Shown here: positions 1 to 60,060 of the stretch, one piece after another
Position numbering within the stretch: the first letter of the stretch is position 1
How the letters are laid out: every line of letters starts with the position of its first letter
NCBI GenBank assembly: GCA_964532285.1
Contig: CAZHHB010000005.1
Span: 1-60,060 of the forward strand
DNA: 60,060 nucleotides
Source of the DNA: an uncultured Candidatus Saccharibacteria bacterium
GTDB taxonomy: Bacteria > Patescibacteriota > Minisyncoccia > Phycocordibacterales > PALSA-1337
Direction: 5' to 3'
Notes under the pieces: generated by a model
Seen by the model: only the letters and a program-made list of their open reading frames with translations
Told to the model about the DNA's origin: nothing
Database searches by the model: none
Program-made: the position numbers and the translations under genes

Positions 1-63
1 GTCCTCAAATATCAGGTGTTGTACCACTCTTCTTGATTTATTCTTCTTTTCCCTTACTTCTGC

Positions 64-69
64 TATAAT
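64..69 (+). promoter_or_regulatory. -10 box TATAAT 6 nt upstream of the radC ATG (leaderless-type promoter candidate)
   Basis: tgcTATAATtccaccATG. No Shine-Dalgarno sequence lies between the hexamer and the start codon. Confidence 0.4.
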
Positions 70-75
70 TCCACC

Positions 76-804
76 ATGCAGACATACGCTATACATCCAA
101 ATGTGATGTTTCTAGATCGGCCTTATCGCGAGTATCCACTCACGATACATGACCTGCCAGCTGATGAGAAACCTCGCGAAAAGCTGCTGTCACAAGGGCC
201 TGGAGCCTTGAGTTTGAAAGAGCTCCTTGCTGTCGTCCTGGTGACTGGTACGGTCAAGGAGGACCTACTGGAGATGTCTAGTCGGCTCATTCGGGATTAT
301 GGTGAGAAGAGTATTCTCTCTGAACTGAATCCGGCAAAACTTTCCAAAGAGATGGATATCCCCATCGTCAAAGCCTGCCAAATCGTGGCGACGGGAGAAT
401 TGGGTCGTAGATTATACGATCATCGTGAATCAGGATTCACGACTATCCGCAGTGCCAAAGATGTATATGAATATCTGCAAGATATGCGCAATTTACCAAA
501 AGAACACTTGCGAGGTTTGTATTTGAACAGTCACAGTCGTATTATCCGTGACGAGGTGATCTCTATCGGCACCGTCAATTCAAATATGATACATCCTCGT
601 GAAGTTTTCCGAGCCGCTATAGAGTCCAATTCTGCAGCCATTGTCCTCGCTCACAATCATCCGTCCGGAGAAGCAAATCCAAGTGCGGAGGATATAGAAG
701 TTACAAAGCAGCTTGTGGAGGCTGGTAAAATATTGGGTATTACACTATTGGATCATGTTATTATCGCCAAAGATACATTCGTAAGCATTAACGCTAGTTA
801 CTAA
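76..804 (+). CDS. radC: RadC-like JAB/MPN domain protein
   Basis: 242-aa ORF with the C-terminal JAMM-like motif VLAHNHPSGEANPSAEDIEVT typical of the RadC/UPF0758 family. Confidence 0.85.
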   Translation: MQTYAIHPNVMFLDRPYREYPLTIHDLPADEKPREKLLSQGPGALSLKELLAVVLVTGTVKEDLLEMSSRLIRDYGEKSILSELNPAKLSKEMDIPIVKACQIVATGELGRRLYDHRESGFTTIRSAKDVYEYLQDMRNLPKEHLRGLYLNSHSRIIRDEVISIGTVNSNMIHPREVFRAAIESNSAAIVLAHNHPSGEANPSAEDIEVTKQLVEAGKILGITLLDHVIIAKDTFVSINASY

Positions 805-809
805 ATAAA

Positions 810-1139
810 ATGTTTAAAGATTATCAGATAATTTCTCCTTCTCTGGAGGGTGTTTTGAACCATGAATCCATAACCTACGAAGGCATCAGACGACCATTAG
901 AGTTACTTCGTGTCTTGGATGGTCCTGCCACAAGAGGACGAAAGCAGGGATCAAAAAATGTTCACAATACAGACAAAAATAATAAGATTCTAGAAGAATA
1001 CTTCAACGATCTGCATGATGTATTTATGAAAAAATTCTCATCATTTGTGTTGGAGTCCGAGACATCTCCAAACGATACAGTCAAACTCCAGGCGATGCTC
1101 CAGGAGATGATCAAGGTCAAGACCTTGAAGGGAAGATGA
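810..1139 (+). CDS. hypothetical protein
   Basis: 109-aa ORF, 5 nt after the radC stop and co-directional. No recognisable motif. Confidence 0.4.
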   Translation: MFKDYQIISPSLEGVLNHESITYEGIRRPLELLRVLDGPATRGRKQGSKNVHNTDKNNKILEEYFNDLHDVFMKKFSSFVLESETSPNDTVKLQAMLQEMIKVKTLKGR

Positions 1140-1159
1140 GTATGCCGTAGACTGGTATT

Positions 1160-2479
1160 ATGACATCCAGGGACTATTTCAAGGGGAAGCGTATTGCCGT
1201 AATCGGTCTCGATCCTCATGGTGAAATGGTGGAAGATGTAAAGTTTCTAATAAAAGCAGGAGCTTTGGTGTCCGTCTATGATCTCAAAAGTGAGGCTCGT
1301 TTGAAGCATCATCTGGTGTTCTTGAGAACAGTTGGTCTGGCAAATTATGTTTGCAGTTCTATACCCGCAGATGATCTCTTGGATATGGATATGATCGTCT
1401 TGTCACATGAATACACCCGAGATTCTTCATTTTTGAAGGAGGTGATTAAAAAGGGTATTCCCATAGAATACCCTGAGACTTTGTTTTTCAAGAAAGCCCC
1501 GCCGGTCACGGTTATCGGTATTATGGGTGTCTGTGGAAAAGCTACCGTTATGTCAATGCTGGAGCCGATGTTGTCCAATATCTGTGCGTCTATAGAAGGG
1601 CAAGGATTCTTCGTTATAGATTCTGAGACGGGTGATGGGATCGTTGCATATCTAAAAAAGATAAAAAGTGGTGATATCGTACTCATGCGTATCACAGAGT
1701 CAATGATGAAAGAGCTGGCTTCCATAGGTATAAGTCCCCATGTGGCTGTTTTCACAACTATTCCAACAAAGGGCTCTTATGTCAGCACTCCATTTGAGAT
1801 TCTGGCCAATCAGACATACAACAATTTCATTATCGGTAATGATGAGATTATAGACATTATCTATTCATCAAAGACACAGCCAAAAGCAAAGATGTTACGT
1901 ACGAAACCCTCCATCGTTCCTGTTGATTGGGGTCTAGGCAATCAAAGTAATCATGATCGTGACAATGCCTCATTGGCTATCCAGGTAGCACGCCTATTTA
2001 AGGTAGATGATGATGTGATAAAACGGGTGCTTGATGGATGGAAATCTCTGAAGGGTCGTCTGGAATTGATTAAGAAGATTAAGGATGTAGAATTTTACAA
2101 TGATTCAGCATCAGTCTCTGCTATGTCTACGATCGCGGCAATAAAGTCACTCTCGGTAAATAGGAATTTGATCTTGGTTTTCGGTGGATCTATGACAATG
2201 GATGACTATCGTCCATTGTATTCTCTATTGCATAAGTATGTCCATACGGTGGTCTTGCTTCCTGGAAGCGGCACTCTACGTGAAAGGCCGTTTATTCAAG
2301 GGCTGGATAATATCACGGTATGCTCATCCCCCTCTGTTGAAGAAGCTGCCAATATCGCCAATGAGCATACTCATAGAGGTGACAGAGTTATATTCAGTCC
2401 TGGTTTTCAGGCTGTTGGAGCTGATGGTTCTAGGAAGAGTAGGGGAGAGAGATTTATTAAAGCAGTCAGAGCGTTGTGA
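1160..2479 (+). CDS. murD: Mur ligase family, MurD-like (UDP-MurNAc-L-Ala--D-Glu ligase)
   Basis: 439 aa. N-terminal Rossmann-like KRIAVIGLDPHG, a central P-loop-like GIMGVCGKAT and Mur-ligase length and architecture. Confidence 0.65.
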   Translation: MTSRDYFKGKRIAVIGLDPHGEMVEDVKFLIKAGALVSVYDLKSEARLKHHLVFLRTVGLANYVCSSIPADDLLDMDMIVLSHEYTRDSSFLKEVIKKGIPIEYPETLFFKKAPPVTVIGIMGVCGKATVMSMLEPMLSNICASIEGQGFFVIDSETGDGIVAYLKKIKSGDIVLMRITESMMKELASIGISPHVAVFTTIPTKGSYVSTPFEILANQTYNNFIIGNDEIIDIIYSSKTQPKAKMLRTKPSIVPVDWGLGNQSNHDRDNASLAIQVARLFKVDDDVIKRVLDGWKSLKGRLELIKKIKDVEFYNDSASVSAMSTIAAIKSLSVNRNLILVFGGSMTMDDYRPLYSLLHKYVHTVVLLPGSGTLRERPFIQGLDNITVCSSPSVEEAANIANEHTHRGDRVIFSPGFQAVGADGSRKSRGERFIKAVRAL

Positions 2480-2481
2480 TG

Positions 2482-2633
2482 AGTAAGTCGGGCAAGGTGT
2501 TATTTCTCGCGACGGCGAGTATGCGATGGGTGCGTCAGTCTATGCTTCTCTGAGGCAGACTATGGCTCGCCAACCAATAACTCGGAAGACTAACACGCAG
2601 CTGCGCGAGAAATAACACCTTGCCCGACTTACT
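2482..2633. repeat. Perfect 30-bp inverted repeat flanking a 92-nt structured spacer (nested palindrome A)
   Basis: Left arm agtaagtcgggcaaggtgttatttctcgcg (2482-2511) is the exact reverse complement of 2604-2633. It lies between convergent genes. Confidence 0.9.
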
Positions 2634-2641
2634 AAGTCCAC

Positions 2642-3571
2642 TCACTCCCCACAAATCATACATACAACCGCCCCATTAAATTCAAAATCTCTATAAACTG
2701 CCTGCATCGTACCAGCCACAGACAGAGCACTATTGACTGATATTCTAAGCCCTGTATGTTTTTCTGTCATTTCTTGTGCCATCTCTATGCCCTCGTTCGT
2801 AACTACCCAGCCATATCCACCAGTCTCTTTGACCAATGGGATAAGGGTTGGTTTGCGATTGGCCGTAATGTCGACGATTGCATCGGCCATAGACTTCTCA
2901 TCTGGTCCGTCGTAGTTTTCAAAGTCATCAGTCAGGGGATGGCATGAAGAAGTCTGAACAATATGGATCTGCGCCGTGGATTTCTCATCTTTAAAATGAT
3001 TGGCCAATGCCTGGGCTGTAGTCCCTGACGAGGTGCCTATGAATACGGCCGCGATATTTCCGATGGCGGCAAGTTCCTCGGCTAGACTTTTATAGCCTTC
3101 GAGGGCAATGTCGTCAGTAGACTGACGGAGGCTTCGCATGCCATCTTCTACGGCCAAAGTAAGAGCTTGGATAGGCCTCTCTTTCTTGAGTATGCGTATG
3201 TCTGCGTTCTCAAGATTTTTGAGTTTTTCTAGTTTGCGTGTCGCTATGTGTTGTCCCACGAATATATCTAGTTCAATTTGTCTCGGATCGCCGGACTGTT
3301 TCAGGTTTCTTATTTCATCATTCAATCTATTCACATGTAGAGCGGCGGCAAGAGCTGCATTACCAGAAGAAGAGATGGCAAAACGATGGTCACCTTTTGT
3401 ACGATAATGATCAATCATGAACGGGATAGAGCGTCCTTTGTGAGAGCCAAGGGGGTGTAGATCTTCGCGTTTGAAATATAAATCAGGCAGACCAAGGGCC
3501 TTGGCAAGAGATGGGTAATGTTCTGTTGGGGTGATCGCCGTGTTATTCATGATATTCCTCGTGGTTGTCAT
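2642..3571 (-). CDS. Fold-type II PLP-dependent enzyme (Trp-synthase beta / threonine dehydratase-like superfamily)
   Basis: 309 aa. YFKREDLHPLGSHKGRS (putative PLP lysine), SSSGNAALAAA and a GTSSGTT glycine loop. Confidence 0.6.
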   Translation of the reverse strand: MTTTRNIMNNTAITPTEHYPSLAKALGLPDLYFKREDLHPLGSHKGRSIPFMIDHYRTKGDHRFAISSSGNAALAAALHVNRLNDEIRNLKQSGDPRQIELDIFVGQHIATRKLEKLKNLENADIRILKKERPIQALTLAVEDGMRSLRQSTDDIALEGYKSLAEELAAIGNIAAVFIGTSSGTTAQALANHFKDEKSTAQIHIVQTSSCHPLTDDFENYDGPDEKSMADAIVDITANRKPTLIPLVKETGGYGWVVTNEGIEMAQEMTEKHTGLRISVNSALSVAGTMQAVYRDFEFNGAVVCMICGE

Positions 3572-3676
3572 CGTAGCGTATTTTAGGTACTATTGGAAGT
3601 GAGGTGACGGATCGATAAATATGTTGGATTCGTTAGGTAACCTCTTAATTATGTCATTAATGCTATTGATTATACG

Positions 3677-3874
3677 ATGATGTATTCTCAAAACTTCAAA
3701 TCTATGAACACACTTTTGATTTGTCCAGAATGTAAAAATACTGTGGATTTATCCAAGTATCCAAATTTGGTTATGGGCATGGTGGTTGAATGCAATCACT
3801 GCGGTATGACTTTGTTAGTTAAGGAAATGGGGGACAAAGAAATCAAGACAGTTATCGTTGATGAGGGAAAATAA
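3677..3874 (+). CDS. LysW-like zinc-ribbon protein (amino-group carrier protein-like)
   Basis: 65 aa. CPEC...(18 aa)...CNHCG zinc ribbon with an acidic C-terminus VIVDEGK, matching LysW length and layout. The start may instead be the Met at 3704. Confidence 0.45.
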   Translation: MMYSQNFKSMNTLLICPECKNTVDLSKYPNLVMGMVVECNHCGMTLLVKEMGDKEIKTVIVDEGK

Positions 3875-3882
3875 TAGGGTAT

Positions 3883-4048
3883 GTCCGGTAAATAAGTTCT
3901 CGAGACAGCCGAGGACATGTCTGAGCGCAGTAGAAATTGCTTGGTAAAAGGCGAATGTCGTTGGAATTATTCATAATTCCTGAGCCTTTTACCTAGCAAT
4001 TTCACGGAGCGAGTACCGCAGGCTGGCGAGAGGATTTATTTACCGGAC
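3883..4048. repeat. Nested palindrome element B: 114-nt core (3909-4022) inside the locus-specific IR gtccggtaaataa/ttatttaccggac
   Basis: The core is the reverse complement of 54283-54396 with a single mismatch. It has an internal 20-bp stem and an 8-bp stem. Confidence 0.9.
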
Positions 4049-5494
4049 TAGTTTCACGATCTCCTCGATCATACCCCTGAATCCGTGTGCTCCTAGAAAT
4101 ACAATGGCGTCGCCTTTTTTTGCCTGAGAAATCAGATATTTCACAAGGTCCGCGTCATCTTCAATGTATTTGACATTTGGATGAGTCTCGAAGATAATTG
4201 TCGCCAATTCAGCACCATCGATCGGCTGATTGGATTCGTTATCCGCCGTCTTCAATTTCGTCAGCCGTGGGATTATTACGGTATCGGCATCAGCAAAAGC
4301 ATTTTTATATTTGACCAGTGATTCTCTGCTACGACCCCCCATATTTGGTTCAAAGATAGCGATGATGTCACCAGTGTATGTTGATTTCAAAGTTTGTAAT
4401 ACCGCTGAAGCTTTCTCTGGAGAATGGGCGATATCATCAAATACCGTCACATCTCCATCTGACCGTTTCTCCAGGCGACGTTTTAGTCCCTTGAATGAGT
4501 TGATAGCAGCAATTATCTTGTCTGTGGCAACTCCCAACTCGCGTGCCATAGCGAAACACCCAGTGATATTTTCTGATTGATAAAGTCCAAGCATTGGAGA
4601 GTGAACTCTATATTTATTGCCATTATGAGATATGGTTAGCTCCAGACCATCTCTCGTTTGAACAGCATTTTCATAAGAATATTCTGGAGATATATTTCGA
4701 GATTCGAACTCAAGATCCGATCTTGGAAATCTGGCGCGTCCGTATTTGATGACCTTGCCTGCATATGAAGCCAGTGTCTCTTTGACACCTGGATTGTCTA
4801 TACACGCCAATACCAATCCCGTGGGCGATAACATCTCTAGAAGTTTTTTGAAAGCATTGAAATAATCTGATTCGGTGGGATATAAGTCAGCATGATCCCA
4901 CGAGACAGCCGTTAGGAGTAAATGCGTGGGTCTGTAATGAAAGAATTTGGCACGTGGTTCGGTCGGGGAGCTTTTGTATTCATCTCCTTCCAATACACTG
5001 AAATTTCCATTACCGATACGGGCCGAAGAGCCATGAGAAAGAGAAATACCACCGAACATATAAGTCGGATCTAGGAAGGCGTGATCCAGGATGTGAGACA
5101 AAAGGGCGGTGGAAGAAGTCTTGCCCCAAGTCCCAGTACATACGATAGAATTTTCCTTGATGAAGTATTTTCCCAATATCTCTGGATAGGAATAGCGGGG
5201 GATATTTTGTCCCTCGGCATACAGAGTTTCAGGATTTTTTGTGCCAGAAGCAGCACCGACGATCACAAGATCTGGTCTGTCATCGGCAACCATCTTGTCT
5301 GGATGCCAACCGGCATAAAAGTTTATGCCGTGTTTTTCCAATTCCGTGGAAACTGGTGGAAAGAATCCTTTGTCACTACCAGTCACAGTCACACCCTTTT
5401 CTTTGAAGGCAATAGCCACGGCGCTCATAGCTACACCACAAATACCTATTACATGTATACGCTTTGGTAAAGCCGATTCAGGTGAATTATTCAT
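4040..5494 (-). CDS. Mur ligase, MurC/Mpl type (UDP-MurNAc--L-Ala or tripeptide ligase)
   Basis: 484 aa. N-terminus RIHVIGICGVAMSAVA...GSDKGFFPPVSTELEKHGI resembles the Mpl/MurC N-domain. GTWGKTS P-loop. Confidence 0.8.
   Translation of the reverse strand: MNNSPESALPKRIHVIGICGVAMSAVAIAFKEKGVTVTGSDKGFFPPVSTELEKHGINFYAGWHPDKMVADDRPDLVIVGAASGTKNPETLYAEGQNIPRYSYPEILGKYFIKENSIVCTGTWGKTSSTALLSHILDHAFLDPTYMFGGISLSHGSSARIGNGNFSVLEGDEYKSSPTEPRAKFFHYRPTHLLLTAVSWDHADLYPTESDYFNAFKKLLEMLSPTGLVLACIDNPGVKETLASYAGKVIKYGRARFPRSDLEFESRNISPEYSYENAVQTRDGLELTISHNGNKYRVHSPMLGLYQSENITGCFAMARELGVATDKIIAAINSFKGLKRRLEKRSDGDVTVFDDIAHSPEKASAVLQTLKSTYTGDIIAIFEPNMGGRSRESLVKYKNAFADADTVIIPRLTKLKTADNESNQPIDGAELATIIFETHPNVKYIEDDADLVKYLISQAKKGDAIVFLGAHGFRGMIEEIVKLVR
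4711..4726. repeat. Short palindromic unit caagatccgatcttgg inside the Mur ligase CDS
   Basis: Read on the minus strand as ttc cca aga tcg gat ctt gag = FPRSDLE. Confidence 0.85.
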
Positions 5495-6147
5495 GCTTTC
5501 ATCTTATCAGATGAGAGGATTTTCTTCACGGCAGCTAGGTCTGTAGACCATTTTTTCTCATCGTACCATTCCAACCCTTCGAACTGTAACTTATAAACAT
5601 CTCCAAGCCGTTGCAATGAACCAAGATAGATGTATTTTAAGCCTAGATCTTTTGCATAAGTAATTGCACGGAGCATCATCCCCATTCCCATATCGTTTGG
5701 TGCCTTATTCAAATCATAAAATGGATATGAATAATGTAATAATGTCGATCCAACAAAGCATATGGCATAACCAATATCTGAATATGTAAACAAGGTATTC
5801 CAATTGCTATTTTCTCTGTCGGTGAGCATTTCTTTTATTTTTTGAGCGCTCATTATCTTTGGGCCAAATTTGGATTCATAGAAATCTTTGGCAAGTTTGC
5901 CGATGCTGTAGTTGTAGTTTTTTAACGGCAAATTTTCTACAACCATGACTAGGTCATCAGTCTTTTTCAAAATACGACGGTTCTCACTTGTAAGTTCAAA
6001 CTTCGACAGATCAATACGCACGCTTCTGGTCTGTTGCATAATACCTCTACCCAAGCGCGTGAAGACATATCCGTCATCATACATCTTGATAATGTTTTTG
6101 TCCGTGAAATCTGTTATTGTTTTTTCATTCCATTTAAGATAAGACAT
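5491..6147 (-). CDS. ATE_C-like (arginyl-tRNA-protein transferase / Bpt-like) GNAT-fold aminoacyl transferase
   Basis: 218 aa. HYSYPFYDLNKAPNDMGMGMMLRAITYAKDLGLKYIYLGSLQRLGDVYKLQFEGLEW fits the ATE C-terminal pattern (FYDP...G...YLGY...YK..F.P.E). Overlaps the Mur ligase start by 4 nt. Confidence 0.5.
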   Translation of the reverse strand: MSYLKWNEKTITDFTDKNIIKMYDDGYVFTRLGRGIMQQTRSVRIDLSKFELTSENRRILKKTDDLVMVVENLPLKNYNYSIGKLAKDFYESKFGPKIMSAQKIKEMLTDRENSNWNTLFTYSDIGYAICFVGSTLLHYSYPFYDLNKAPNDMGMGMMLRAITYAKDLGLKYIYLGSLQRLGDVYKLQFEGLEWYDEKKWSTDLAAVKKILSSDKMKA

Positions 6148-6149
6148 CT

Positions 6150-7349
6150 TTAGTGAAGGGCTAACCAGAATCCGAAAATGACGAATACAAAATGAACAAC
6201 CCAGAATCTCATCACGGTCTTCTCCTCACTCCATCCGATGAGTTCAAAATGGTGATGTAGGGGAGCCATGCGGAATACTTTACGACCGAATATATACTTG
6301 GAGACAATCTGGATTATGACTGATAGAGCTTCGACATAGAAGATGAATCCTAGGAACAATAGAGCACTAGTTTCTCCTATGGCCATAGCATTCACTGCCA
6401 GCAGAGCACCAAGTCCTAGGGACCCCACATCTCCCATCATAAATCTGGCAGGTTTGATATTGAAATAAGTATAAGTGATCAGAGCTCCAACAGTCGTAGC
6501 GTTTAGTATGGCGACTTCGCCGAAACCATTGATCCAAGACAGTATCATGAGAGAACTGAAAGTTATTATGAGTGAACCTCCAGCCAGACCGTCCATGCCG
6601 TCGGCTATGTTTACAGCATTAGCAGTAAACATGACGATGAATATGATGATCGGTACGACGAAAATACCAGCGTTTATACTGATATCGAAAGGTAGATATA
6701 TGAAATGCCAAGCGGGTCCTAGCTTCGCATAAATCCACCAGGCTGTTAGTGTTCCGGCGATAAATTGCAGAACAAGTTTTTCGTGCACGAATATACCTTT
6801 TTGTGTGCGTGACCCAAACCAGACGGACAATCTCTTGAAAGCTGTCCATGGAAGAGTGACAAAGAGCCAGATTCGCGTAGGCCATTCTTTGTGGACACGG
6901 ATGAGAGTCAATACATGCCCAAGTTTTCTGGAGCGACGTTCTTTGCCAAAAACATTTAACAGATCATCTAGGGCCCCCAAGGTGGCGGAGAAAAGCATGA
7001 CGCCTATCGGCACCCAGGTAAAGCTTCTAGACCAATTGAAAAAATAAGTCAGGATAGCCACAGTGATGACGATGAGGAGTCCTCCCATAACTGGTGTGGT
7101 GGCCTTGTAGGCATGTGATCCGAGATTGACGAGTTCGGTCTTGGCCCCTTTTATGACATTGAATCTATAGAGGGCTTTAGACAGAATCGGTGCCCAGACG
7201 AAGGCGGCAATGGTCCCCAAGAGTGCAAAACTGAGGATATAAGCCAAATCCGCGGTGCCTTGTAGAATGGTAATCATTGTATAAACGATACCATGAAATT
7301 GGAGAAAATGGGAGTAATTACTAACCGAACCAAACAAAACTAAAACCAC
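6150..7349 (-). CDS. mraY: Phospho-N-acetylmuramoyl-pentapeptide transferase
   Basis: NAVNIADGMDGLAGG, MGDVGSLGLGALLA, MAPLHHHFELIGWSEEKTVMRFW. The longest ORF starts at GTG 7349; an alternative ATG lies at 7277. Confidence 0.9.
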   Translation of the reverse strand: MVLVLFGSVSNYSHFLQFHGIVYTMITILQGTADLAYILSFALLGTIAAFVWAPILSKALYRFNVIKGAKTELVNLGSHAYKATTPVMGGLLIVITVAILTYFFNWSRSFTWVPIGVMLFSATLGALDDLLNVFGKERRSRKLGHVLTLIRVHKEWPTRIWLFVTLPWTAFKRLSVWFGSRTQKGIFVHEKLVLQFIAGTLTAWWIYAKLGPAWHFIYLPFDISINAGIFVVPIIIFIVMFTANAVNIADGMDGLAGGSLIITFSSLMILSWINGFGEVAILNATTVGALITYTYFNIKPARFMMGDVGSLGLGALLAVNAMAIGETSALLFLGFIFYVEALSVIIQIVSKYIFGRKVFRMAPLHHHFELIGWSEEKTVMRFWVVHFVFVIFGFWLALH

Positions 7350-8176
7350 TTCAGTCTTCGGATTTCTGTTTTTGAATTTTGTGCGCGAACGAATAGACGG
7401 TTGTCATTGTTGGTACGACCTTCTTCAGTCCACGCGGCTTCGGTGATAGATCCGTCTGGATTCATGACCTCTATTCCGCCCTGACGAATACCCGTCCCAT
7501 AAATACCGTCTTCTGGGTATGCGACGGCGTGTGAATAATGGATCTTTGTTGGAATGAAGTTTTGGTATTCGACTTGATGGATAATCAGAATATGATCTCT
7601 TTCATTCAGAGGATTGTTCTCAGGATTGATTGTATAAATATTCTTATCATTTAAACTCGTCATTGTGATCATGTCACCAGGTTGTACCTCTCGAATGGTG
7701 ATTGGTCTGCTATTTTTATCAGCGGCAAATGTAGAGACATCGCAATTCTCAACCGGGCGGAGAGAGCAGCGTATCTTGCCAATAACCCCTGAACAATTCA
7801 CGAATGAAATATGTTTGTCTAGTGATCCGTTGCCCCGCTCCTCGTTCTCGGCATTAAGAATATAATAAGCGAAACCGGAACACTCCACCCCGATATTATT
7901 ATCGGTTAATATCTTTTTAAGAGTTTGGCCGTCTAGATTCTTTGGATCAATACGATTCTTTATGATTATAGTTTCAACTTCTTCTAAGATATCATTAGGA
8001 CTGCCCTTGCCAATATTTGCGCGTAGAGCGGCTCGGGCACGAATAGTTTTGTTATTGAAATATGGTACAGAACATACAGCGTTACCTACTATGAAATGCA
8101 GATACTGTTCTATAACTGACAAACTGTGATTTGATAGAGTCTTTATATTCATATCTCTGGTTTTGTCAAATTTCAA
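7340..8176 (-). CDS. Putative NlpC/P60-like (papain-fold) peptidase
   Basis: 278 aa. GVECSGFAYYIL (Cys), QPGDMITM and DHILIIHQV (His) occur in the canonical NlpC/P60 order. The assignment is tentative. Confidence 0.4.
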   Translation of the reverse strand: MKFDKTRDMNIKTLSNHSLSVIEQYLHFIVGNAVCSVPYFNNKTIRARAALRANIGKGSPNDILEEVETIIIKNRIDPKNLDGQTLKKILTDNNIGVECSGFAYYILNAENEERGNGSLDKHISFVNCSGVIGKIRCSLRPVENCDVSTFAADKNSRPITIREVQPGDMITMTSLNDKNIYTINPENNPLNERDHILIIHQVEYQNFIPTKIHYSHAVAYPEDGIYGTGIRQGGIEVMNPDGSITEAAWTEEGRTNNDNRLFVRAQNSKTEIRRLKWF

Positions 8177-9443
8177 TTTTGAATTGAGAATCCTTTATTT
8201 TACTCAAGATTTCTCTCCCTTTTAAATTGAATACCCCATGATTTTCCATGATACTTACGGGGCTTTGGATACGGATGAGATCGGAATTGTATTCGGTGTT
8301 TTGGTAAATGATCACATCGTAGCCGGCCTTTTTTATAGTATCGCCAACATCATCGAAAACTCCTTGTATGCTTTTTGTAACCCGTTGAACAATTTGTGCC
8401 CCATCGTTTATCTCTATGAGTTCCTGATCGATAGGGAGGCCCAAGAGAGATCTTAGATGAGCTTCAAAAGAAGTCAGTCCGGGTCTGCCTTTTCTTCGCG
8501 TTTCTTCTTGTAGATGAGATTCGAAAGTTGTCGAAGCTGGTTGTCTGGCGTTAACTTCTATGAGATGGATGCGTCCATTCGAATTCTGTTTTATGACATC
8601 TATACCGAACAATCCACGCCACCCATCTGTCTGTAGCTTTTGTCCGACCTCTCTGGCTATATTTTGGATGTTCTGCTTGTCTTGTTCGTTTAAAAGAGTC
8701 GAAGCTAGTCCCCAGTCGTTACCAATGGTGCTGAATTCATTTTCTGTAAATGGAGCCAATCCTGTTATCTGATAGCTTATATTACCAACCAATATTTTGT
8801 CTGATGTCACAACAGAATTGACGGTATAAGATGCTCCTTGAACAAATGCGGAAAGTCTGGCCATCCTTTCTGGAAATTTTTCTTGTATAGATGCCAACTG
8901 TTCACGTGTTTTGACGAGAATCGTCCCGTCTCCGGTGTGTCCGTGAGACCATTGAATGATGAAGGGATCATTTTTCCACACGATACTTTTTACAATCTTG
9001 GTCACGTGCGACGGTAAATATTTTTGTCCGAGTTCATTAAGCCAGCGAATCTGACTTATTTTATTTTCTACTTTTTCGGAGAGGGAAGATTTCGGATTCA
9101 ATATGTTCCAGCCGTTACCCTGAGTAGCCGCTTCCACGCGCAAGGTGTTTTTGAAAACTAATATGGAGACCTGGATTTTTTCTCCAGAATCCGAAAGCTC
9201 TTCTTGCGCTTTGGATATTATAGATCTGGTTGTTGGATGATTGAGGAGTTCAGTTGTTCCTAACACCTTATCGTCGATCGGCTCTATCAATGTGATAAAA
9301 TCCGGGTATTGTTTCTGGGCGCTTTCTCCGTATGTGGTTCTGTTTGAGATTATCAGATAGTCTCTGCTCGGAACTACTCCTAAGGCCCGCTCTATTTCCC
9401 TGGTCACATATATGATTTTTTTACCTTGAAATGTCATGCTCAT
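8166..9443 (-). CDS. ATP-grasp domain ligase
   Basis: 425 aa. WRGLFGIDVIKQNSNGRIHLIEVNARQPAS is a typical ATP-grasp C-terminal motif. Overlaps the downstream gene by 11 nt. Confidence 0.7.
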   Translation of the reverse strand: MSMTFQGKKIIYVTREIERALGVVPSRDYLIISNRTTYGESAQKQYPDFITLIEPIDDKVLGTTELLNHPTTRSIISKAQEELSDSGEKIQVSILVFKNTLRVEAATQGNGWNILNPKSSLSEKVENKISQIRWLNELGQKYLPSHVTKIVKSIVWKNDPFIIQWSHGHTGDGTILVKTREQLASIQEKFPERMARLSAFVQGASYTVNSVVTSDKILVGNISYQITGLAPFTENEFSTIGNDWGLASTLLNEQDKQNIQNIAREVGQKLQTDGWRGLFGIDVIKQNSNGRIHLIEVNARQPASTTFESHLQEETRRKGRPGLTSFEAHLRSLLGLPIDQELIEINDGAQIVQRVTKSIQGVFDDVGDTIKKAGYDVIIYQNTEYNSDLIRIQSPVSIMENHGVFNLKGREILSKIKDSQFKIEI

Positions 9444-9567
9444 AGTCTAGTGTTTTGTGTGGAAGTTCGCAAGCGCCATCCATTCTTCCCTAAATGGATG
9501 GCGTCCTGAACGAAGTGAAGGATGTTCTATATTTTTAATAAAAAACCACACGGACCGCATCAGCGTA

Positions 9568-10002
9568 TCAGTGTGGCAAGACTCCTTTTCTGAGGAGTTT
9601 TTCCAAAGAACAGACATCCATACCTCTGTAGGATAGGATACAGATTTGCCCATTAGACTTGAGGAGAAGAACTCCCTCAGCGCTATTATCTGTTATCACC
9701 TCTGGGTTTTTGAGGGCATGTGGCGACGTCGAACCATTTATCGATTTGATGATTGGAATATCATCATTCGTTATCAAGGGTTCAACAAGACTGAGCTTGT
9801 CTCCATCTGTCGACGCTCTTTCGAACCGACATTCTTCAACGACATTCAAGTACAGTTCTTTGCTATTGCCATCTGATTCCAGTGATATAGCATGCAATCT
9901 GCCAGCAAACCAACCAAAGCCGTTGAAGATTCTCACGATGACGATCTTCAAGGGTCCGGTGAATGGTTCAAGATCGGTCACCATCAAAGGTTTTGTATTC
10001 AT
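9568..10002 (-). CDS. hypothetical protein
   Basis: 144 aa with a strong Shine-Dalgarno sequence (aaAGGAGaaactgagtcATG). The competing plus-strand ORFs are low-complexity. Confidence 0.5.
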   Translation of the reverse strand: MNTKPLMVTDLEPFTGPLKIVIVRIFNGFGWFAGRLHAISLESDGNSKELYLNVVEECRFERASTDGDKLSLVEPLITNDDIPIIKSINGSTSPHALKNPEVITDNSAEGVLLLKSNGQICILSYRGMDVCSLEKLLRKGVLPH

Positions 10003-10044
10003 GACTCAGTTTCTCCTTTCTAGCATAATCCTATCATCATAAGC

Positions 10045-10050
10045 TATAAT
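10045..10050 (+). promoter_or_regulatory. -10 box TATAAT 9 nt upstream of the ATG at 10060
   Basis: aagcTATAATggcaacatcATG; no Shine-Dalgarno sequence. Confidence 0.35.
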
Positions 10051-10059
10051 GGCAACATC

Positions 10060-10311
10060 ATGTCAAAGAGACAAGTCATAATGATACTCGGTGTTTGGGT
10101 GGCCGTTTTCCTGTTCCTAGGTTTCCCTACGGGCTGGGACAAGATACTGGCTGTTCTGACAGGGGTGATTATCACCGGTATATCTTATAAGAGTTTATCG
10201 CGAGATACTGGCGGCGCAACCAACCCCACTGGCAAATCCAACGTATCCATGAATAAGGACGTTCCGTATGTTGAATACAGGGCGGGGGAAATTAATAAAA
10301 TCAATCCATAG
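10060..10311 (+). CDS. small membrane protein
   Basis: 83 aa with two hydrophobic helices (VIMILGVWVAVFLFLGF, ILAVLTGVIITGI). Confidence 0.5.
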   Translation: MSKRQVIMILGVWVAVFLFLGFPTGWDKILAVLTGVIITGISYKSLSRDTGGATNPTGKSNVSMNKDVPYVEYRAGEINKINP

Positions 10312-10319
10312 AAATCATA

Positions 10320-11516
10320 ATGATGCGATTCTGGAAAGAGTACGGAGCGACGCGAGTGATCGCGATTCTGGTGGTCATTTGTTTGATTATTTTGATCGGT
10401 GTTCTGGTGATATGGTTTTCTCCATATGCAAAGGTGGTATATCCGAATAGCCAGCAAGGGGCAGTTGCTGTCGGAGATACTTCTAGAGATATTGTGTATC
10501 ATCTTCCTACACCCAAACCGTTGAAGGCTGTGTATATGAGTAGTTGGGCGGCCGGTAATGATAAATTCAGGAAACATCTCTTCGATCTCGTAGATACTAC
10601 AGAGATAAATGCTGTGGTAATAGATATCAAAGACTACACTGGTAGGATTAGTTTCCGTGTGGAAGATTCATTTTTGAATGAAATTGGTTCTTCGGAAAAT
10701 CGTATCTCAGATATCAAAGATTTTATTTCGAAATTACATGAAAAGAAAGTGTATGTGATCGGACGCATATCTTGTTTCCAAGACTCATATCTAGTGAAGG
10801 TTCGTCCAGATTGGGCTGTGAAGTCACAACAGGGTGGAGTATGGGCTGATTACAAAGGAGTGAAATGGCTGGATGCTGGAGCAAAGCCTGTGTGGGATTA
10901 TTTGGTCGCTATTGGTAAACAATCTTACGCCTACGGGTTTGACGAATTAAACTTTGATTACATTCGCTATCCTTCTGATGGTGATATGACCGATGTTTTT
11001 TATTCTTGGGATGATGGGTTTACTAGGCAGGAGGTGATGAAATCGTTCTTTATGTATTTGAGAGAAAGTTTTGATGGTACGAATATTCCATTATCCATAG
11101 ATCTCTTCGGTCTGACTACCAGTGCTTCCGGCGATCTTGGTATTGGTCAGAGTCTCATAGACGCTCTGCCTTATTTTGATTATGTCTCTCCAATGGTATA
11201 TCCGTCACATTTTGCTAAGGGATTCCTCGGTTTTCCGAAGCCTGCAACACACCCGTATGAGGTTATTAAAAGCTCTATGGATAGTGCTATATCTAAAGCT
11301 AATATAGCTTCCTCTAGTCCAGAAAAAATTAGACCATGGTTGCAGGCCTTTGATCTGGGGGCTGTTTATACTCCAGCTATGGTGCGCGCGCAAATACAAG
11401 CTACCTATGATTCGGGGCTGGATAGTTGGATGTTGTGGAATGCGGCGAGTGTCTATGATAAAGAAGGATTGATTTCGAAAGAGGCTGTCCAAGGTCCGAC
11501 CTCGGACAAAATATAA
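10320..11516 (+). CDS. Putative glycoside hydrolase, TIM-barrel DUF4015/GHL-type, N-terminal membrane anchor
   Basis: 398 aa. TEINAVVIDIKDYTGRISF and FDELNFDYIRYPSDG resemble the putative glycosyl hydrolase domain family. Confidence 0.55.
   Translation: MMRFWKEYGATRVIAILVVICLIILIGVLVIWFSPYAKVVYPNSQQGAVAVGDTSRDIVYHLPTPKPLKAVYMSSWAAGNDKFRKHLFDLVDTTEINAVVIDIKDYTGRISFRVEDSFLNEIGSSENRISDIKDFISKLHEKKVYVIGRISCFQDSYLVKVRPDWAVKSQQGGVWADYKGVKWLDAGAKPVWDYLVAIGKQSYAYGFDELNFDYIRYPSDGDMTDVFYSWDDGFTRQEVMKSFFMYLRESFDGTNIPLSIDLFGLTTSASGDLGIGQSLIDALPYFDYVSPMVYPSHFAKGFLGFPKPATHPYEVIKSSMDSAISKANIASSSPEKIRPWLQAFDLGAVYTPAMVRAQIQATYDSGLDSWMLWNAASVYDKEGLISKEAVQGPTSDKI
11486..11509. repeat. Short palindromic unit (24-mer tgtccaaggtccgacctcggacaa), identical to 40552-40575
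   Basis: Encodes the last residues (QGPTSDK) of the 10320..11516 CDS. Confidence 0.9.
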
Positions 11517-11664
11517 AGAACTCGGTGAATATTATTTTTCAGTTTTCCACAGGCACTTGCATGTTTTATAATAAGTGGTATGATGTTATACCAGACAATG
11601 CCTCGACGCTTTTGGAGAAAGCGGTCTGTGATGGGGTGTTGAAGTTTCAAAAAGTTAGTAAACA

Positions 11665-11901
11665 GTGTACAAACATATGGCACATGAAGTTGTTGGACAG
11701 AAGCCAGCAGGAAAACAATCTGCTGGAAATACGAAGGATGGTCTTGTCAAAGAGATCGTCAAAAGCAGTGTGGTTGTTTCGGGAGGAATCCTGGTCTTCA
11801 TGCCACAAAAAGACGGCGGTAAAAAGAATGTCGTGTTGAGTTGTATGATGCACGAAGTCCCTGCGGTGGTTCTCAACCATCTCAATGCGGTTCCTGCCTG
11901 A
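11665..11901 (+). CDS. hypothetical small protein (weak call)
   Basis: 78-aa ORF (or 74 aa from ATG 11677) followed by a rho-independent terminator at 11940-11974. No homology recognised. Confidence 0.3.
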   Translation: MYKHMAHEVVGQKPAGKQSAGNTKDGLVKEIVKSSVVVSGGILVFMPQKDGGKKNVVLSCMMHEVPAVVLNHLNAVPA

Positions 11902-11939
11902 ACGGTATTCTGTGGTCAACATAGTGTCAATTTTTAGTC

Positions 11940-11974
11940 AACCCGACGCCTGGAGGCCGTCGGGTTTGATTTTT
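11940..11974 (+). terminator. Rho-independent terminator
   Basis: aacccgacg-cctggaggc-cgtcgggtt followed by tgattttt. Confidence 0.6.
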
Positions 11975-12007
11975 GCGATATATTTTTATGATATACTTTA
12001 AAGAGCT

Positions 12008-13888
12008 ATGGACGAGAATAGAATTACATATTTCGCAGAGACTGATGCCCGCAATAAGCGAGTGAAATTTGGCATCAAAGCAAAAGATAGAACCCGACAT
12101 GTCTATGTGATCGGGAAGACCGGTATGGGCAAATCAACCATGCTGGAGAACATGGCTGTGCAGGACATCATGAACGGCGAAGGGATGGCTTTCATTGATC
12201 CTCACGGCAAGACTGCAGATCTATTACTTGAATATGTTCCCAAGGAACGCATACGCGATGTTATATACATTGCGCCATTTGATGTTGAACATCCTATTTC
12301 ATTCAATGTTCTGGAAAGTGTAGACAGAGACAAACGTCATCTAGTTTCATCAGGCTTGATGAGTACCTTCAAAAAGATCTGGGAAGATGCTTGGTCAGCG
12401 CGTATGGAATATATTCTGACAAACACTCTTTTGGCTCTTCTGGAATATCCTGGGTCAACTCTCTTGGGTGTCAACAGGATGCTTTCAGACAAAGAGTATA
12501 GGAAGGATGTTGTTGCGCATATTCAGGATCCATCAGTCAAAGCTTTTTGGGTCAAAGAATTTGCGAATTATACCGAGCGTCAAGCGGCCGAGGCTGTGCC
12601 TGCTATTCAGAACAAGGTCGGTCAATTCACCGCCAATCCACTCATCAGGAATATGATTGGTCAGCCAAATTCCTCTTTTGATTTTCGTAAAGCTATGGAT
12701 GAACGCAAGATTATCATTATCAACCTTTCAAAAGGGAAGATCGGCGATGAGAATATGAAACTTCTAGGAGGACTCCTCGTGACGAAGATTTATCTCGCTG
12801 CTATGTCACGAGCTGATGTGCCAGATAGGATCATGAAAGTCCTGCCAAATTTCTATCTGTTTGTAGACGAATTCCAAAATTTCGCGAACGCTTCGTTCGC
12901 AGACATACTCTCAGAAGCCAGAAAATATAAACTCAATCTAACCATCGCCCACCAATACATAGAACAGATGGATGAGATCGTTCGTCCGGCAGTATTTGGC
13001 AACGTCGGCACAATGATCGCTTTCCGTGTGGGGGCAACGGACGCCGAGGAATTGGAAAAAGAATTTGCCCCTGTCTTTGTTTTGGAAGATTTGGTCAATC
13101 TGGGCTTTGCTCAAATATATCTGAAATTGATGATTGATGGTTTGTCATCTTCGCCATTTTCTGCGACGACATTGCCGCCTATTGCTCATCCAGACACATC
13201 TTATGTCAAAGAGATTATAGATGTCTCGCGAGAACAATATGCCAAACCAAGAGCTGAGGTTGAAGTGGATATTATCAAATTCCATGAACCGACAGTGAAG
13301 AAGGTAGAAGTGATTAAGGGGCAGGTTGCGGAAGTCCCCCAGAGACGTACGCCGTCGTCGCTTGCTAGCGACGCGGCTCGTTCTCAGCCGCCTGCGCGGC
13401 TTCCGAAAGCCGTCTCTGAAGGACTTCCGCAACCTGCCCCAACCTCAACTTCTTCCGTTCCCGTACCACCGAAAATTCAATCGGCAACAACAAACCCAGT
13501 AACACCTTCAAAGGCCTCACCGGTGCCAGTTCAACCTCCACCGACACCTTCCAAGCCCATATCAGCACCTGTACAAACCAAGCCTATAATTTCCAATACA
13601 AATAATGTTTCTATTCCACTAGCGACACTTTCACCTAGACCCCCTTCACAGAGGACTGATCACAAGGTCCAGTCATCAGGAAATGTTAACGATTTACGAA
13701 ATGCTTTGCAGGCAGTCTTGAAGAAATCCGCACCAACATCTACAACACCTTCATTACCATCGTCTACTCCGGGTGTTTCGAATACTACCAAATTCACCCA
13801 AAAGTCTTCCGGAACAGCGTCATCTGATAGTAAACCCGCGAATGAAGTACCTAGAGATGTTCTTGAGAAGGTATTGAAAGTTGACTGA
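12008..13888 (+). CDS. TraD/TraG/VirD4-family P-loop ATPase (T4SS coupling-protein-like) with a Pro/Ser/Thr-rich C-terminal tail
   Basis: 626 aa. Walker A VIGKTGMGKST, Walker B FYLFVDEFQNF, LTIAHQY. The last ~190 aa are low-complexity P/S/T-rich. Confidence 0.7.
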   Translation: MDENRITYFAETDARNKRVKFGIKAKDRTRHVYVIGKTGMGKSTMLENMAVQDIMNGEGMAFIDPHGKTADLLLEYVPKERIRDVIYIAPFDVEHPISFNVLESVDRDKRHLVSSGLMSTFKKIWEDAWSARMEYILTNTLLALLEYPGSTLLGVNRMLSDKEYRKDVVAHIQDPSVKAFWVKEFANYTERQAAEAVPAIQNKVGQFTANPLIRNMIGQPNSSFDFRKAMDERKIIIINLSKGKIGDENMKLLGGLLVTKIYLAAMSRADVPDRIMKVLPNFYLFVDEFQNFANASFADILSEARKYKLNLTIAHQYIEQMDEIVRPAVFGNVGTMIAFRVGATDAEELEKEFAPVFVLEDLVNLGFAQIYLKLMIDGLSSSPFSATTLPPIAHPDTSYVKEIIDVSREQYAKPRAEVEVDIIKFHEPTVKKVEVIKGQVAEVPQRRTPSSLASDAARSQPPARLPKAVSEGLPQPAPTSTSSVPVPPKIQSATTNPVTPSKASPVPVQPPPTPSKPISAPVQTKPIISNTNNVSIPLATLSPRPPSQRTDHKVQSSGNVNDLRNALQAVLKKSAPTSTTPSLPSSTPGVSNTTKFTQKSSGTASSDSKPANEVPRDVLEKVLKVD

Positions 13889-13908
13889 AGGTGTGGAAGT
13901 ATGAAGAC

Positions 13909-15090
13909 ATGAATCCTTGCCGTATCCTTATATTCTCAACAGTTTACTACCCACGCTTTATAGGCGGGGCTGAGGTCGCTGTCAAAGAGATAACGGATAG
14001 AATTTCTCCTCAAAATATAGAGTTTGATATAGTGACACTGAGATTAGATTCCAGCCTGCCCAGATATGAAAAGATCGGTAATGTAAATGTGTATCGCGTC
14101 GGTTGGTCTTCTCGTCGCAACACATCACCGGATTCGCTATCGTGGTATTTACATTTGAATAAGTACGCTTTTCTCTTGACTGGTTTTTTGAAAGCCATTT
14201 CTCTCAACAGAAAGAGGAAGTACAATACCATCTGGTCTCTTATGGCAAGTTACAATTCGTTTGCGGCTATCTTCTTTAAGCTCACTCATCCGCGCATCAG
14301 GTTCATCTTCACTCTTCAAGATGGAGATCCTATACCTTATCTGAAGAAGCGTGCTCGACCATTGTATCCATTTTTTAGAATGTTTTTCACCAAGGCCGAT
14401 CATATCCAAGCCATTTCAAATTATCTGGCTGATTGGGCAAAAGATATGGGAGCAAGATGTCCTGTGAGCGTTGTACCAAATGCTGTAGATTACGATTTAT
14501 TTTCAAAAACTTATTCTACGACAGAGCTCGAGACTCTCAAAAAGTCTCTTGGGAAAAAAGACGGAGACGTTTTCCTTATCACGACTTCTCGGCTAGTCGC
14601 AAAAAATGGCATAGGAGATATTATAAATGCTCTTTCTTTTTTACCTTCCAATGTCAAACTGATAATCCTCGGTCAAGGCTATCAAGAAGATATATTGAAA
14701 TCACAGACGTCCAGATTGAAACTAGAAGATCGTGTTCGATTCATGGGTTTTATTACTCATGAGAAAATGCCGCAATATTTACAGATTTCTGATATCTTCA
14801 TCCGTCCAGCTCTTTCAGAGGGTTTGGGCAATTCATTTCTCGAAGCCATGGCGGCAGGGATTCCCATCATAGGAACACAGGTCGGAGGTATACTGGATTT
14901 TCTGAAAGATGGCGAAACAGGTTTATTCTGCGAAGTACAAAACCCAAAGAGTATTGTTCAAAAAATTGAAAAGCTGATGAAGGATAGGGAATCGCGAGAT
15001 TATATTGTAAAACAAGCGAGAAGTTTGGTGGAGAGAAAATATCAATGGGAAAAGATTGCGAAAGATATGGAAGGTATATTGAGATCATAA
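13909..15090 (+). CDS. Glycosyltransferase family 4
   Basis: EGLGNSFLEAMAAGIPIIGTQVGGILDFLKDGETG (GT4 E-x7-E region). The ATG at 13909 is preferred over the GTG at 13891. Confidence 0.8.
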   Translation: MNPCRILIFSTVYYPRFIGGAEVAVKEITDRISPQNIEFDIVTLRLDSSLPRYEKIGNVNVYRVGWSSRRNTSPDSLSWYLHLNKYAFLLTGFLKAISLNRKRKYNTIWSLMASYNSFAAIFFKLTHPRIRFIFTLQDGDPIPYLKKRARPLYPFFRMFFTKADHIQAISNYLADWAKDMGARCPVSVVPNAVDYDLFSKTYSTTELETLKKSLGKKDGDVFLITTSRLVAKNGIGDIINALSFLPSNVKLIILGQGYQEDILKSQTSRLKLEDRVRFMGFITHEKMPQYLQISDIFIRPALSEGLGNSFLEAMAAGIPIIGTQVGGILDFLKDGETGLFCEVQNPKSIVQKIEKLMKDRESRDYIVKQARSLVERKYQWEKIAKDMEGILRS

Positions 15091-15105
15091 TACATCATAT
15101 AACAT

Positions 15106-16200
15106 ATGAATAAGTGTAATAAAATTTTAATTGCTACGGGCATATATCCTCCAGAAATAGGTGGACCGGCCACATATGCGGAGATGATGGCGCGAGAATT
15201 GCCTAAGCGGGGAATTGCGGTAGGCATCCTACCTTTTAGGGAGGTGCGTGGATACCCGAAAGTCTTTAGGCACATTATGTATTTCTTTAAGGTTATAAGA
15301 CTCTCGCGTGAGGCTGATATTATATTTACTCAAGATCCGGTAAGCACAGGTGTGCCAGTCATATTCGCTTCATGGTTCACTGGTAAAAAAGTCGTTATGC
15401 GTGTCGCTGGTGATTATGCTTGGGAACAGGCGCGACAAAGATTTGGCGTTGCTGACTCCATAGATGATTTCCAGGACAAAAAATATGGATTGAGGGTTGA
15501 ATTGTTCAGATGTCTGCAGAGATTTTCTGTCAAACACGCTGGTGTGGTTATTACCCCGAGTAATTATTTCAATAGACTTGTAAGTGGTTGGTTAAAAAAT
15601 AAAAAAGAGATAAAGACCATCTATAATGGTATAGAGTTAAGTGATGCTTTTGAGAAGGCTCCAAAATATACAGACAAAACCATTATCACAGCAGGACGAA
15701 TGGTTCCGTGGAAAGGATTTGATGTGCTTATAAAAATTTTAGGGAAGTTGCCGGATTGGAGGCTGATCATCGCTGGTGATGGGGCTGATAAGGAAAGATT
15801 GGTTGATTTGGCTAAGCAAGCTGGAGTGGAGAAAAGAGTTGAGTTTACGGGTAATATTCCTCGCACGGAATTATTCTCAAAGATATATCGTTCTCATATC
15901 TTTGCTCTGCTTACGACTTTTGAGAGCTTTTCATTCCAGACAGTTGAAGCGATGCATGTGGGTGTGCCTGTGATCGCTTCCAATATCGGTAATCTGTCTG
16001 AAATCATAGATGATGGTAAGAATGGTGTCTTGGTAAATCCTACAGATGAAGATGGTGTCCGCGCTTTGATTGAAAAGATTGGTAGGGAGAATGGATATGC
16101 TGAAGCTTTGTCGCGCGAAGCTATTTTCAAAGCCAAGGATTTCTCTATAGAGAAGACTTTGAATAGTCTGATTGATGTATTTAATGAATGTGTTAAATAA
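15106..16200 (+). CDS. Glycosyltransferase family 4
   Basis: ESFSFQTVEAMHVGVPVIASNIGNLSEIIDDGKNG. Confidence 0.8.
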   Translation: MNKCNKILIATGIYPPEIGGPATYAEMMARELPKRGIAVGILPFREVRGYPKVFRHIMYFFKVIRLSREADIIFTQDPVSTGVPVIFASWFTGKKVVMRVAGDYAWEQARQRFGVADSIDDFQDKKYGLRVELFRCLQRFSVKHAGVVITPSNYFNRLVSGWLKNKKEIKTIYNGIELSDAFEKAPKYTDKTIITAGRMVPWKGFDVLIKILGKLPDWRLIIAGDGADKERLVDLAKQAGVEKRVEFTGNIPRTELFSKIYRSHIFALLTTFESFSFQTVEAMHVGVPVIASNIGNLSEIIDDGKNGVLVNPTDEDGVRALIEKIGRENGYAEALSREAIFKAKDFSIEKTLNSLIDVFNECVK

Positions 16201-16201
16201 T

Positions 16202-17317
16202 ATGAAACTTATAATACTTTCAATTGATCATAATTTGTTGAACAGAGAAAGTGCAACTTCTCTGCGCATGTCACATTATGGTACATATGTTGGAGAAATA
16301 GATGTTATTTTAGTTGGAGCCTCCGGTGAGTCTTTGAACCTCAGTCAAAATGTGAGAGTTTATCCGGTTGCCGGTACCAATAAGGCATCTAGTTCATTCA
16401 AGGCTTTATCTTTGGCCAGACAGCTTGTGAAATCAGACACGGTTATAGTTGTCCAAGATCCATTTGAGATGGGATTGTGGGGTTTGGTTGTCTCGTGGAT
16501 CACCAAGTGTCCATTAAATGTTCAAATTCATATAGATTTCTTCAGCCCGTACTTCAGGAGACAGTCTGTCCGTCAGTATCTGCAATCAATGATAGCTCCG
16601 TTTGTTTTGCGTCGTGCTGATTCTGTAAGAGCTGTCTCTGGGAAGATTGCTGAATATTTGAAAGATGAATTGGGCGTCGATGCCAAGAAGATTACCATCG
16701 CTCCGGTATTTGTAGATTTGAATATTATTAAGAATAAATCAGTGACGATAGATCTGCACAGTAAATTTCCACAGTTTGATTGGATAATCTTGGTGGCCTG
16801 TCGTTATGTAAAACAAAAGAATATACCGTTGGCTATAGAAGCATTTGAAATATTCAAAAAGACTCACCCGAAAGCAGGTTTGGTGATTGCTGGTTCTGGG
16901 CCTGAAGAATCAACAATCAAGGAGATTGTGGTTGAAAAAGACCTTGAAGAATCGGTCAAGATCGGATCTTGGGCAGATGAATTCGCTTCTTGTATGAAAA
17001 CTTGCGATACATTCCTATTGTCCTCTGATTATGAAGGTTGGGGAATGACGGTCATAGAGGCGGCCAGTCTCGGCAAGCCAGTAATCATGACTGATGTCGG
17101 GTGTGCCAATGAGTTCTTGATACATGAGAAGGATGGATTGATCGTACCGACCCGTGACCCTGAAGCCTTGGCGGTGGCTATGTCCAAATATTATGACAAT
17201 CGTGCCTTTGCTAAAAATATGGGGCTGGCGGCAGAGCGCAGCGCTTCAACTTATATGACCATGGAAGAAAATGATATGCTCATGAAGAAGTCGTGGGAGT
17301 CAGCTGTGAGAATATAG
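16202..17317 (+). CDS. Glycosyltransferase family 4
   Basis: EGWGMTVIEAASLGKPVIMTDVGCANEF. Start taken at MKLIILS. Confidence 0.8.
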   Translation: MKLIILSIDHNLLNRESATSLRMSHYGTYVGEIDVILVGASGESLNLSQNVRVYPVAGTNKASSSFKALSLARQLVKSDTVIVVQDPFEMGLWGLVVSWITKCPLNVQIHIDFFSPYFRRQSVRQYLQSMIAPFVLRRADSVRAVSGKIAEYLKDELGVDAKKITIAPVFVDLNIIKNKSVTIDLHSKFPQFDWIILVACRYVKQKNIPLAIEAFEIFKKTHPKAGLVIAGSGPEESTIKEIVVEKDLEESVKIGSWADEFASCMKTCDTFLLSSDYEGWGMTVIEAASLGKPVIMTDVGCANEFLIHEKDGLIVPTRDPEALAVAMSKYYDNRAFAKNMGLAAERSASTYMTMEENDMLMKKSWESAVRI

Positions 17318-17331
17318 TATTGAATATTATT

Positions 17332-18366
17332 ATGAATCTACTTATTTTTACTCAAAAAGTTGATTTGAACGATACGGTCCTGAGCTTTTTCCATCGCTGG
17401 ATTATAGAATTGGCCAAACATTTCAATCAGGTAACGGTCATTTGTCTATACAAGGGGAAGTCAGAATTACCATCCAATATCCGAGTTTTTTCACTTGGTA
17501 AAGAGTCAGGAGAATCAAGATTGAAATATCTGATCAATTTCCTTCGTTATATTATCCGACTCAGGAGAGATTACGATGTAGTTTTTGCACATCAAAATCA
17601 AGAATATCCAATTCTTGGAGGCATTATCTGGAAACTTCTGGGTAAGAGGGTCTACATGTGGCGTAATCATTATGCCGGTAGTTTGCTTACAGATGTGGCG
17701 GCACTCTTTTGCGACAAAGTTTTCTGTACATCGAGGTACTCATATACAGCTAAATACAAGAAGACGGTGTTTATGCCCGTAGGTATTGATACAGAAATGT
17801 TCAAACAAGATTCATCTGTGAAGCGTGTGCCGAATTCCGTCCTTTCCATCGGTCGCATATCTCCGTCCAAGAAGCTAGAACAATTCATTGAAGCATTAGA
17901 TACGGTAAAGAAAAATGGTTTTGATTTCACTGCTTCAATCGTGGGAGACGCATTACCGGAACACGAGAGTTATTATAAATCTCTCAAGGACAAGGTAAAT
18001 AAATTAGACTTGAATTCACGGATTGTATTTGTCGCTGGTGTGCCAAATGATAAAACGCCTGAAGTTTATTCCGCCCATAACATATTTGTAAATTTAAGTA
18101 AGAGTGGAATGTTGGACAAAACCATCTTTGAAGCTATGGCTTGCGGATCCATTGCAATCTCATGTAACAAAGATTTGATAGGCAAGATTGATACGGAGTA
18201 TTCATTCAGAGAAGATGATGTTGATGATCTAGCGGCAAAAATATCTGGTGTGCTCGGATTAGAACCGGAAGAATTGAAAGTACGCGGGGAGAAGTTGAGG
18301 AAGTTCGTCGTGGAAAATCATAGTCTAGCAACGCTAGCCAGTAAGTTAAAAGAAGAAATGTCATGA
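17332..18366 (+). CDS. Glycosyltransferase (GT4-like)
   Basis: GMLDKTIFEAMACGSIAISCN with GT-B length. Start taken at MNLLIFTQK. Confidence 0.65.
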   Translation: MNLLIFTQKVDLNDTVLSFFHRWIIELAKHFNQVTVICLYKGKSELPSNIRVFSLGKESGESRLKYLINFLRYIIRLRRDYDVVFAHQNQEYPILGGIIWKLLGKRVYMWRNHYAGSLLTDVAALFCDKVFCTSRYSYTAKYKKTVFMPVGIDTEMFKQDSSVKRVPNSVLSIGRISPSKKLEQFIEALDTVKKNGFDFTASIVGDALPEHESYYKSLKDKVNKLDLNSRIVFVAGVPNDKTPEVYSAHNIFVNLSKSGMLDKTIFEAMACGSIAISCNKDLIGKIDTEYSFREDDVDDLAAKISGVLGLEPEELKVRGEKLRKFVVENHSLATLASKLKEEMS

Positions 18367-19514
18367 AACCACTCTCTATATTCATGATCAATTTTGATTG
18401 GCGGGACATGTTCCGTACAGCTTTTGATGAGCTCAAAGACAAGCTGGATCGTGATCAATTGAATACAAATTTAAACAATTTCTTTTTCTTTTCCTGGGCA
18501 AATGAAAGTTATATTGTGAATGAAGGTCGTTTCAAGACTTTGCACAAAAAGACACGGCTTTATAAGCTGAAACCCGTCTTGGATATTCTCACGGTATTCT
18601 TTGTGCCACTAACTGTCCGGAAATACCGTCTACATCCAGATGCTTGGCTCACATATGATTTCGGTATGTTGCCGGCCTTGTGGTTGGCTAGTAAACTCTT
18701 CGGTGGCAAGGTCGTACTCTGTGTCAGCAATCAGCCAAGAGTTTATTCCAGAACGCGTAAGTTCGGAGCCATAAAGGGATTTTATTCATATGTATCAGAG
18801 AAGTTGTGGTGGAGGTTGGCTGATCATTTCTTCACGATAAATGAAACAATGCGTGGGTATTTAGAAGATATCGGCATACCAAAGAGTCGCATCACAGTCT
18901 TTTATGTAGACACTATTGACCGCGACAGGGAACATATTGAAGAAGCACACAAGGGAACCATACGCGCTAAGTTCAATATTCCAAATGATAAAAAGATTAT
19001 TTTATCTGTAGCCAGACTGGAAGCAGAGAAGAACTTTCCTAAACTTATTGAATTATTCGCTGGTCTAGGAGATGGGTATGTATTGGTAATAATAGGACGA
19101 GGCAGTTTGCTCTCACAGTTGGAAACACAGATCAAATCATTGGGTATTTCCAATAGAGTAATATTCGCTGGTTTCGTTGGTCGTGATCAGATCTGGAATT
19201 ATTTCATGGATGCCGATTTATTCATCCTCCTCTCCAAAGCAGAGGCTCTGGGTTTGGTTTTTTGGGAAGCAATGCATGTGAATGTGCCGGTTATCGGGAG
19301 TACCGCTGATGGTATAGTTGAAACTATAGGTAAAGATGGTGAGCGGGGCAGGATTTGGAAAGAATCAGCTGGTCAGGCAGGGTTCAATGAGATGGTAGAA
19401 TTTTGTGTCATGCCAAGTGTTGAGAGAGATAATATGATTAAGCGTGCCAAGGAATTCGTAGATAAACAAAGGGGGAATAAGGTTACATTTAATGACTTGA
19501 GAGTTTTCAAATGA
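18363..19514 (+). CDS. Glycosyltransferase family 4
   Basis: EALGLVFWEAMHVNVPVIGSTADGIVE. 4-nt start/stop overlaps with both neighbours. Confidence 0.75.
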   Translation: MKPLSIFMINFDWRDMFRTAFDELKDKLDRDQLNTNLNNFFFFSWANESYIVNEGRFKTLHKKTRLYKLKPVLDILTVFFVPLTVRKYRLHPDAWLTYDFGMLPALWLASKLFGGKVVLCVSNQPRVYSRTRKFGAIKGFYSYVSEKLWWRLADHFFTINETMRGYLEDIGIPKSRITVFYVDTIDRDREHIEEAHKGTIRAKFNIPNDKKIILSVARLEAEKNFPKLIELFAGLGDGYVLVIIGRGSLLSQLETQIKSLGISNRVIFAGFVGRDQIWNYFMDADLFILLSKAEALGLVFWEAMHVNVPVIGSTADGIVETIGKDGERGRIWKESAGQAGFNEMVEFCVMPSVERDNMIKRAKEFVDKQRGNKVTFNDLRVFK

Positions 19515-20566
19515 AAGTACTATATCTATTCAATAAACAAGTCGCTCCAACTATAGAAGCCTTCAATAAAGGTGTTGGTCATGACAGTTGGCTTTACGGC
19601 ATGTTACGCATGGAGAAATATGGTATTGAGTCTGATTATTTAGAGATTGAGAAATTCATACCAGTTAAGCTGGCGAAATTCTTGAAGAAACACATTTTAA
19701 CGATGCATTATGCGCACCTGCCTTTGTTTCCTTTATTTTTCAAATACGACATTGTCTTTACCTCTACTGCTTACGCGAGTTTGATCTTGAAAGCAATTCT
19801 ACGAATCAAAAAGTTCAAGTGGGTAGTTCTAGATTTCAATGTCCTAGGTACTATTGGAAATGGTAAAAAATTCCGTCAAAAACTGTATGCATGGGCTGTG
19901 TCCAAAGCAGATGGTATCGTCTGTATCTCCGAAGCAGCTGCCAGCGCCATGAAGAAAAGATTTCCACACCTGGCTGATAAGATAATCTTCTTGTATGAAG
20001 CAACTGATCCTAATTATTTCAAACCGAAGTCTGACATCAGCGAAAAAGATGTCGTTATATCTGTCGGTAATTTCGGTCGTGATTTTGAGACTTTGATTGA
20101 GGCCACCAAAGATCTCGGTGTCGAATGTCGTCTGGCTACGAAACTTATCTCTCCAGAAAAGATCAAATCACTTCCGTCTCATGTGACTGTAAAACTTTAT
20201 AGCCATGCGGAAATGCTTCAGGCTTATGTTGAAGCAAAGATCGCTGTCATTGGGATAGGTCTCAAGGATGATTATTACGACTCCGTAGGCACTTTTGCAC
20301 TTGGTGAAGCCTTGTCTATGGGCAAGGCGACCATAGTGACACACACAAAAAGCATGGAGTCTTATATAAAAGATGGGATTAATGGTTTTTTCGTCCCATT
20401 CAGAGATGTTGCAGTCATGAGAAGTAAAGTCTTGGAGCTCTTGAGAAATGATGAACTTAGATATAGGATAGGTGTTGAGGCACGCAAGTTTGCAGTAGAA
20501 TGTCTGGATAGTGAACAATTCACTCGTGATTTGGCGGCTTATTTCAAAAGCTTATATAGTAATTAA
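19511..20566 (+). CDS. Glycosyltransferase (GT4-like)
   Basis: GTFALGEALSMGKATIVTHTKSMESYIKDGINGF. Confidence 0.6.
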   Translation: MKVLYLFNKQVAPTIEAFNKGVGHDSWLYGMLRMEKYGIESDYLEIEKFIPVKLAKFLKKHILTMHYAHLPLFPLFFKYDIVFTSTAYASLILKAILRIKKFKWVVLDFNVLGTIGNGKKFRQKLYAWAVSKADGIVCISEAAASAMKKRFPHLADKIIFLYEATDPNYFKPKSDISEKDVVISVGNFGRDFETLIEATKDLGVECRLATKLISPEKIKSLPSHVTVKLYSHAEMLQAYVEAKIAVIGIGLKDDYYDSVGTFALGEALSMGKATIVTHTKSMESYIKDGINGFFVPFRDVAVMRSKVLELLRNDELRYRIGVEARKFAVECLDSEQFTRDLAAYFKSLYSN

Positions 20567-20571
20567 GGTGA

Positions 20572-20640
20572 AAGTTCGGTGAATGTGTGTCCCCCTCGGA
20601 ACGGAACATGTTCCTCGGAAGACACACATTCACCGAACTT
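20572..20640. repeat. Perfect 20-bp inverted repeat around a 29-nt palindromic centre (nested palindrome G)
   Basis: aagttcggtgaatgtgtgtc (20572-20591) pairs with gacacacattcaccgaactt (20621-20640). The centre contains ggaacatgttcc and two cctcgg motifs. Confidence 0.9.
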
Positions 20641-20653
20641 AAATAAACATAAT

Positions 20654-21595
20654 ATGAAAATATCAATAATTTTACCCATATTCAATGAAGAAGAAAATAT
20701 CCCCATTCTCTATAAAGAGATAAAGGAAGTTTGTGCAAAAGAAAAAGTCGAGTACGAGATTATTGCGATCAACGATGCTTCTAAAGATGGGAGTTTGAAT
20801 GTCTTGAAGACAATTGCTTCCAACGATAAAAATTTCAAGGTTATAAATTTCCGATTTAATTCTGGTCAAACAGCGGCCATGTCTGCTGGAATAAAAGCCG
20901 CTACGGGAGAAATTATAATCCCCATGGATGCAGATTTGCAGAATGATCCGTCCGATATTCCCAAATTCTTATTCAAAATCGCTGAAGGTCATGATGTTGT
21001 TTCTGGTTGGAGGCGAAATCGCAAAGACAAGATGATTATGAGGAAGATACCATCAATGTGCGCAAATTGGCTTATTGGGAAGATAACAGGAGTTAAGGTT
21101 CACGATTATGGTTGTTCTATGAAGGCTTACAAACGCGAGCTTATTCAGGGAATTAGTCTATACGGAGAGATGCATCGTTTCATCCCCGCATATGCTTCGT
21201 GGCATGGTGGTGAGGTTACAGAGATTGTAGTCAACCACCGAGCTCGTATTCACGGTAAAACAAAGTATGGAATTTCTAGAACATTCAAAGTCCTCCTAGA
21301 TCTGATTGTTGTAAAATTCTTGTCAAAATATATGAATAAGCCGATGCATTTCTTTGGTGGGTTAGGATTTGTATCATTAGGTTTAGGTATATTGGCAGGT
21401 TTGTGGGCGGTTATACTGAAATTGGCCAACCTGAAACCTCTTGTCTCTACACCGCTACCGACCTTCTCGGCTTTATTGATAATCGTCGGTGTACAGTTAG
21501 CAGCTATGGGTGTGATCGCAGAGATGATTATGCGTCTATACTACGAGGCACAAGACAAGACGCCGTATAGGATAAAAGATACAATTAATGTATAG
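20654..21595 (+). CDS. GT2 polyprenyl-phosphate glycosyltransferase (DPM1/GtrB/ArnC-like)
   Basis: ISIILPIFNEEENI, DADLQNDP and two C-terminal TM helices. The ORF-track start at 20579 lies inside the palindrome and is rejected. Confidence 0.85.
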   Translation: MKISIILPIFNEEENIPILYKEIKEVCAKEKVEYEIIAINDASKDGSLNVLKTIASNDKNFKVINFRFNSGQTAAMSAGIKAATGEIIIPMDADLQNDPSDIPKFLFKIAEGHDVVSGWRRNRKDKMIMRKIPSMCANWLIGKITGVKVHDYGCSMKAYKRELIQGISLYGEMHRFIPAYASWHGGEVTEIVVNHRARIHGKTKYGISRTFKVLLDLIVVKFLSKYMNKPMHFFGGLGFVSLGLGILAGLWAVILKLANLKPLVSTPLPTFSALLIIVGVQLAAMGVIAEMIMRLYYEAQDKTPYRIKDTINV

Positions 21596-21642
21596 CATGA
21601 AATTGACAGGTGCGGACGCGTGCCGCAGCGAGCTTTAAACAT

Positions 21643-23511
21643 ATGTGTGGAATAACAGGATACAGTGGTAAGGGAGACGAAATCATTCTAGGAAAGATGA
21701 ATGAGACTTTGTCGCATCGTGGTCCTGATGATGCCGGGTTGAAGATTTTCGAAACAGCAGGTCTCGCACAGTGTCGTCTTTCTATTCTCGATCTGTCACC
21801 AGCCGGACATCAGCCTATGAGCAATGAAGACGGAACGGTTTGGATCACTTTCAATGGAGAGATCTATAATTTCAAAGAACTGCGCAAGGGGTTGAAGCAG
21901 AAGCATGTATTTAAAAGCAGTAGTGATACCGAAGTTATTATTCATCTTTATGAAGAGATTGGTATAGAAGTTTTCTCCAAAATTCAAGGAATGTTCGCTA
22001 TCGCTATCTACGATTCAAGGAATGGTGAATTGATCTTGGGACGCGACAGGATGGGGAAGAAGCCGTTGTTTTGGGGAATACACAGCGGAACTTTTTTGTT
22101 TGGCTCAGAACTTAAATCTCTCATAGCCCACCCTTCATTTAAGAAAGAGATAGATCTCCAATCATTAAATAAATATTTCCTATATGAATATATACCAACT
22201 CCGCACACAATCTTCAAGGATACTTATAAATTAGAGCCCGGCACACTTTTAATATGGAATGGTAAGGAAGCAAAGAAAAAAGTCTTTTGGAAACCGACAT
22301 TTCTGCCCAAGGAGAATTCTTTTGCCAGCGCTATCAAAGGACTTGAAGAGACTTTACAATCAGCGGTGAAGGATCGTCTGGTATCTGATGTGCCGTTAGG
22401 AATTTTCCTGTCTGGAGGGCTCGATTCAAGTGCGGTCGCTTATTATGCTTCCAGAGCCAATCCCGGCAAGGTTAAAACATTTTCAATAGGATTCAAAGAG
22501 AAATCGTTTGATGAATCTGCTTACGCTAGACAAGTCGCCAAACATTTGGGTACGAAACATTATGAGAAGATTTTATCTGTCAAAGATTGCTTGGAGATTA
22601 TTCCAACGATTGGTCAGTTGCTAGATGAACCGATGGCAGATGCGTCAATCGTACCGACTTATCTACTTTCCAAGTTTACTCGCGAGAATGTGACGGTAGC
22701 ACTCGGCGGTGATGGCGGAGATGAACTATTTTGTGGTTATGACACTTTCTTGGCGCACAGACTGGCTCGGATGTATGAAAGACTGCCCGTTATAATTCGT
22801 GACGGCTTGATCAAGCGTCTGGTAAATAGTTTGCCGACCTCACATTCCAATATGAGCCTGGACTTCAAAGCAAAGAAATTCGTGGCGGGATTTGAAGGTA
22901 ATCAGAGTTATCGTAACCAGAGATGGTTGGGTGCATTTGATAAAGATGATCGCAAGAAATTATTCAATGATACAGTTTGGAATTCAGTAGGCACGAAGAA
23001 TGAATTTGACGACATTGACACTTATTTGAAATCCGCCGATTCGCACGATACTTATGATGAATTAGGTTTATTGTACGAGCGTATGTATATGATGGATCAA
23101 GTATTAGTGAAAGTCGATCGTGCTTCTATGATGAATTCACTGGAAGTGCGTGCGCCGTTCCTAGATACTCGCGTGGTAGATCTGGCGAACCATATGCCAG
23201 TCGGCTTCAAATTCAAGGGACTAGAGCGTAAATATATTCTGAAAAAGTTGATGGAGGGGAAGTTGCCGCACGATATTATTTATCGCAAGAAAAAAGGATT
23301 TGGTATGCCTATAGGCGAATGGATCAGAGGTGACTTGAAGCCGTTGGTGCTTGATTACTTGGGCAAGCCGTCTATTGAAAAGATGGGTTTATTCAAGGCG
23401 GATTATGTTGGTAAGCTTTTGCAAGAACACTTCAATGATGTTAAAGATAACCGCAAACAGATCTGGACTCTTCTCGTATTCGCGATGTGGTGGAGAAGGT
23501 GGATAGGATAG
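21643..23511 (+). CDS. asnB: Asparagine synthase (glutamine-hydrolysing) family amidotransferase
   Basis: Starts MCGITG (catalytic Cys2). SGGLDSS PP-loop. Confidence 0.9.
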   Translation: MCGITGYSGKGDEIILGKMNETLSHRGPDDAGLKIFETAGLAQCRLSILDLSPAGHQPMSNEDGTVWITFNGEIYNFKELRKGLKQKHVFKSSSDTEVIIHLYEEIGIEVFSKIQGMFAIAIYDSRNGELILGRDRMGKKPLFWGIHSGTFLFGSELKSLIAHPSFKKEIDLQSLNKYFLYEYIPTPHTIFKDTYKLEPGTLLIWNGKEAKKKVFWKPTFLPKENSFASAIKGLEETLQSAVKDRLVSDVPLGIFLSGGLDSSAVAYYASRANPGKVKTFSIGFKEKSFDESAYARQVAKHLGTKHYEKILSVKDCLEIIPTIGQLLDEPMADASIVPTYLLSKFTRENVTVALGGDGGDELFCGYDTFLAHRLARMYERLPVIIRDGLIKRLVNSLPTSHSNMSLDFKAKKFVAGFEGNQSYRNQRWLGAFDKDDRKKLFNDTVWNSVGTKNEFDDIDTYLKSADSHDTYDELGLLYERMYMMDQVLVKVDRASMMNSLEVRAPFLDTRVVDLANHMPVGFKFKGLERKYILKKLMEGKLPHDIIYRKKKGFGMPIGEWIRGDLKPLVLDYLGKPSIEKMGLFKADYVGKLLQEHFNDVKDNRKQIWTLLVFAMWWRRWIG

Positions 23512-23562
23512 CAAGGTCCGACCTAGAGGTATATTGGCAAGTATGCCTAGATCCGATCTTGG
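23512..23562. repeat. Two short palindromic units (caaggtccgacctagagg; cctagatccgatcttgg) in the asnB-methyltransferase spacer
   Basis: Direct reading. Same family as the units at 23846-23883. Confidence 0.85.
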
Positions 23563-23578
23563 TATATAATCTCAAATC

Positions 23579-24436
23579 ATGGATATTAATACAAAAGACC
23601 TAAAGACTGCAGACGCATTCGCTACCTCTTGGAATAATCTGCCCGAAGGTTCTGTCTACACAAAAGATCAGTTTGAAGACTGGATGACTCCGCTTACCAG
23701 GGATGTTGTTGTTGGTAAGAGGGTCTTGGAATTGGGTTGTGGTAATGCCAGCCTCATGGTTCATATGCTCAATTGGAGCCCTTCTTATCTGGAGGGCGTT
23801 GATTTAGGTGATTCGGTACTTTCGGCGGAAAAGAATCTCGGTATACCAAGATCCGATCTTGGTATATCTAGATCGGATCTTGGCAAGAACTGGAAAGTAA
23901 CAAAGGGGGATTTGGTTGAATTCAAGAGTGATGGATTCGACCTAGTCTACTGTATCGGTGTACTTCATCATTTGAAGGACCCCAAGAAAGGTTTCGATTC
24001 GGTCGTCAGAAATACCAAATCAGGTGGCATGTTCCACTGCTGGGTTTATGCTCGTGAGGGCAATGGTTTAATTGTATATGTTGTGGATCCTATCAGAAAG
24101 GTTGTCTCAAGATTACCCTGGTGGTTCACAAAATATCTCGTAGCAACACCGTTGGTCATCCCATTTTTCTTATACGCGAAACTAATGGCGACCTTGCCGA
24201 AGTATGGGTTTTTGAAGAAACTACCACTTTATGAGTATTCCTTATGGATCTCAAAAAGAGAATTTGCGTTCTTCCGTCATGTAGCCTTCGATCAACTCGT
24301 CACTCCACAGACTGCTTATATTTCCAAGCAGACTATTGAAGGTTGGTTGGCTGGAGATTCAAGGATAAACAAGGGATTGAAGTATATAATTATGAGAAAT
24401 GGTAATTCGTGGAAGTTTGGGGGGAGGGTTTTGTAG
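23579..24436 (+). CDS. Class I SAM-dependent methyltransferase
   Basis: VLELGCGNA, VYCIGVLHHL. TATAAT at 23565-23570 lies 8 nt upstream of the ATG. Confidence 0.7.
   Translation: MDINTKDLKTADAFATSWNNLPEGSVYTKDQFEDWMTPLTRDVVVGKRVLELGCGNASLMVHMLNWSPSYLEGVDLGDSVLSAEKNLGIPRSDLGISRSDLGKNWKVTKGDLVEFKSDGFDLVYCIGVLHHLKDPKKGFDSVVRNTKSGGMFHCWVYAREGNGLIVYVVDPIRKVVSRLPWWFTKYLVATPLVIPFFLYAKLMATLPKYGFLKKLPLYEYSLWISKREFAFFRHVAFDQLVTPQTAYISKQTIEGWLAGDSRINKGLKYIIMRNGNSWKFGGRVL
23846..23883. repeat. Tandem pair of short palindromic units inside the methyltransferase CDS
   Basis: ccaagatccgatcttgg-tatat-ctagatcggatcttgg, translated as GIPRSDLGISRSDLGK. Confidence 0.9.
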
Positions 24437-24460
24437 AGGTAGGACTTCTATAATTAAAAC

Positions 24461-25279
24461 ATGAAAATAAAATCAATAATTCCAAAATCGACTAGAGGAG
24501 TAATAAAGAAGGTCATATTCTATTTGAGTGTATTCCGTCTGGGCATATTTAAGTGGATTTTCTTGCGAGATGAAAAGAAATACGCCTATTTTCAAAAAAG
24601 GATGTTTGATTATTGGGCACGGCAGTCACAATACAAGCATAATGATAGTAGACAAGATCTAGTTGTCGGTTCTTATGCCGCACAAAATGAATGGGGGGAT
24701 TATGATGAATACATTATGAAATATGTAGACGGCTCATTCAGAAATAAAATAGCTTTGGACTTCGCCACGGGCCCAGGCAGGAACATCACCAAATATCATG
24801 ATAGATTCAAGAGGTTGGATGGTGTAGACATCAGTTCTGTAAATATAGAAAATGCCAAGAAAAATTTGATTGAACATGGTATCACTCTGCCAAATCTATA
24901 TGTGAATAATGGAATGGATTTGGAAGGAATACCATCGGATACTTATGATTTTGTATTCTCTACGATAGCTATGCAACATATATGCGTCTATAACACCCGT
25001 TTCAATTTGCTGAAGGAATTTTATAGAGTTCTGAAGCCGGGTGGACGCATGTCACATCAGATGGGATATGGTGTAGATTCTCCAAATTCCGTTGATTATT
25101 TCGTCAATGATTACGCGGCATTGAAGACGAATGGCCACAGAGATACTCAAGTGAAATCGCCTGATTTGGTTAAAAACGATTTGGAGAAAATTGGTTTCAA
25201 AAACTTCGAATACTGGATCCGTCCCTCTGGTCCTGGGGGAAAACATAAAGAGTGGATATACTTTACGGCAGTTAAATAA
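24461..25279 (+). CDS. Class I SAM-dependent methyltransferase
   Basis: ALDFATGPGRN, VFSTIAMQHI. TATAAT at 24449-24454 lies 6 nt upstream of the ATG. Confidence 0.65.
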   Translation: MKIKSIIPKSTRGVIKKVIFYLSVFRLGIFKWIFLRDEKKYAYFQKRMFDYWARQSQYKHNDSRQDLVVGSYAAQNEWGDYDEYIMKYVDGSFRNKIALDFATGPGRNITKYHDRFKRLDGVDISSVNIENAKKNLIEHGITLPNLYVNNGMDLEGIPSDTYDFVFSTIAMQHICVYNTRFNLLKEFYRVLKPGGRMSHQMGYGVDSPNSVDYFVNDYAALKTNGHRDTQVKSPDLVKNDLEKIGFKNFEYWIRPSGPGGKHKEWIYFTAVK

Positions 25280-25280
25280 C

Positions 25281-26420
25281 ATGAATATCTTAATCTTAAA
25301 CTACGAATTTCCCCCACTGGGCGGTGGTGCGGGCAATGCTACAAAAAATATTTCCAAAGAATTGGTGAAACTAGGACATCAAGTCATTGTCATCACGACT
25401 TGGTTCAAGGATTTACCTGATGAGGAAAATGTGGATGGTTATAAGGTTATAAGATTACATTCGAAACGCGCCAGAAAAGATCGATCCAATACTTTAGAGA
25501 TGCTTCATTATGTCATCTTGGCAAAGAGATATACGAAGCGTTTGGTGCTTGTAAATAAACCGGATCATATCATTTCTTTCTTTGCTTTACCTACAGGTCT
25601 TGTAGCTTGGTATTTGAATAAGAAATTCAAGATTCCATACACACTCTCTTTACGCGGTGGAGATGTTCCTGGTTTCTTGCCGAAGAATTTGAAACGATTG
25701 CATATGTTGACGATGCCATTTACGAATATGATTTGGAAAAAAGCGGCACATATTGTGGCAAATAGTATCGGCCTTAAACAATTGGCAGAAAAGACAGCTA
25801 GTCACTTCAATAAAAAAGTAGAATGTATTCCAAACGGTGTAGACACAGACATCTTCAAGCCGAATCAGAATCAAGGAAAGTCTAATAATTTTGAAGTATT
25901 GTTTGTTGGACGGTTAACCGAACAAAAGGGGGCTACTTATCTATTGAAGGCATTGGCGAAAATGAGTGGCGATAAATTAGAAGTCGTGAATACAATACAC
26001 TGTACTATTATCGGTGACGGCCCCCTCAGAAAAACGCTTGAGTCTGAAGCGGCTGAGTTGGGTATTGCAGATCGGGTCTCTTTTATAGGCTGGGTAGATC
26101 GCGATGAATTGCCCAAATATTATCAGAGCAGTGATGTATTCGTCCTGCCGACTTCTGAGGAAGGTATGCCAAATGTTGTATTGGAAGCGATGGCTTCTGG
26201 TCTGCCGATAATCACTACAAATGTGGCTGGCAACGAAGAGTTGGTACATAACAGTCAGAATGGTATTTTGATCAACAATCTCAGAGAACTATCGACGGCT
26301 ATCCTAGAGCTTTGCAATGATAGAGATAAGGCTGGACGATATGGTCAAGAGTCAAGAAAGCTGGCTCTACAGATGGGATGGAATAAAATTGCAGAAGAAT
26401 ATGCTAATCTGTGTAAATGA
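25281..26420 (+). CDS. Glycosyltransferase family 4
   Basis: MNILILNYEFPPLGGGAGNA, EEGMPNVVLEAMASGLPIITTNVAGNEELV. Confidence 0.85.
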   Translation: MNILILNYEFPPLGGGAGNATKNISKELVKLGHQVIVITTWFKDLPDEENVDGYKVIRLHSKRARKDRSNTLEMLHYVILAKRYTKRLVLVNKPDHIISFFALPTGLVAWYLNKKFKIPYTLSLRGGDVPGFLPKNLKRLHMLTMPFTNMIWKKAAHIVANSIGLKQLAEKTASHFNKKVECIPNGVDTDIFKPNQNQGKSNNFEVLFVGRLTEQKGATYLLKALAKMSGDKLEVVNTIHCTIIGDGPLRKTLESEAAELGIADRVSFIGWVDRDELPKYYQSSDVFVLPTSEEGMPNVVLEAMASGLPIITTNVAGNEELVHNSQNGILINNLRELSTAILELCNDRDKAGRYGQESRKLALQMGWNKIAEEYANLCK

Positions 26421-27319
26421 TTTCTGAAGAAGCAGTAAAAATCAGAGGTGAATTACAAAAGACTATTCTCGACAAGTACGGCGCTTTTTTCAATTCTATA
26501 AGTAAAATCAGTGCCCAAAAGATCACCGATGATGTTTTATCTCCAAAGAAGATAGATGAACAAGTCTCTATAATTGAACGTATCTCCGGAGAGAAGATTG
26601 CTGGCAAGAAAATTCTTGAAATAGGCTCAGGATTCGGTATCTTCACCATTGTTACAAACAAAACATATGGGGCCGATTCATACGGTGTAGAGCCTGGTAG
26701 TGAGGGGTTTGGTGGTTCGTATGAATTGTCCCAGACGATATTGAAAGATAGTGGTGTTGATCCAAAAAGAGTAAAGATGGGAGTGGGGGAGTCGTTACCA
26801 TTTCCAGACAATTCATTTGATATTGTCTACTCCACAAATGTTTTAGAGCATGTCACTGATCCAGCCAAAGTTATTTCTGAAGCGATCAGGGTTACCAAGT
26901 CTGGTGGATTCATTCAGATCGTATTCCCGAGTTATGGTTCTTTCTATGATGGTCATTATGCTTGCATGTATTTACCATACCAACCAAAATGGCTTTGGAA
27001 ATTGTGGCTGAAATATGTCTTGCGTCGCGACACGGCATTTGTGGATACTCTCCGTACAGAACTGAACTATTTCAGTATCAGGAAGATTTTAATGCCATTT
27101 ATAAACGCGAAGAAGATTGAAGTTGTGAGTACCGGTGAAGAAATATTCAGGGAACGCATGACCACGATTGCTTTCACTCCTTATGCTGGGCTGACCAAGA
27201 TCAAGAGATTGGTTGAGATAATGCACAAATTTAGAATTGTCCAGGTGGCCATTTGGACAATATTGCTCATAAAGGCACATTCACCACTGATTATTTCGAT
27301 CCGAAAATCGCCTTTTTGA
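26417..27319 (+). CDS. Class I SAM-dependent methyltransferase
   Basis: ILEIGSGFG, VYSTNVLEHV. Confidence 0.65.
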   Translation: MISEEAVKIRGELQKTILDKYGAFFNSISKISAQKITDDVLSPKKIDEQVSIIERISGEKIAGKKILEIGSGFGIFTIVTNKTYGADSYGVEPGSEGFGGSYELSQTILKDSGVDPKRVKMGVGESLPFPDNSFDIVYSTNVLEHVTDPAKVISEAIRVTKSGGFIQIVFPSYGSFYDGHYACMYLPYQPKWLWKLWLKYVLRRDTAFVDTLRTELNYFSIRKILMPFINAKKIEVVSTGEEIFRERMTTIAFTPYAGLTKIKRLVEIMHKFRIVQVAIWTILLIKAHSPLIISIRKSPF

Positions 27320-27962
27320 TCTTTAGTAATACAGGGAAGTTTGAAGCAAGTCTCGGTTTCAAATATATCCAAGCCCCGAACCAAACATAATAGTTGAGGC
27401 GATTTATTATCCACGACAGTTTGTCGATTAGACGCGTCCAGTTATCAGCTTGCTCTAGCCTGCCGATCCACATTTTGACTCCTGTAAAACGACTTCGTGG
27501 GTATTTTTTCAATGCACAGTGATAATATCTACGCTCTGCATCATGAAGTATTGTAACGCCGGTAGGATTTAAAGCCTCTCTGGCTGTAAGTAAACACGAA
27601 CGCCTCTTTCTCCCATCCACAAAAATCAAATCAATTTTTGTATTAAGTGTTTTTGGGTAATTTACATACTCGCTCATGTCAGTGTCATCTTGCTTTAGCT
27701 TATCATTACCAGAGTCAAACAAGACCAAGTTGATCTTTGAATTACCAGCAACCTTTTCTTTGACAGTCTCATACCAGCGTTTGTTGTATTCTATGCTGGT
27801 CCATGAATAATTTATGCCTTGTTTATTTAAGAAGTCAGTGAAGTATACAGTGCTGCCACCGCTACCCCATTCTAGAATATTAATCGATTGCGATTTGCTG
27901 GCCTGTTCTAACAGCAATCTTTCAAACTTGCGGATTTCCCCTTTCGACATAAGTGGTTTCAT
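27291..27962 (-). CDS. Putative SAM-dependent methyltransferase (Methyltransf_24-like)
   Basis: ILEWGSGGST, LIFVDGRKRRSC. Its 3' end overlaps the convergent gene by 29 nt. Confidence 0.5.
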   Translation of the reverse strand: MKPLMSKGEIRKFERLLLEQASKSQSINILEWGSGGSTVYFTDFLNKQGINYSWTSIEYNKRWYETVKEKVAGNSKINLVLFDSGNDKLKQDDTDMSEYVNYPKTLNTKIDLIFVDGRKRRSCLLTAREALNPTGVTILHDAERRYYHCALKKYPRSRFTGVKMWIGRLEQADNWTRLIDKLSWIINRLNYYVWFGAWIYLKPRLASNFPVLLKIKKAIFGSK

Positions 27963-28044
27963 GGCAAGCAGTATATCAGATAGTGCGCTTATAATATATT
28001 AGTAATATATTAGTAAAAAACATGGAATCTGATAGACTAAACTT

Positions 28045-29700
28045 ATGTTTAACTCAGGGAAAAGGCGTTTGGCGATTATCTTTGGAGTCGTAGCTCTTTC
28101 TGTTTGGATAGCCCTACACATACCAGCAATTCGCTACGGCACGCAAGATCTGCCTTTGCATCAATCTTATATAGGTGATGAACAGTCTCCGATCAATGGG
28201 GCACTTCATATTTTGGAGACGAAGAATCTTCTAGGATTGAGAAATTTGCCAACCGTTTACTATGGTCCAGTCTTTTCTGCTATCGCCCTACCAGGTATTG
28301 TTGTAGATTTTGCACAAAAATACATTACGGGTGCAATACACAGTACAGTTGATTATAAGAATTATATCTTATGGGATTGGGGTGGAATACTACGCAATTC
28401 GCGTCTATTATCGGTTTTGGTTGGATTTTTGGGTTTATGGGCACTGTATCTACTCTTGATGACCGATACGGTGAATCCGAGCAAGAATAGGTCCTTGGCA
28501 TTGATTGGTGTGGCACTACTTGCTTTTAATTTTTATTTCTTTGAGTACACGTCTTTCTTCAGGCATTGGATATACGTGATCACTGGATTGATTGCTCAAA
28601 TATATTTCCTAGTGAGAATGATTGAAGACAGAGAACACTTGAAAAAGTATTACATTTGGCAGGGAATGTTGTTTGTGGGCACATTCGGAATAAGCTATTT
28701 AAGTGTTTTGTCTCAGATTATTTTCTTGCCAGTTCTCATTAAATGGTTCAAAGACAAAGATAAGGAGATGCTCAAGGCCTTCAGTATCTATGTGATGTGT
28801 CTAGTTATTCCATTGGTTTTGGTTGTACTATGGCATCCGCGATCTTTTCTGCGTCTGATCAATCTTACAGGCGGAGATCTGACTGGTCTGGGTAATGGTG
28901 GCTGGACATCAGAACCTGAGGTGGCAGGCTTTTCATTCCTCTATTACGCGCAGATAATATTTTACAATCACATAGCTTTGATAGGGACATGGGCTATTTT
29001 ACTGTTTGTAGCCATCAAACAAAGACTCCATAAGCAGTATATTTTTTGGTTGCCGATTTCATTGGCTCTAATCTATTATCTAGCATTTGCTCTTATGGGT
29101 CATCATGAGGCCCGTTACATATTACCCGTAATTGTTGCACTGATTGTAAGCACTTCCATTTTATTTGTAATGAATTTCCAGAGATTACTGCGTCCATTTA
29201 AAATTGTAGCAACCCTATTGCTGATCTCATCTTTCTTATATCACATAATTTCTATTTGTTTCTTTGAGAAAGCAATGATTGCTGGGCCGATTGAAAAACA
29301 AGCTATTGCCGAAGCCTTGGCTTATCAAGGGATACATCCGGATGCACGCCAATTATTCATAGAATGGTATTTGCTAGGTTATCCGCATACAAAAGAATCT
29401 TACAAGGATTATGCGGACAACTATATTTATTCTAGAACGAAAAATCCTACGGGTGGTGATCTGTATCAAGCCATGTTGGCCACACCATTTCCAAATAATG
29501 TAATACCTTTGAATGTTTTTGAAATGCACCCAGATGTGGCATCTTCAAGCAATGATTTGATCAAATCATATGACCGTGTCGTGTACCGCCACCAGCCTGC
29601 TATAGATAATAAATTACCGCCTGATTTCCTAGAGATAAATCTGACCAGATACTGGATGCGCGACGCTTGGTCTGATACATTTACTACTATAAAAGAATAA
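28045..29700 (+). CDS. Polytopic membrane protein, probable GT-C fold glycosyltransferase (ArnT/PMT-like)
   Basis: 551 aa with more than 10 predicted TM helices and an acidic first-loop motif (IGDEQSP). Inferred partner of the GT2 polyprenyl-P glycosyltransferase. Confidence 0.45.
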   Translation: MFNSGKRRLAIIFGVVALSVWIALHIPAIRYGTQDLPLHQSYIGDEQSPINGALHILETKNLLGLRNLPTVYYGPVFSAIALPGIVVDFAQKYITGAIHSTVDYKNYILWDWGGILRNSRLLSVLVGFLGLWALYLLLMTDTVNPSKNRSLALIGVALLAFNFYFFEYTSFFRHWIYVITGLIAQIYFLVRMIEDREHLKKYYIWQGMLFVGTFGISYLSVLSQIIFLPVLIKWFKDKDKEMLKAFSIYVMCLVIPLVLVVLWHPRSFLRLINLTGGDLTGLGNGGWTSEPEVAGFSFLYYAQIIFYNHIALIGTWAILLFVAIKQRLHKQYIFWLPISLALIYYLAFALMGHHEARYILPVIVALIVSTSILFVMNFQRLLRPFKIVATLLLISSFLYHIISICFFEKAMIAGPIEKQAIAEALAYQGIHPDARQLFIEWYLLGYPHTKESYKDYADNYIYSRTKNPTGGDLYQAMLATPFPNNVIPLNVFEMHPDVASSSNDLIKSYDRVVYRHQPAIDNKLPPDFLEINLTRYWMRDAWSDTFTTIKE

Positions 29701-29701
29701 T

Positions 29702-30316
29702 ATGCCCACACCCTGGAGGAGAGGATTATATAAAGAGATTGAAAGGTTGGATCTTTCCGGCAAGGTTTTAGACCTGGGCGGTTCTAGAAAGTCTGGCTAT
29801 CATGAACTTATAAAAGGCACGCACACGATTGAAGTTGCCAATCTAGACGAATCATCCGGTTTGAATATTAAATGTGATTTAGAAAAGCCATTTCCAATAA
29901 CAGATAGTTCATATGATTCATTGCTAGCCTTCAATGTTATAGAACATATTTTTAATTACCAGGGGTTTTTTATGGAGTGCCATAGGGTCTTGAAATCAAA
30001 AGGCCAGCTGATTATCGGTGTACCATTCCTGATGCATGTTCACCCATCACCACATGATTATTGGAGGTATACAGAAGAGACCCTGCGCAAAATATTGGAA
30101 ATCGCGAAATTCAACAACATCACCATAACTCCAGTCGGCAATGGTCTATTAACAGCTTCGGTACAACATTTGAGTGGAATACTACGATTTGCACCTATCA
30201 GAGTGGTCTTGGAATACACAGCCAAATTTCTAGATGCTATTCTTTCCCTGTTTTCTCCAAGAGAAAAATTAAAAAAGATGTATCCAATGGGATATTTTGT
30301 TATTGCTCATAAGTAG
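29702..30316 (+). CDS. Class I SAM-dependent methyltransferase
   Basis: VLDLGGS, LLAFNVIEHI. Confidence 0.6.
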   Translation: MPTPWRRGLYKEIERLDLSGKVLDLGGSRKSGYHELIKGTHTIEVANLDESSGLNIKCDLEKPFPITDSSYDSLLAFNVIEHIFNYQGFFMECHRVLKSKGQLIIGVPFLMHVHPSPHDYWRYTEETLRKILEIAKFNNITITPVGNGLLTASVQHLSGILRFAPIRVVLEYTAKFLDAILSLFSPREKLKKMYPMGYFVIAHK

Positions 30317-30328
30317 TATTATAGAGAC

Positions 30329-31423
30329 ATGGAAAATCAAAGATTAAAAGATGATCAGACAAAGCCGTTACGCGTCCTATATTTCGGTATATTCAATCCT
30401 AGTTTTTCGCGCAATCATGTCTACATCGAAGGACTAAGGAGAAATGGTCTCGAGATTACAATCTGTACTGATACAAGCAGGGGGTTGTTGAAGTATTGGC
30501 AACTCTTCAAAAAGCATTGGAAGATTCGTCGTGATTACGACTTCATGATAGTGGGATTCCCTGGATATATCATTGTGCCATTTGCAAAATTGATAACCAG
30601 AAAGCCTGTCATATTCGATGCCCTGTGTTCTTTCTACGAGACTCAGATCATTTCAAGAGATGCATATAGAGGCAATCCATTCAGGATTCCGTATGTAAGG
30701 ATGATAGATTGGTTGGCCACAAGATTTGCGGACAAGATCCTAGTTGAGACTTTCAGGCAAAAAGAGTATTTTGTGAAAGAATTGGGTGCGAAAGAAGATA
30801 AATGTATTGTCACCTATACTGGTGTTAGCGATACTGATTTTTATGTTGATTCTAGTGTGGAAAGGTTCAATAAGTTTACGGTCCTATTCCGTGGGCGTAT
30901 CACCAGAGAATCTGGAGCTACGACTGTGATCCGAGCAGCAAAATTGTTGGAGAATTACGATGTAGATTTCTTGATAGTTGGTTTTGGTTGGGACGATGTA
31001 ATGGAAGAATTTTATGCGACTATGGATCAAGTCAAACCAAGGAATGTTAGACATATCTTGGGGCAGTTGCCGATAGACGGGCTACGCCGTATGATGTTGG
31101 AGTGTCATGTTAGTTTGGGTCAATTTGGTGACAATGAGAGGTTAGACAGGACTATTCCTCACAAGGCATTTGAGGCTATGGTAATGAAGCTCCCATATAT
31201 CACAGCCAGGACAAGTGGAATCGCGGAGATATTCAAAGATAATGAGAATTGTCTCATGGTGAATGTGAATGATCCGAGAGATCTTGCGGATAAGGTTTTA
31301 CAACTTACGAATGATAGCTCCCTAGCAAACAGACTCGCAGAAAACTCTCACAATCTATATCTAGAGAGGTTCACTCCGGAGAAGATTGTGCAGCCAATTA
31401 TTGAATTTATGATAAACAGATAG
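30329..31423 (+). CDS. Glycosyltransferase (GT-B, GT4-like)
   Basis: 364 aa. HKAFEAMVMKLPYITARTSGIAEIF in the position of the GT4 E-x7-E region. Confidence 0.55.
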   Translation: MENQRLKDDQTKPLRVLYFGIFNPSFSRNHVYIEGLRRNGLEITICTDTSRGLLKYWQLFKKHWKIRRDYDFMIVGFPGYIIVPFAKLITRKPVIFDALCSFYETQIISRDAYRGNPFRIPYVRMIDWLATRFADKILVETFRQKEYFVKELGAKEDKCIVTYTGVSDTDFYVDSSVERFNKFTVLFRGRITRESGATTVIRAAKLLENYDVDFLIVGFGWDDVMEEFYATMDQVKPRNVRHILGQLPIDGLRRMMLECHVSLGQFGDNERLDRTIPHKAFEAMVMKLPYITARTSGIAEIFKDNENCLMVNVNDPRDLADKVLQLTNDSSLANRLAENSHNLYLERFTPEKIVQPIIEFMINR

Positions 31424-31429
31424 ATTGTT

Positions 31430-32284
31430 ATGAAAAATATCCTGAAGAAAACCCTGCCACCTTTTATTTGGAATAATGCCAGAGATACTTATTATGGCTT
31501 TTCTCATATCCTATGTAGGATTGGTCCGCAGACGAAAACTCGCAATTATTGTGGATTCAGATTGTATTACAATTGCGGCAATTCCATAATTGACAGACTG
31601 AAGTTTGAACCCGTCTTCGAAAAAGAGATGTGTGAGATGATCGTCTTTGATTTGAATAAAAGTAAGACACCAAAGATGTTAGATATCGGTGCGAATATCG
31701 GTTTTATCAGCCTTTATGTTGTTTCAGAAGTTTCTGCAATCAAGATTTATGCTTTTGAGCCGGGGTTGAAACAGGCGGGGTATTTTAAGAAAACTATAGA
31801 AGCCAATGCCTTGAGCGAGCGTGTGGTCTTGAATACTTTTGCCCTCTCAGATTCAAATGGCACCCAGACCTTCTATAGTCATCCTAGACGCGATATGTCG
31901 AAAGATGGTCTAAAAGATACAGGAAGGGGAGAAAGGACGGTTGTAACAGAGGTAAAGACCATGACGTTGGATTCTTGGTGGAAAGGGGTGGGTATGCCGA
32001 ATATTGATGTTGTGAAGATTGATACAGAGGGGGCGGAGTTATTGATCTTGCGTTGTGCAAAGGAATTCCTGGCGAAAGTGAAACCGATTATTTATCTGGA
32101 GATAGCGCCGAGTAATCTGAAAGCATACCCGTACAAGGTCTCAGATATTTTGAAATATTTAGGCGAGGCTGGTTACAGATTGGTAACGTTGTCAGGTGAA
32201 TTGGTTACAGCAGATAATTTAAATGAATTGTTGGTTGTTAATGAGACTTTCCGTGCCATTTCAGATGGTCAGGTCGCAAAGTGA
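31430..32284 (+). CDS. FkbM-family methyltransferase
   Basis: MLDIGANIGFISLY, AFEP, VVKIDTEGAE. Confidence 0.75.
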   Translation: MKNILKKTLPPFIWNNARDTYYGFSHILCRIGPQTKTRNYCGFRLYYNCGNSIIDRLKFEPVFEKEMCEMIVFDLNKSKTPKMLDIGANIGFISLYVVSEVSAIKIYAFEPGLKQAGYFKKTIEANALSERVVLNTFALSDSNGTQTFYSHPRRDMSKDGLKDTGRGERTVVTEVKTMTLDSWWKGVGMPNIDVVKIDTEGAELLILRCAKEFLAKVKPIIYLEIAPSNLKAYPYKVSDILKYLGEAGYRLVTLSGELVTADNLNELLVVNETFRAISDGQVAK

Positions 32285-32432
32285 TTTTTATGAGACCTGC
32301 GGGACTCGCTATCGTTAAATTGCAAGGTTTTTGTGCTCATGGGCATGTAAGGTTCCGAGCACAAAAACCTAGCAATTTATACTCTGCTCAGACAGGTCCT
32401 CGGTCTCATAAAAATCACCTTGCGACCTGACC
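32267..32432. repeat. Nested palindrome element C: core 32296-32403 inside a 31-bp IR (1 mismatch) that includes the last 5 codons and stop of both flanking genes
   Basis: ggtcaggtcgcaaagtgatttttatgagacc pairs with ggtctcataaaaatcaccttgcgacctgacc. The core termini cctgcgg.actcgct / ctgctcagacaggtcctcgg are shared with elements B and D. Confidence 0.9.
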
Positions 32433-33128
32433 TCTTCGAGTAAAGATAGAATCCTCAAATAGTATTTCACCAGTTTTTGGATGCCTTTTATTTTGCAAAC
32501 CTCCGTGATATTCAAATCCTTTTTCCGTCAAAAAATTGTAAATATTACTGAATAAAGGTTGGTTCTCATACAGCGCACGGAATGAAGTTTCAGCCAAGAC
32601 GATTGAAACATGAGGTAATAGATTTACAGCTCCACGCAAAACTTTCTCTTCATAACCCTGAACATCTAGTTTCAATAGTATATTCCTCTTAATATTTGAG
32701 GCTTGAAGTATGGAATCTAGAGTCTTCACAATAATTTTTTCGTCTGTTGAATCTTTTGTAAAAGGGAAGGCATCTTCCAAAAGCTCCGTGTTGGATAACA
32801 TGGAAGAGCTGGGTGCGTATGAATTTTTATGGATTACAGAAGTACCGGCAATATCGCCAAGGCCGATATTGTAAGAAGTGAAGTTGCGATCATTCTTCCT
32901 AGAGATATTCAATTTAGCGAAACATTCCTTCATGGGCTCAAAAGAGTAAATATGAGCATCAGGCAAAACGGCACGGATCTCGGAGGCAAATTGCCCGACA
33001 TTGGCCCCAACATCTATGACTGTATTTACCTCATAGTTTTTAAAGAAACCAAAAGGGTTTATCTTGTGGCGATAACGGATGATGTCTACGCCGATCTTTT
33101 GTAGTAATGACTTAATTGTTTTTTTCAT
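32415..33128 (-). CDS. FkbM-family methyltransferase
   Basis: VIDVGANVGQFASE, SFEP, LLKLDVQGYEE. Confidence 0.75.
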   Translation of the reverse strand: MKKTIKSLLQKIGVDIIRYRHKINPFGFFKNYEVNTVIDVGANVGQFASEIRAVLPDAHIYSFEPMKECFAKLNISRKNDRNFTSYNIGLGDIAGTSVIHKNSYAPSSSMLSNTELLEDAFPFTKDSTDEKIIVKTLDSILQASNIKRNILLKLDVQGYEEKVLRGAVNLLPHVSIVLAETSFRALYENQPLFSNIYNFLTEKGFEYHGGLQNKRHPKTGEILFEDSIFTRRGQVAR

Positions 33129-34128
33129 TGTGATTTATCGTACCACGAAATGGCAAATCCAATATTTCTTCAGGGACATTCCTGTCTCTATGTGTATACA
33201 TGTTGAGCCACTCTCTGAATGTTAGATCTTGATCAGTGCGTATATGATCGTAAAAAGTGAAGCGATTTTCTATATAATGTTCATACTTTCTCCAATACAG
33301 ATCCAAACTCTCTTTGTCGGCGATGATGAAATGGTTCGCGAAGAAATCCCAAGAATCTCGAATGGTCCACAATATAGGACGGCCCAATTTCTTCATGAAT
33401 TCTGTCGTTAGATATATCTCACAGATTCGCGCCTTGGCGAAATCACGGATCGTAGGTGTAACCTTGCCTGTACCTTGTGGGCGTTCATCTAGTGGGGCAC
33501 CCCAATATACGAGCATGTCGTCTATATGACCGAAGATATTCATGTCTGTAATTCCATAAGGTCTATATTTTAGTGTTGCTAAACCAGAGGCTACGAGTCT
33601 CTTTTTTTGTTTATTGAATGGTGTGGTGTATGGAAATGTCTCTATTAGGCTCAGCATGAATTCTAGACTGTTTGGCGCATTCAAACGCTGATCAGTACGA
33701 GTCTTCAAGACATATTCAGCTTTCATGTCGCGTGCTTTCAGTATTCCAGCATACGAGGAGACCAATTGCATATTTATATTGAACGGTCCACGATATCCAG
33801 GCTTCGGGGATCGTACGATTGTCGCTCCAGTCTTTTCTATACTCACCAAGGTATTTTCATCCTCACCATTCCATGTTGAAAGAATAATTTTCGCCAGAGG
33901 GAAGATCTTCTTATAAAGTTTAACAGTCTCTAATGTGAAGTCATTTTCCAAAAGCAGTGGTCCTTGGATGACGATCGCTGTGGAAGGAAAGTTTTTTGGC
34001 AGATTTGGCCAGAGATCCATGGTGTCAGCAGATTTTGGTCTGGTATGGTAGGTGAAGAATTTGTGAGAGAACTTCTCATATAAAGTTACGCTCTTTTCTA
34101 TTAAATTTCTTTTAATTTTTTTCCACAT
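33112..34128 (-). CDS. WavE-like polysaccharide biosynthesis protein (tentative); paralogue of 43475..44464
   Basis: AIVIQGPL...STWNGED...KTRTDQ here and VIIQGPL...STWDPQD...KIRTDM in the other copy. Confidence 0.4.
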   Translation of the reverse strand: MWKKIKRNLIEKSVTLYEKFSHKFFTYHTRPKSADTMDLWPNLPKNFPSTAIVIQGPLLLENDFTLETVKLYKKIFPLAKIILSTWNGEDENTLVSIEKTGATIVRSPKPGYRGPFNINMQLVSSYAGILKARDMKAEYVLKTRTDQRLNAPNSLEFMLSLIETFPYTTPFNKQKKRLVASGLATLKYRPYGITDMNIFGHIDDMLVYWGAPLDERPQGTGKVTPTIRDFAKARICEIYLTTEFMKKLGRPILWTIRDSWDFFANHFIIADKESLDLYWRKYEHYIENRFTFYDHIRTDQDLTFREWLNMYTHRDRNVPEEILDLPFRGTINHNEKNN

Positions 34129-34132
34129 GAAC

Positions 34133-35020
34133 TTATTTTTTAGCTTTATGCTTCTTCTTGGTGTGCGTTATCCTTTTCTGCTTATTTATATTCGACTTCT
34201 TTTTTCTTAGTGGTGTTTTCAATATCTTTGACGATTTATTAGAAGTGACCTTATTTGTTTGTGTTTCCAAATTGATCTTGTTGTCGGTCAAGTCCTTCTG
34301 AAATACTGATAGATCCTCTGGCGTTCCTAGTCCGTATAAATGATGGGCGGGTATCTCGTGTATGCATACCTTTTTATTGACCAAAATGAATTCGTTATAT
34401 GCCGGACAGATATAGAATTCATTATTGTGTCTGATGTTCTTCTCTATCATAGACTGTGTAGCTGTCACAAAATCTCTGCCATTCTTGTAATAATAAATTC
34501 CGGCAGTTGCGTGGTTGGAAATAACTTTCTTCTCAGCTACTTCCATGACCTCATTTCCAGAAATTATCCGAGCATAACTCCAACGAGGGTGACTGGAAGG
34601 GAAGGTCAATATATATCCATCAGCCTTTATTTTCCTAGCTTTATCTATGAATGCATCCAAACCACCTACGATGAATTGATCAGCATTGGCAATAAGTAAT
34701 TCCTCATCATTATTTATATGTTCTATGGCTGATAGAGCAGTGAGGGCGGCACCCTCGGTCTTGCCATTGATAGTTACGACCTCGAATAGATTTTTGCTAG
34801 ATTGTTTGAAGATATTATAGAAATCATATTTATCGTATTGCTCTTTCAGACAAACGAAAATGAATCTGTGCGGCACTTTTGGTCGGAGATTATTCACGAC
34901 GACTTCTATCATGGTTTTGCCGGCTATATCTATCATGGGCTTTGGAAAAGCGAAACCAGCTTCTATGAAAGCTCCACCTCTCCCCGCCATTGGTATGAGA
35001 ATGTTTATTTTCTTTTCCAT
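34133..35020 (-). CDS. Nucleotidyltransferase-fold (sugar-phosphate nucleotidyltransferase/GT-A-like) protein with a Lys-rich tail
   Basis: INILIPMAGRGGAF, GLGTPEDL. The last ~45 aa are K-rich (KKKSNINKQKRITHTKKKHKAKK). Confidence 0.55.
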   Translation of the reverse strand: MEKKINILIPMAGRGGAFIEAGFAFPKPMIDIAGKTMIEVVVNNLRPKVPHRFIFVCLKEQYDKYDFYNIFKQSSKNLFEVVTINGKTEGAALTALSAIEHINNDEELLIANADQFIVGGLDAFIDKARKIKADGYILTFPSSHPRWSYARIISGNEVMEVAEKKVISNHATAGIYYYKNGRDFVTATQSMIEKNIRHNNEFYICPAYNEFILVNKKVCIHEIPAHHLYGLGTPEDLSVFQKDLTDNKINLETQTNKVTSNKSSKILKTPLRKKKSNINKQKRITHTKKKHKAKK

Positions 35021-35024
35021 TGGA

Positions 35025-35852
35025 TTATGGATTTTCCGCTTCGCAATGCATGAAGAAATGCTCTAGATCTTCTGGTGTGCCGAGTCCCCAAACCTTACCC
35101 TTTGGCATCACGGCGGCTTCGACTCTATAGCCTTTTTCTATGAGATTCTGATATAGAGGAGCGATATAGAATTCAGCCTTGCCGGGGTCACCAAATCTGC
35201 GATCTTTCGTTATGACATCATAGGCTTCTTTGAAGAAATGTTTTGCTTTTGAGAAATAATAAGCTCCGATATTGGCATAGGCGCCGGCATCTCTCAGGAT
35301 GGGATCTTTCTCGGCTACTTTGATGATAACATTGTCTTTTTCGCCGATAAGTGAATAACTCCACTTTGCTGGACCATCCTTGGGTGCGGAGAAAACGGGG
35401 ATAATGCCGGCTGTTTTCGGATGACGATTGATGATGACTTTGTCCAAATAACGACCATCGAAATAATGATCGGAATCGGTTATGAGTAATTCTTCGTTAT
35501 CATTTACGAGATCTTTGGCTTTGTAGGCTGTCTCTGCGGCGCCTCTAGTGACCGCATCCAAAACGATTACATTGATTTGTGGGGAATAAAGTTGTCGGAG
35601 TTGTTCTTCTAAATGATGTGCCTCGTTATGTTCTTTTAGAATTATGAAAATTAGATCTTGTGGGAAGACGCGGTGTTTCTTATTCTTTTTCTGATCTGCA
35701 TGTGCTACGAATGGGAGTGAACCGGTAGCCCACCTTACCATGGGTCTTTTCTTGACCATGATGAATGGTTTGGGTTTGAAATATTCGGGATTTAGGTGAG
35801 CGACCTTTGCAAACCGTGTTCCTAGGCCTGCCATTGGTATGATGATTTTCAT
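35025..35852 (-). CDS. Nucleotidyltransferase-fold protein, paralogue of 34133..35020
   Basis: MKIIIPMAGLGTRF, WGLGTPEDL. Start taken at ATG 35852. Confidence 0.55.
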   Translation of the reverse strand: MKIIIPMAGLGTRFAKVAHLNPEYFKPKPFIMVKKRPMVRWATGSLPFVAHADQKKNKKHRVFPQDLIFIILKEHNEAHHLEEQLRQLYSPQINVIVLDAVTRGAAETAYKAKDLVNDNEELLITDSDHYFDGRYLDKVIINRHPKTAGIIPVFSAPKDGPAKWSYSLIGEKDNVIIKVAEKDPILRDAGAYANIGAYYFSKAKHFFKEAYDVITKDRRFGDPGKAEFYIAPLYQNLIEKGYRVEAAVMPKGKVWGLGTPEDLEHFFMHCEAENP

Positions 35853-36017
35853 GAACGGAAGTATACACCATTGTCTGTATTTGTGAATAATAAAAAGCCC
35901 TATCAAGAATTTGACAGAGTTTGTGTGGTCGTGTTAACCAAATATTTTCGTAGGGTGCAACATCCCATTCCGAACCCACGATCGGCCCTGCTCGTACAAC
36001 GGAACACCTCGCAGGGC

Positions 36018-36143
36018 CGTCTCTTCTCGCGCTGGTGTCATCAATATGCGGAGTTAATCTTCAACAGCGCTCCGAAAGGGGTGTCGTCATGGGATGTTAC
36101 ACCCTACTGCAATCATTATATACTCGCTCAGACAGGTCCTCGG
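36018..36143. repeat. Partial or degenerate copy of the nested-palindrome core (element E)
   Basis: cctactgcaatcattatatactcgctcagacaggtcctcgg resembles the element C 3' end cctagcaatttatactctgctcagacaggtcctcgg. No flanking IR was found. Confidence 0.6.
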
Positions 36144-36178
36144 CTGATTCGAAGACATGTTTGCCAAGTCCTACCTAC

Positions 36179-37084
36179 TTAATTGTTTTTGTCTTCAATC
36201 AACCTCCGCACAAAATCAGGGTGATCAGTACACATAGCACCTGGTTTCAAAGCGACAATCTCTGCGAGGCGGGCGTTCAATCTCTCGCGAGGTGAGCCGT
36301 CTTCGTGGAGATGGTCGGGTTGTACGCCAGTTGGCTGGGATGGGGAAGTGGTGTGAAGCTCTGGAGTTACGAGAGCTATACCGATACCGTGATCGCGGAG
36401 TTTTCCGAAGATCTCGGTGTTGAGTAATGTCTTCTCACCATCGTTTTTGTCCTTACGATCCCATTCATCCAACCACGCCCAACTGAAGAGATCCTTGTTT
36501 TCCAACAATTGTTCCATGGTGATGAGTGTACCACCAGCGGCATTGTTGAAACGCTCGATGTCATAAGGATGCGAGACAGAAGCGGCCAGACGGATACCCG
36601 GAACTTTGTCCACGAGATACTTGGCGGAGGGGATGGTGGCATCGAAGACGATGAGTTTGTCCCATGCACTGAACTCTTCCAGTGTCCCAGCCAATATCTC
36701 CAAACCTTCCGGAGTTTGATTGGCGGACTTGAGGTGCAAGGCAGAGATACTCCTCGGCGCGCCCTTCTCCGCAATTAATTCCAAGAGATGGGGGATAGAG
36801 GTTAGGTGTTGACCGTCGAAGTCTGTAGCGACGAGTCGGGCCAGTGGAACTTCGTTGATCTTCCTTTTGTCCCGACCTCCGGTCAGGCGTTCGAGACTAG
36901 AATCATGGATAGCGGTCATTTGACCATCAGCGGTGACACGCATGTCGAATTCCAAACCATACCCGCGCGCAAGTTGGTCGGTGAAAGCCTCCAGAGAGCT
37001 TTCTTTGAAGTAGCGGGGTCGATCAGGATCTAGGCCACGATGGGTGATGATTCGGGTGGTAGTGTTTCGCTGATTATCCTTCAT
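36179..37084 (-). CDS. Glycerophosphodiester phosphodiesterase (GDPD family)
   Basis: ITHRGLD...ESSLEAF...GLEFDMRVTADGQMTAIHD. Start at ATG 37084, with TATAAT (minus strand, 37096-37091) 6 nt upstream. Confidence 0.8.
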   Translation of the reverse strand: MKDNQRNTTTRIITHRGLDPDRPRYFKESSLEAFTDQLARGYGLEFDMRVTADGQMTAIHDSSLERLTGGRDKRKINEVPLARLVATDFDGQHLTSIPHLLELIAEKGAPRSISALHLKSANQTPEGLEILAGTLEEFSAWDKLIVFDATIPSAKYLVDKVPGIRLAASVSHPYDIERFNNAAGGTLITMEQLLENKDLFSWAWLDEWDRKDKNDGEKTLLNTEIFGKLRDHGIGIALVTPELHTTSPSQPTGVQPDHLHEDGSPRERLNARLAEIVALKPGAMCTDHPDFVRRLIEDKNN

Positions 37085-37099
37085 ATGTACATTATAGTA

Positions 37100-37141
37100 C
37101 CACAAGGTCCGACCTAGGAGTTCCTAGGTCGGACCTTGTGG
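37100..37141. repeat. 42-nt near-perfect palindrome made of two short palindromic units
   Basis: ccacaaggtccgacctagga-gt-tcctaggtcggaccttgtgg (20-bp arms). It lies between the divergent GDPD and IMPase-family promoters. Confidence 0.9.
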
Positions 37142-37143
37142 TA

Positions 37144-37172
37144 TTGACTACCTCTTACTATTAGTATATAAT
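37144..37172 (+). promoter_or_regulatory. Canonical sigma70-type promoter
   Basis: TTGACT, 17 nt, TATAAT. It sits 63 nt upstream of ATG 37235. Confidence 0.55.
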
Positions 37173-37234
37173 CTTTGACAGCTAAATAGGGCTTTTTGAA
37201 AGCTGAAAACAACGAAAACAAGGCTGGTAAGTGA

Positions 37235-38179
37235 TTGCCAGCCACAACCATAAGGAACAAAGTGAAAAACAGTCCAATATTGGATGTAATATTAGAAGCT
37301 GTGAAAGCTTCGATGACAGTGGTTCGTGGCAGGCAGGGTGGTTTTGGTTTTGATGTTGAGATAAAGAGGGATAAGTCTCTTCTAACCACGACCGACAAGG
37401 CAAGTGAAAAGATTGCCATGGAGATTCTTCTCAATAATCTTCCTCAGGACTTGGGTATCCATGCAGAGGAGAGGGGAAAAATCAGGATGGGTAATAAGAG
37501 GATCCTCTTCGATCCGATTGATGGGACAAAACCATTTATTGTTGGGGCGACCACATCAACTGTTATCGCTGCACTCTACGATGAAATTCTGAATAAAATC
37601 ACTATCTGTGTCGTCGGCGATCCAGCGACGGGTCGTATCTGGAGTGCGGAAACAGAAAAAGGGGTGACTCTGAGAGAACATGATTTCTCTGACGACAACG
37701 GAGAGTACACGAATGCGATCTCATCCTTTTGCCGTGTCACCCCGCCGGCAACTCTTGGTGAAACTGGTCGAACGGTCTTCTGCGACTTCTATCCGGATTT
37801 CAAACGGAAGGGTCGCACGGTCCTCTCCAACTTCGAGATCGCCATGTTGTTCGAAGGACTGTTCGGTATCTATGGCGTCACCATGTTGGGCTCCAACGGT
37901 GCCCATCACGCTCTGGTTGCGAATGGTGCGCAGGGTATCGCCGGTGCGATCACGACGGCGATCGGCGGACCATGGGATGTGGCGCCGGCGCTCCTGGTCA
38001 CGGAGGCGGGTGGTTTCGCCAGAGCATTCACCGTCCTGCCGGACGGCGAACTCGCAGATCGTGATCCGTTGGATCCGGAGAGTTTCGATATCCTGATCAC
38101 CGCTGTTACGGAGACAGATCTCACGGCGATGGTCTCGATACTCTTCAAGGCCAAGTCCGCCTGCGAAGGTGAAAAATGA
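37235..38179 (+). CDS. Inositol monophosphatase / FBPase-family phosphatase
   Basis: ILFDPIDGTKPF, GGPWDVAPALLVTEAGG. An alternative GTG start at 37262 follows aagga. Confidence 0.75.
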   Translation: MPATTIRNKVKNSPILDVILEAVKASMTVVRGRQGGFGFDVEIKRDKSLLTTTDKASEKIAMEILLNNLPQDLGIHAEERGKIRMGNKRILFDPIDGTKPFIVGATTSTVIAALYDEILNKITICVVGDPATGRIWSAETEKGVTLREHDFSDDNGEYTNAISSFCRVTPPATLGETGRTVFCDFYPDFKRKGRTVLSNFEIAMLFEGLFGIYGVTMLGSNGAHHALVANGAQGIAGAITTAIGGPWDVAPALLVTEAGGFARAFTVLPDGELADRDPLDPESFDILITAVTETDLTAMVSILFKAKSACEGEK

Positions 38180-38212
38180 GTGCGAGGTGACTAAAAATAT
38201 TTAAAAAACAAC

Positions 38213-38242
38213 CCCCACGATGCAAGCATCGTGGGGATTTTT
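38213..38242. terminator. Bidirectional rho-independent terminator
   Basis: An 11-bp stem (ccccacgatgc-aa-gcatcgtgggg) preceded by an A-run and followed by attttt, between convergent genes. Confidence 0.7.
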
Positions 38243-38287
38243 GTAAGAGTTCTAACTAATTGCGTTATCTCAGTGGTGTCAAACCAC

Positions 38288-39577
38288 CTATTCATCGGGC
38301 TGGAGTTCTCTCCCAAGCTGTTCATAGAAGGGGTTTCTGATATTGTCTGCAGAGAAACTCCCACCATTTTCGCTCAAATACCCCATATGATATTTCCTCT
38401 GCCAGACTGAATGGGCAAAGGCAATATACGCACCGCGGAGAAAAGTTGGGATGAACGGGGCGAGTTCTTCGGAATCAAACTGACTGACGAAGTTTTGCCC
38501 GCTTCCATTCATCTCAGTTCCGACGATCACCGGCCAGCCTATTTTATTCGCGGCCGAGATTATCTCCCAGAGATTTTTCAGCTTTTGATCTTTGATCCCT
38601 GGTGTGAAGTTGCGATCGGGAATAATATTGATGGCTGATATTCCATTTCCAACAGCCATCTTTATCAAAACCGAAACATCTCGTTCTCCATCACTCATGC
38701 CGTCAAGCCAAGCCAAAGTCGGTATACCTCCACACTCCAGGATGAATTCATTCATCTCTCGGAGAGTGGGGAACATGCTCTTGCTGATCTTTGGATGTTT
38801 TACCACGCCGCCACGCTTCATTGTCTTGGTTCTTATGAGTGCCTGAAGTGCGGAATCTAAAAAAGGACAGCTACCAAGTTTGTTATACCAAAAATCCTGG
38901 CGTTCACCTTCTTTCGGAAAGACATCTTCTGCTTTGCGCGCATACGCTTGGCAGACATGTCGTTCCGTGACATTGCCTCGTGGTGTAAGGGCGACGACAT
39001 CTTTTTCGTAGTCCAATTTGACCGGATAGAGATATCTATTCACTCGTTCAAGCATTGCTAGGATGCGTTCCTTGGCGAGCTTTTGGGCTCGATCTAGGAA
39101 TGGGTGACTAATCCCTCTGGTAATTCCCAAACCTATGTGATACATGATCCCTGGTTCACCGGGGGAATTAATTACCTTGTCCTTGAATTCTGGGACGAAG
39201 ACGCGTGATTCAATACTGGCGCAGGCCTTGAGACCGATTAGTCTCGCGGCCTCCAGGAATTCGTTGACACCATGTAGGGCATCAAAGTCCACTATACCAG
39301 CAACTGCCAGTCCTTCTTTGCGTGCTTTCCATGCGAAGCCTGTCGGATAATATCCGAAGGTATTGTAGGAATAATTGGTGTGAGCATGCAGATTGACTCG
39401 GCTACCTGATGATGTCATCTCAATGCCCCCCTTTTTGATCAGACGGCAGAGGGCGAGCAGTGCCTTGCGGCGTACAGTAGGATCTTTATCGTCCAGCTCT
39501 CTTTCGAGAGATATGATACGAGAGGTGATATCCCGGCTATCTTTTTTCAGCGTTTTTTTCATAGAATTAGTTGTCAA
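38288..39577 (-). CDS. PHP-domain metal-dependent phosphoesterase
   Basis: RVNLHAHTNYSYN (PHP motif I) plus downstream His/Asp-containing motifs. Confidence 0.55.
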   Translation of the reverse strand: MTTNSMKKTLKKDSRDITSRIISLERELDDKDPTVRRKALLALCRLIKKGGIEMTSSGSRVNLHAHTNYSYNTFGYYPTGFAWKARKEGLAVAGIVDFDALHGVNEFLEAARLIGLKACASIESRVFVPEFKDKVINSPGEPGIMYHIGLGITRGISHPFLDRAQKLAKERILAMLERVNRYLYPVKLDYEKDVVALTPRGNVTERHVCQAYARKAEDVFPKEGERQDFWYNKLGSCPFLDSALQALIRTKTMKRGGVVKHPKISKSMFPTLREMNEFILECGGIPTLAWLDGMSDGERDVSVLIKMAVGNGISAINIIPDRNFTPGIKDQKLKNLWEIISAANKIGWPVIVGTEMNGSGQNFVSQFDSEELAPFIPTFLRGAYIAFAHSVWQRKYHMGYLSENGGSFSADNIRNPFYEQLGRELQPDE

Positions 39578-39757
39578 AGGTTGATGTTTTCTGAACTAGT
39601 AGTACCATTTTTTGCAGTTTATATCGAGTTGACAATATGGTGTATGATGTGTCAGTATGTTTGGCAGTAAACAGTAAACAGGAGGTGTGTACTTAGGAGT
39701 ATATGCTGTGATTGAAAAAACAATAGCCCTCAACAAGGGTAGACAGAAAGATTTTTT

Positions 39758-40462
39758 ATGAATGAAGACATAAAGCCTGGACAACAGGTCGTAGGTGAAA
39801 ATCCGGTTCTAAAAAAGATAATGACGATCCGGGCTGGTGGTGAGAGGATGTTTGAGTCTGGCGTCATGAAACTTTTCGAGGGTTTCCCCGAAAGTCTCAA
39901 GTATCGGGCGAATGTTTCGCTCAAGATGAAAATATTCCTCTCGCCCATCATCTGGGAAGTTTACAAGACAGCGTACCGTCTGGGATTGGTTCCTTTGACG
40001 GCGGAACTGCACTTCCCGTTGCACATGACGCTTCTCGAGGCAAATTGCGACCAGAGCGAGTGGGCGGAGAAAACCGCGATGTGGCATGAATTGGAGAAAG
40101 TGTCCTTTGTTTGTTTGCCTCAAACCGATGCGGATTTGCGTTTCTCGCACCTGGTGATCAATAATTCCAACGATGTCCTGCTCATGTCCGATCAGATCCC
40201 GTCTTGCATAGTCAATTTCCGCAAGAAGATTGCGGAAGTATATGAACGCCATGGATTGCAGGTTCTACCTTTGGATGACAGCATGCATATGAGCATTCAG
40301 CGGTTGCCGGAGGCGAGCAACAAGGAAGTCGGCCAGCTATTCAATCTGAAAGAATATTACCAGGGGATCAGGGCTTTGGAGAAGATTCAGCCTCAGATCG
40401 TCAGGGTAATTGGATTATATTGTGGCCCTGCCATGAGCTTACTTACCCAAAAGCCGAGCTAA
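39758..40462 (+). CDS. Putative 2H phosphoesterase (LigT/cyclic phosphodiesterase-like)
   Basis: Two H-x-[ST]-x motifs, HFPLHMTLLE and DSMHMSIQRL, about 100 aa apart. Confidence 0.4.
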   Translation: MNEDIKPGQQVVGENPVLKKIMTIRAGGERMFESGVMKLFEGFPESLKYRANVSLKMKIFLSPIIWEVYKTAYRLGLVPLTAELHFPLHMTLLEANCDQSEWAEKTAMWHELEKVSFVCLPQTDADLRFSHLVINNSNDVLLMSDQIPSCIVNFRKKIAEVYERHGLQVLPLDDSMHMSIQRLPEASNKEVGQLFNLKEYYQGIRALEKIQPQIVRVIGLYCGPAMSLLTQKPS

Positions 40463-40491
40463 AAATCTGTAGAGGTCCAACCTCTGCACCC

Positions 40492-40552
40492 CCCCCGAGA
40501 TCACTTGCCCTACGAAGCTTCAAGCGTAGTAGGGGATCTCGGGGGATTTTTT
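40492..40552 (+). terminator. Rho-independent terminator (compound hairpin plus T-run)
   Basis: cccccgagatc...gatctcggggg followed by attttttg. Confidence 0.6.
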
Positions 40553-40575
40553 GTCCAAGGTCCGACCTCGGACAA
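40552..40575. repeat. Short palindromic unit, 24-mer identical to 11486-11509
   Basis: tgtccaaggtccgacctcggacaa, intergenic between convergent genes. Confidence 0.9.
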
Positions 40576-40577
40576 GT

Positions 40578-40994
40578 TTACTCAAGTAGATACTTGTCCC
40601 CCTTAACCGAAGGTCTCTTGATGGCTACCAGAGCCCCATCTTCCAGACATTCAAAATATTCCATGACCGTACCCGGTGTGAAATGTATAATATCTCCAGG
40701 TTCTATAATCTCACCATTCATCATATGTTTGCCTGATACTACTACCGTTATCTCATCTGCTACTTTGTGCAAGTGTCCAGGATCAACCTCACCTTTCTTA
40801 TAAAAACGAACCATAACTTCAAAGTCTTTGCTTTTGAGTATGGCAGGATCAAAGTCACCTACTATCCAACCACGGGTGAAATTTTCCAAACGCTGTTTTT
40901 CCAAACGCTTCTTAATTGGCGACTTTGTTGAGGAATTTTTCTCTCCGAGATTATTCTTCACCGCTTTTTGATTATTTTTGATTATTTTAGGCAT
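40578..40994 (-). CDS. Cupin-domain protein with a basic N-terminal tail
   Basis: GHLHKVADEITVVVSGKHMMNGEIIEPGDIIHF has the cupin two-motif layout. Confidence 0.5.
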   Translation of the reverse strand: MPKIIKNNQKAVKNNLGEKNSSTKSPIKKRLEKQRLENFTRGWIVGDFDPAILKSKDFEVMVRFYKKGEVDPGHLHKVADEITVVVSGKHMMNGEIIEPGDIIHFTPGTVMEYFECLEDGALVAIKRPSVKGDKYLLE

Positions 40995-41005
40995 CTGATT
41001 GTCTT

Positions 41006-41623
41006 TTATTTGTTGAATAACAACTTTTCAAAAAGTGAAATGTTAACATCTTCTACACCGCGGACTTCATAGACTATACCACCACTAGCTTTTGCCGAAG
41101 CAATACCATGAGGCGCATCTTCCACTATTATGCATTCTTGGGGTTTGAGCTTCAGGCGATCAAAGGCTGTGAGATATATCTCCGGATGAGGTTTGGAATT
41201 TTTCACCTCATCATTACCTATAATGAGATCAAAGAAATGAAATATCTGAGCAGAGTGTAGCATCAGATGCAGAGTTTCTTTTATAGAATTTGAACAACAA
41301 CCCAATTTTAATCCTTTATTTTTCAGATGTTGCAATAGGATTATCTTCGAATAATCAGGTACACAATATCTCGGTATGATCTGCTTGGTGTGTTTTTGTT
41401 TTAATCCATTTATGAATTCTCGCAAACCTTTTGGCAGACGACCCTGGCGCTCCAGTTCTTCTAGTTTCTTGCGTGTAGTCAGGCCGTTGAAGTATGAATT
41501 ATGCTCATCTTTATTTATCTCCGTACCAAAAAGCCTTAGGACATTATTCAGTGCCTCATAGTGTCCGTCTGGCATATTGACCAGTACACCATCTAGATCA
41601 AATAATACAGCTTTTATTTTCAT
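41006..41623 (-). CDS. HAD-superfamily phosphatase (beta-phosphoglucomutase-like subfamily)
   Basis: AVLFDLDGVLVNM (DxD), CCSNS, VEDAPHGIASAKASG. Confidence 0.75.
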   Translation of the reverse strand: MKIKAVLFDLDGVLVNMPDGHYEALNNVLRLFGTEINKDEHNSYFNGLTTRKKLEELERQGRLPKGLREFINGLKQKHTKQIIPRYCVPDYSKIILLQHLKNKGLKLGCCSNSIKETLHLMLHSAQIFHFFDLIIGNDEVKNSKPHPEIYLTAFDRLKLKPQECIIVEDAPHGIASAKASGGIVYEVRGVEDVNISLFEKLLFNK

Positions 41624-43473
41624 TTTCTGGTGATTAACAATCCTTCAATAATGACATAATCCATGTCTGTGTCCAAAAAGTCAACTATAGCATCTCTCGG
41701 TGTCTCTACGATTGTTCTGCCATGCTTATTGAATGAAGTGTTGATAATTACACCGTAGCCTGTCAAATCTTTCACTTTCTTTAGTAACCTATAATAATTG
41801 GGATTATCTTCGGCAGTTACGAACTGCGCTCTGGCTGTACCGTCTATATGTATAGCGGACGGCAGTTTGTTCCAGAATTCTCTCTTCATCCGGAAAGCGC
41901 AAGTCATGTGTCTATTTAAATAATATTTTTCAAACAGGCGGGGAGCTTCTTCAGCCAATATAGAAGGGCAGAATGGTTGGAATGCTGGACGGCGCTTGAT
42001 CTCTCGATTTATCTTTTCCCTGAAGTCTGGTCGGCGTGGATCAGCGATGATACTCCTGTTGCCGAGTGCGCGTGGCCCCCATTCCATCTTGCCGTGGAAT
42101 ATGGCGCCGATCTTGCCGTCAGATAGTAATTTCGCGGCATGTTCTGGCCAGGAGTCACCCAGATCTTTTGCTTGAACACTATTAGAATAAGTATTTGCAA
42201 TCTTCGTTATCTCAGTTTTTGAATACGATGTTCCGTAATAAGGTACCTTCTCTCCCCTTAGCCACTCCAAGTCTTTCATTGAATAGCCATGCTTCATAAG
42301 TGAAAGTATCACAGCACCTTGTGAAGTTCCGTCATCTGCCATGGCGGGTGTGATGTGGATCTTGTCTGTTAATTTTTCAAATATCATCAGATTCATAATG
42401 ACATTTGCTGTTGCACCGCCGGATAGGCATAGATTTCTCTGATCTGTGATCGTAAATATATGCGTTAAATATTTGAAGGTAATGTCATCTAGGAATTTTT
42501 GTACTGATGCGGCGATTTCTTCTCGCTTATATTTATTCACAAACTTAATCATCTCCGTACGCGGAATAATCTTTTCAGCTTTTGTGACATCGCATACCAG
42601 TGAATGACTTTTCTTATCAATAGAGAATAGAGACATGAAAATGTTGTAGAGTTCTTCGTTTGGTTTTGCGAATGCTGCCAATGCCTCCACCTTACCTTCT
42701 TCGGATGTTGGCTTAAATCCCAGAAGGTCAGTGACATAAGCGTAAATACCGGCAGGGGAACCGAGGATAATATTCGGATATGAAGTGCTACTGATCTTCA
42801 CATAATGACACGGAGACTTCGCTATCTCAGTGAATCCACCATCCTTTACACTTATCACGCGTGAGAATAAATCATCGCCCCAAGCGTCATATGAAAAAAG
42901 CAAAGCGTCTTTGAATGGCGAAGAGAAATAAGAAGAAGTGGCGTGGCACTGTTGATGATCGTAATATTCAATGACAAGATTTGCGTTGGGGAAGAGCCTC
43001 TTCAAATGTTTGCGCATAATGTCTTCCACGCGGATCTTCTTCTTACCAAATACACTGGTGAATTTGTGCCACAAAATAAATCTGCCGTGGCTAGTTTTCA
43101 GTAGATCAAATATTCTGGCAAGGGGTTTCCCGTAAAACTGTTTCTTTTTGGTTTCTAAATCTTTTGTAAATCTGGCATTCCAATGTTTGCGTTCGGCAAG
43201 CTGCAATTCATATTCCACAGGGTGACAAGTCTCTTTCTCTCTAGTCAAGAAAGAATTAGCGAAATAAATATTCTTTACACCAGCCGGATCTATCCTACTT
43301 GCTGTCACGTATTTCTCCAAGACTGGAATAGCGAAAAGCTTGTCATGTTTGTGTCTGGTCAGTCTTTCGGTAGAAACTGCGAATATCTTGTGAGCTTCCG
43401 GCTCCACAACGAAGATGGCACTGTCGTGTTCGTGGAAGTTGCTGCCAATATATATACTTTCTATATTTCTCAT
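41620..43473 (-). CDS. Carbamoyltransferase (NodU/CmcH family)
   Basis: HEHDSAIFVV, HQQCHATSSY, MEWGPRALGNRSIIADPR, HIDGTARAQFV, INTSFNKHG. Confidence 0.85.
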   Translation of the reverse strand: MRNIESIYIGSNFHEHDSAIFVVEPEAHKIFAVSTERLTRHKHDKLFAIPVLEKYVTASRIDPAGVKNIYFANSFLTREKETCHPVEYELQLAERKHWNARFTKDLETKKKQFYGKPLARIFDLLKTSHGRFILWHKFTSVFGKKKIRVEDIMRKHLKRLFPNANLVIEYYDHQQCHATSSYFSSPFKDALLFSYDAWGDDLFSRVISVKDGGFTEIAKSPCHYVKISSTSYPNIILGSPAGIYAYVTDLLGFKPTSEEGKVEALAAFAKPNEELYNIFMSLFSIDKKSHSLVCDVTKAEKIIPRTEMIKFVNKYKREEIAASVQKFLDDITFKYLTHIFTITDQRNLCLSGGATANVIMNLMIFEKLTDKIHITPAMADDGTSQGAVILSLMKHGYSMKDLEWLRGEKVPYYGTSYSKTEITKIANTYSNSVQAKDLGDSWPEHAAKLLSDGKIGAIFHGKMEWGPRALGNRSIIADPRRPDFREKINREIKRRPAFQPFCPSILAEEAPRLFEKYYLNRHMTCAFRMKREFWNKLPSAIHIDGTARAQFVTAEDNPNYYRLLKKVKDLTGYGVIINTSFNKHGRTIVETPRDAIVDFLDTDMDYVIIEGLLITRK

Positions 43474-43474
43474 A

Positions 43475-44464
43475 TTATTTGACTGAGTTGGCCCCTCTCT
43501 TTAATTGCCCCTTCAATCTCTTGATTACACCATATATCTTAATAGTAAGAGGCAAAGCCTTTCTTTTGCCGAAGCATATTTCATAATTACCCATCAGTGT
43601 ATTCCATTTCAACCACTTTTCTTTGATTGAACTCTTTTTTATGGTAAATGGCAAGGTGTCGTATTTGAATTTGTCTGGACTGACGAAGAAAGACATGGGG
43701 TGTCCACGCCAGATGGTTTCTGTCCAAATATCTTTTGGCAAGACTTTCAATTCTCGGGAAATGAATTTATTCCAGACATCCGTCAAATACTTTTCCTTAA
43801 ATATAAATAGATACGTAGTATATATTTTCTGAAAATACGATTGGAAATTCCCATATTTCTTATGATGACAATATTTCATTGCATCATCTATGCCGATAGT
43901 TGGATAGAGGAGTCGTGGACCAAATCCTACTATACATTCTATAAAATCTCGAAAGACTTCTTTTTTGCCCGCATATATGAAATCGCCCATGAAAAATGGC
44001 ATAGTGCTGGACATCTCTGATATGTGTAATTTGTCCGAGCTGGAATCCATCGCTTTGGCAATCCATTTCCAAAAGTTTGTTGACATCAGCATATCTGTGC
44101 GGATTTTCACCAAGAAATTTGGCAATTCATTATTCGGTCTATTCTTCTCCAGTTCTTTCAGTCCCAATAAGGTTCCGAATCTTTGTTTGTATCTGTGATC
44201 GGGATCGCTAGGGAAATTATTGGGAGTGGTGATAGTCGGTATACGAGCTTCTTTCAATCCTTTTAAAATACTCCTCTCTTCGTCATCTTGAGGATCCCAT
44301 GTGGAAACAATAACAGCTCCACCCAATGACGTAATGATCTGGTAGTTTTTTTGTATCGTCTCTAGGTTGTTGAAGTGTTTTATCGGATTACCTGGAATTT
44401 GCCCAGCCAAAGATACGAGAGGACCTTGGATGATAACGCCAAATTTAGTCGCAGGAATATTCAT
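43475..44464 (-). CDS. WavE-like polysaccharide biosynthesis protein (tentative)
   Basis: Shares its motifs with 33112..34128 (see that entry). Confidence 0.4.
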   Translation of the reverse strand: MNIPATKFGVIIQGPLVSLAGQIPGNPIKHFNNLETIQKNYQIITSLGGAVIVSTWDPQDDEERSILKGLKEARIPTITTPNNFPSDPDHRYKQRFGTLLGLKELEKNRPNNELPNFLVKIRTDMLMSTNFWKWIAKAMDSSSDKLHISEMSSTMPFFMGDFIYAGKKEVFRDFIECIVGFGPRLLYPTIGIDDAMKYCHHKKYGNFQSYFQKIYTTYLFIFKEKYLTDVWNKFISRELKVLPKDIWTETIWRGHPMSFFVSPDKFKYDTLPFTIKKSSIKEKWLKWNTLMGNYEICFGKRKALPLTIKIYGVIKRLKGQLKRGANSVK

Positions 44465-44473
44465 GGCGTTGCA

Positions 44474-45730
44474 TTATATCTCATAATCTTTCCTGACCAA
44501 TAGGACGAATATCAATAATATTAGATATGCGGATATCACTCGGGCGAAAACTACTCCAGAAAGTCCCCATATACGAAGGAATATATAAGTGATAACGATT
44601 TGGAAAAGGGGATTGGCGATACTGATAACTAGGAGTTCTTTGGTTTTCTTGTGTGCCAGAAGCACGGATGAAAAAACTATTGATAGTGTTGCGGCTATGG
44701 ATAACGCATACATCTGTGAATACCAAACAGCCTCCATGTATTTCGGGAAGAATATCTGGAATAAGTACGGAGCCAAGAATATATATAATGCCGTGGCAAG
44801 TACGAGAAGCGCGCTGAATATGAAGATTTTTCTCTTCATACCAAGATTTGTATGCCCCTCGCCTTTTTCTGCCAGCTTGGGTATCAGGATGGTGCCGATA
44901 TTCCTGACTATGGCCTTTGCATGTTCGGGGAACGCTACAGCAATGGCATATATAGCCAATTCAGGTGCGCCTATGACGGTAAAGATCAAGACGCGATCGG
45001 CTTGGACAGCGATGAGGCCGATAATATTCAGTAGACTCATTTTCTTGCTGTATCCATACATACCGCTATCTTCTTCCGATCCCGGATTGAATGTTTTGAG
45101 AGTTTTCCTATAAAGCGCGAGAGCAACTATCACATTTGATATAAAATATACAGCCACTATCACAAATATACTCTTGTTGATGAATAGTGCTCCGAGAATA
45201 AGTAGGGTGGGGATGACATTATCTAGGAAATTGTAAATACTGAGTCTCCTATAATCTTTTTTACCATTTATATAACTGGCGAAGAGACCGGCACTGACCA
45301 TGAAAGGTGAACAGACGGCCGCGATGAGGAGGGAAACGCCGAGGATATTATTTTGATGTAGAAAGTAATAGACAGCGGTTCCTATGGAAATAATTATCAT
45401 CGGAACACTCCACTTCATTGACAATCGAAATGCGGACCTGAGTGAGCCTTCAAATCCTCTGGCTACGGACTGGAGAACTGCTGTTGAAAGTCCTGTCAAT
45501 GAAAATGCTGTCATTACAGAAGCAATGGATAATATGTATCTATAAGTACCGTAAGTGTCTTTGGTGAGGAAATAAGCAAAAGCTATAGAAAGTATGAAAT
45601 TGACAGAAGTGGTCAAGATCTGTCCTCCCGTCAGCCAAAAACCTCCATGAGTCAGATAGACCATGTCTGTTTTCGTGTATTTCTCGGTCCAGCGTAGGAA
45701 TCGGTATGCCTTATCTTTAACTTTTTGCAT
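44474..45730 (-). CDS. Polysaccharide flippase (Wzx/MOP superfamily)
   Basis: 418 aa with about 12 TM helices. TAGAAT (minus strand, 45743-45738) lies 7 nt upstream of the ATG. Confidence 0.7.
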   Translation of the reverse strand: MQKVKDKAYRFLRWTEKYTKTDMVYLTHGGFWLTGGQILTTSVNFILSIAFAYFLTKDTYGTYRYILSIASVMTAFSLTGLSTAVLQSVARGFEGSLRSAFRLSMKWSVPMIIISIGTAVYYFLHQNNILGVSLLIAAVCSPFMVSAGLFASYINGKKDYRRLSIYNFLDNVIPTLLILGALFINKSIFVIVAVYFISNVIVALALYRKTLKTFNPGSEEDSGMYGYSKKMSLLNIIGLIAVQADRVLIFTVIGAPELAIYAIAVAFPEHAKAIVRNIGTILIPKLAEKGEGHTNLGMKRKIFIFSALLVLATALYIFLAPYLFQIFFPKYMEAVWYSQMYALSIAATLSIVFSSVLLAHKKTKELLVISIANPLFQIVITYIFLRIWGLSGVVFARVISAYLILLIFVLLVRKDYEI

Positions 45731-45804
45731 AGAGGTTATTCTAGAGCAAATCAGAGGTTTTTACTAGCATTCCTGAATTGCCTTATGATATAGTGTCGTT
45801 TATC

Positions 45805-48054
45805 ATGTCTATCAAAAAAATAACCCACCATATAGCTATCGCCGCCCTATTTCTCATTCCTTTATTCGCTCTCTTCCCAACACCAAATACACCGTTCAAT
45901 ATAGCTGATTCCTTCTTCTTCCCATTCATTACAGGTAAAGCTTTCTATTTTCGTACTCTAGTAGAGATTGCTTTTGCTTCATGGATTATTCTAGCTTTCT
46001 TGGATCCTAGATACAGGCCGAAGATTTCAGTCATTACGATTGGGGTAACACTCTTCGCTATGGTCGCTCTTTTGGCAGACCTACTCGGCGTCAATCCGAT
46101 ACGCAGTCTTTGGTCCAACTTCGAGCGTATGGAAGGGTGGATGGTCATCGTGCATCTTTGGGCTTTCTATATGACAGCTTCGAATATGTTTTCCTCGACT
46201 CTTCTCGATTCTGCTCGAGATTCTGCTAGAAATAAATCGCTCGGAACAGGCGGTTCACGCATGTGGCGTTATTGGTTGAATTTCTCCATTTTCGTGGCCC
46301 TAATCGTATCGATTTACGGATTGGCTCAATTGTTTGGTTGGACGGCTACACACCAAGGTGCGACTCGTATCGATGCTTCTCTGGGCAATGCATCCTACAT
46401 GGCGGTATACATGTTTTTCCATGCTTTTGCGGCCGCGTATCTATTTTTCACACGCTCTAGGAAAAATGGCGGTACATTATTCGGACAATGGGTATACGCT
46501 ATAAGTGCTTTGCTGTTTGGTTTCCTTATCTTTGAGACTCAGACTCGTGGTACGACCCTGGGTCTTATAGGGGGGGTAATGTTAGCGTTGACTTTGTACG
46601 CAATCTTCGGCAAGGGTGAATCAAAAAAGAAGCGTTATATTTCAGCAGGCATTGTTATCGCAATTATTCTTATCGGAGCAATATTCTGGATGAATCGCAA
46701 AGCTGAGTTTATTCAGCGCAGCCCAATATTAGGTCGTTTGGCTACTATTTCTTGGAGTGATGCCAGCAATCAAGCTCGTCAATACATCTGGCCGGCAGCT
46801 TTGAATGGAGCTATGGAACGACCGATATTGGGTTGGGGTCAGGAGAATTTCAATTATATATTCAATGCAAACTACAACCCGAAAATGTGGTCTCAGGAAC
46901 AATGGTTTGACCGCGCACACAGCGTCTTTCTGGACTGGTTGGTGGCTTCCGGCTTCTTGGGTTTGATTGCCTATCTGGCTTTGTATGGATTGTTCCTTGT
47001 CGTTTTGTGGAAGTCTTCATTGGGCATCACAGAGAAGAGTGTCTTGACTGGACTCCTGGCCGGATATTTTGTACACAATCTCTTCGTCTTCGATAACCTG
47101 GCAAGTTATATTATGTTCTTTGCTTTCCTCGGACTGGTCAATTCATTGCGAGAAAACAAGCCTATGCGTATCATGGGTCAAAATCCAGTCCGTGTCGATG
47201 CTGTCGAATACATCGTAGCTCCTATCGCCATTATCATTCTGGTTGGAGTGGTCTATTTCTTCAATGTCAGACCGATGCAGGCCAATACCAAATTGATCTC
47301 AGGTCTCATGGCTTGTGGTGGATCCAATCCGGATATTACTCTTTTTAAGAAGGCTTTGTCTGTGAATACTTATGTTGCAAATCAAGAGATCCGTGAACAA
47401 TTGATGAACTGTTCCGGAAGGGTGATAGCTTCACAGCAGGTTGCCATGCCGACAAAGGAAGCATTCTTCGCAGAGGTGATGAGTGACTTGAATACCCAGA
47501 TAACACTGACTCCGAAGGATGCTCGCATATATGTTTTGTTTGGAACTTTCCTGAACAGTCTCGGACAATATACACAATCGAAGCCTATCCTCGAAAAGGC
47601 TTATGAACTGACACCAAGAAAGCAGACGGTAGCTTTTGAATTGGGAACAGCCTATCTGAATACTGGAGAAACCGAGAAGGCTCTGGCTCTTTTGAAAGAA
47701 GCTTATGATTTCGCGCCGGAATATTTCCAAGCCAAAAATGCCTATGTCATAGCTATGGTAATTGCCGGTAGAGAGACGGAAGCAAGGAAGATTTTCGATA
47801 ATGACAAGAATATATTTGAGACAGCACAGATGGCCCAGGTGTATATGTCGTTGAAGCAATATTCCAAAGGAATTGTTATATATAAAAAGCTTGTCGAATC
47901 CAATCCAACCGATGTCAATGCGAAAGTTCAGCTTGCTCAGGCACAGTATGTTGCGGGACTGAAAGATGAGGCTATTGAGACAATGCGTTCTATCATCAAG
48001 ACAAATCCAGAGTTGAAAGATCAGATAGAAGCCTCTATCAAGCAGATAAAGTAG
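45805..48054 (+). CDS. O-antigen ligase-like (Wzy_C) membrane protein with C-terminal TPR repeats
   Basis: Polytopic N-terminal ~480 aa including SVFLDWLVASGFLG, with C-terminal TPR-like repeats (AYELTPRKQTVAFELGTAYLNTGETEKALALLKEAY). Confidence 0.65.
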   Translation: MSIKKITHHIAIAALFLIPLFALFPTPNTPFNIADSFFFPFITGKAFYFRTLVEIAFASWIILAFLDPRYRPKISVITIGVTLFAMVALLADLLGVNPIRSLWSNFERMEGWMVIVHLWAFYMTASNMFSSTLLDSARDSARNKSLGTGGSRMWRYWLNFSIFVALIVSIYGLAQLFGWTATHQGATRIDASLGNASYMAVYMFFHAFAAAYLFFTRSRKNGGTLFGQWVYAISALLFGFLIFETQTRGTTLGLIGGVMLALTLYAIFGKGESKKKRYISAGIVIAIILIGAIFWMNRKAEFIQRSPILGRLATISWSDASNQARQYIWPAALNGAMERPILGWGQENFNYIFNANYNPKMWSQEQWFDRAHSVFLDWLVASGFLGLIAYLALYGLFLVVLWKSSLGITEKSVLTGLLAGYFVHNLFVFDNLASYIMFFAFLGLVNSLRENKPMRIMGQNPVRVDAVEYIVAPIAIIILVGVVYFFNVRPMQANTKLISGLMACGGSNPDITLFKKALSVNTYVANQEIREQLMNCSGRVIASQQVAMPTKEAFFAEVMSDLNTQITLTPKDARIYVLFGTFLNSLGQYTQSKPILEKAYELTPRKQTVAFELGTAYLNTGETEKALALLKEAYDFAPEYFQAKNAYVIAMVIAGRETEARKIFDNDKNIFETAQMAQVYMSLKQYSKGIVIYKKLVESNPTDVNAKVQLAQAQYVAGLKDEAIETMRSIIKTNPELKDQIEASIKQIK

Positions 48055-48103
48055 AGAATAGAAAGTGAAGAGATAAGCTTGTTAGATATAAAATCCAACC
48101 ATA

Positions 48104-48136
48104 ACGCAAAAAGACCCGAGGCGGGTCACTTTGCGT
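48104..48136 (+). terminator. Terminator-like compound hairpin without a U-run
   Basis: acgcaaa-aa-gacccg-agg-cgggtc-ac-tttgcgt. Confidence 0.35.
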
Positions 48137-48242
48137 AGACATTTATGGAGAGTGCCCACACGGGTACTCATGACGCTATTATAGCACACAATACTCCCAT
48201 CGCAAAATAATTATCCACATGTTACAATATTCTAGGATTGTA

Positions 48243-48316
48243 CCAAATGATGGCGACGGCTGTACTCATAAAATTTAGACATTTTATTTGGAGCTCACAC
48301 CCGTCGCCATCATTGG
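48243..48316. repeat. ~16-bp inverted repeat with an inner 7-bp hairpin (nested palindrome H)
   Basis: ccaaatgatggcgacgg ... ccgtcgccatcattgg, with inner ataaaat/attttat. It lies upstream of murB. Confidence 0.8.
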
Positions 48317-48356
48317 GCGCAAATTGAGCGTGAACTTAGGAGATAATTTTACTTAC

Positions 48357-49361
48357 ATGAATATCCAAGAAAACATCACGCTTGCTCAATACACTACATT
48401 CAAGATTGGTGGACCAGCCAAGTTTTTCTGTATATGTAAGAGCGAAGGTGATCTTGTAGAAATTGTGAATTTCGCAAAAGGGAAGAAGTTGCCAATTTTT
48501 ATATTGGGTGGTGGATCCAATATCCTAATCTCTGATAAAGGTTATAAGGGATTAGTGATAAAGATGGAAATTGGGGGCACGGACTTGTCGGTAGTATCCG
48601 CTGGCGCCGGCGTAATATGGGATGATTTTGTTGCGGAAATAGTTGCAAATGGTCTGTATGGTCTGGAAAATCTCTCCGCTATACCTGGAACAGTCGGTGC
48701 GGCACCGGTGCAGAATATCGGTGCTTATGGGATGGATGTCTCGCGTGCGGTACAGTCGGTGCGAGCTCTGGATACAAAGTCTATGAAATTTATTGAATTA
48801 TCCAATGCCGACTGTAAATTTGATTATCGGGATAGTGTCTTTAAGCATGAGAAGGGTCGTTATGTTATAACGCGAGTTGACTTCAAACTTTCCAAGAAGG
48901 GTAAGGTGAATATTGAGTACAAGGATTTGAAGGAGTATTTCCAAGATCCGATCTCGGTACCAAGATCGGATCTAGTTGGAGTTCGCGAAGCTGTGGTCAA
49001 TATTCGCGCAGCGAAATTGCCGGATTGGAAAAAGTGGGGGACAGCGGGATCGTATTTCAAGAATCCGATCATCTCAAAGAAAAAGTTTGAAAGCTTGAAG
49101 AAAAAGTATTCCGAGTTGCCAGGATTCCCAGAATCCAATGGAGATATCAAGATTTCTCTGGGTTGGGTTCTGGACAAAGTATGTAATTTCAAGGGTCTGA
49201 GCATGGGCAGGGTGAAAATATATGAAAAACAGGCTTTGGTTATCGTAGCTTCGGCTGGAGCAACAGCAGAAGAAGTCATGAAATTGGCGCAAGAATTGAT
49301 GCGCGAAGTCAAGAAAAAAACAGGTATTATGATAGAAGGTGAGGTGGAATGGGTGAATTAA
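48357..49361 (+). CDS. murB: UDP-N-acetylenolpyruvoylglucosamine reductase
   Basis: LAQYTTFKIGGPAKFF, LGGGSNIL, GSYFKNP. Start taken at MNIQEN. Confidence 0.85.
   Translation: MNIQENITLAQYTTFKIGGPAKFFCICKSEGDLVEIVNFAKGKKLPIFILGGGSNILISDKGYKGLVIKMEIGGTDLSVVSAGAGVIWDDFVAEIVANGLYGLENLSAIPGTVGAAPVQNIGAYGMDVSRAVQSVRALDTKSMKFIELSNADCKFDYRDSVFKHEKGRYVITRVDFKLSKKGKVNIEYKDLKEYFQDPISVPRSDLVGVREAVVNIRAAKLPDWKKWGTAGSYFKNPIISKKKFESLKKKYSELPGFPESNGDIKISLGWVLDKVCNFKGLSMGRVKIYEKQALVIVASAGATAEEVMKLAQELMREVKKKTGIMIEGEVEWVN
48941..48975. repeat. Inverted pair of short palindromic units inside murB
   Basis: ccaagatccgatctcgg-ta-ccaagatcggatctag, translated as QDPISVPRSDLV. Confidence 0.9.
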
Positions 49362-49388
49362 TACGCCAAATGTGATAAAGTGCCATTT

Positions 49389-51959
49389 ATGGCATTTTTC
49401 AGCAAAATATTCAGTTCATCCAAGACGAGCAATCCAAAGAAGTTTGAGCCGATTGTGGTGGAGATAAATAAACTGGAAAACAAAATCCAGGCTCTTTCTG
49501 ATGCAGAACTTCGAGCGAAGACAGCAGAGTTTAAGAGTAAACTGAGTACTTCTACCTCTAGGTCGGACCTAGAGGTGTTGATGAATGAAATCCTCCCTGA
49601 AGCTTTCGCTGTAGTTCGCGAAGCCTCTCGCCGTACTCTCGGTCAGCGTCATTTTGATGTTCAACTTATCGGGGGGATGATCTTGAATTCAGGATCAATC
49701 GCCGAGATGAGGACTGGTGAAGGTAAAACTTTGGTGGCAACACTGCCAGCTTATTTGAATGCACTTACCGGTAATGGTGTACATATTGTCACGGTCAACG
49801 ATTATCTATCACGACGCGATGCTGTGTGGATGGGACAGATCTACGATTTTCTCGGACTTACAGTCGGAGTGATCAACCATGAATCATCTTTTATATATGA
49901 TGCGGAACATAAAAGTAAAGAAACAGTAGAAAGTGATGGTGAAGACAAACTAGACAAAGAACGCGATGATCTGGGTGCCTTCAAAGTCGTTCATGAATTC
50001 TTAAGACCAGTTACTAGACACGAAGCCTACATGGCCGATATCACTTACGGCACGAACAATGAATTCGGTTTTGATTACCTCCGAGACAATCTAGAGTATA
50101 GTCCAGACCGTCTGCGTCAGAGGGAATTCAACTATGCCATAGTAGACGAGATAGACTCTATTTTGATCGATGAAGCGCGTACGCCACTCATCATCTCCGC
50201 GCCGACTCGTGACGCCGAAAGTACTTACAAACAGTTTGCTGCGCTCGTAGGTTCATTCAAAGAAATAGAAGACTATATAGTAGAAGAAAAACACAAAAGT
50301 ATATCTCTGACGCAGGATGGTATAACTAAAGCTGAAAAGGCTCTGGGCATAGAGAATATCTATACAGACAAGGGCATCAAGTCGGTTCATCATCTCGAGA
50401 CGGCCATCAAAGCCCGAGCCTTGTATCACAAAGACAAAGAATATGTAGTAAAAGAAAATCAGATTGTAATAGTAGATGAATTCACTGGGAGATTGCAGCC
50501 TGGCCGTAGATGGTCAGATGGTCTGCATCAAGCCATTGAAGCCAAAGAAGGTGTGAGTATTCAGCAAGAATCTAGAACTTATGCTTCCATTACATTCCAA
50601 AACTTCTTCAGAATGTACCCGAAGCTTTCCGGTATGACTGGTACGGCCGTGACTTCATCTGAGGAATTCCACAAAGTCTATGGCCTGGAAGTTTATAGTG
50701 TACCGACCAATGTTCCAACGGTGAGGAAAGATCAAAATGATCAGATATTCAGAACAGAGGTTGGTAAATTCAAAGCTATTGCAAGAAAGGTCAAAGAATT
50801 GCACAGCAAAGGTCAGCCGGTTCTGATCGGCACGGTCTCTATTGAGAGGAATGAAGTCTTGTCACAATTCTTGAAAGCAGAAGGTATCCCGCATGAGATA
50901 TTAAATGCAAAAAATCACGAGAGAGAAGGAGAGATCATCGCTCAGGCTGGTAGGGTTGGTGCGGTTACTATCGCCACCAACATGGCGGGTCGCGGTGTGG
51001 ATATCAAACTTGGCGGCAATCCAAATACTCCAGAATCACACGATGAAGTCAATAAAGCTGGGGGACTTTTTGTCCTCGGCACTGAACGCCATGAAGCTCG
51101 TCGTATAGACGACCAACTACGAGGTCGTTCTGGCCGTCAGGGTGATCCGGGTGAGACACAGTTCTTTGTCTCTCTAGAAGATACTTTGATGCGTGTTTTT
51201 GCTTCGGATACTTTGAAGTCAATGATGGTTAGGTTGAATGTGCCAGAAGATGAAGCTATAGAGCATAAGTTTATTTCCAAAGCTTTGGAATCTGCACAAG
51301 AGAAGATTGAAGGTTTCAACTTCGATTCCCGCAAACATGTTTTGGAATTTGATGATGTCATAAATCATCAGCGCGGTAGTATTTACGGTAGACGCAGAAA
51401 ACTTTTGCTTGGGACGGTAGAGGATGTGGAAGAGGAGTTCAGGATTATCATAGAAGCTGCCGCTTTTGAAACCGATATATTAAAGGTCGTAGAAAATAAA
51501 ATAAATGAATTTGGTCGTGAGTCATTCCTCAATGCTGTTAGAGTGATTCTCCTGCAGACAATTGATATGTATTGGGTGGAACATCTGGAGGTTATGGATT
51601 ATACGCGTTCCAGCGTCAATCTGCGCGCTTACGGTCAACGAGATCCTTTGGTTGAATACAAAAAGGAGGGGCTGAGGCTTTTCAAAGAGATGCAGGGTGT
51701 TATGAGTGCGCAGGTGATCAAAATCATTCCACATATAGTCCCGATGGTAAACGGGGAACCTGTTTCCAAGAAGATTGCAGGTGACGCTGCTGATTTGAGG
51801 GAAGTTCATGAAAATGCTCAGATTATCGGTGCCGGTGATGGTTCCGCGAATAATTCAAAGTCAGTCAGTGATTCCAAGTCCGTTGGTCGCAACGATCCAT
51901 GTTGGTGTGGTAGTGGGAAGAAGTATAAGAAGTGTCATGGGCAGTCAAAGATCGTGTAA
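49389..51959 (+). CDS. secA: Preprotein translocase ATPase SecA
   Basis: AEMRTGEGKTLVATLPAYLNAL, IVDEIDSILIDEARTPLIIS, C-terminal CWCGSGKKYKKCHG. Confidence 0.95.
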   Translation: MAFFSKIFSSSKTSNPKKFEPIVVEINKLENKIQALSDAELRAKTAEFKSKLSTSTSRSDLEVLMNEILPEAFAVVREASRRTLGQRHFDVQLIGGMILNSGSIAEMRTGEGKTLVATLPAYLNALTGNGVHIVTVNDYLSRRDAVWMGQIYDFLGLTVGVINHESSFIYDAEHKSKETVESDGEDKLDKERDDLGAFKVVHEFLRPVTRHEAYMADITYGTNNEFGFDYLRDNLEYSPDRLRQREFNYAIVDEIDSILIDEARTPLIISAPTRDAESTYKQFAALVGSFKEIEDYIVEEKHKSISLTQDGITKAEKALGIENIYTDKGIKSVHHLETAIKARALYHKDKEYVVKENQIVIVDEFTGRLQPGRRWSDGLHQAIEAKEGVSIQQESRTYASITFQNFFRMYPKLSGMTGTAVTSSEEFHKVYGLEVYSVPTNVPTVRKDQNDQIFRTEVGKFKAIARKVKELHSKGQPVLIGTVSIERNEVLSQFLKAEGIPHEILNAKNHEREGEIIAQAGRVGAVTIATNMAGRGVDIKLGGNPNTPESHDEVNKAGGLFVLGTERHEARRIDDQLRGRSGRQGDPGETQFFVSLEDTLMRVFASDTLKSMMVRLNVPEDEAIEHKFISKALESAQEKIEGFNFDSRKHVLEFDDVINHQRGSIYGRRRKLLLGTVEDVEEEFRIIIEAAAFETDILKVVENKINEFGRESFLNAVRVILLQTIDMYWVEHLEVMDYTRSSVNLRAYGQRDPLVEYKKEGLRLFKEMQGVMSAQVIKIIPHIVPMVNGEPVSKKIAGDAADLREVHENAQIIGAGDGSANNSKSVSDSKSVGRNDPCWCGSGKKYKKCHGQSKIV
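49554..49576. repeat. 23-nt perfect palindrome (short palindromic unit) inside secA
   Basis: acctctaggtc-g-gacctagaggt, translated as TSRSDLEV. Confidence 0.9.
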
Positions 51960-52113
51960 CCCCTCACATTGTTTCCTCACTCACTCGCACTCCACTCATC
52001 ACATATCGGAATTTTCACAAATGATGTCTTCCAAGGCTTCAGCCATCATTTGGAAAATTCAACGATATGTTCTTCGCGGATTATGCTCGCTCGTGGATAA
52101 ACAATGTGAGGGG
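51960..52113. repeat. Nested palindrome element F: 15-bp outer IR and 17-bp inner hairpin
   Basis: Outer IR cccctcacattgttt / aaacaatgtgagggg; inner hairpin gaattttcacaaatgatg / catcatttggaaaattc. The 5' motif cctcactcactcgcactcc resembles cctgcggtactcgctcc of element D. Confidence 0.85.
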
Positions 52114-52163
52114 GTACACGATCTCAGATTCACAAAACTCTGTAGATGTGGTAGAGTAAACTT

Positions 52164-53225
52164 GTGAAATTAAATATTACGACATACTTCTTCTTCGCCT
52201 TACTTCTGTGTGCCGCAGTCGCCGCAGTGGTTATTTTCCTGCCATTCATAACACCACTATTACTTGCCGCAGCTGCAGCTGTCATTTCATATCCTCTATA
52301 CAAATTTATATTGCGTTCGCTCGGCCATGGTGGTACTAGAAAGAATATTGCAGCTCTCGCCACCACAATCTTCATTCTCGTCGTTGTCCTAATCCCACTT
52401 TTCTTCCTTATCGCAAAGATTTACTCAGAAATACAATCTCTGTATCTATTACTTATAGACGAATCAGGTCGTTCTCAAGTCATCTCAGGTCTCAACTCCC
52501 TATCACAGTCTCTGTCGCATACTCTGTTTGATGCTTTCCCCGCGTATTCATTCGACTCTCTCAATGTGACCGAATATATGAAGGGGACACTTGTATGGGT
52601 GTTCAGTAACTTGGACACGGTCTTCTCGGGCCTAGCCAAGGTTGCCGCCTACGTCTTCGTATTCTTGATGGCTACTTTCTATTTCCTACGTGATGGAGCA
52701 GAGATCAAGAGGAAGTTTGTCTCTTGGAGTCCTCTTTTGGATACTCACGATGAATTCATAACGGAAACTTTCAGACGAGCTATCAAATCAGTCTTCGTCG
52801 GGACTATCACGGTCAGTGTTGTGCAGGGGATTATGACAGGTCTTGGATTCTTGGTATTCGGTATTCCTGCACCGGCAGTCTGGGGAAGTGTAGCTGCTGT
52901 GGCATCATTGATTCCTGGAATCGGAACGAGTCTAGTCATTATACCGGGTATAGTTTACCTGTTTTTCATCGGTCAGAATATTTTTGCTATCGGACTCCTC
53001 ATTTGGGGGATTTTCGCTGTCGGGCTTATAGACAATTTCTTGGGTCCGTATATGGTCAATCGCGGCATCAACGTTCATCCGTTTCTCATCCTCATCTCTG
53101 TCCTTGGTGGATTGGTAACCTTCGGTATCATAGGTTTTATCCTAGGGCCGATCATTCTATCTCTGTTATTCGCTCTAATGGATATTTACAAGACATCATT
53201 CAGTGGTGATCAGAAATTGGCATAA
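52164..53225 (+). CDS. AI-2E family transporter (PerM/UPF0118)
   Basis: 353 aa, polytopic. YFLRDG, GLIDNFLGPYMV. GTG start preceded by tagagtaaactt. Confidence 0.7.
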   Translation: MKLNITTYFFFALLLCAAVAAVVIFLPFITPLLLAAAAAVISYPLYKFILRSLGHGGTRKNIAALATTIFILVVVLIPLFFLIAKIYSEIQSLYLLLIDESGRSQVISGLNSLSQSLSHTLFDAFPAYSFDSLNVTEYMKGTLVWVFSNLDTVFSGLAKVAAYVFVFLMATFYFLRDGAEIKRKFVSWSPLLDTHDEFITETFRRAIKSVFVGTITVSVVQGIMTGLGFLVFGIPAPAVWGSVAAVASLIPGIGTSLVIIPGIVYLFFIGQNIFAIGLLIWGIFAVGLIDNFLGPYMVNRGINVHPFLILISVLGGLVTFGIIGFILGPIILSLLFALMDIYKTSFSGDQKLA

Positions 53226-53277
53226 TAATATTTATCGTCCGGTTGAGATTCTTCAGACGGACAACTAAAACACAAAT

Positions 53278-54249
53278 ATGGCTTTTATTGACGAAATACA
53301 ATTCCATGCCAAAGCTGGCAACGGTGGGAAAGGCGTAGTGCGCTGGCGACATGAGCGCGGCAAAGAATTTGCCGGTGCTGCGGGTGGCAATGGCGGCAAG
53401 GGCGGCGATGTCTATGTCCGCGCCGTGCGAGATATAAATATTCTTTCACGCCACAAAGCCGTGAAGATCTTTTCTGCCAGTAATGGGCGGGACGGGCAAA
53501 ATCTGAGCATGCAGGGAGGAAGCGGTGAAGATCGCACGATAGATTTGCCAATAGGTTCTGTGGTTACAAATCTGAATTCAAAAAGAGTTGTGGAGCTCAT
53601 AGAAGACGGACAGGTGTCAAAGATTTTACACGGAGGCCGTGGCGGTCTGGGTAACGAATATTTCAAAGCCTCCACCAATGTTCGTCCAGAACAATCTACT
53701 CCAGGAATGGATGGGGAAGAAGCAGGCTTCGAAGTTGAACTAGATCTGATCGCTGATGCAGGACTGATAGGTTTGCCGAATGCCGGCAAGTCTAGTTTAT
53801 TGAATGCACTTACGAATGCAGAAGCCAAAGTTGGTAATTACGCCTTTACGACTCTGGATCCTAACCTCGGAGCTTTGGCTGGCGGATACATCCTGGCTGA
53901 TCTGCCGGGGTTGATAGATGGTGCGGCAGAAGGCAAGGGACTCGGTTACAAATTCCTCCGCCATGTGAAGCGCACAAAGATGCTCCTGCATTTAGTTTCT
54001 CTGGAAAATGAAGATGTCGAAGCGGCTTATACATCCGTGCGTCATGAATTGGAAAAATATGGCAATGGTTTGGGTGAGAAGAAAGAAACTATTATCTTGA
54101 CGAAAACTGACATGGTGACATCTGCAATTGTAAAGAAAGCACGAAAAGTTCTAGGTAAACATAATAAAGATATTTTGGAAGTTACTATACTAGATGATTC
54201 TTCAGTGAAGGTATTGGGGAAAGAATTGGTTGGGAAGTTAAGGGGGTAG
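53278..54249 (+). CDS. obg: GTPase Obg/CgtA
   Basis: AKAGNGGKGVVRWRHE, GGNGGKGGDVY, GLPNAGKSSLLNA, DLPGLIDGA. Confidence 0.9.
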   Translation: MAFIDEIQFHAKAGNGGKGVVRWRHERGKEFAGAAGGNGGKGGDVYVRAVRDINILSRHKAVKIFSASNGRDGQNLSMQGGSGEDRTIDLPIGSVVTNLNSKRVVELIEDGQVSKILHGGRGGLGNEYFKASTNVRPEQSTPGMDGEEAGFEVELDLIADAGLIGLPNAGKSSLLNALTNAEAKVGNYAFTTLDPNLGALAGGYILADLPGLIDGAAEGKGLGYKFLRHVKRTKMLLHLVSLENEDVEAAYTSVRHELEKYGNGLGEKKETIILTKTDMVTSAIVKKARKVLGKHNKDILEVTILDDSSVKVLGKELVGKLRG

Positions 54250-54253
54250 GTGA

Positions 54254-54424
54254 AGAGCCCAACAACTAACTCGCAAAGCTCACCTGCGGTACTCGCTCCG
54301 TGAAATTGCTAGGTAAAAGGCTCAGGAATTATGAATAATTCCAACGACATTCGCCTTTTACCAAGCAATTTCTACTGCGCTCAAACATGTCCTCGGTGAG
54401 CCTTGCGATTAGTTGTTGGGCTCT
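54254..54424. repeat. Nested palindrome element D: 114-nt core (54283-54396) inside a ~31-bp locus-specific IR
   Basis: The core matches the reverse complement of 3909-4022 at 113/114 positions. Arms are agagcccaacaactaactcgcaaagctcacc / ggtgagccttgcgattagttgttgggctct. Confidence 0.9.
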
Positions 54425-54429
54425 AGAGA

Positions 54430-55884
54430 TTACCCCAACTTCTCTATGAGGAGTTTCTTCACTACTTCTGGGTTGGCGGAGCCTTTTGTAGCTTTCATAG
54501 CTTGACCAATAAGATACTGAAGAGAGGTGGTCTTGCCGGATTTGTAGTCGTTTACCACCGAGGAATTATCAGAGATGATCTTCTCAATGATTGGTAGAAT
54601 GTCCGCGGAATCACTCTTTTGAATAAGTCCGTGCTTTTTGGCAAGTTCATTTGGTGGAGTATCTTTCTCGGTTATTAGTAATGTCAGGAGGTCTTTGGCT
54701 CCGCGAGATGATACTGTGCCGTCATGAACCATTGTTATGAGTTCAGCGAAAGATTCGGGCGAGATATCTTTCAATGACGCTCCGATTTCTGACATTGTGG
54801 TGTTCGGTTTTTTCTTCAACATTCCCAGGTAATCACTAAGAAGATAGTTGATCGTCAATTTTATTTTCTTGGTGTCTGCAGGATATGATGAAATTATTGA
54901 TTCGAAGTATTCAGCGATTTTGATATTCTCAATAAATACAGCTACCTCTTTGTCGGTCATACCGAAATCTTTTTTGTAGCGAGCTTCCTTGTTCCATGGA
55001 AGTTCCGGAATTTCTTTTTTTAATGTAGCGACGGAAAATTCTTTTATCTCCGACAATTTTAATTTTGGAATATCTGGATCAGGAAAATACCTGTAGTCGT
55101 GAGAACTTTCTTTGCTGCGCTGAGAATATGTTTCTCCTTTTGTATCATCCCAGCCGCGAGTTTCTTGGGCGACTGTATGACCATCATCGAGTAGGGAAGA
55201 CTGGCGAGTAACTTCATATTCGATAGCGCGTTCAACAGAACGAAATGAATTTAAATTTTTCACTTCAGTTTTTGTGCCGAATTTTCCGGCGGCAGTATCT
55301 TTCTCTGAAGCTATAGAAATATTTGCTTCAATGCGCATCTCACCCTTTTCCATATTGGCCAAACCGGCTCCGAGATAACGGAGGAGGAGCTGTAGTGATG
55401 AAGCGAACTTCACAGCCGAGGATGCATCATGTATGACAGGCTTCGTGACTAATTCCATGAGTGGGACACCGGAACGATTGAAGTTGACCAGACTCTTGTG
55501 ATGCGTGTCATGAGTGGACTGAGCGGTGTCTTCTTCTAGGTGGATACGCTCGATCTCTACGTCTGATAATTTTCCACCGGATACGAGAGGGTACTTGTAC
55601 TGACTGATTTGATAGCCCTTCGGTATGTCTGGATAGAAATAATTCTTACGATCCCATTCTGTGAAGTCGGCGAGAGTTCCACCTACAGCGACACCGACTT
55701 TGAGTACATGCTTGATAGCTTCCATATTCAGAACAGGTAGTGTCCCAGGATGTCCCAAACAGATGGGGCAGATATTTACGTTCGGTTTTTCTTCGTCGGG
55801 ATTATTTCTGCAGGCACAAAACATTTTTGACGTAGTCTTCAATTCAGCGTGGATCTCCAAACCAATAGTGGGTATGTAACTCAT
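54430..55884 (-). CDS. gatB: Asp/Glu-tRNA amidotransferase subunit B
   Basis: MSYIPTIGLEIHAELKT, CPICLGHPGTLP, NRSGVPLMELV, C-terminal GatB/YqeY domain. Confidence 0.9.
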   Translation of the reverse strand: MSYIPTIGLEIHAELKTTSKMFCACRNNPDEEKPNVNICPICLGHPGTLPVLNMEAIKHVLKVGVAVGGTLADFTEWDRKNYFYPDIPKGYQISQYKYPLVSGGKLSDVEIERIHLEEDTAQSTHDTHHKSLVNFNRSGVPLMELVTKPVIHDASSAVKFASSLQLLLRYLGAGLANMEKGEMRIEANISIASEKDTAAGKFGTKTEVKNLNSFRSVERAIEYEVTRQSSLLDDGHTVAQETRGWDDTKGETYSQRSKESSHDYRYFPDPDIPKLKLSEIKEFSVATLKKEIPELPWNKEARYKKDFGMTDKEVAVFIENIKIAEYFESIISSYPADTKKIKLTINYLLSDYLGMLKKKPNTTMSEIGASLKDISPESFAELITMVHDGTVSSRGAKDLLTLLITEKDTPPNELAKKHGLIQKSDSADILPIIEKIISDNSSVVNDYKSGKTTSLQYLIGQAMKATKGSANPEVVKKLLIEKLG

Positions 55885-55928
55885 AGACCATTCAAGTTTA
55901 TAGATTCCGGAGATTAAAAGCAATATAG

Positions 55929-56171
55929 TCAGAGATGCTGGACTATAAGCTTCTTGACCTGTTTTCTGGTAGGCCTTTTGCCTTTGTTGGTTTCTATCTC
56001 CAGGAGAAGTTTCTCAATGTCAGCAACCTTATAGACCCTATAGTTATTGATCGGATGTCTAGAAGCAGGGAATTTGCCACTATTATCCCAATTACGTAAG
56101 GTAAGAGGAGTGACGCCTAGTATGTTGGCGGCTTGTTGTACAGTTACTAATTTTCTTTCTATATTTTCCAT
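55929..56171 (-). CDS. Excisionase/MerR-type HTH DNA-binding protein
   Basis: 80 aa. LVTVQQAANILGVTPLTLRNWDNSGKFPA. Confidence 0.7.
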   Translation of the reverse strand: MENIERKLVTVQQAANILGVTPLTLRNWDNSGKFPASRHPINNYRVYKVADIEKLLLEIETNKGKRPTRKQVKKLIVQHL

Positions 56172-56533
56172 AAAATTTAAACCTATATAAACATTGATAA
56201 AATAAGCATACTTTATATCAATAATTATACAAAGTTATCAACGTTTAGTATAGCAGAGTTGTTAGACCTATCTTAGAGAAATCAAATACGTATAAATACA
56301 TATGACTGAAACAACTTACATTTGATTTTTTTAAAGCATTTTTTCTATGGATAGCGGATCTCGCCAAAGGCTCAAAAATGCGTTTTAAGCGATTTTGTAT
56401 TTAAAAAACAAGAAGTGTTGATCAATAAATAATAGAATAAATACTTTTTGCCTTTTGTGTGTCACAATTTTTTGTCCACAGTTTTTCCGTCATTTTTTGG
56501 CATAAAAATGGCTATAATTAGCATTGAAACAAA

Positions 56534-57802
56534 ATGAAAGATATCTTTATTTTTGAAGGTAAAAAATACATCTCGGCTAGGCGAGCATCCGAAATCTCGG
56601 ACTATTCTTCTGATTACATTGGCCAACTTTGCCGCTCTGGAAAGCTTGATTGTCGCATGGAGGGAAGATCGTGGTTTGTAACAGAAGAGTCTCTCAATCT
56701 ACACAAGACCAATGTTTTGGAAGATGAAGTTTACAGGAACCGTATCGAAAATCTTCGTGGGAAGAAACCGAAAGACACAACAGAAGAGAAAGTTAAAATT
56801 TCCGAAAATAAAAAATCCGAGTCTGAATCAGTAGAACAGACTACTCCATTCATCTCTACAAAACGGGCATCCGAAATCTCGAACTATTCTCCAGATTACA
56901 TCGGTCAACTTTGTCGTTCCGAAAAGCTTGATTGTCGTATGGTGGGACGGTCATGGTTTGTAACAGAAGAATCTCTCAATCTATACAAGGTCAATGTTTT
57001 GCACGATGAAGTTTACAGGAACCGCATCGAAAATCTTCGCGGGAAAAAATCAAAAGATATAACAGGAGAGGAAATCGGCGCTCAGGTTCCCGATCCCCAA
57101 CCTTCTCTCTCGGAACAATTCATCTCATCTGAAATGAGATCTTTCTTGGCAAGCAAGATGACATATGAACACGCTGACGATCCTCTGCTTCCAGCATTGA
57201 ATAAATATGCAGACAAGACAACAGAGGGGGCTTTGTCTGATTCGACAGAGATTGTGGGGGGGGCGATGATTCCGATTAAAACTCCCTACACCAATCTTGC
57301 TCGCTCCATCATTTTGAAAAGAGCATTGAGACCCGCTGTGATGATAGCCATGTTCCTGGTTGTCTTCGGCGGAACGACGATTGTATTCAATAAGATCAAA
57401 AATAGTAGCAATATATCGGTGGCCAAAATCTCCGAACTCAATGCGACTATTTTAGACGCTTTCAAGTCAACCAGTTCTTTTTTGCAGAGAGAGTATGATG
57501 GCTTGCTGGCTCTATTCAAATACAGAAGTGAGTTGGCTTTGAACACAACCGATGATGGCGCAGAAATATCGGACGTCGAAACCCCTACAAATAATCCTTC
57601 TCAAGGAATAGCGATAGTGCCTTCGACGGGACTTGCCGCGGATGATGAGGCGGCAAAACAGAAGATTCAAGATTCTTTCTCTGATCAGATAGAAGTTCAT
57701 CCTGACAATAGCGGTACATCAGGTATCATCACCCCTGTCTTCCGCACCACGAAGGGTAATGATTTCGTATACGTTCTCGTTCCGATCAATGAGCAAAAAT
57801 AA
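56534..57802 (+). CDS. Membrane-anchored protein with two tandem excisionase-like HTH modules
   Basis: 422 aa. The module ISxxRASEISxYSxDYIGQLCRSxKLDCRMxGRSWFVTEESLNL occurs twice, followed by a TM helix (AVMIAMFLVVFGGTTIVF) and a C-terminal extracytoplasmic part. Confidence 0.6.
   Translation: MKDIFIFEGKKYISARRASEISDYSSDYIGQLCRSGKLDCRMEGRSWFVTEESLNLHKTNVLEDEVYRNRIENLRGKKPKDTTEEKVKISENKKSESESVEQTTPFISTKRASEISNYSPDYIGQLCRSEKLDCRMVGRSWFVTEESLNLYKVNVLHDEVYRNRIENLRGKKSKDITGEEIGAQVPDPQPSLSEQFISSEMRSFLASKMTYEHADDPLLPALNKYADKTTEGALSDSTEIVGGAMIPIKTPYTNLARSIILKRALRPAVMIAMFLVVFGGTTIVFNKIKNSSNISVAKISELNATILDAFKSTSSFLQREYDGLLALFKYRSELALNTTDDGAEISDVETPTNNPSQGIAIVPSTGLAADDEAAKQKIQDSFSDQIEVHPDNSGTSGIITPVFRTTKGNDFVYVLVPINEQK
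56569..57070 (+). repeat. Intragenic tandem duplication: two ~220-bp units offset by 282 bp (94 codons)
   Basis: 56569-56788 and 56851-57070 align base for base with scattered substitutions. Confidence 0.9.
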
Positions 57803-57803
57803 T

Positions 57804-60060
57804 ATGACGCTATCTATTAATCACAAAAAGATTTTGAACAATCTCTCGCAGAGGATATCTTTTCTGGTTATATTTTTCTTTGTTCTGACTATGGTTACTT
57901 TCGTCCTGACGAATCATGTTCATGCCGCAGTCATGTCTAGTTCGGCATATCAGCTCCAGAGTGACAGTATGAATTTCGGAGGATCACTCTCCACCTCTAC
58001 TTCTTATAAGGCTGAAGACACTCTCGGTGAGGTCGGTACTGGTAGATTACTCGGCACCAGTTACAAGACTAATGCTGGTTACCAGCAAATAGGTCCAGTT
58101 TCGATAGCGGCCGTGCCCACACCAACTCCGACGCCGACTTCATCGCAGACGACCACACCTGGTTCTTCTTTGTCTGGCGGATATATTGTCCCCATAGAGA
58201 ATCCTTCCAACTTCGTTGCACAAACTCTGGAGAATGCCGTCGTCTTGAGCTGGCTCAACCCGAACGATCCGCGATTTATAGGTGTCCGTTTGGTTCGTTC
58301 AGATAAATTCTTTGTTACCGATCCATCTCTAGGCGATATTATATATGAGGGCAACGGTATGGGTTTCGTCGATATGAGCGTTAAGTCCGGTACGGTTTAC
58401 TATTACACCTTGTTCTCCAAAGGTCTGGATGGAAAATATTCTTCTGGAGCTCTGACTTGGGTCCGTATTCCTATTGTTGGTGAACAGGTGATTTTGCTTG
58501 CCAATCCATTCGTCGATGTTCCTATGGCCGAAAAATTGGATCCGATAATCAGCGCGCTCAAGCTTTCTGATTTTGATTTCATACAAAGCGGTAGGAGACT
58601 GGAAGTTCTGGATGATTCAATCGCTATCAATGGATCGGAAAATCTTACGATTCGCCTGGCTTACAACAAGGTTCCTGAAATTTTGAAGACTGTCGCCGTA
58701 ACACTTACTGATCCACAGGATAGTTCGAAAGTGTTTCCGTTTCTTCTCCGAGTCAATGACGACAAGACATCCTATGAAGCAACCATAGCTCCTCTGGGAC
58801 GATCGGGTAATTATGCTCTTAATATTGTCATCCTTGATTATAAAAATCAGGGTTTGAAAAAGTTATCCGGCTCCATGCACGCATTGGCCTTCGAGGCCCT
58901 CCAGGAAAATATCGGTCAGGGATTCAATTGGCTGATTCTACTTCTCATTGTCGCCTCATTTATAATCCTGATAGTCATACTTGTCCGCAATCGCAAGAAG
59001 AGACATGTCACTATCGCAAGCTGTATTGTCTTTGTTCTCATCTCCGTCTCTTCTATATATATAGTACACGCGGCTTTCAATCAGGAGATCAACTATCAGG
59101 GCAAGTTACTCACGAATACTGGTGATGTGATTGGTGACGGTTCCTACAATATCCGTTTCGGATTGTATACAGTGGCGAGTGGAGGGTCGCCTATATGGAC
59201 GGAAACACATTGCTATTCTCCCGATAATGGGACAACTTGTGATGGTACGGGTGTTGATGGTCGTCCGGTATTGACTAGCGGACTTTTCAGTACAATGTTA
59301 GGTTCGGTAACATCATTTGCTGGTGTTGATTTCAATCAGACCTTGTATTTGGGTGTTGATATCGGTGCTTCTAGTACGGCTCCAGTATGGGACGGTGAGA
59401 TGACACCGCGCAAGGTTCTTGGTATGGTACCGGTGGCTTTTCTCTCCGCTACTTCGACGGTCGCTCTCTCCGCGAATGCTTTGCAGAACTTGAGCGCACA
59501 ACAGTTTCTACGCAGTGATGTGCAGAACTCAACATCTACAGCAACAACTTTTGTCTCAATCTTGCAGTCTGGAACAGGCAAGATTGCAGAGTTTTTCGGT
59601 ACGGCGAGTCAGAGTGTTTTGTCTGTTCTGTCTGGCGGTAATGTTGGTATCGGCACCACTACTCCTTCGGCCAAGTTGGCCATATCCGCCAACGGTTCTG
59701 ATACGAACACAGACATCTTCCTGATCTCATCTTCAACTGCGGCTGGAGCCACGACGACTTTATTCTCCATAAATAATACCGGTTCCACCACCGCCGCAAA
59801 TGGATTCAACATCACCGCCGGATGTTATGCCTTGAATGGTAATTGTGTAGGTGGTTCAAGTCTCACTGGTTCTGGTTCACCAAACACTCTCACATACTGG
59901 ACCAGTACTGGAGATGTTGGTGCCACATCTTCGCCAACCGTTGGGTATATTACAGCCACTTCTACCACAGGGACTTCTACGTTTGCCGGTTTCTTCTCAG
60001 TCGGCTCAACCACCCCAAATGACCAGAGTATGTTCTCTGTAGGTACAACCACACCATTAC
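57804..60060 (+). CDS. Large secreted/surface protein, 5' partial at the window edge (absent from the ORF track)
   Basis: I translated frame 57804 by hand and found no stop through 60059 (752 codons). N-terminal signal anchor ISFLVIFFFVLTMVTFVLTNHVHA, PTPTPTPT linker, FN3-like WLNPNDPRFIGVRLV...YYYTLF, then INYQGKL..., NVGIGTTTPSAKLAI and T/S/G-rich repeats. Confidence 0.65.
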   Translation, partial: MTLSINHKKILNNLSQRISFLVIFFFVLTMVTFVLTNHVHAAVMSSSAYQLQSDSMNFGGSLSTSTSYKAEDTLGEVGTGRLLGTSYKTNAGYQQIGPVSIAAVPTPTPTPTSSQTTTPGSSLSGGYIVPIENPSNFVAQTLENAVVLSWLNPNDPRFIGVRLVRSDKFFVTDPSLGDIIYEGNGMGFVDMSVKSGTVYYYTLFSKGLDGKYSSGALTWVRIPIVGEQVILLANPFVDVPMAEKLDPIISALKLSDFDFIQSGRRLEVLDDSIAINGSENLTIRLAYNKVPEILKTVAVTLTDPQDSSKVFPFLLRVNDDKTSYEATIAPLGRSGNYALNIVILDYKNQGLKKLSGSMHALAFEALQENIGQGFNWLILLLIVASFIILIVILVRNRKKRHVTIASCIVFVLISVSSIYIVHAAFNQEINYQGKLLTNTGDVIGDGSYNIRFGLYTVASGGSPIWTETHCYSPDNGTTCDGTGVDGRPVLTSGLFSTMLGSVTSFAGVDFNQTLYLGVDIGASSTAPVWDGEMTPRKVLGMVPVAFLSATSTVALSANALQNLSAQQFLRSDVQNSTSTATTFVSILQSGTGKIAEFFGTASQSVLSVLSGGNVGIGTTTPSAKLAISANGSDTNTDIFLISSSTAAGATTTLFSINNTGSTTAANGFNITAGCYALNGNCVGGSSLTGSGSPNTLTYWTSTGDVGATSSPTVGYITATSTTGTSTFAGFFSVGSTTPNDQSMFSVGTTTPL

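What the first reader, a model, noticed from the sequence alone, without database searches (positions are those of the whole stretch)
54254..54424. Removing the core regenerates palindromes centred on CCGG: palindrome-centre insertion or palindrome growth by template switching
Define the inserted unit as 5'-TGCGG...CCTC-3'. The flanks then rejoin as palindromes:
- gctcaCC|GGtgagc here;
- atgagaCC|GGtctcat at 32296/32403;
- cagCC|GGctg at the 3.9-kb copy.

At all three loci the element therefore sits exactly at the dyad of a long palindrome of 13-31 bp that is unique to that locus. These arms are far longer than ordinary terminator stems.

Two readings are possible. The element may target palindrome centres, as IS1397/ISKpn1 do with REP loops. 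Alternatively the hairpin core may provoke intramolecular template switching that copies the adjacent flank in inverted orientation, so the palindrome grows outward.

Separately, the two 114-nt twins are inverted repeats and could mediate inversion of the ~50-kb segment between them.
Basis: partly seen in the sequence, partly recalled or inferred. Interest (0 to 1): 0.72.

Follow-up and report, generated by a model that had tools for sequence, protein, structure and literature searches.

The report
Conserved long-hairpin repeat element, locus-specific arms
The feature is one copy of a non-coding long-hairpin element whose two-stranded internal loop is nearly identical in bacteria from at least six phyla and matches no catalogued RNA family, so its "palindrome arms" are the element's own outer helix and not a pre-existing insertion target.

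Summary
Three full copies (3883-4048, 32267-32432, 54254-54424) have a 108-114-nt core between 28-31-nt inverted arms that differ at each locus. Two cores match at 113 of 114 bases.

The CCGG centre is an artefact of where the boundary was drawn. CC and GG belong to a conserved bipartite motif. On the folded strand this reads 5'-CC GAGGAC N UGU Y UGA GC ... GC GAGU N CC R CA GG-3'.

I found the same motif pair in Bacillota, Actinomycetota, Patescibacteria, Pseudomonadota, Myxococcota and Planctomycetota. It always sits between two variable helices. In some copies the order is circularly permuted, and the "arm" helix is then a capped hairpin. Rfam 15 has no match.

In Lachnospiraceae the arms travel with the element. 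An apparently empty site there is an internal deletion. The window holds a similar relic at 20572-20640, so IS1397-like targeting of palindrome centres is not supported.

In this window the arms run up to or over the neighbouring stop codons. Fold-back template switching is my preferred origin for them, but it is unproven. The rival is old copies plus gene conversion of the cores. The function of the conserved loop is unknown.

The parts
54254..54282 (.). Copy C, outer-helix arm on the obg side. It starts 4 nt after the obg stop codon (54247-54249).
54283..54396 (-). Copy C core. It holds the conserved strand CCTGCGGTACTCGC (54283-54296), the inner hairpin stem B (54297-54378) and the conserved strand GCTCAAACATGTCCTCGG (54379-54396). 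The folded, selected strand is the minus strand.
54397..54424 (.). Copy C, outer-helix arm on the gatB side. It ends 5 nt before the gatB stop codon (54430-54432, minus strand).
32267..32295 (.). Copy B, left arm. It contains the last 5 codons and the stop of the FkbM gene 31430-32284 (GQVAK*).
   Evidence: (I4)
32296..32403 (-). Copy B core, 108 nt and about 68% identical to C. Both conserved strands are intact and stem B has diverged.
   Evidence: (60.2 bits)
32404..32432 (.). Copy B, right arm. It contains the last 5 codons and the stop of the FkbM gene 32415-33128 on the minus strand (GQVAR*).
   Evidence: (I4)
3883..3908 (.). Copy A, arm on the lysW-like side. It is non-coding and carries a mirror copy of GTCCGGTAA.
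   Evidence: (I16)
3909..4022 (+). Copy A core. It matches C at 113 of 114 positions and lies in inverted orientation. The folded strand is the plus strand.
   Evidence: (I1)
4023..4048 (.). Copy A, arm on the Mur-ligase side. It contains the last two codons and the stop of gene 4040-5494 on the minus strand.
   Evidence: (I16)
20572..20640 (-). Relic copy. Arms of about 21 nt surround CC CTCGGAAC GG AACATGTTCCTCGG. Remnants of both conserved strands are present, but stem B and the tandem-GA region are deleted.
   Evidence: I7; 27.4 bits, full model
36108..36165 (-). Half copy. It keeps the 3' side of stem B, GCTCAGACAGGTCCTCGG and an arm-like flank. The other half is replaced by an unrelated long hairpin at 35950-36107.
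   Evidence: (I2)

Best explanation
**What it is.** The feature is one copy of a family of non-coding long-hairpin repeat elements. Each element has three parts.
- An outer helix. These are the "arms", 28-31 bp in this window.
- A highly conserved asymmetric internal loop.
- An inner hairpin (stem B) of very variable length.

**The conserved loop.** On the folded strand it reads 5'-CC GAGGAC N UGU Y UGA GC-[stem B]-GC GAGU N CC R CA GG-3'. My structural reading is inferred from sequence and energy folding. The CC/GG pairs close the outer helix. A short helix GGAC/GU(N)CC follows, with one variable bulged base. Tandem G.A/A.G pairs then abut stem B across a 6-nt bulge, which gives a kink-turn-like layout.

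**Shown.**
- The CC/GG pairs and the arms are integral to the element. They are not a pre-existing target.
- One particular strand is under selection to fold, as RNA or as single-stranded DNA.
- Copies can be lost by internal deletion that leaves the arms behind.

**Inferred, about 0.35-0.4.** In this compact Patescibacteria genome the locus-specific arms were made locally. During replication the nascent strand folds back on the core hairpin and copies the adjacent flank in inverted orientation. This is intramolecular template switching, the process that perfects quasi-palindromes. The arms extend until they meet the coding ends of the neighbours.

**Core identity.** The near-identity of cores A and C reflects recent copying of the core alone. 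This happened either by transposition or by gene conversion anchored on the conserved strands.

**Function.** What the loop does is not known. I favour a recognition module for a trans-acting protein.
For: **Distribution.**
- The same motif pair occurs in Lachnospiraceae, Clostridiales and Eubacteriales, Coriobacteriia, Patescibacteria, Thiotrichales and other Pseudomonadota, Myxococcota and Planctomycetia.
- The metagenome scan added 21 loci holding 23 copies.
- Permuted topology was seen in 8 loci.
- Minimal forms have the two strands only 3-4 nt apart (L001, L036).
- No Rfam 15 family matches.

**Structure.**
- The helices covary. 66% of cells are paired against 54% in shuffles, and the covariation score is 0.30 against 0.14, reached by 0 of 500 shuffles.
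- The first pair outside CC/GG is paired in 28 of 31 sequences with four pair types.
- Strand asymmetry of wobble-type mismatches is 26 against 7, p = 0.0013.
- The minimum-energy fold predicts the GGAC/GU.CC helix.

**Arms belong to the element.**
- Arms are homologous between Lachnospiraceae loci.
- L178 keeps the outer-arm remnants after losing 130 nt.
- The window relic at 20572-20640 keeps its arms and the stumps of both conserved strands.

**Arms made locally in the window.**
- Arms are unrelated between A, B and C.
- Arms abut or overlap stop codons.
- The right FkbM tail GQVAR resembles the homologues' native tails GLKISK, GLKNASVN and GLYKTD. The left gene's homologues end earlier.
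- Only one long empty palindrome exists in 60 kb.

**Precedent for the mechanism.**
- Template switching is established at quasi-palindromes (PMC7202029, PMC3820800).
- It can create perfect hairpins in one step (PMC10710096).
Against: - No direct evidence of template switching exists. No relative close enough to show a pre-insertion site is available. The best Obg homologue is 78% identical, and its obg-gatB junction holds another gene.
- In Lachnospiraceae the arms are carried with the element, so local regeneration is not a general property of the family.
- The FkbM-tail argument rests on one conserved glycine and on tail length.
- Arm A has 5 mismatches in 28 nt while its core differs from C at 1 of 114 positions. 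This fits an old hairpin whose core was recently overwritten by gene conversion better than it fits fresh arm synthesis.
- Whether the folded form is RNA or single-stranded DNA is undecided. G.T is also the most stable DNA mismatch.
- No partner protein and no transcription data are available.
- The kink-turn reading departs from the canonical 3-nt bulge.
- My database patterns forced most conserved positions, so the degree of conservation is partly imposed by the search.
Confidence: 0.5

Rival explanations
1. The copies are old and arrived with their own arms, and the cores evolve in concert. Each copy arrived as a whole hairpin, as in Lachnospiraceae. The arms have since diverged beyond recognition through compensatory substitutions or intra-hairpin correction. 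Cores A and C are identical because one overwrote the other by gene conversion anchored in the conserved strands. The neighbouring genes simply read into the arms until they meet a stop codon.
For: - Arms and outer flanks are homologous among the Lachnospiraceae copies L016, L025, L114 and L179, with compensatory changes.
- Hain-H41 copies differ at arm positions in a compensated way.
- Arm A is far more decayed (5 of 28) than core A is diverged from core C (1 of 114).
- B and C share TCGCAA[A/G]G, including the same mismatch.
Against: - The exactly conserved stretches at the core ends are short, 7-15 nt between B and C. That is short for RecA-dependent conversion.
- Complete turnover of 30-bp arms while keeping 97% complementarity needs very many compensated changes.
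- Arms that end exactly at the neighbours' stop codons in three loci, and in other hairpin types in the window, look locally shaped.
- The right FkbM tail looks native.
Confidence: 0.3
2. Palindrome-centre insertion, the first reader's reading 1. A mobile 108-114-nt core integrates at the dyad (CCGG) of pre-existing long palindromic terminators, as IS1397 and ISKpn1 do in REP loops.
For: - Cores A and C are 99% identical within unrelated arms.
- All three sites lie between convergent genes, where a bidirectional terminator hairpin is expected.
- L178 retains a weak hairpin with about 31-nt arms around the missing segment.
- REP palindromes are known targets of insertion sequences (PMC1525189).
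Against: - CC/GG is conserved in every copy in six phyla, including permuted copies where it closes an internal hairpin.
- There is no transposase and no direct target duplication.
- The 60-kb window holds only one empty palindrome with arms of 22 nt, and none centred on CCGG.
- The arms are not GC-rich and have no U-tract.
- At the Lachnospiraceae locus examined (UvrA-YfbR-HPF) a normal terminator sits beside the element.
- The relic at 20572-20640 shows that palindromes which look empty can be deletion products.
Confidence: 0.1
3. A host-beneficial structured RNA, not mainly a selfish or mobile element. Candidates are a 3'-end stabiliser, a processing signal, a protein-binding kink-turn module or a new self-cleaving ribozyme. 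The copies are kept by selection at many intergenic sites. This overlaps with the best explanation on anatomy and differs on why copies exist.
For: - About 24 loop nucleotides are conserved across phyla, and circular permutation is typical of ribozymes and other functional RNA motifs.
- One strand is selected for folding.
- The helices covary.
- In one Eubacteriales genome copies flank housekeeping genes such as gapA.
Against: - There is no consistent gene association or orientation. Convergent, divergent and tandem contexts all occur.
- The core orientation differs at the same locus between strains, L114 against L179.
- Strains encoding an identical neighbouring protein differ by presence or absence of the element.
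- No Rfam ribozyme or RNA family matches.
- No expression data are available.
Confidence: 0.25
4. An assembly or amplification artefact, such as an inverted chimera around an adapter-like sequence.
For: Inverted duplications of flanks are a known artefact of multiple-displacement amplification (general knowledge).
Against: - The same motif occurs in dozens of independent assemblies, including an isolate genome (Lachnospiraceae bacterium P6B14, L025).
- The arms carry in-frame gene ends.
- Copies have diverged in an evolutionary pattern with compensatory changes.
Confidence: 0.01

Closest known systems
REP, BIME and REPIN elements with their RAYT (Y1 HUH) transposases
   Same: - Short, non-coding, multi-copy intergenic palindromes that fold as single strands.
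- REPINs are long hairpins made of two inverted REPs.
- They are lost and gained between strains.
- They often sit between convergent genes (PMC3333891, PMC3116915).
   Different: - In REP and REPIN the arms are the conserved, repeated part and the loop varies. Here the internal loop is conserved and the arms vary.
- REP sequences are species-specific. This loop is nearly identical across phyla.
- No RAYT gene was identified. This was not tested beyond ten flanking proteins.
IS1397, ISKpn1 and IS110-family insertion into REP loops
   Same: A shared core sits at the centre of a palindrome (PMC1525189, PMC12288879).
   Different: - Those are 1.2-1.5-kb elements that encode a transposase and target a repeated, conserved palindrome family.
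- Here the core is 35-114 nt and non-coding, and the palindromes are unique to each locus.
- The junction bases belong to the element.
Quasi-palindrome template-switch mutagenesis and one-step hairpin creation
   Same: An existing hairpin primes intramolecular copying, which makes or extends perfect inverted repeats (PMC7202029, PMC3820800, PMC10710096). This is the proposed origin of the arms.
   Different: - Known events correct or extend a few to a few tens of bases at single loci.
- A repeat family that regularly acquires 30-bp arms in this way has not, to my knowledge, been described.
- It is not shown here.
MITEs, ERIC and RU elements, and Rickettsia palindromic elements
   Same: Small, non-autonomous, hairpin-forming repeats in intergenic regions. 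They sometimes run into coding ends (PMC3184786, PMC2759123).
   Different: - MITEs have terminal inverted repeats and direct target duplications, and they are lineage-specific.
- Here the flanks are inverted, not direct, and the conserved part is an internal loop shared across phyla.
Kink-turn and hammerhead domain 2 (tandem sheared G.A pairs next to a helix); circularly permuted ribozymes
   Same: - The arrangement UGA-[helix]-GA allows tandem G.A/A.G pairs with a C-G pair on the other side of a bulge.
- The motif occurs with either helix open, as in hammerhead and twister topological types.
   Different: - The bulge is 6 nt, not 3.
- The hammerhead CUGANGA...GAAA core is absent.
- No Rfam ribozyme model matches.
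- Nothing here tests catalysis or protein binding.

Membership tests
IS1397/ISKpn1-type REP-loop-targeting insertion sequences | The element encodes its own transposase. | tested here: not met
   The core is 108-114 nt here and as short as 35 nt elsewhere. It has no transposase-sized ORF.
IS1397/ISKpn1-type REP-loop-targeting insertion sequences | The target is a pre-existing, repeated palindrome family that is found empty elsewhere in the genome. | tested here: not met
   Arms are unique at each locus. Only one long empty palindrome exists in 60 kb, and it is not centred on CCGG. The junction CC/GG belongs to the conserved motif.
MITE | Terminal inverted repeats together with a direct target-site duplication. 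| tested here: not met
   The flanks are inverted copies, not direct repeats. The ends of the core are only loosely symmetric.
REP/REPIN | The arms (REP) are conserved between copies and the loop or spacer varies. | tested here: not met
   The pattern in the window is the opposite. Arms are conserved only among related Lachnospiraceae copies.
REP/REPIN | A RAYT (Y1 transposase) gene is present in the genome. | not tested
   Only 10 window proteins were scanned against Pfam, and none was a transposase. The rest of the genome is not available.
Any Rfam 15 family, including hammerhead, hairpin, twister, pistol, hatchet, HEARO and known repeat-like motifs | A covariance-model match at or near the family's gathering score. 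| tested here: not met
   No hits at gathering score or at E <= 1 on the element in the window, or at the elements in 8 loci from other phyla.
Intrinsic (Rho-independent) terminator | A short GC-rich stem followed by a U-tract. | tested here: not met
   Arms are 28-31 bp with ordinary composition and no T-run on either strand. At the Lachnospiraceae locus examined (UvrA-YfbR-HPF) a canonical terminator lies next to the element.
Kink-turn | A Watson-Crick stem, a 3-nt bulge, tandem sheared G.A/A.G pairs, and a C-G pair at the -1b/-1n position. | tested here: inconclusive
   The sequence allows the GA/GA tandem and the C-G at -1, but the bulge is 6 nt. No structural or binding data exist.
Invertible DNA switch (inverton) | A segment flanked by inverted repeats is found in both orientations within a population, driven by a site-specific invertase with conserved repeat sequences. 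| tested here: inconclusive
   The core lies in opposite orientation at the same locus in L114 and L179. However, the arms are locus-specific, no invertase was identified, and no read-level data exist.

The most novel reading that the evidence does not exclude
The conserved two-strand loop defines a previously uncatalogued class of structured nucleic acid shared by at least six bacterial phyla. It could be a kink-turn-like protein-binding module or a new ribozyme-like motif. The element that carries it spreads without its own transposase and builds its own long outer helix by fold-back copying of whatever flank it lands next to.
Probability: 0.25. Interest if true: 0.85.

Novelty: new variant of a known kind. 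Interest (0 to 1): 0.68.

Why it matters
If the conserved loop is a functional RNA or single-stranded DNA module, it is an undescribed, widely distributed motif. About 24 nearly invariant nucleotides occur in two topologies across six phyla, so it is worth biochemical study.

If the arms really arise by fold-back synthesis, this would be a repeat family that makes its own palindromes. That bears on three questions.
- How long inverted repeats originate in compact genomes.
- How gene 3' ends get rewritten. Two FkbM genes here share an arm-encoded tail.
- How sites that look like empty palindromes should be interpreted.

There is also a practical point for annotation. These elements account for most of the intergenic DNA between several convergent gene pairs in this Patescibacteria contig.

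Tried and rejected
- **Rfam.** I ran a gathering-threshold scan and E-value scans of the window, of the element alone and of eight loci from other phyla. Nothing matched. A resemblance of nearby sequence to 5S rRNA got no support.
- **Viral contigs.** The standard topology gave no hits. The 34 "permuted" hits were coding false positives that lack the rest of the motif.
- **Orthologous empty-site test for the window.** The closest Obg homologues are only 78% identical. Their obg-gatB junction holds an extra gene and has neither element nor palindrome, so the test is uninformative.
- **Gene-context and orientation bias.** None was found. My ORF calls were crude, especially in GC-rich contigs.
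- **Other long hairpins in the window.** The hairpins at 2482-2633, 13318-13440, 35950-36107 and 51949-52124 are not detected by the covariance model and have no motif within 3 mismatches. I treat them as other families.
- **Literature.** Searches by sequence string and by topic found no description of this motif. One preprint could not be opened.
- **Search for further copies.** A covariance-model search of 60 held loci found no copies beyond those already matched by pattern.
- **Translation signal.** I considered a Shine-Dalgarno plus start-codon reading of GAGGAC-NUG. I rejected it because the spacing is 1-2 nt and stem B is not conserved.

Full report
**Observation**

- Copy C spans 54254-54424, with its core at 54283-54396.
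- Copy B spans 32267-32432, with its core at 32296-32403.
- Copy A spans 3883-4048, with its core at 3909-4022 in inverted orientation.

Cores A and C match at 113 of 114 positions. B matches C at about 68%. Each core is bounded CC|TGCGGnACTCGC ... GCTCArACAnGTCCTC|GG.

The flanking inverted arms are 31 nt at 97% complementarity (B), 28 nt at 82% (A), and about 29 nt with one mismatch and one bulge (C). The folds I ran (both strands of C, one strand each of B and A) are far more stable than shuffled sequence, with z from -8.7 to -16. The arms of the three loci are unrelated. The only hint of similarity is an 8-mer shared by B and C.

All three copies lie between convergent genes, confirmed by Pfam:
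- lysW-like and Mur ligase (A);
- two FkbM methyltransferases that are 25% identical (B);
- Obg and GatB (C).

The organism is a member of the Patescibacteria (Paceibacteria or Parcubacteria type), judged from the names given to the Obg homologues.

**The core ends are a motif conserved across phyla**

I scanned one genome per species with GCTCANACANGTCCTCGG. Most hits were chance matches in coding sequence. About 25 loci, however, also carried CCTG[C/T]GGnACTC within 120 nt.

The carriers, by record title, are:
- Lachnospiraceae, including the isolate P6B14, plus Clostridiales and Eubacteriales;
- Coriobacteriia;
- several Patescibacteria;
- Thiotrichales and another Pseudomonadota genome;
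- Polyangia, Myxococcales and Anaeromyxobacteraceae;
- Planctomycetia.

A metagenome scan that required both motifs 60-90 nt apart added 21 loci holding 23 copies.

In every case the two conserved strands lie between two helices of unrelated sequence. The distance between the strands ranges from 3 nt (L001, L036) to 86 nt.

In eight loci the order is circularly permuted. The GTCCTCGG end is joined to the CCTGCGG end by a capped hairpin, and the other helix is the long open one. In L005 that capped hairpin is just CC, five loop bases and GG.

The "arms" are one of its two helices. No Rfam 15 family matches the element in the window or in eight loci from other phyla. It is absent from viral contigs.

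**Which strand folds, and how**

I examined the outer helices of 35 non-redundant copies. Mismatches that read A.C on the CCTGCGG...CCTCGG strand outnumber G.T by 26 to 7 (binomial p = 0.0013). These A.C mismatches are G.U or G.T wobbles on the opposite strand. The selected fold is therefore on the reverse complement:

5'-arm-CC GAGGAC N UGU Y UGA GC-[stem B]-GC GAGU N CC R CA GG-arm-3'.

Minimum-energy folds on that strand pair GGAC with GU(N)CC and leave the variable N bulged. The UGA before stem B and the GA after it can form tandem sheared G.A pairs. A C-G pair lies across a 6-nt bulge from them. This is a kink-turn-like layout, inferred and not tested.

I built an engineered alignment of 15 nt of each arm, both conserved strands and the 8 basal nucleotides of each side of stem B.
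- The named structure has 66% paired cells against 54% in shuffles.
- Its covariation score is 0.30 against 0.14, reached by 0 of 500 shuffles.
- It beats all slid registers.
- The first pair outside CC/GG is paired in 28 of 31 sequences with four pair types.

The conserved positions were partly forced by my search patterns, so their invariance is overstated. Wobble asymmetry cannot distinguish RNA from single-stranded DNA.

**Are the arms a pre-existing target?**

For the window this could not be tested directly. The nearest Obg is 78% identical. In those relatives another gene sits between obg and gatB, with no element and no long palindrome.

I therefore used a Lachnospiraceae locus with a graded series of relatives: UvrA, a YfbR-like protein, the intergenic region, HPF and CTP synthase.
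- L114 carries the element.
- L179 (95% protein identity) carries it at the same intergenic region, with the core in the opposite orientation.
- L178 encodes the identical protein to L179 and has identical flanks, but lacks 130 nt.
- L177 (isolate P6B14, 98% protein identity) carries a different long hairpin there, without the motif.
- L180 and L181 lack the element.

The alignment shows that the arms, and at least 20 nt beyond them, are homologous among L179, L114 and two copies at other loci (L016, L025). The differences are compensated, for example TTTTGAT/ATCAAAA against TTTCGGT/ACCGAAA. In that lineage the whole hairpin of at least 175 nt is the repeat unit.

L178 keeps its outermost arm segments, so it is most simply an internal deletion and not a virgin site. 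A normal terminator (AAAAAGGGACGC...GCGTCCCTTT) lies next to the element in most of these strains, so the element is not the terminator there.

The window contains the same kind of product. The covariance model's best hit with filters off is 20579-20633 on the minus strand (27.4 bits). There, arms of about 21 nt enclose CC CTCGGAAC GG AACATGTTCCTCGG. These are the stumps of both conserved strands, with stem B gone.

A census of simple hairpins in the window found only six with arms of at least 11 nt. Only one is a long empty palindrome (37098-37143), and it is not centred on CCGG.

Together these results argue against IS1397-like targeting of palindrome centres.

**Where do the window's locus-specific arms come from?**

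Three facts need explaining.
- Cores A and C are nearly identical but their arms are unrelated.
- The arms reach the neighbouring stop codons. In C they stop 4 nt and 5 nt short. In A the arm includes the Mur ligase's last two codons and stop, with a mirror copy in non-coding DNA on the other side. In B both arms include the last five codons and the stop of the two FkbM genes, which therefore end GQVAK* and GQVAR*.
- The right FkbM gene's closest homologues (58-70% identity) have tails of similar length that mostly start with the same glycine: GLKISK, GLKNASVN, GLYKTD. The left gene's homologues end 0-5 residues after a conserved A-x-P. This suggests, weakly, that the right arm is native sequence and the left arm is its inverted copy.

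The nascent strand folds back on the core hairpin and copies the adjacent flank. This adds an inverted copy on the other side, and selection on the neighbouring genes sets the limit. This is the established quasi-palindrome template-switch process (PMC7202029, PMC3820800), which can create complete hairpins in one event (PMC10710096).

The main rival, at about 0.3, is that the copies are old and came with their own arms, as in Lachnospiraceae. The arms then diverged with compensation, and cores A and C were homogenised by gene conversion. One fact favours this rival. Arm A has 5 mismatches in 28 nt while core A differs from core C at 1 of 114.

The two accounts are not exclusive. Neither is proven.

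**Function**

I found no consistent neighbouring gene and no orientation bias. Convergent, divergent and tandem contexts all occur (with crude ORF calls). In one Eubacteriales genome copies flank gapA on both sides. The core orientation differs between strains at one locus, and presence differs between strains that encode an identical neighbouring protein.

This behaviour is that of a selfish or at least dispensable repeat. Yet about 24 loop nucleotides conserved across phyla, in two topologies, points to a strong constraint. The likeliest source is recognition by a conserved trans-acting factor, or an intrinsic activity of the folded strand. I cannot decide between these.

**The 50-kb inversion idea**

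The twins are 114-nt inverted repeats and could in principle recombine. GC skew has the same sign inside and outside the segment, and cumulative skew rises smoothly across both junctions. Nothing indicates an inverted state. Only read-level data can test it.

**Comparison with known systems, and novelty**

The element behaves like REP/REPIN or MITE-type hairpin repeats (PMC3333891, PMC3116915, PMC3184786), but the pattern is inverted. The loop is conserved and the arms vary. The loop is shared across phyla. It has no direct target duplication, encodes no enzyme, and matches no Rfam family.

I found no description of it in the literature I could search. I rate it a new variant of a known kind, with a real chance that the loop is a new structured-nucleic-acid class.

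**Verdict**

- Palindrome-centre insertion is not supported.
- Palindrome growth is plausible but unproven.
- The most interesting result is the conserved bipartite loop itself.

Noticed in passing
window 20572-20640: A relic of the same element. Arms of about 21 nt surround the stumps of both conserved strands, and the inner hairpin is deleted. It lies between two co-directional genes.
   Followed up: yes
window 35950-36165: A half copy of the element (36108-36165) sits directly against an unrelated long hairpin (35950-36107, 36-nt arms at 78% complementarity). This looks like a nested insertion or a replacement. The hairpin has a 5S-like stretch, CCCATTCCGAAC, but no Rfam support.
   Followed up: partly
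window 2482-2633: Perfect 30-nt inverted arms surround a 92-nt core that is unrelated to the motif. The hairpin fills the gap between convergent MurD-like and PALP-enzyme genes. It shares the architecture but belongs to a different family.
   Followed up: partly
window 13318-13440: A GC-rich hairpin with 30-nt arms at 93% complementarity lies in frame inside a 626-aa VirD4/TraG-like ORF (12008-13888). It sits downstream of the Pfam domains and recalls Rickettsia-type palindromic insertions in genes.
   Followed up: partly
window 51949-52124: Arms of 26 nt at 96% complementarity surround a 124-nt core. The left arm covers the last codons and the stop of SecA.
   Followed up: no
window 4710, 11486, 16956, 23541, 23841, 23862, 37098, 40552, 48938: A short REP-like palindrome family, CCAAGRTCSGAYCTTGG. 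The 46-nt near-perfect palindrome at 37098-37143 is built from it.
   Followed up: no
window 32267-32297 and 54270-54277: The arms of B and C share TCGCAA[A/G]G and carry their single A.C mismatch at the same position within it. This may be residual homology or chance (p about 0.05).
   Followed up: partly
window 56566-57073: Two 226-nt direct repeats, 84% identical and 282 nt apart, lie inside ORF 56534-57802.
   Followed up: no
window 36000-40000: GC content is 0.47-0.50 here against about 0.40 elsewhere. Together with the VirD4/TraG-like gene at 12-14 kb, this may mark acquired DNA.
   Followed up: no
L177 2230-2360 (Lachnospiraceae bacterium P6B14): The same YfbR-HPF intergenic region holds a different long hairpin, without the conserved motif, in the closest relative. 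The site seems to be a hotspot for hairpin elements.
   Followed up: no
L156, L158, L165, L171, L173, L176: A subfamily of the element has an extra symmetric 3x3 TCC/TCC internal loop in the outer helix, 4 bp from the conserved CC/GG.
   Followed up: no
L048 3440-3506 and 4802-4819: In one Eubacteriales genome, permuted copies with conserved long outer stems and covarying capped hairpins flank the gapA gene on both sides. At least 8 copies occur in that assembly.
   Followed up: partly
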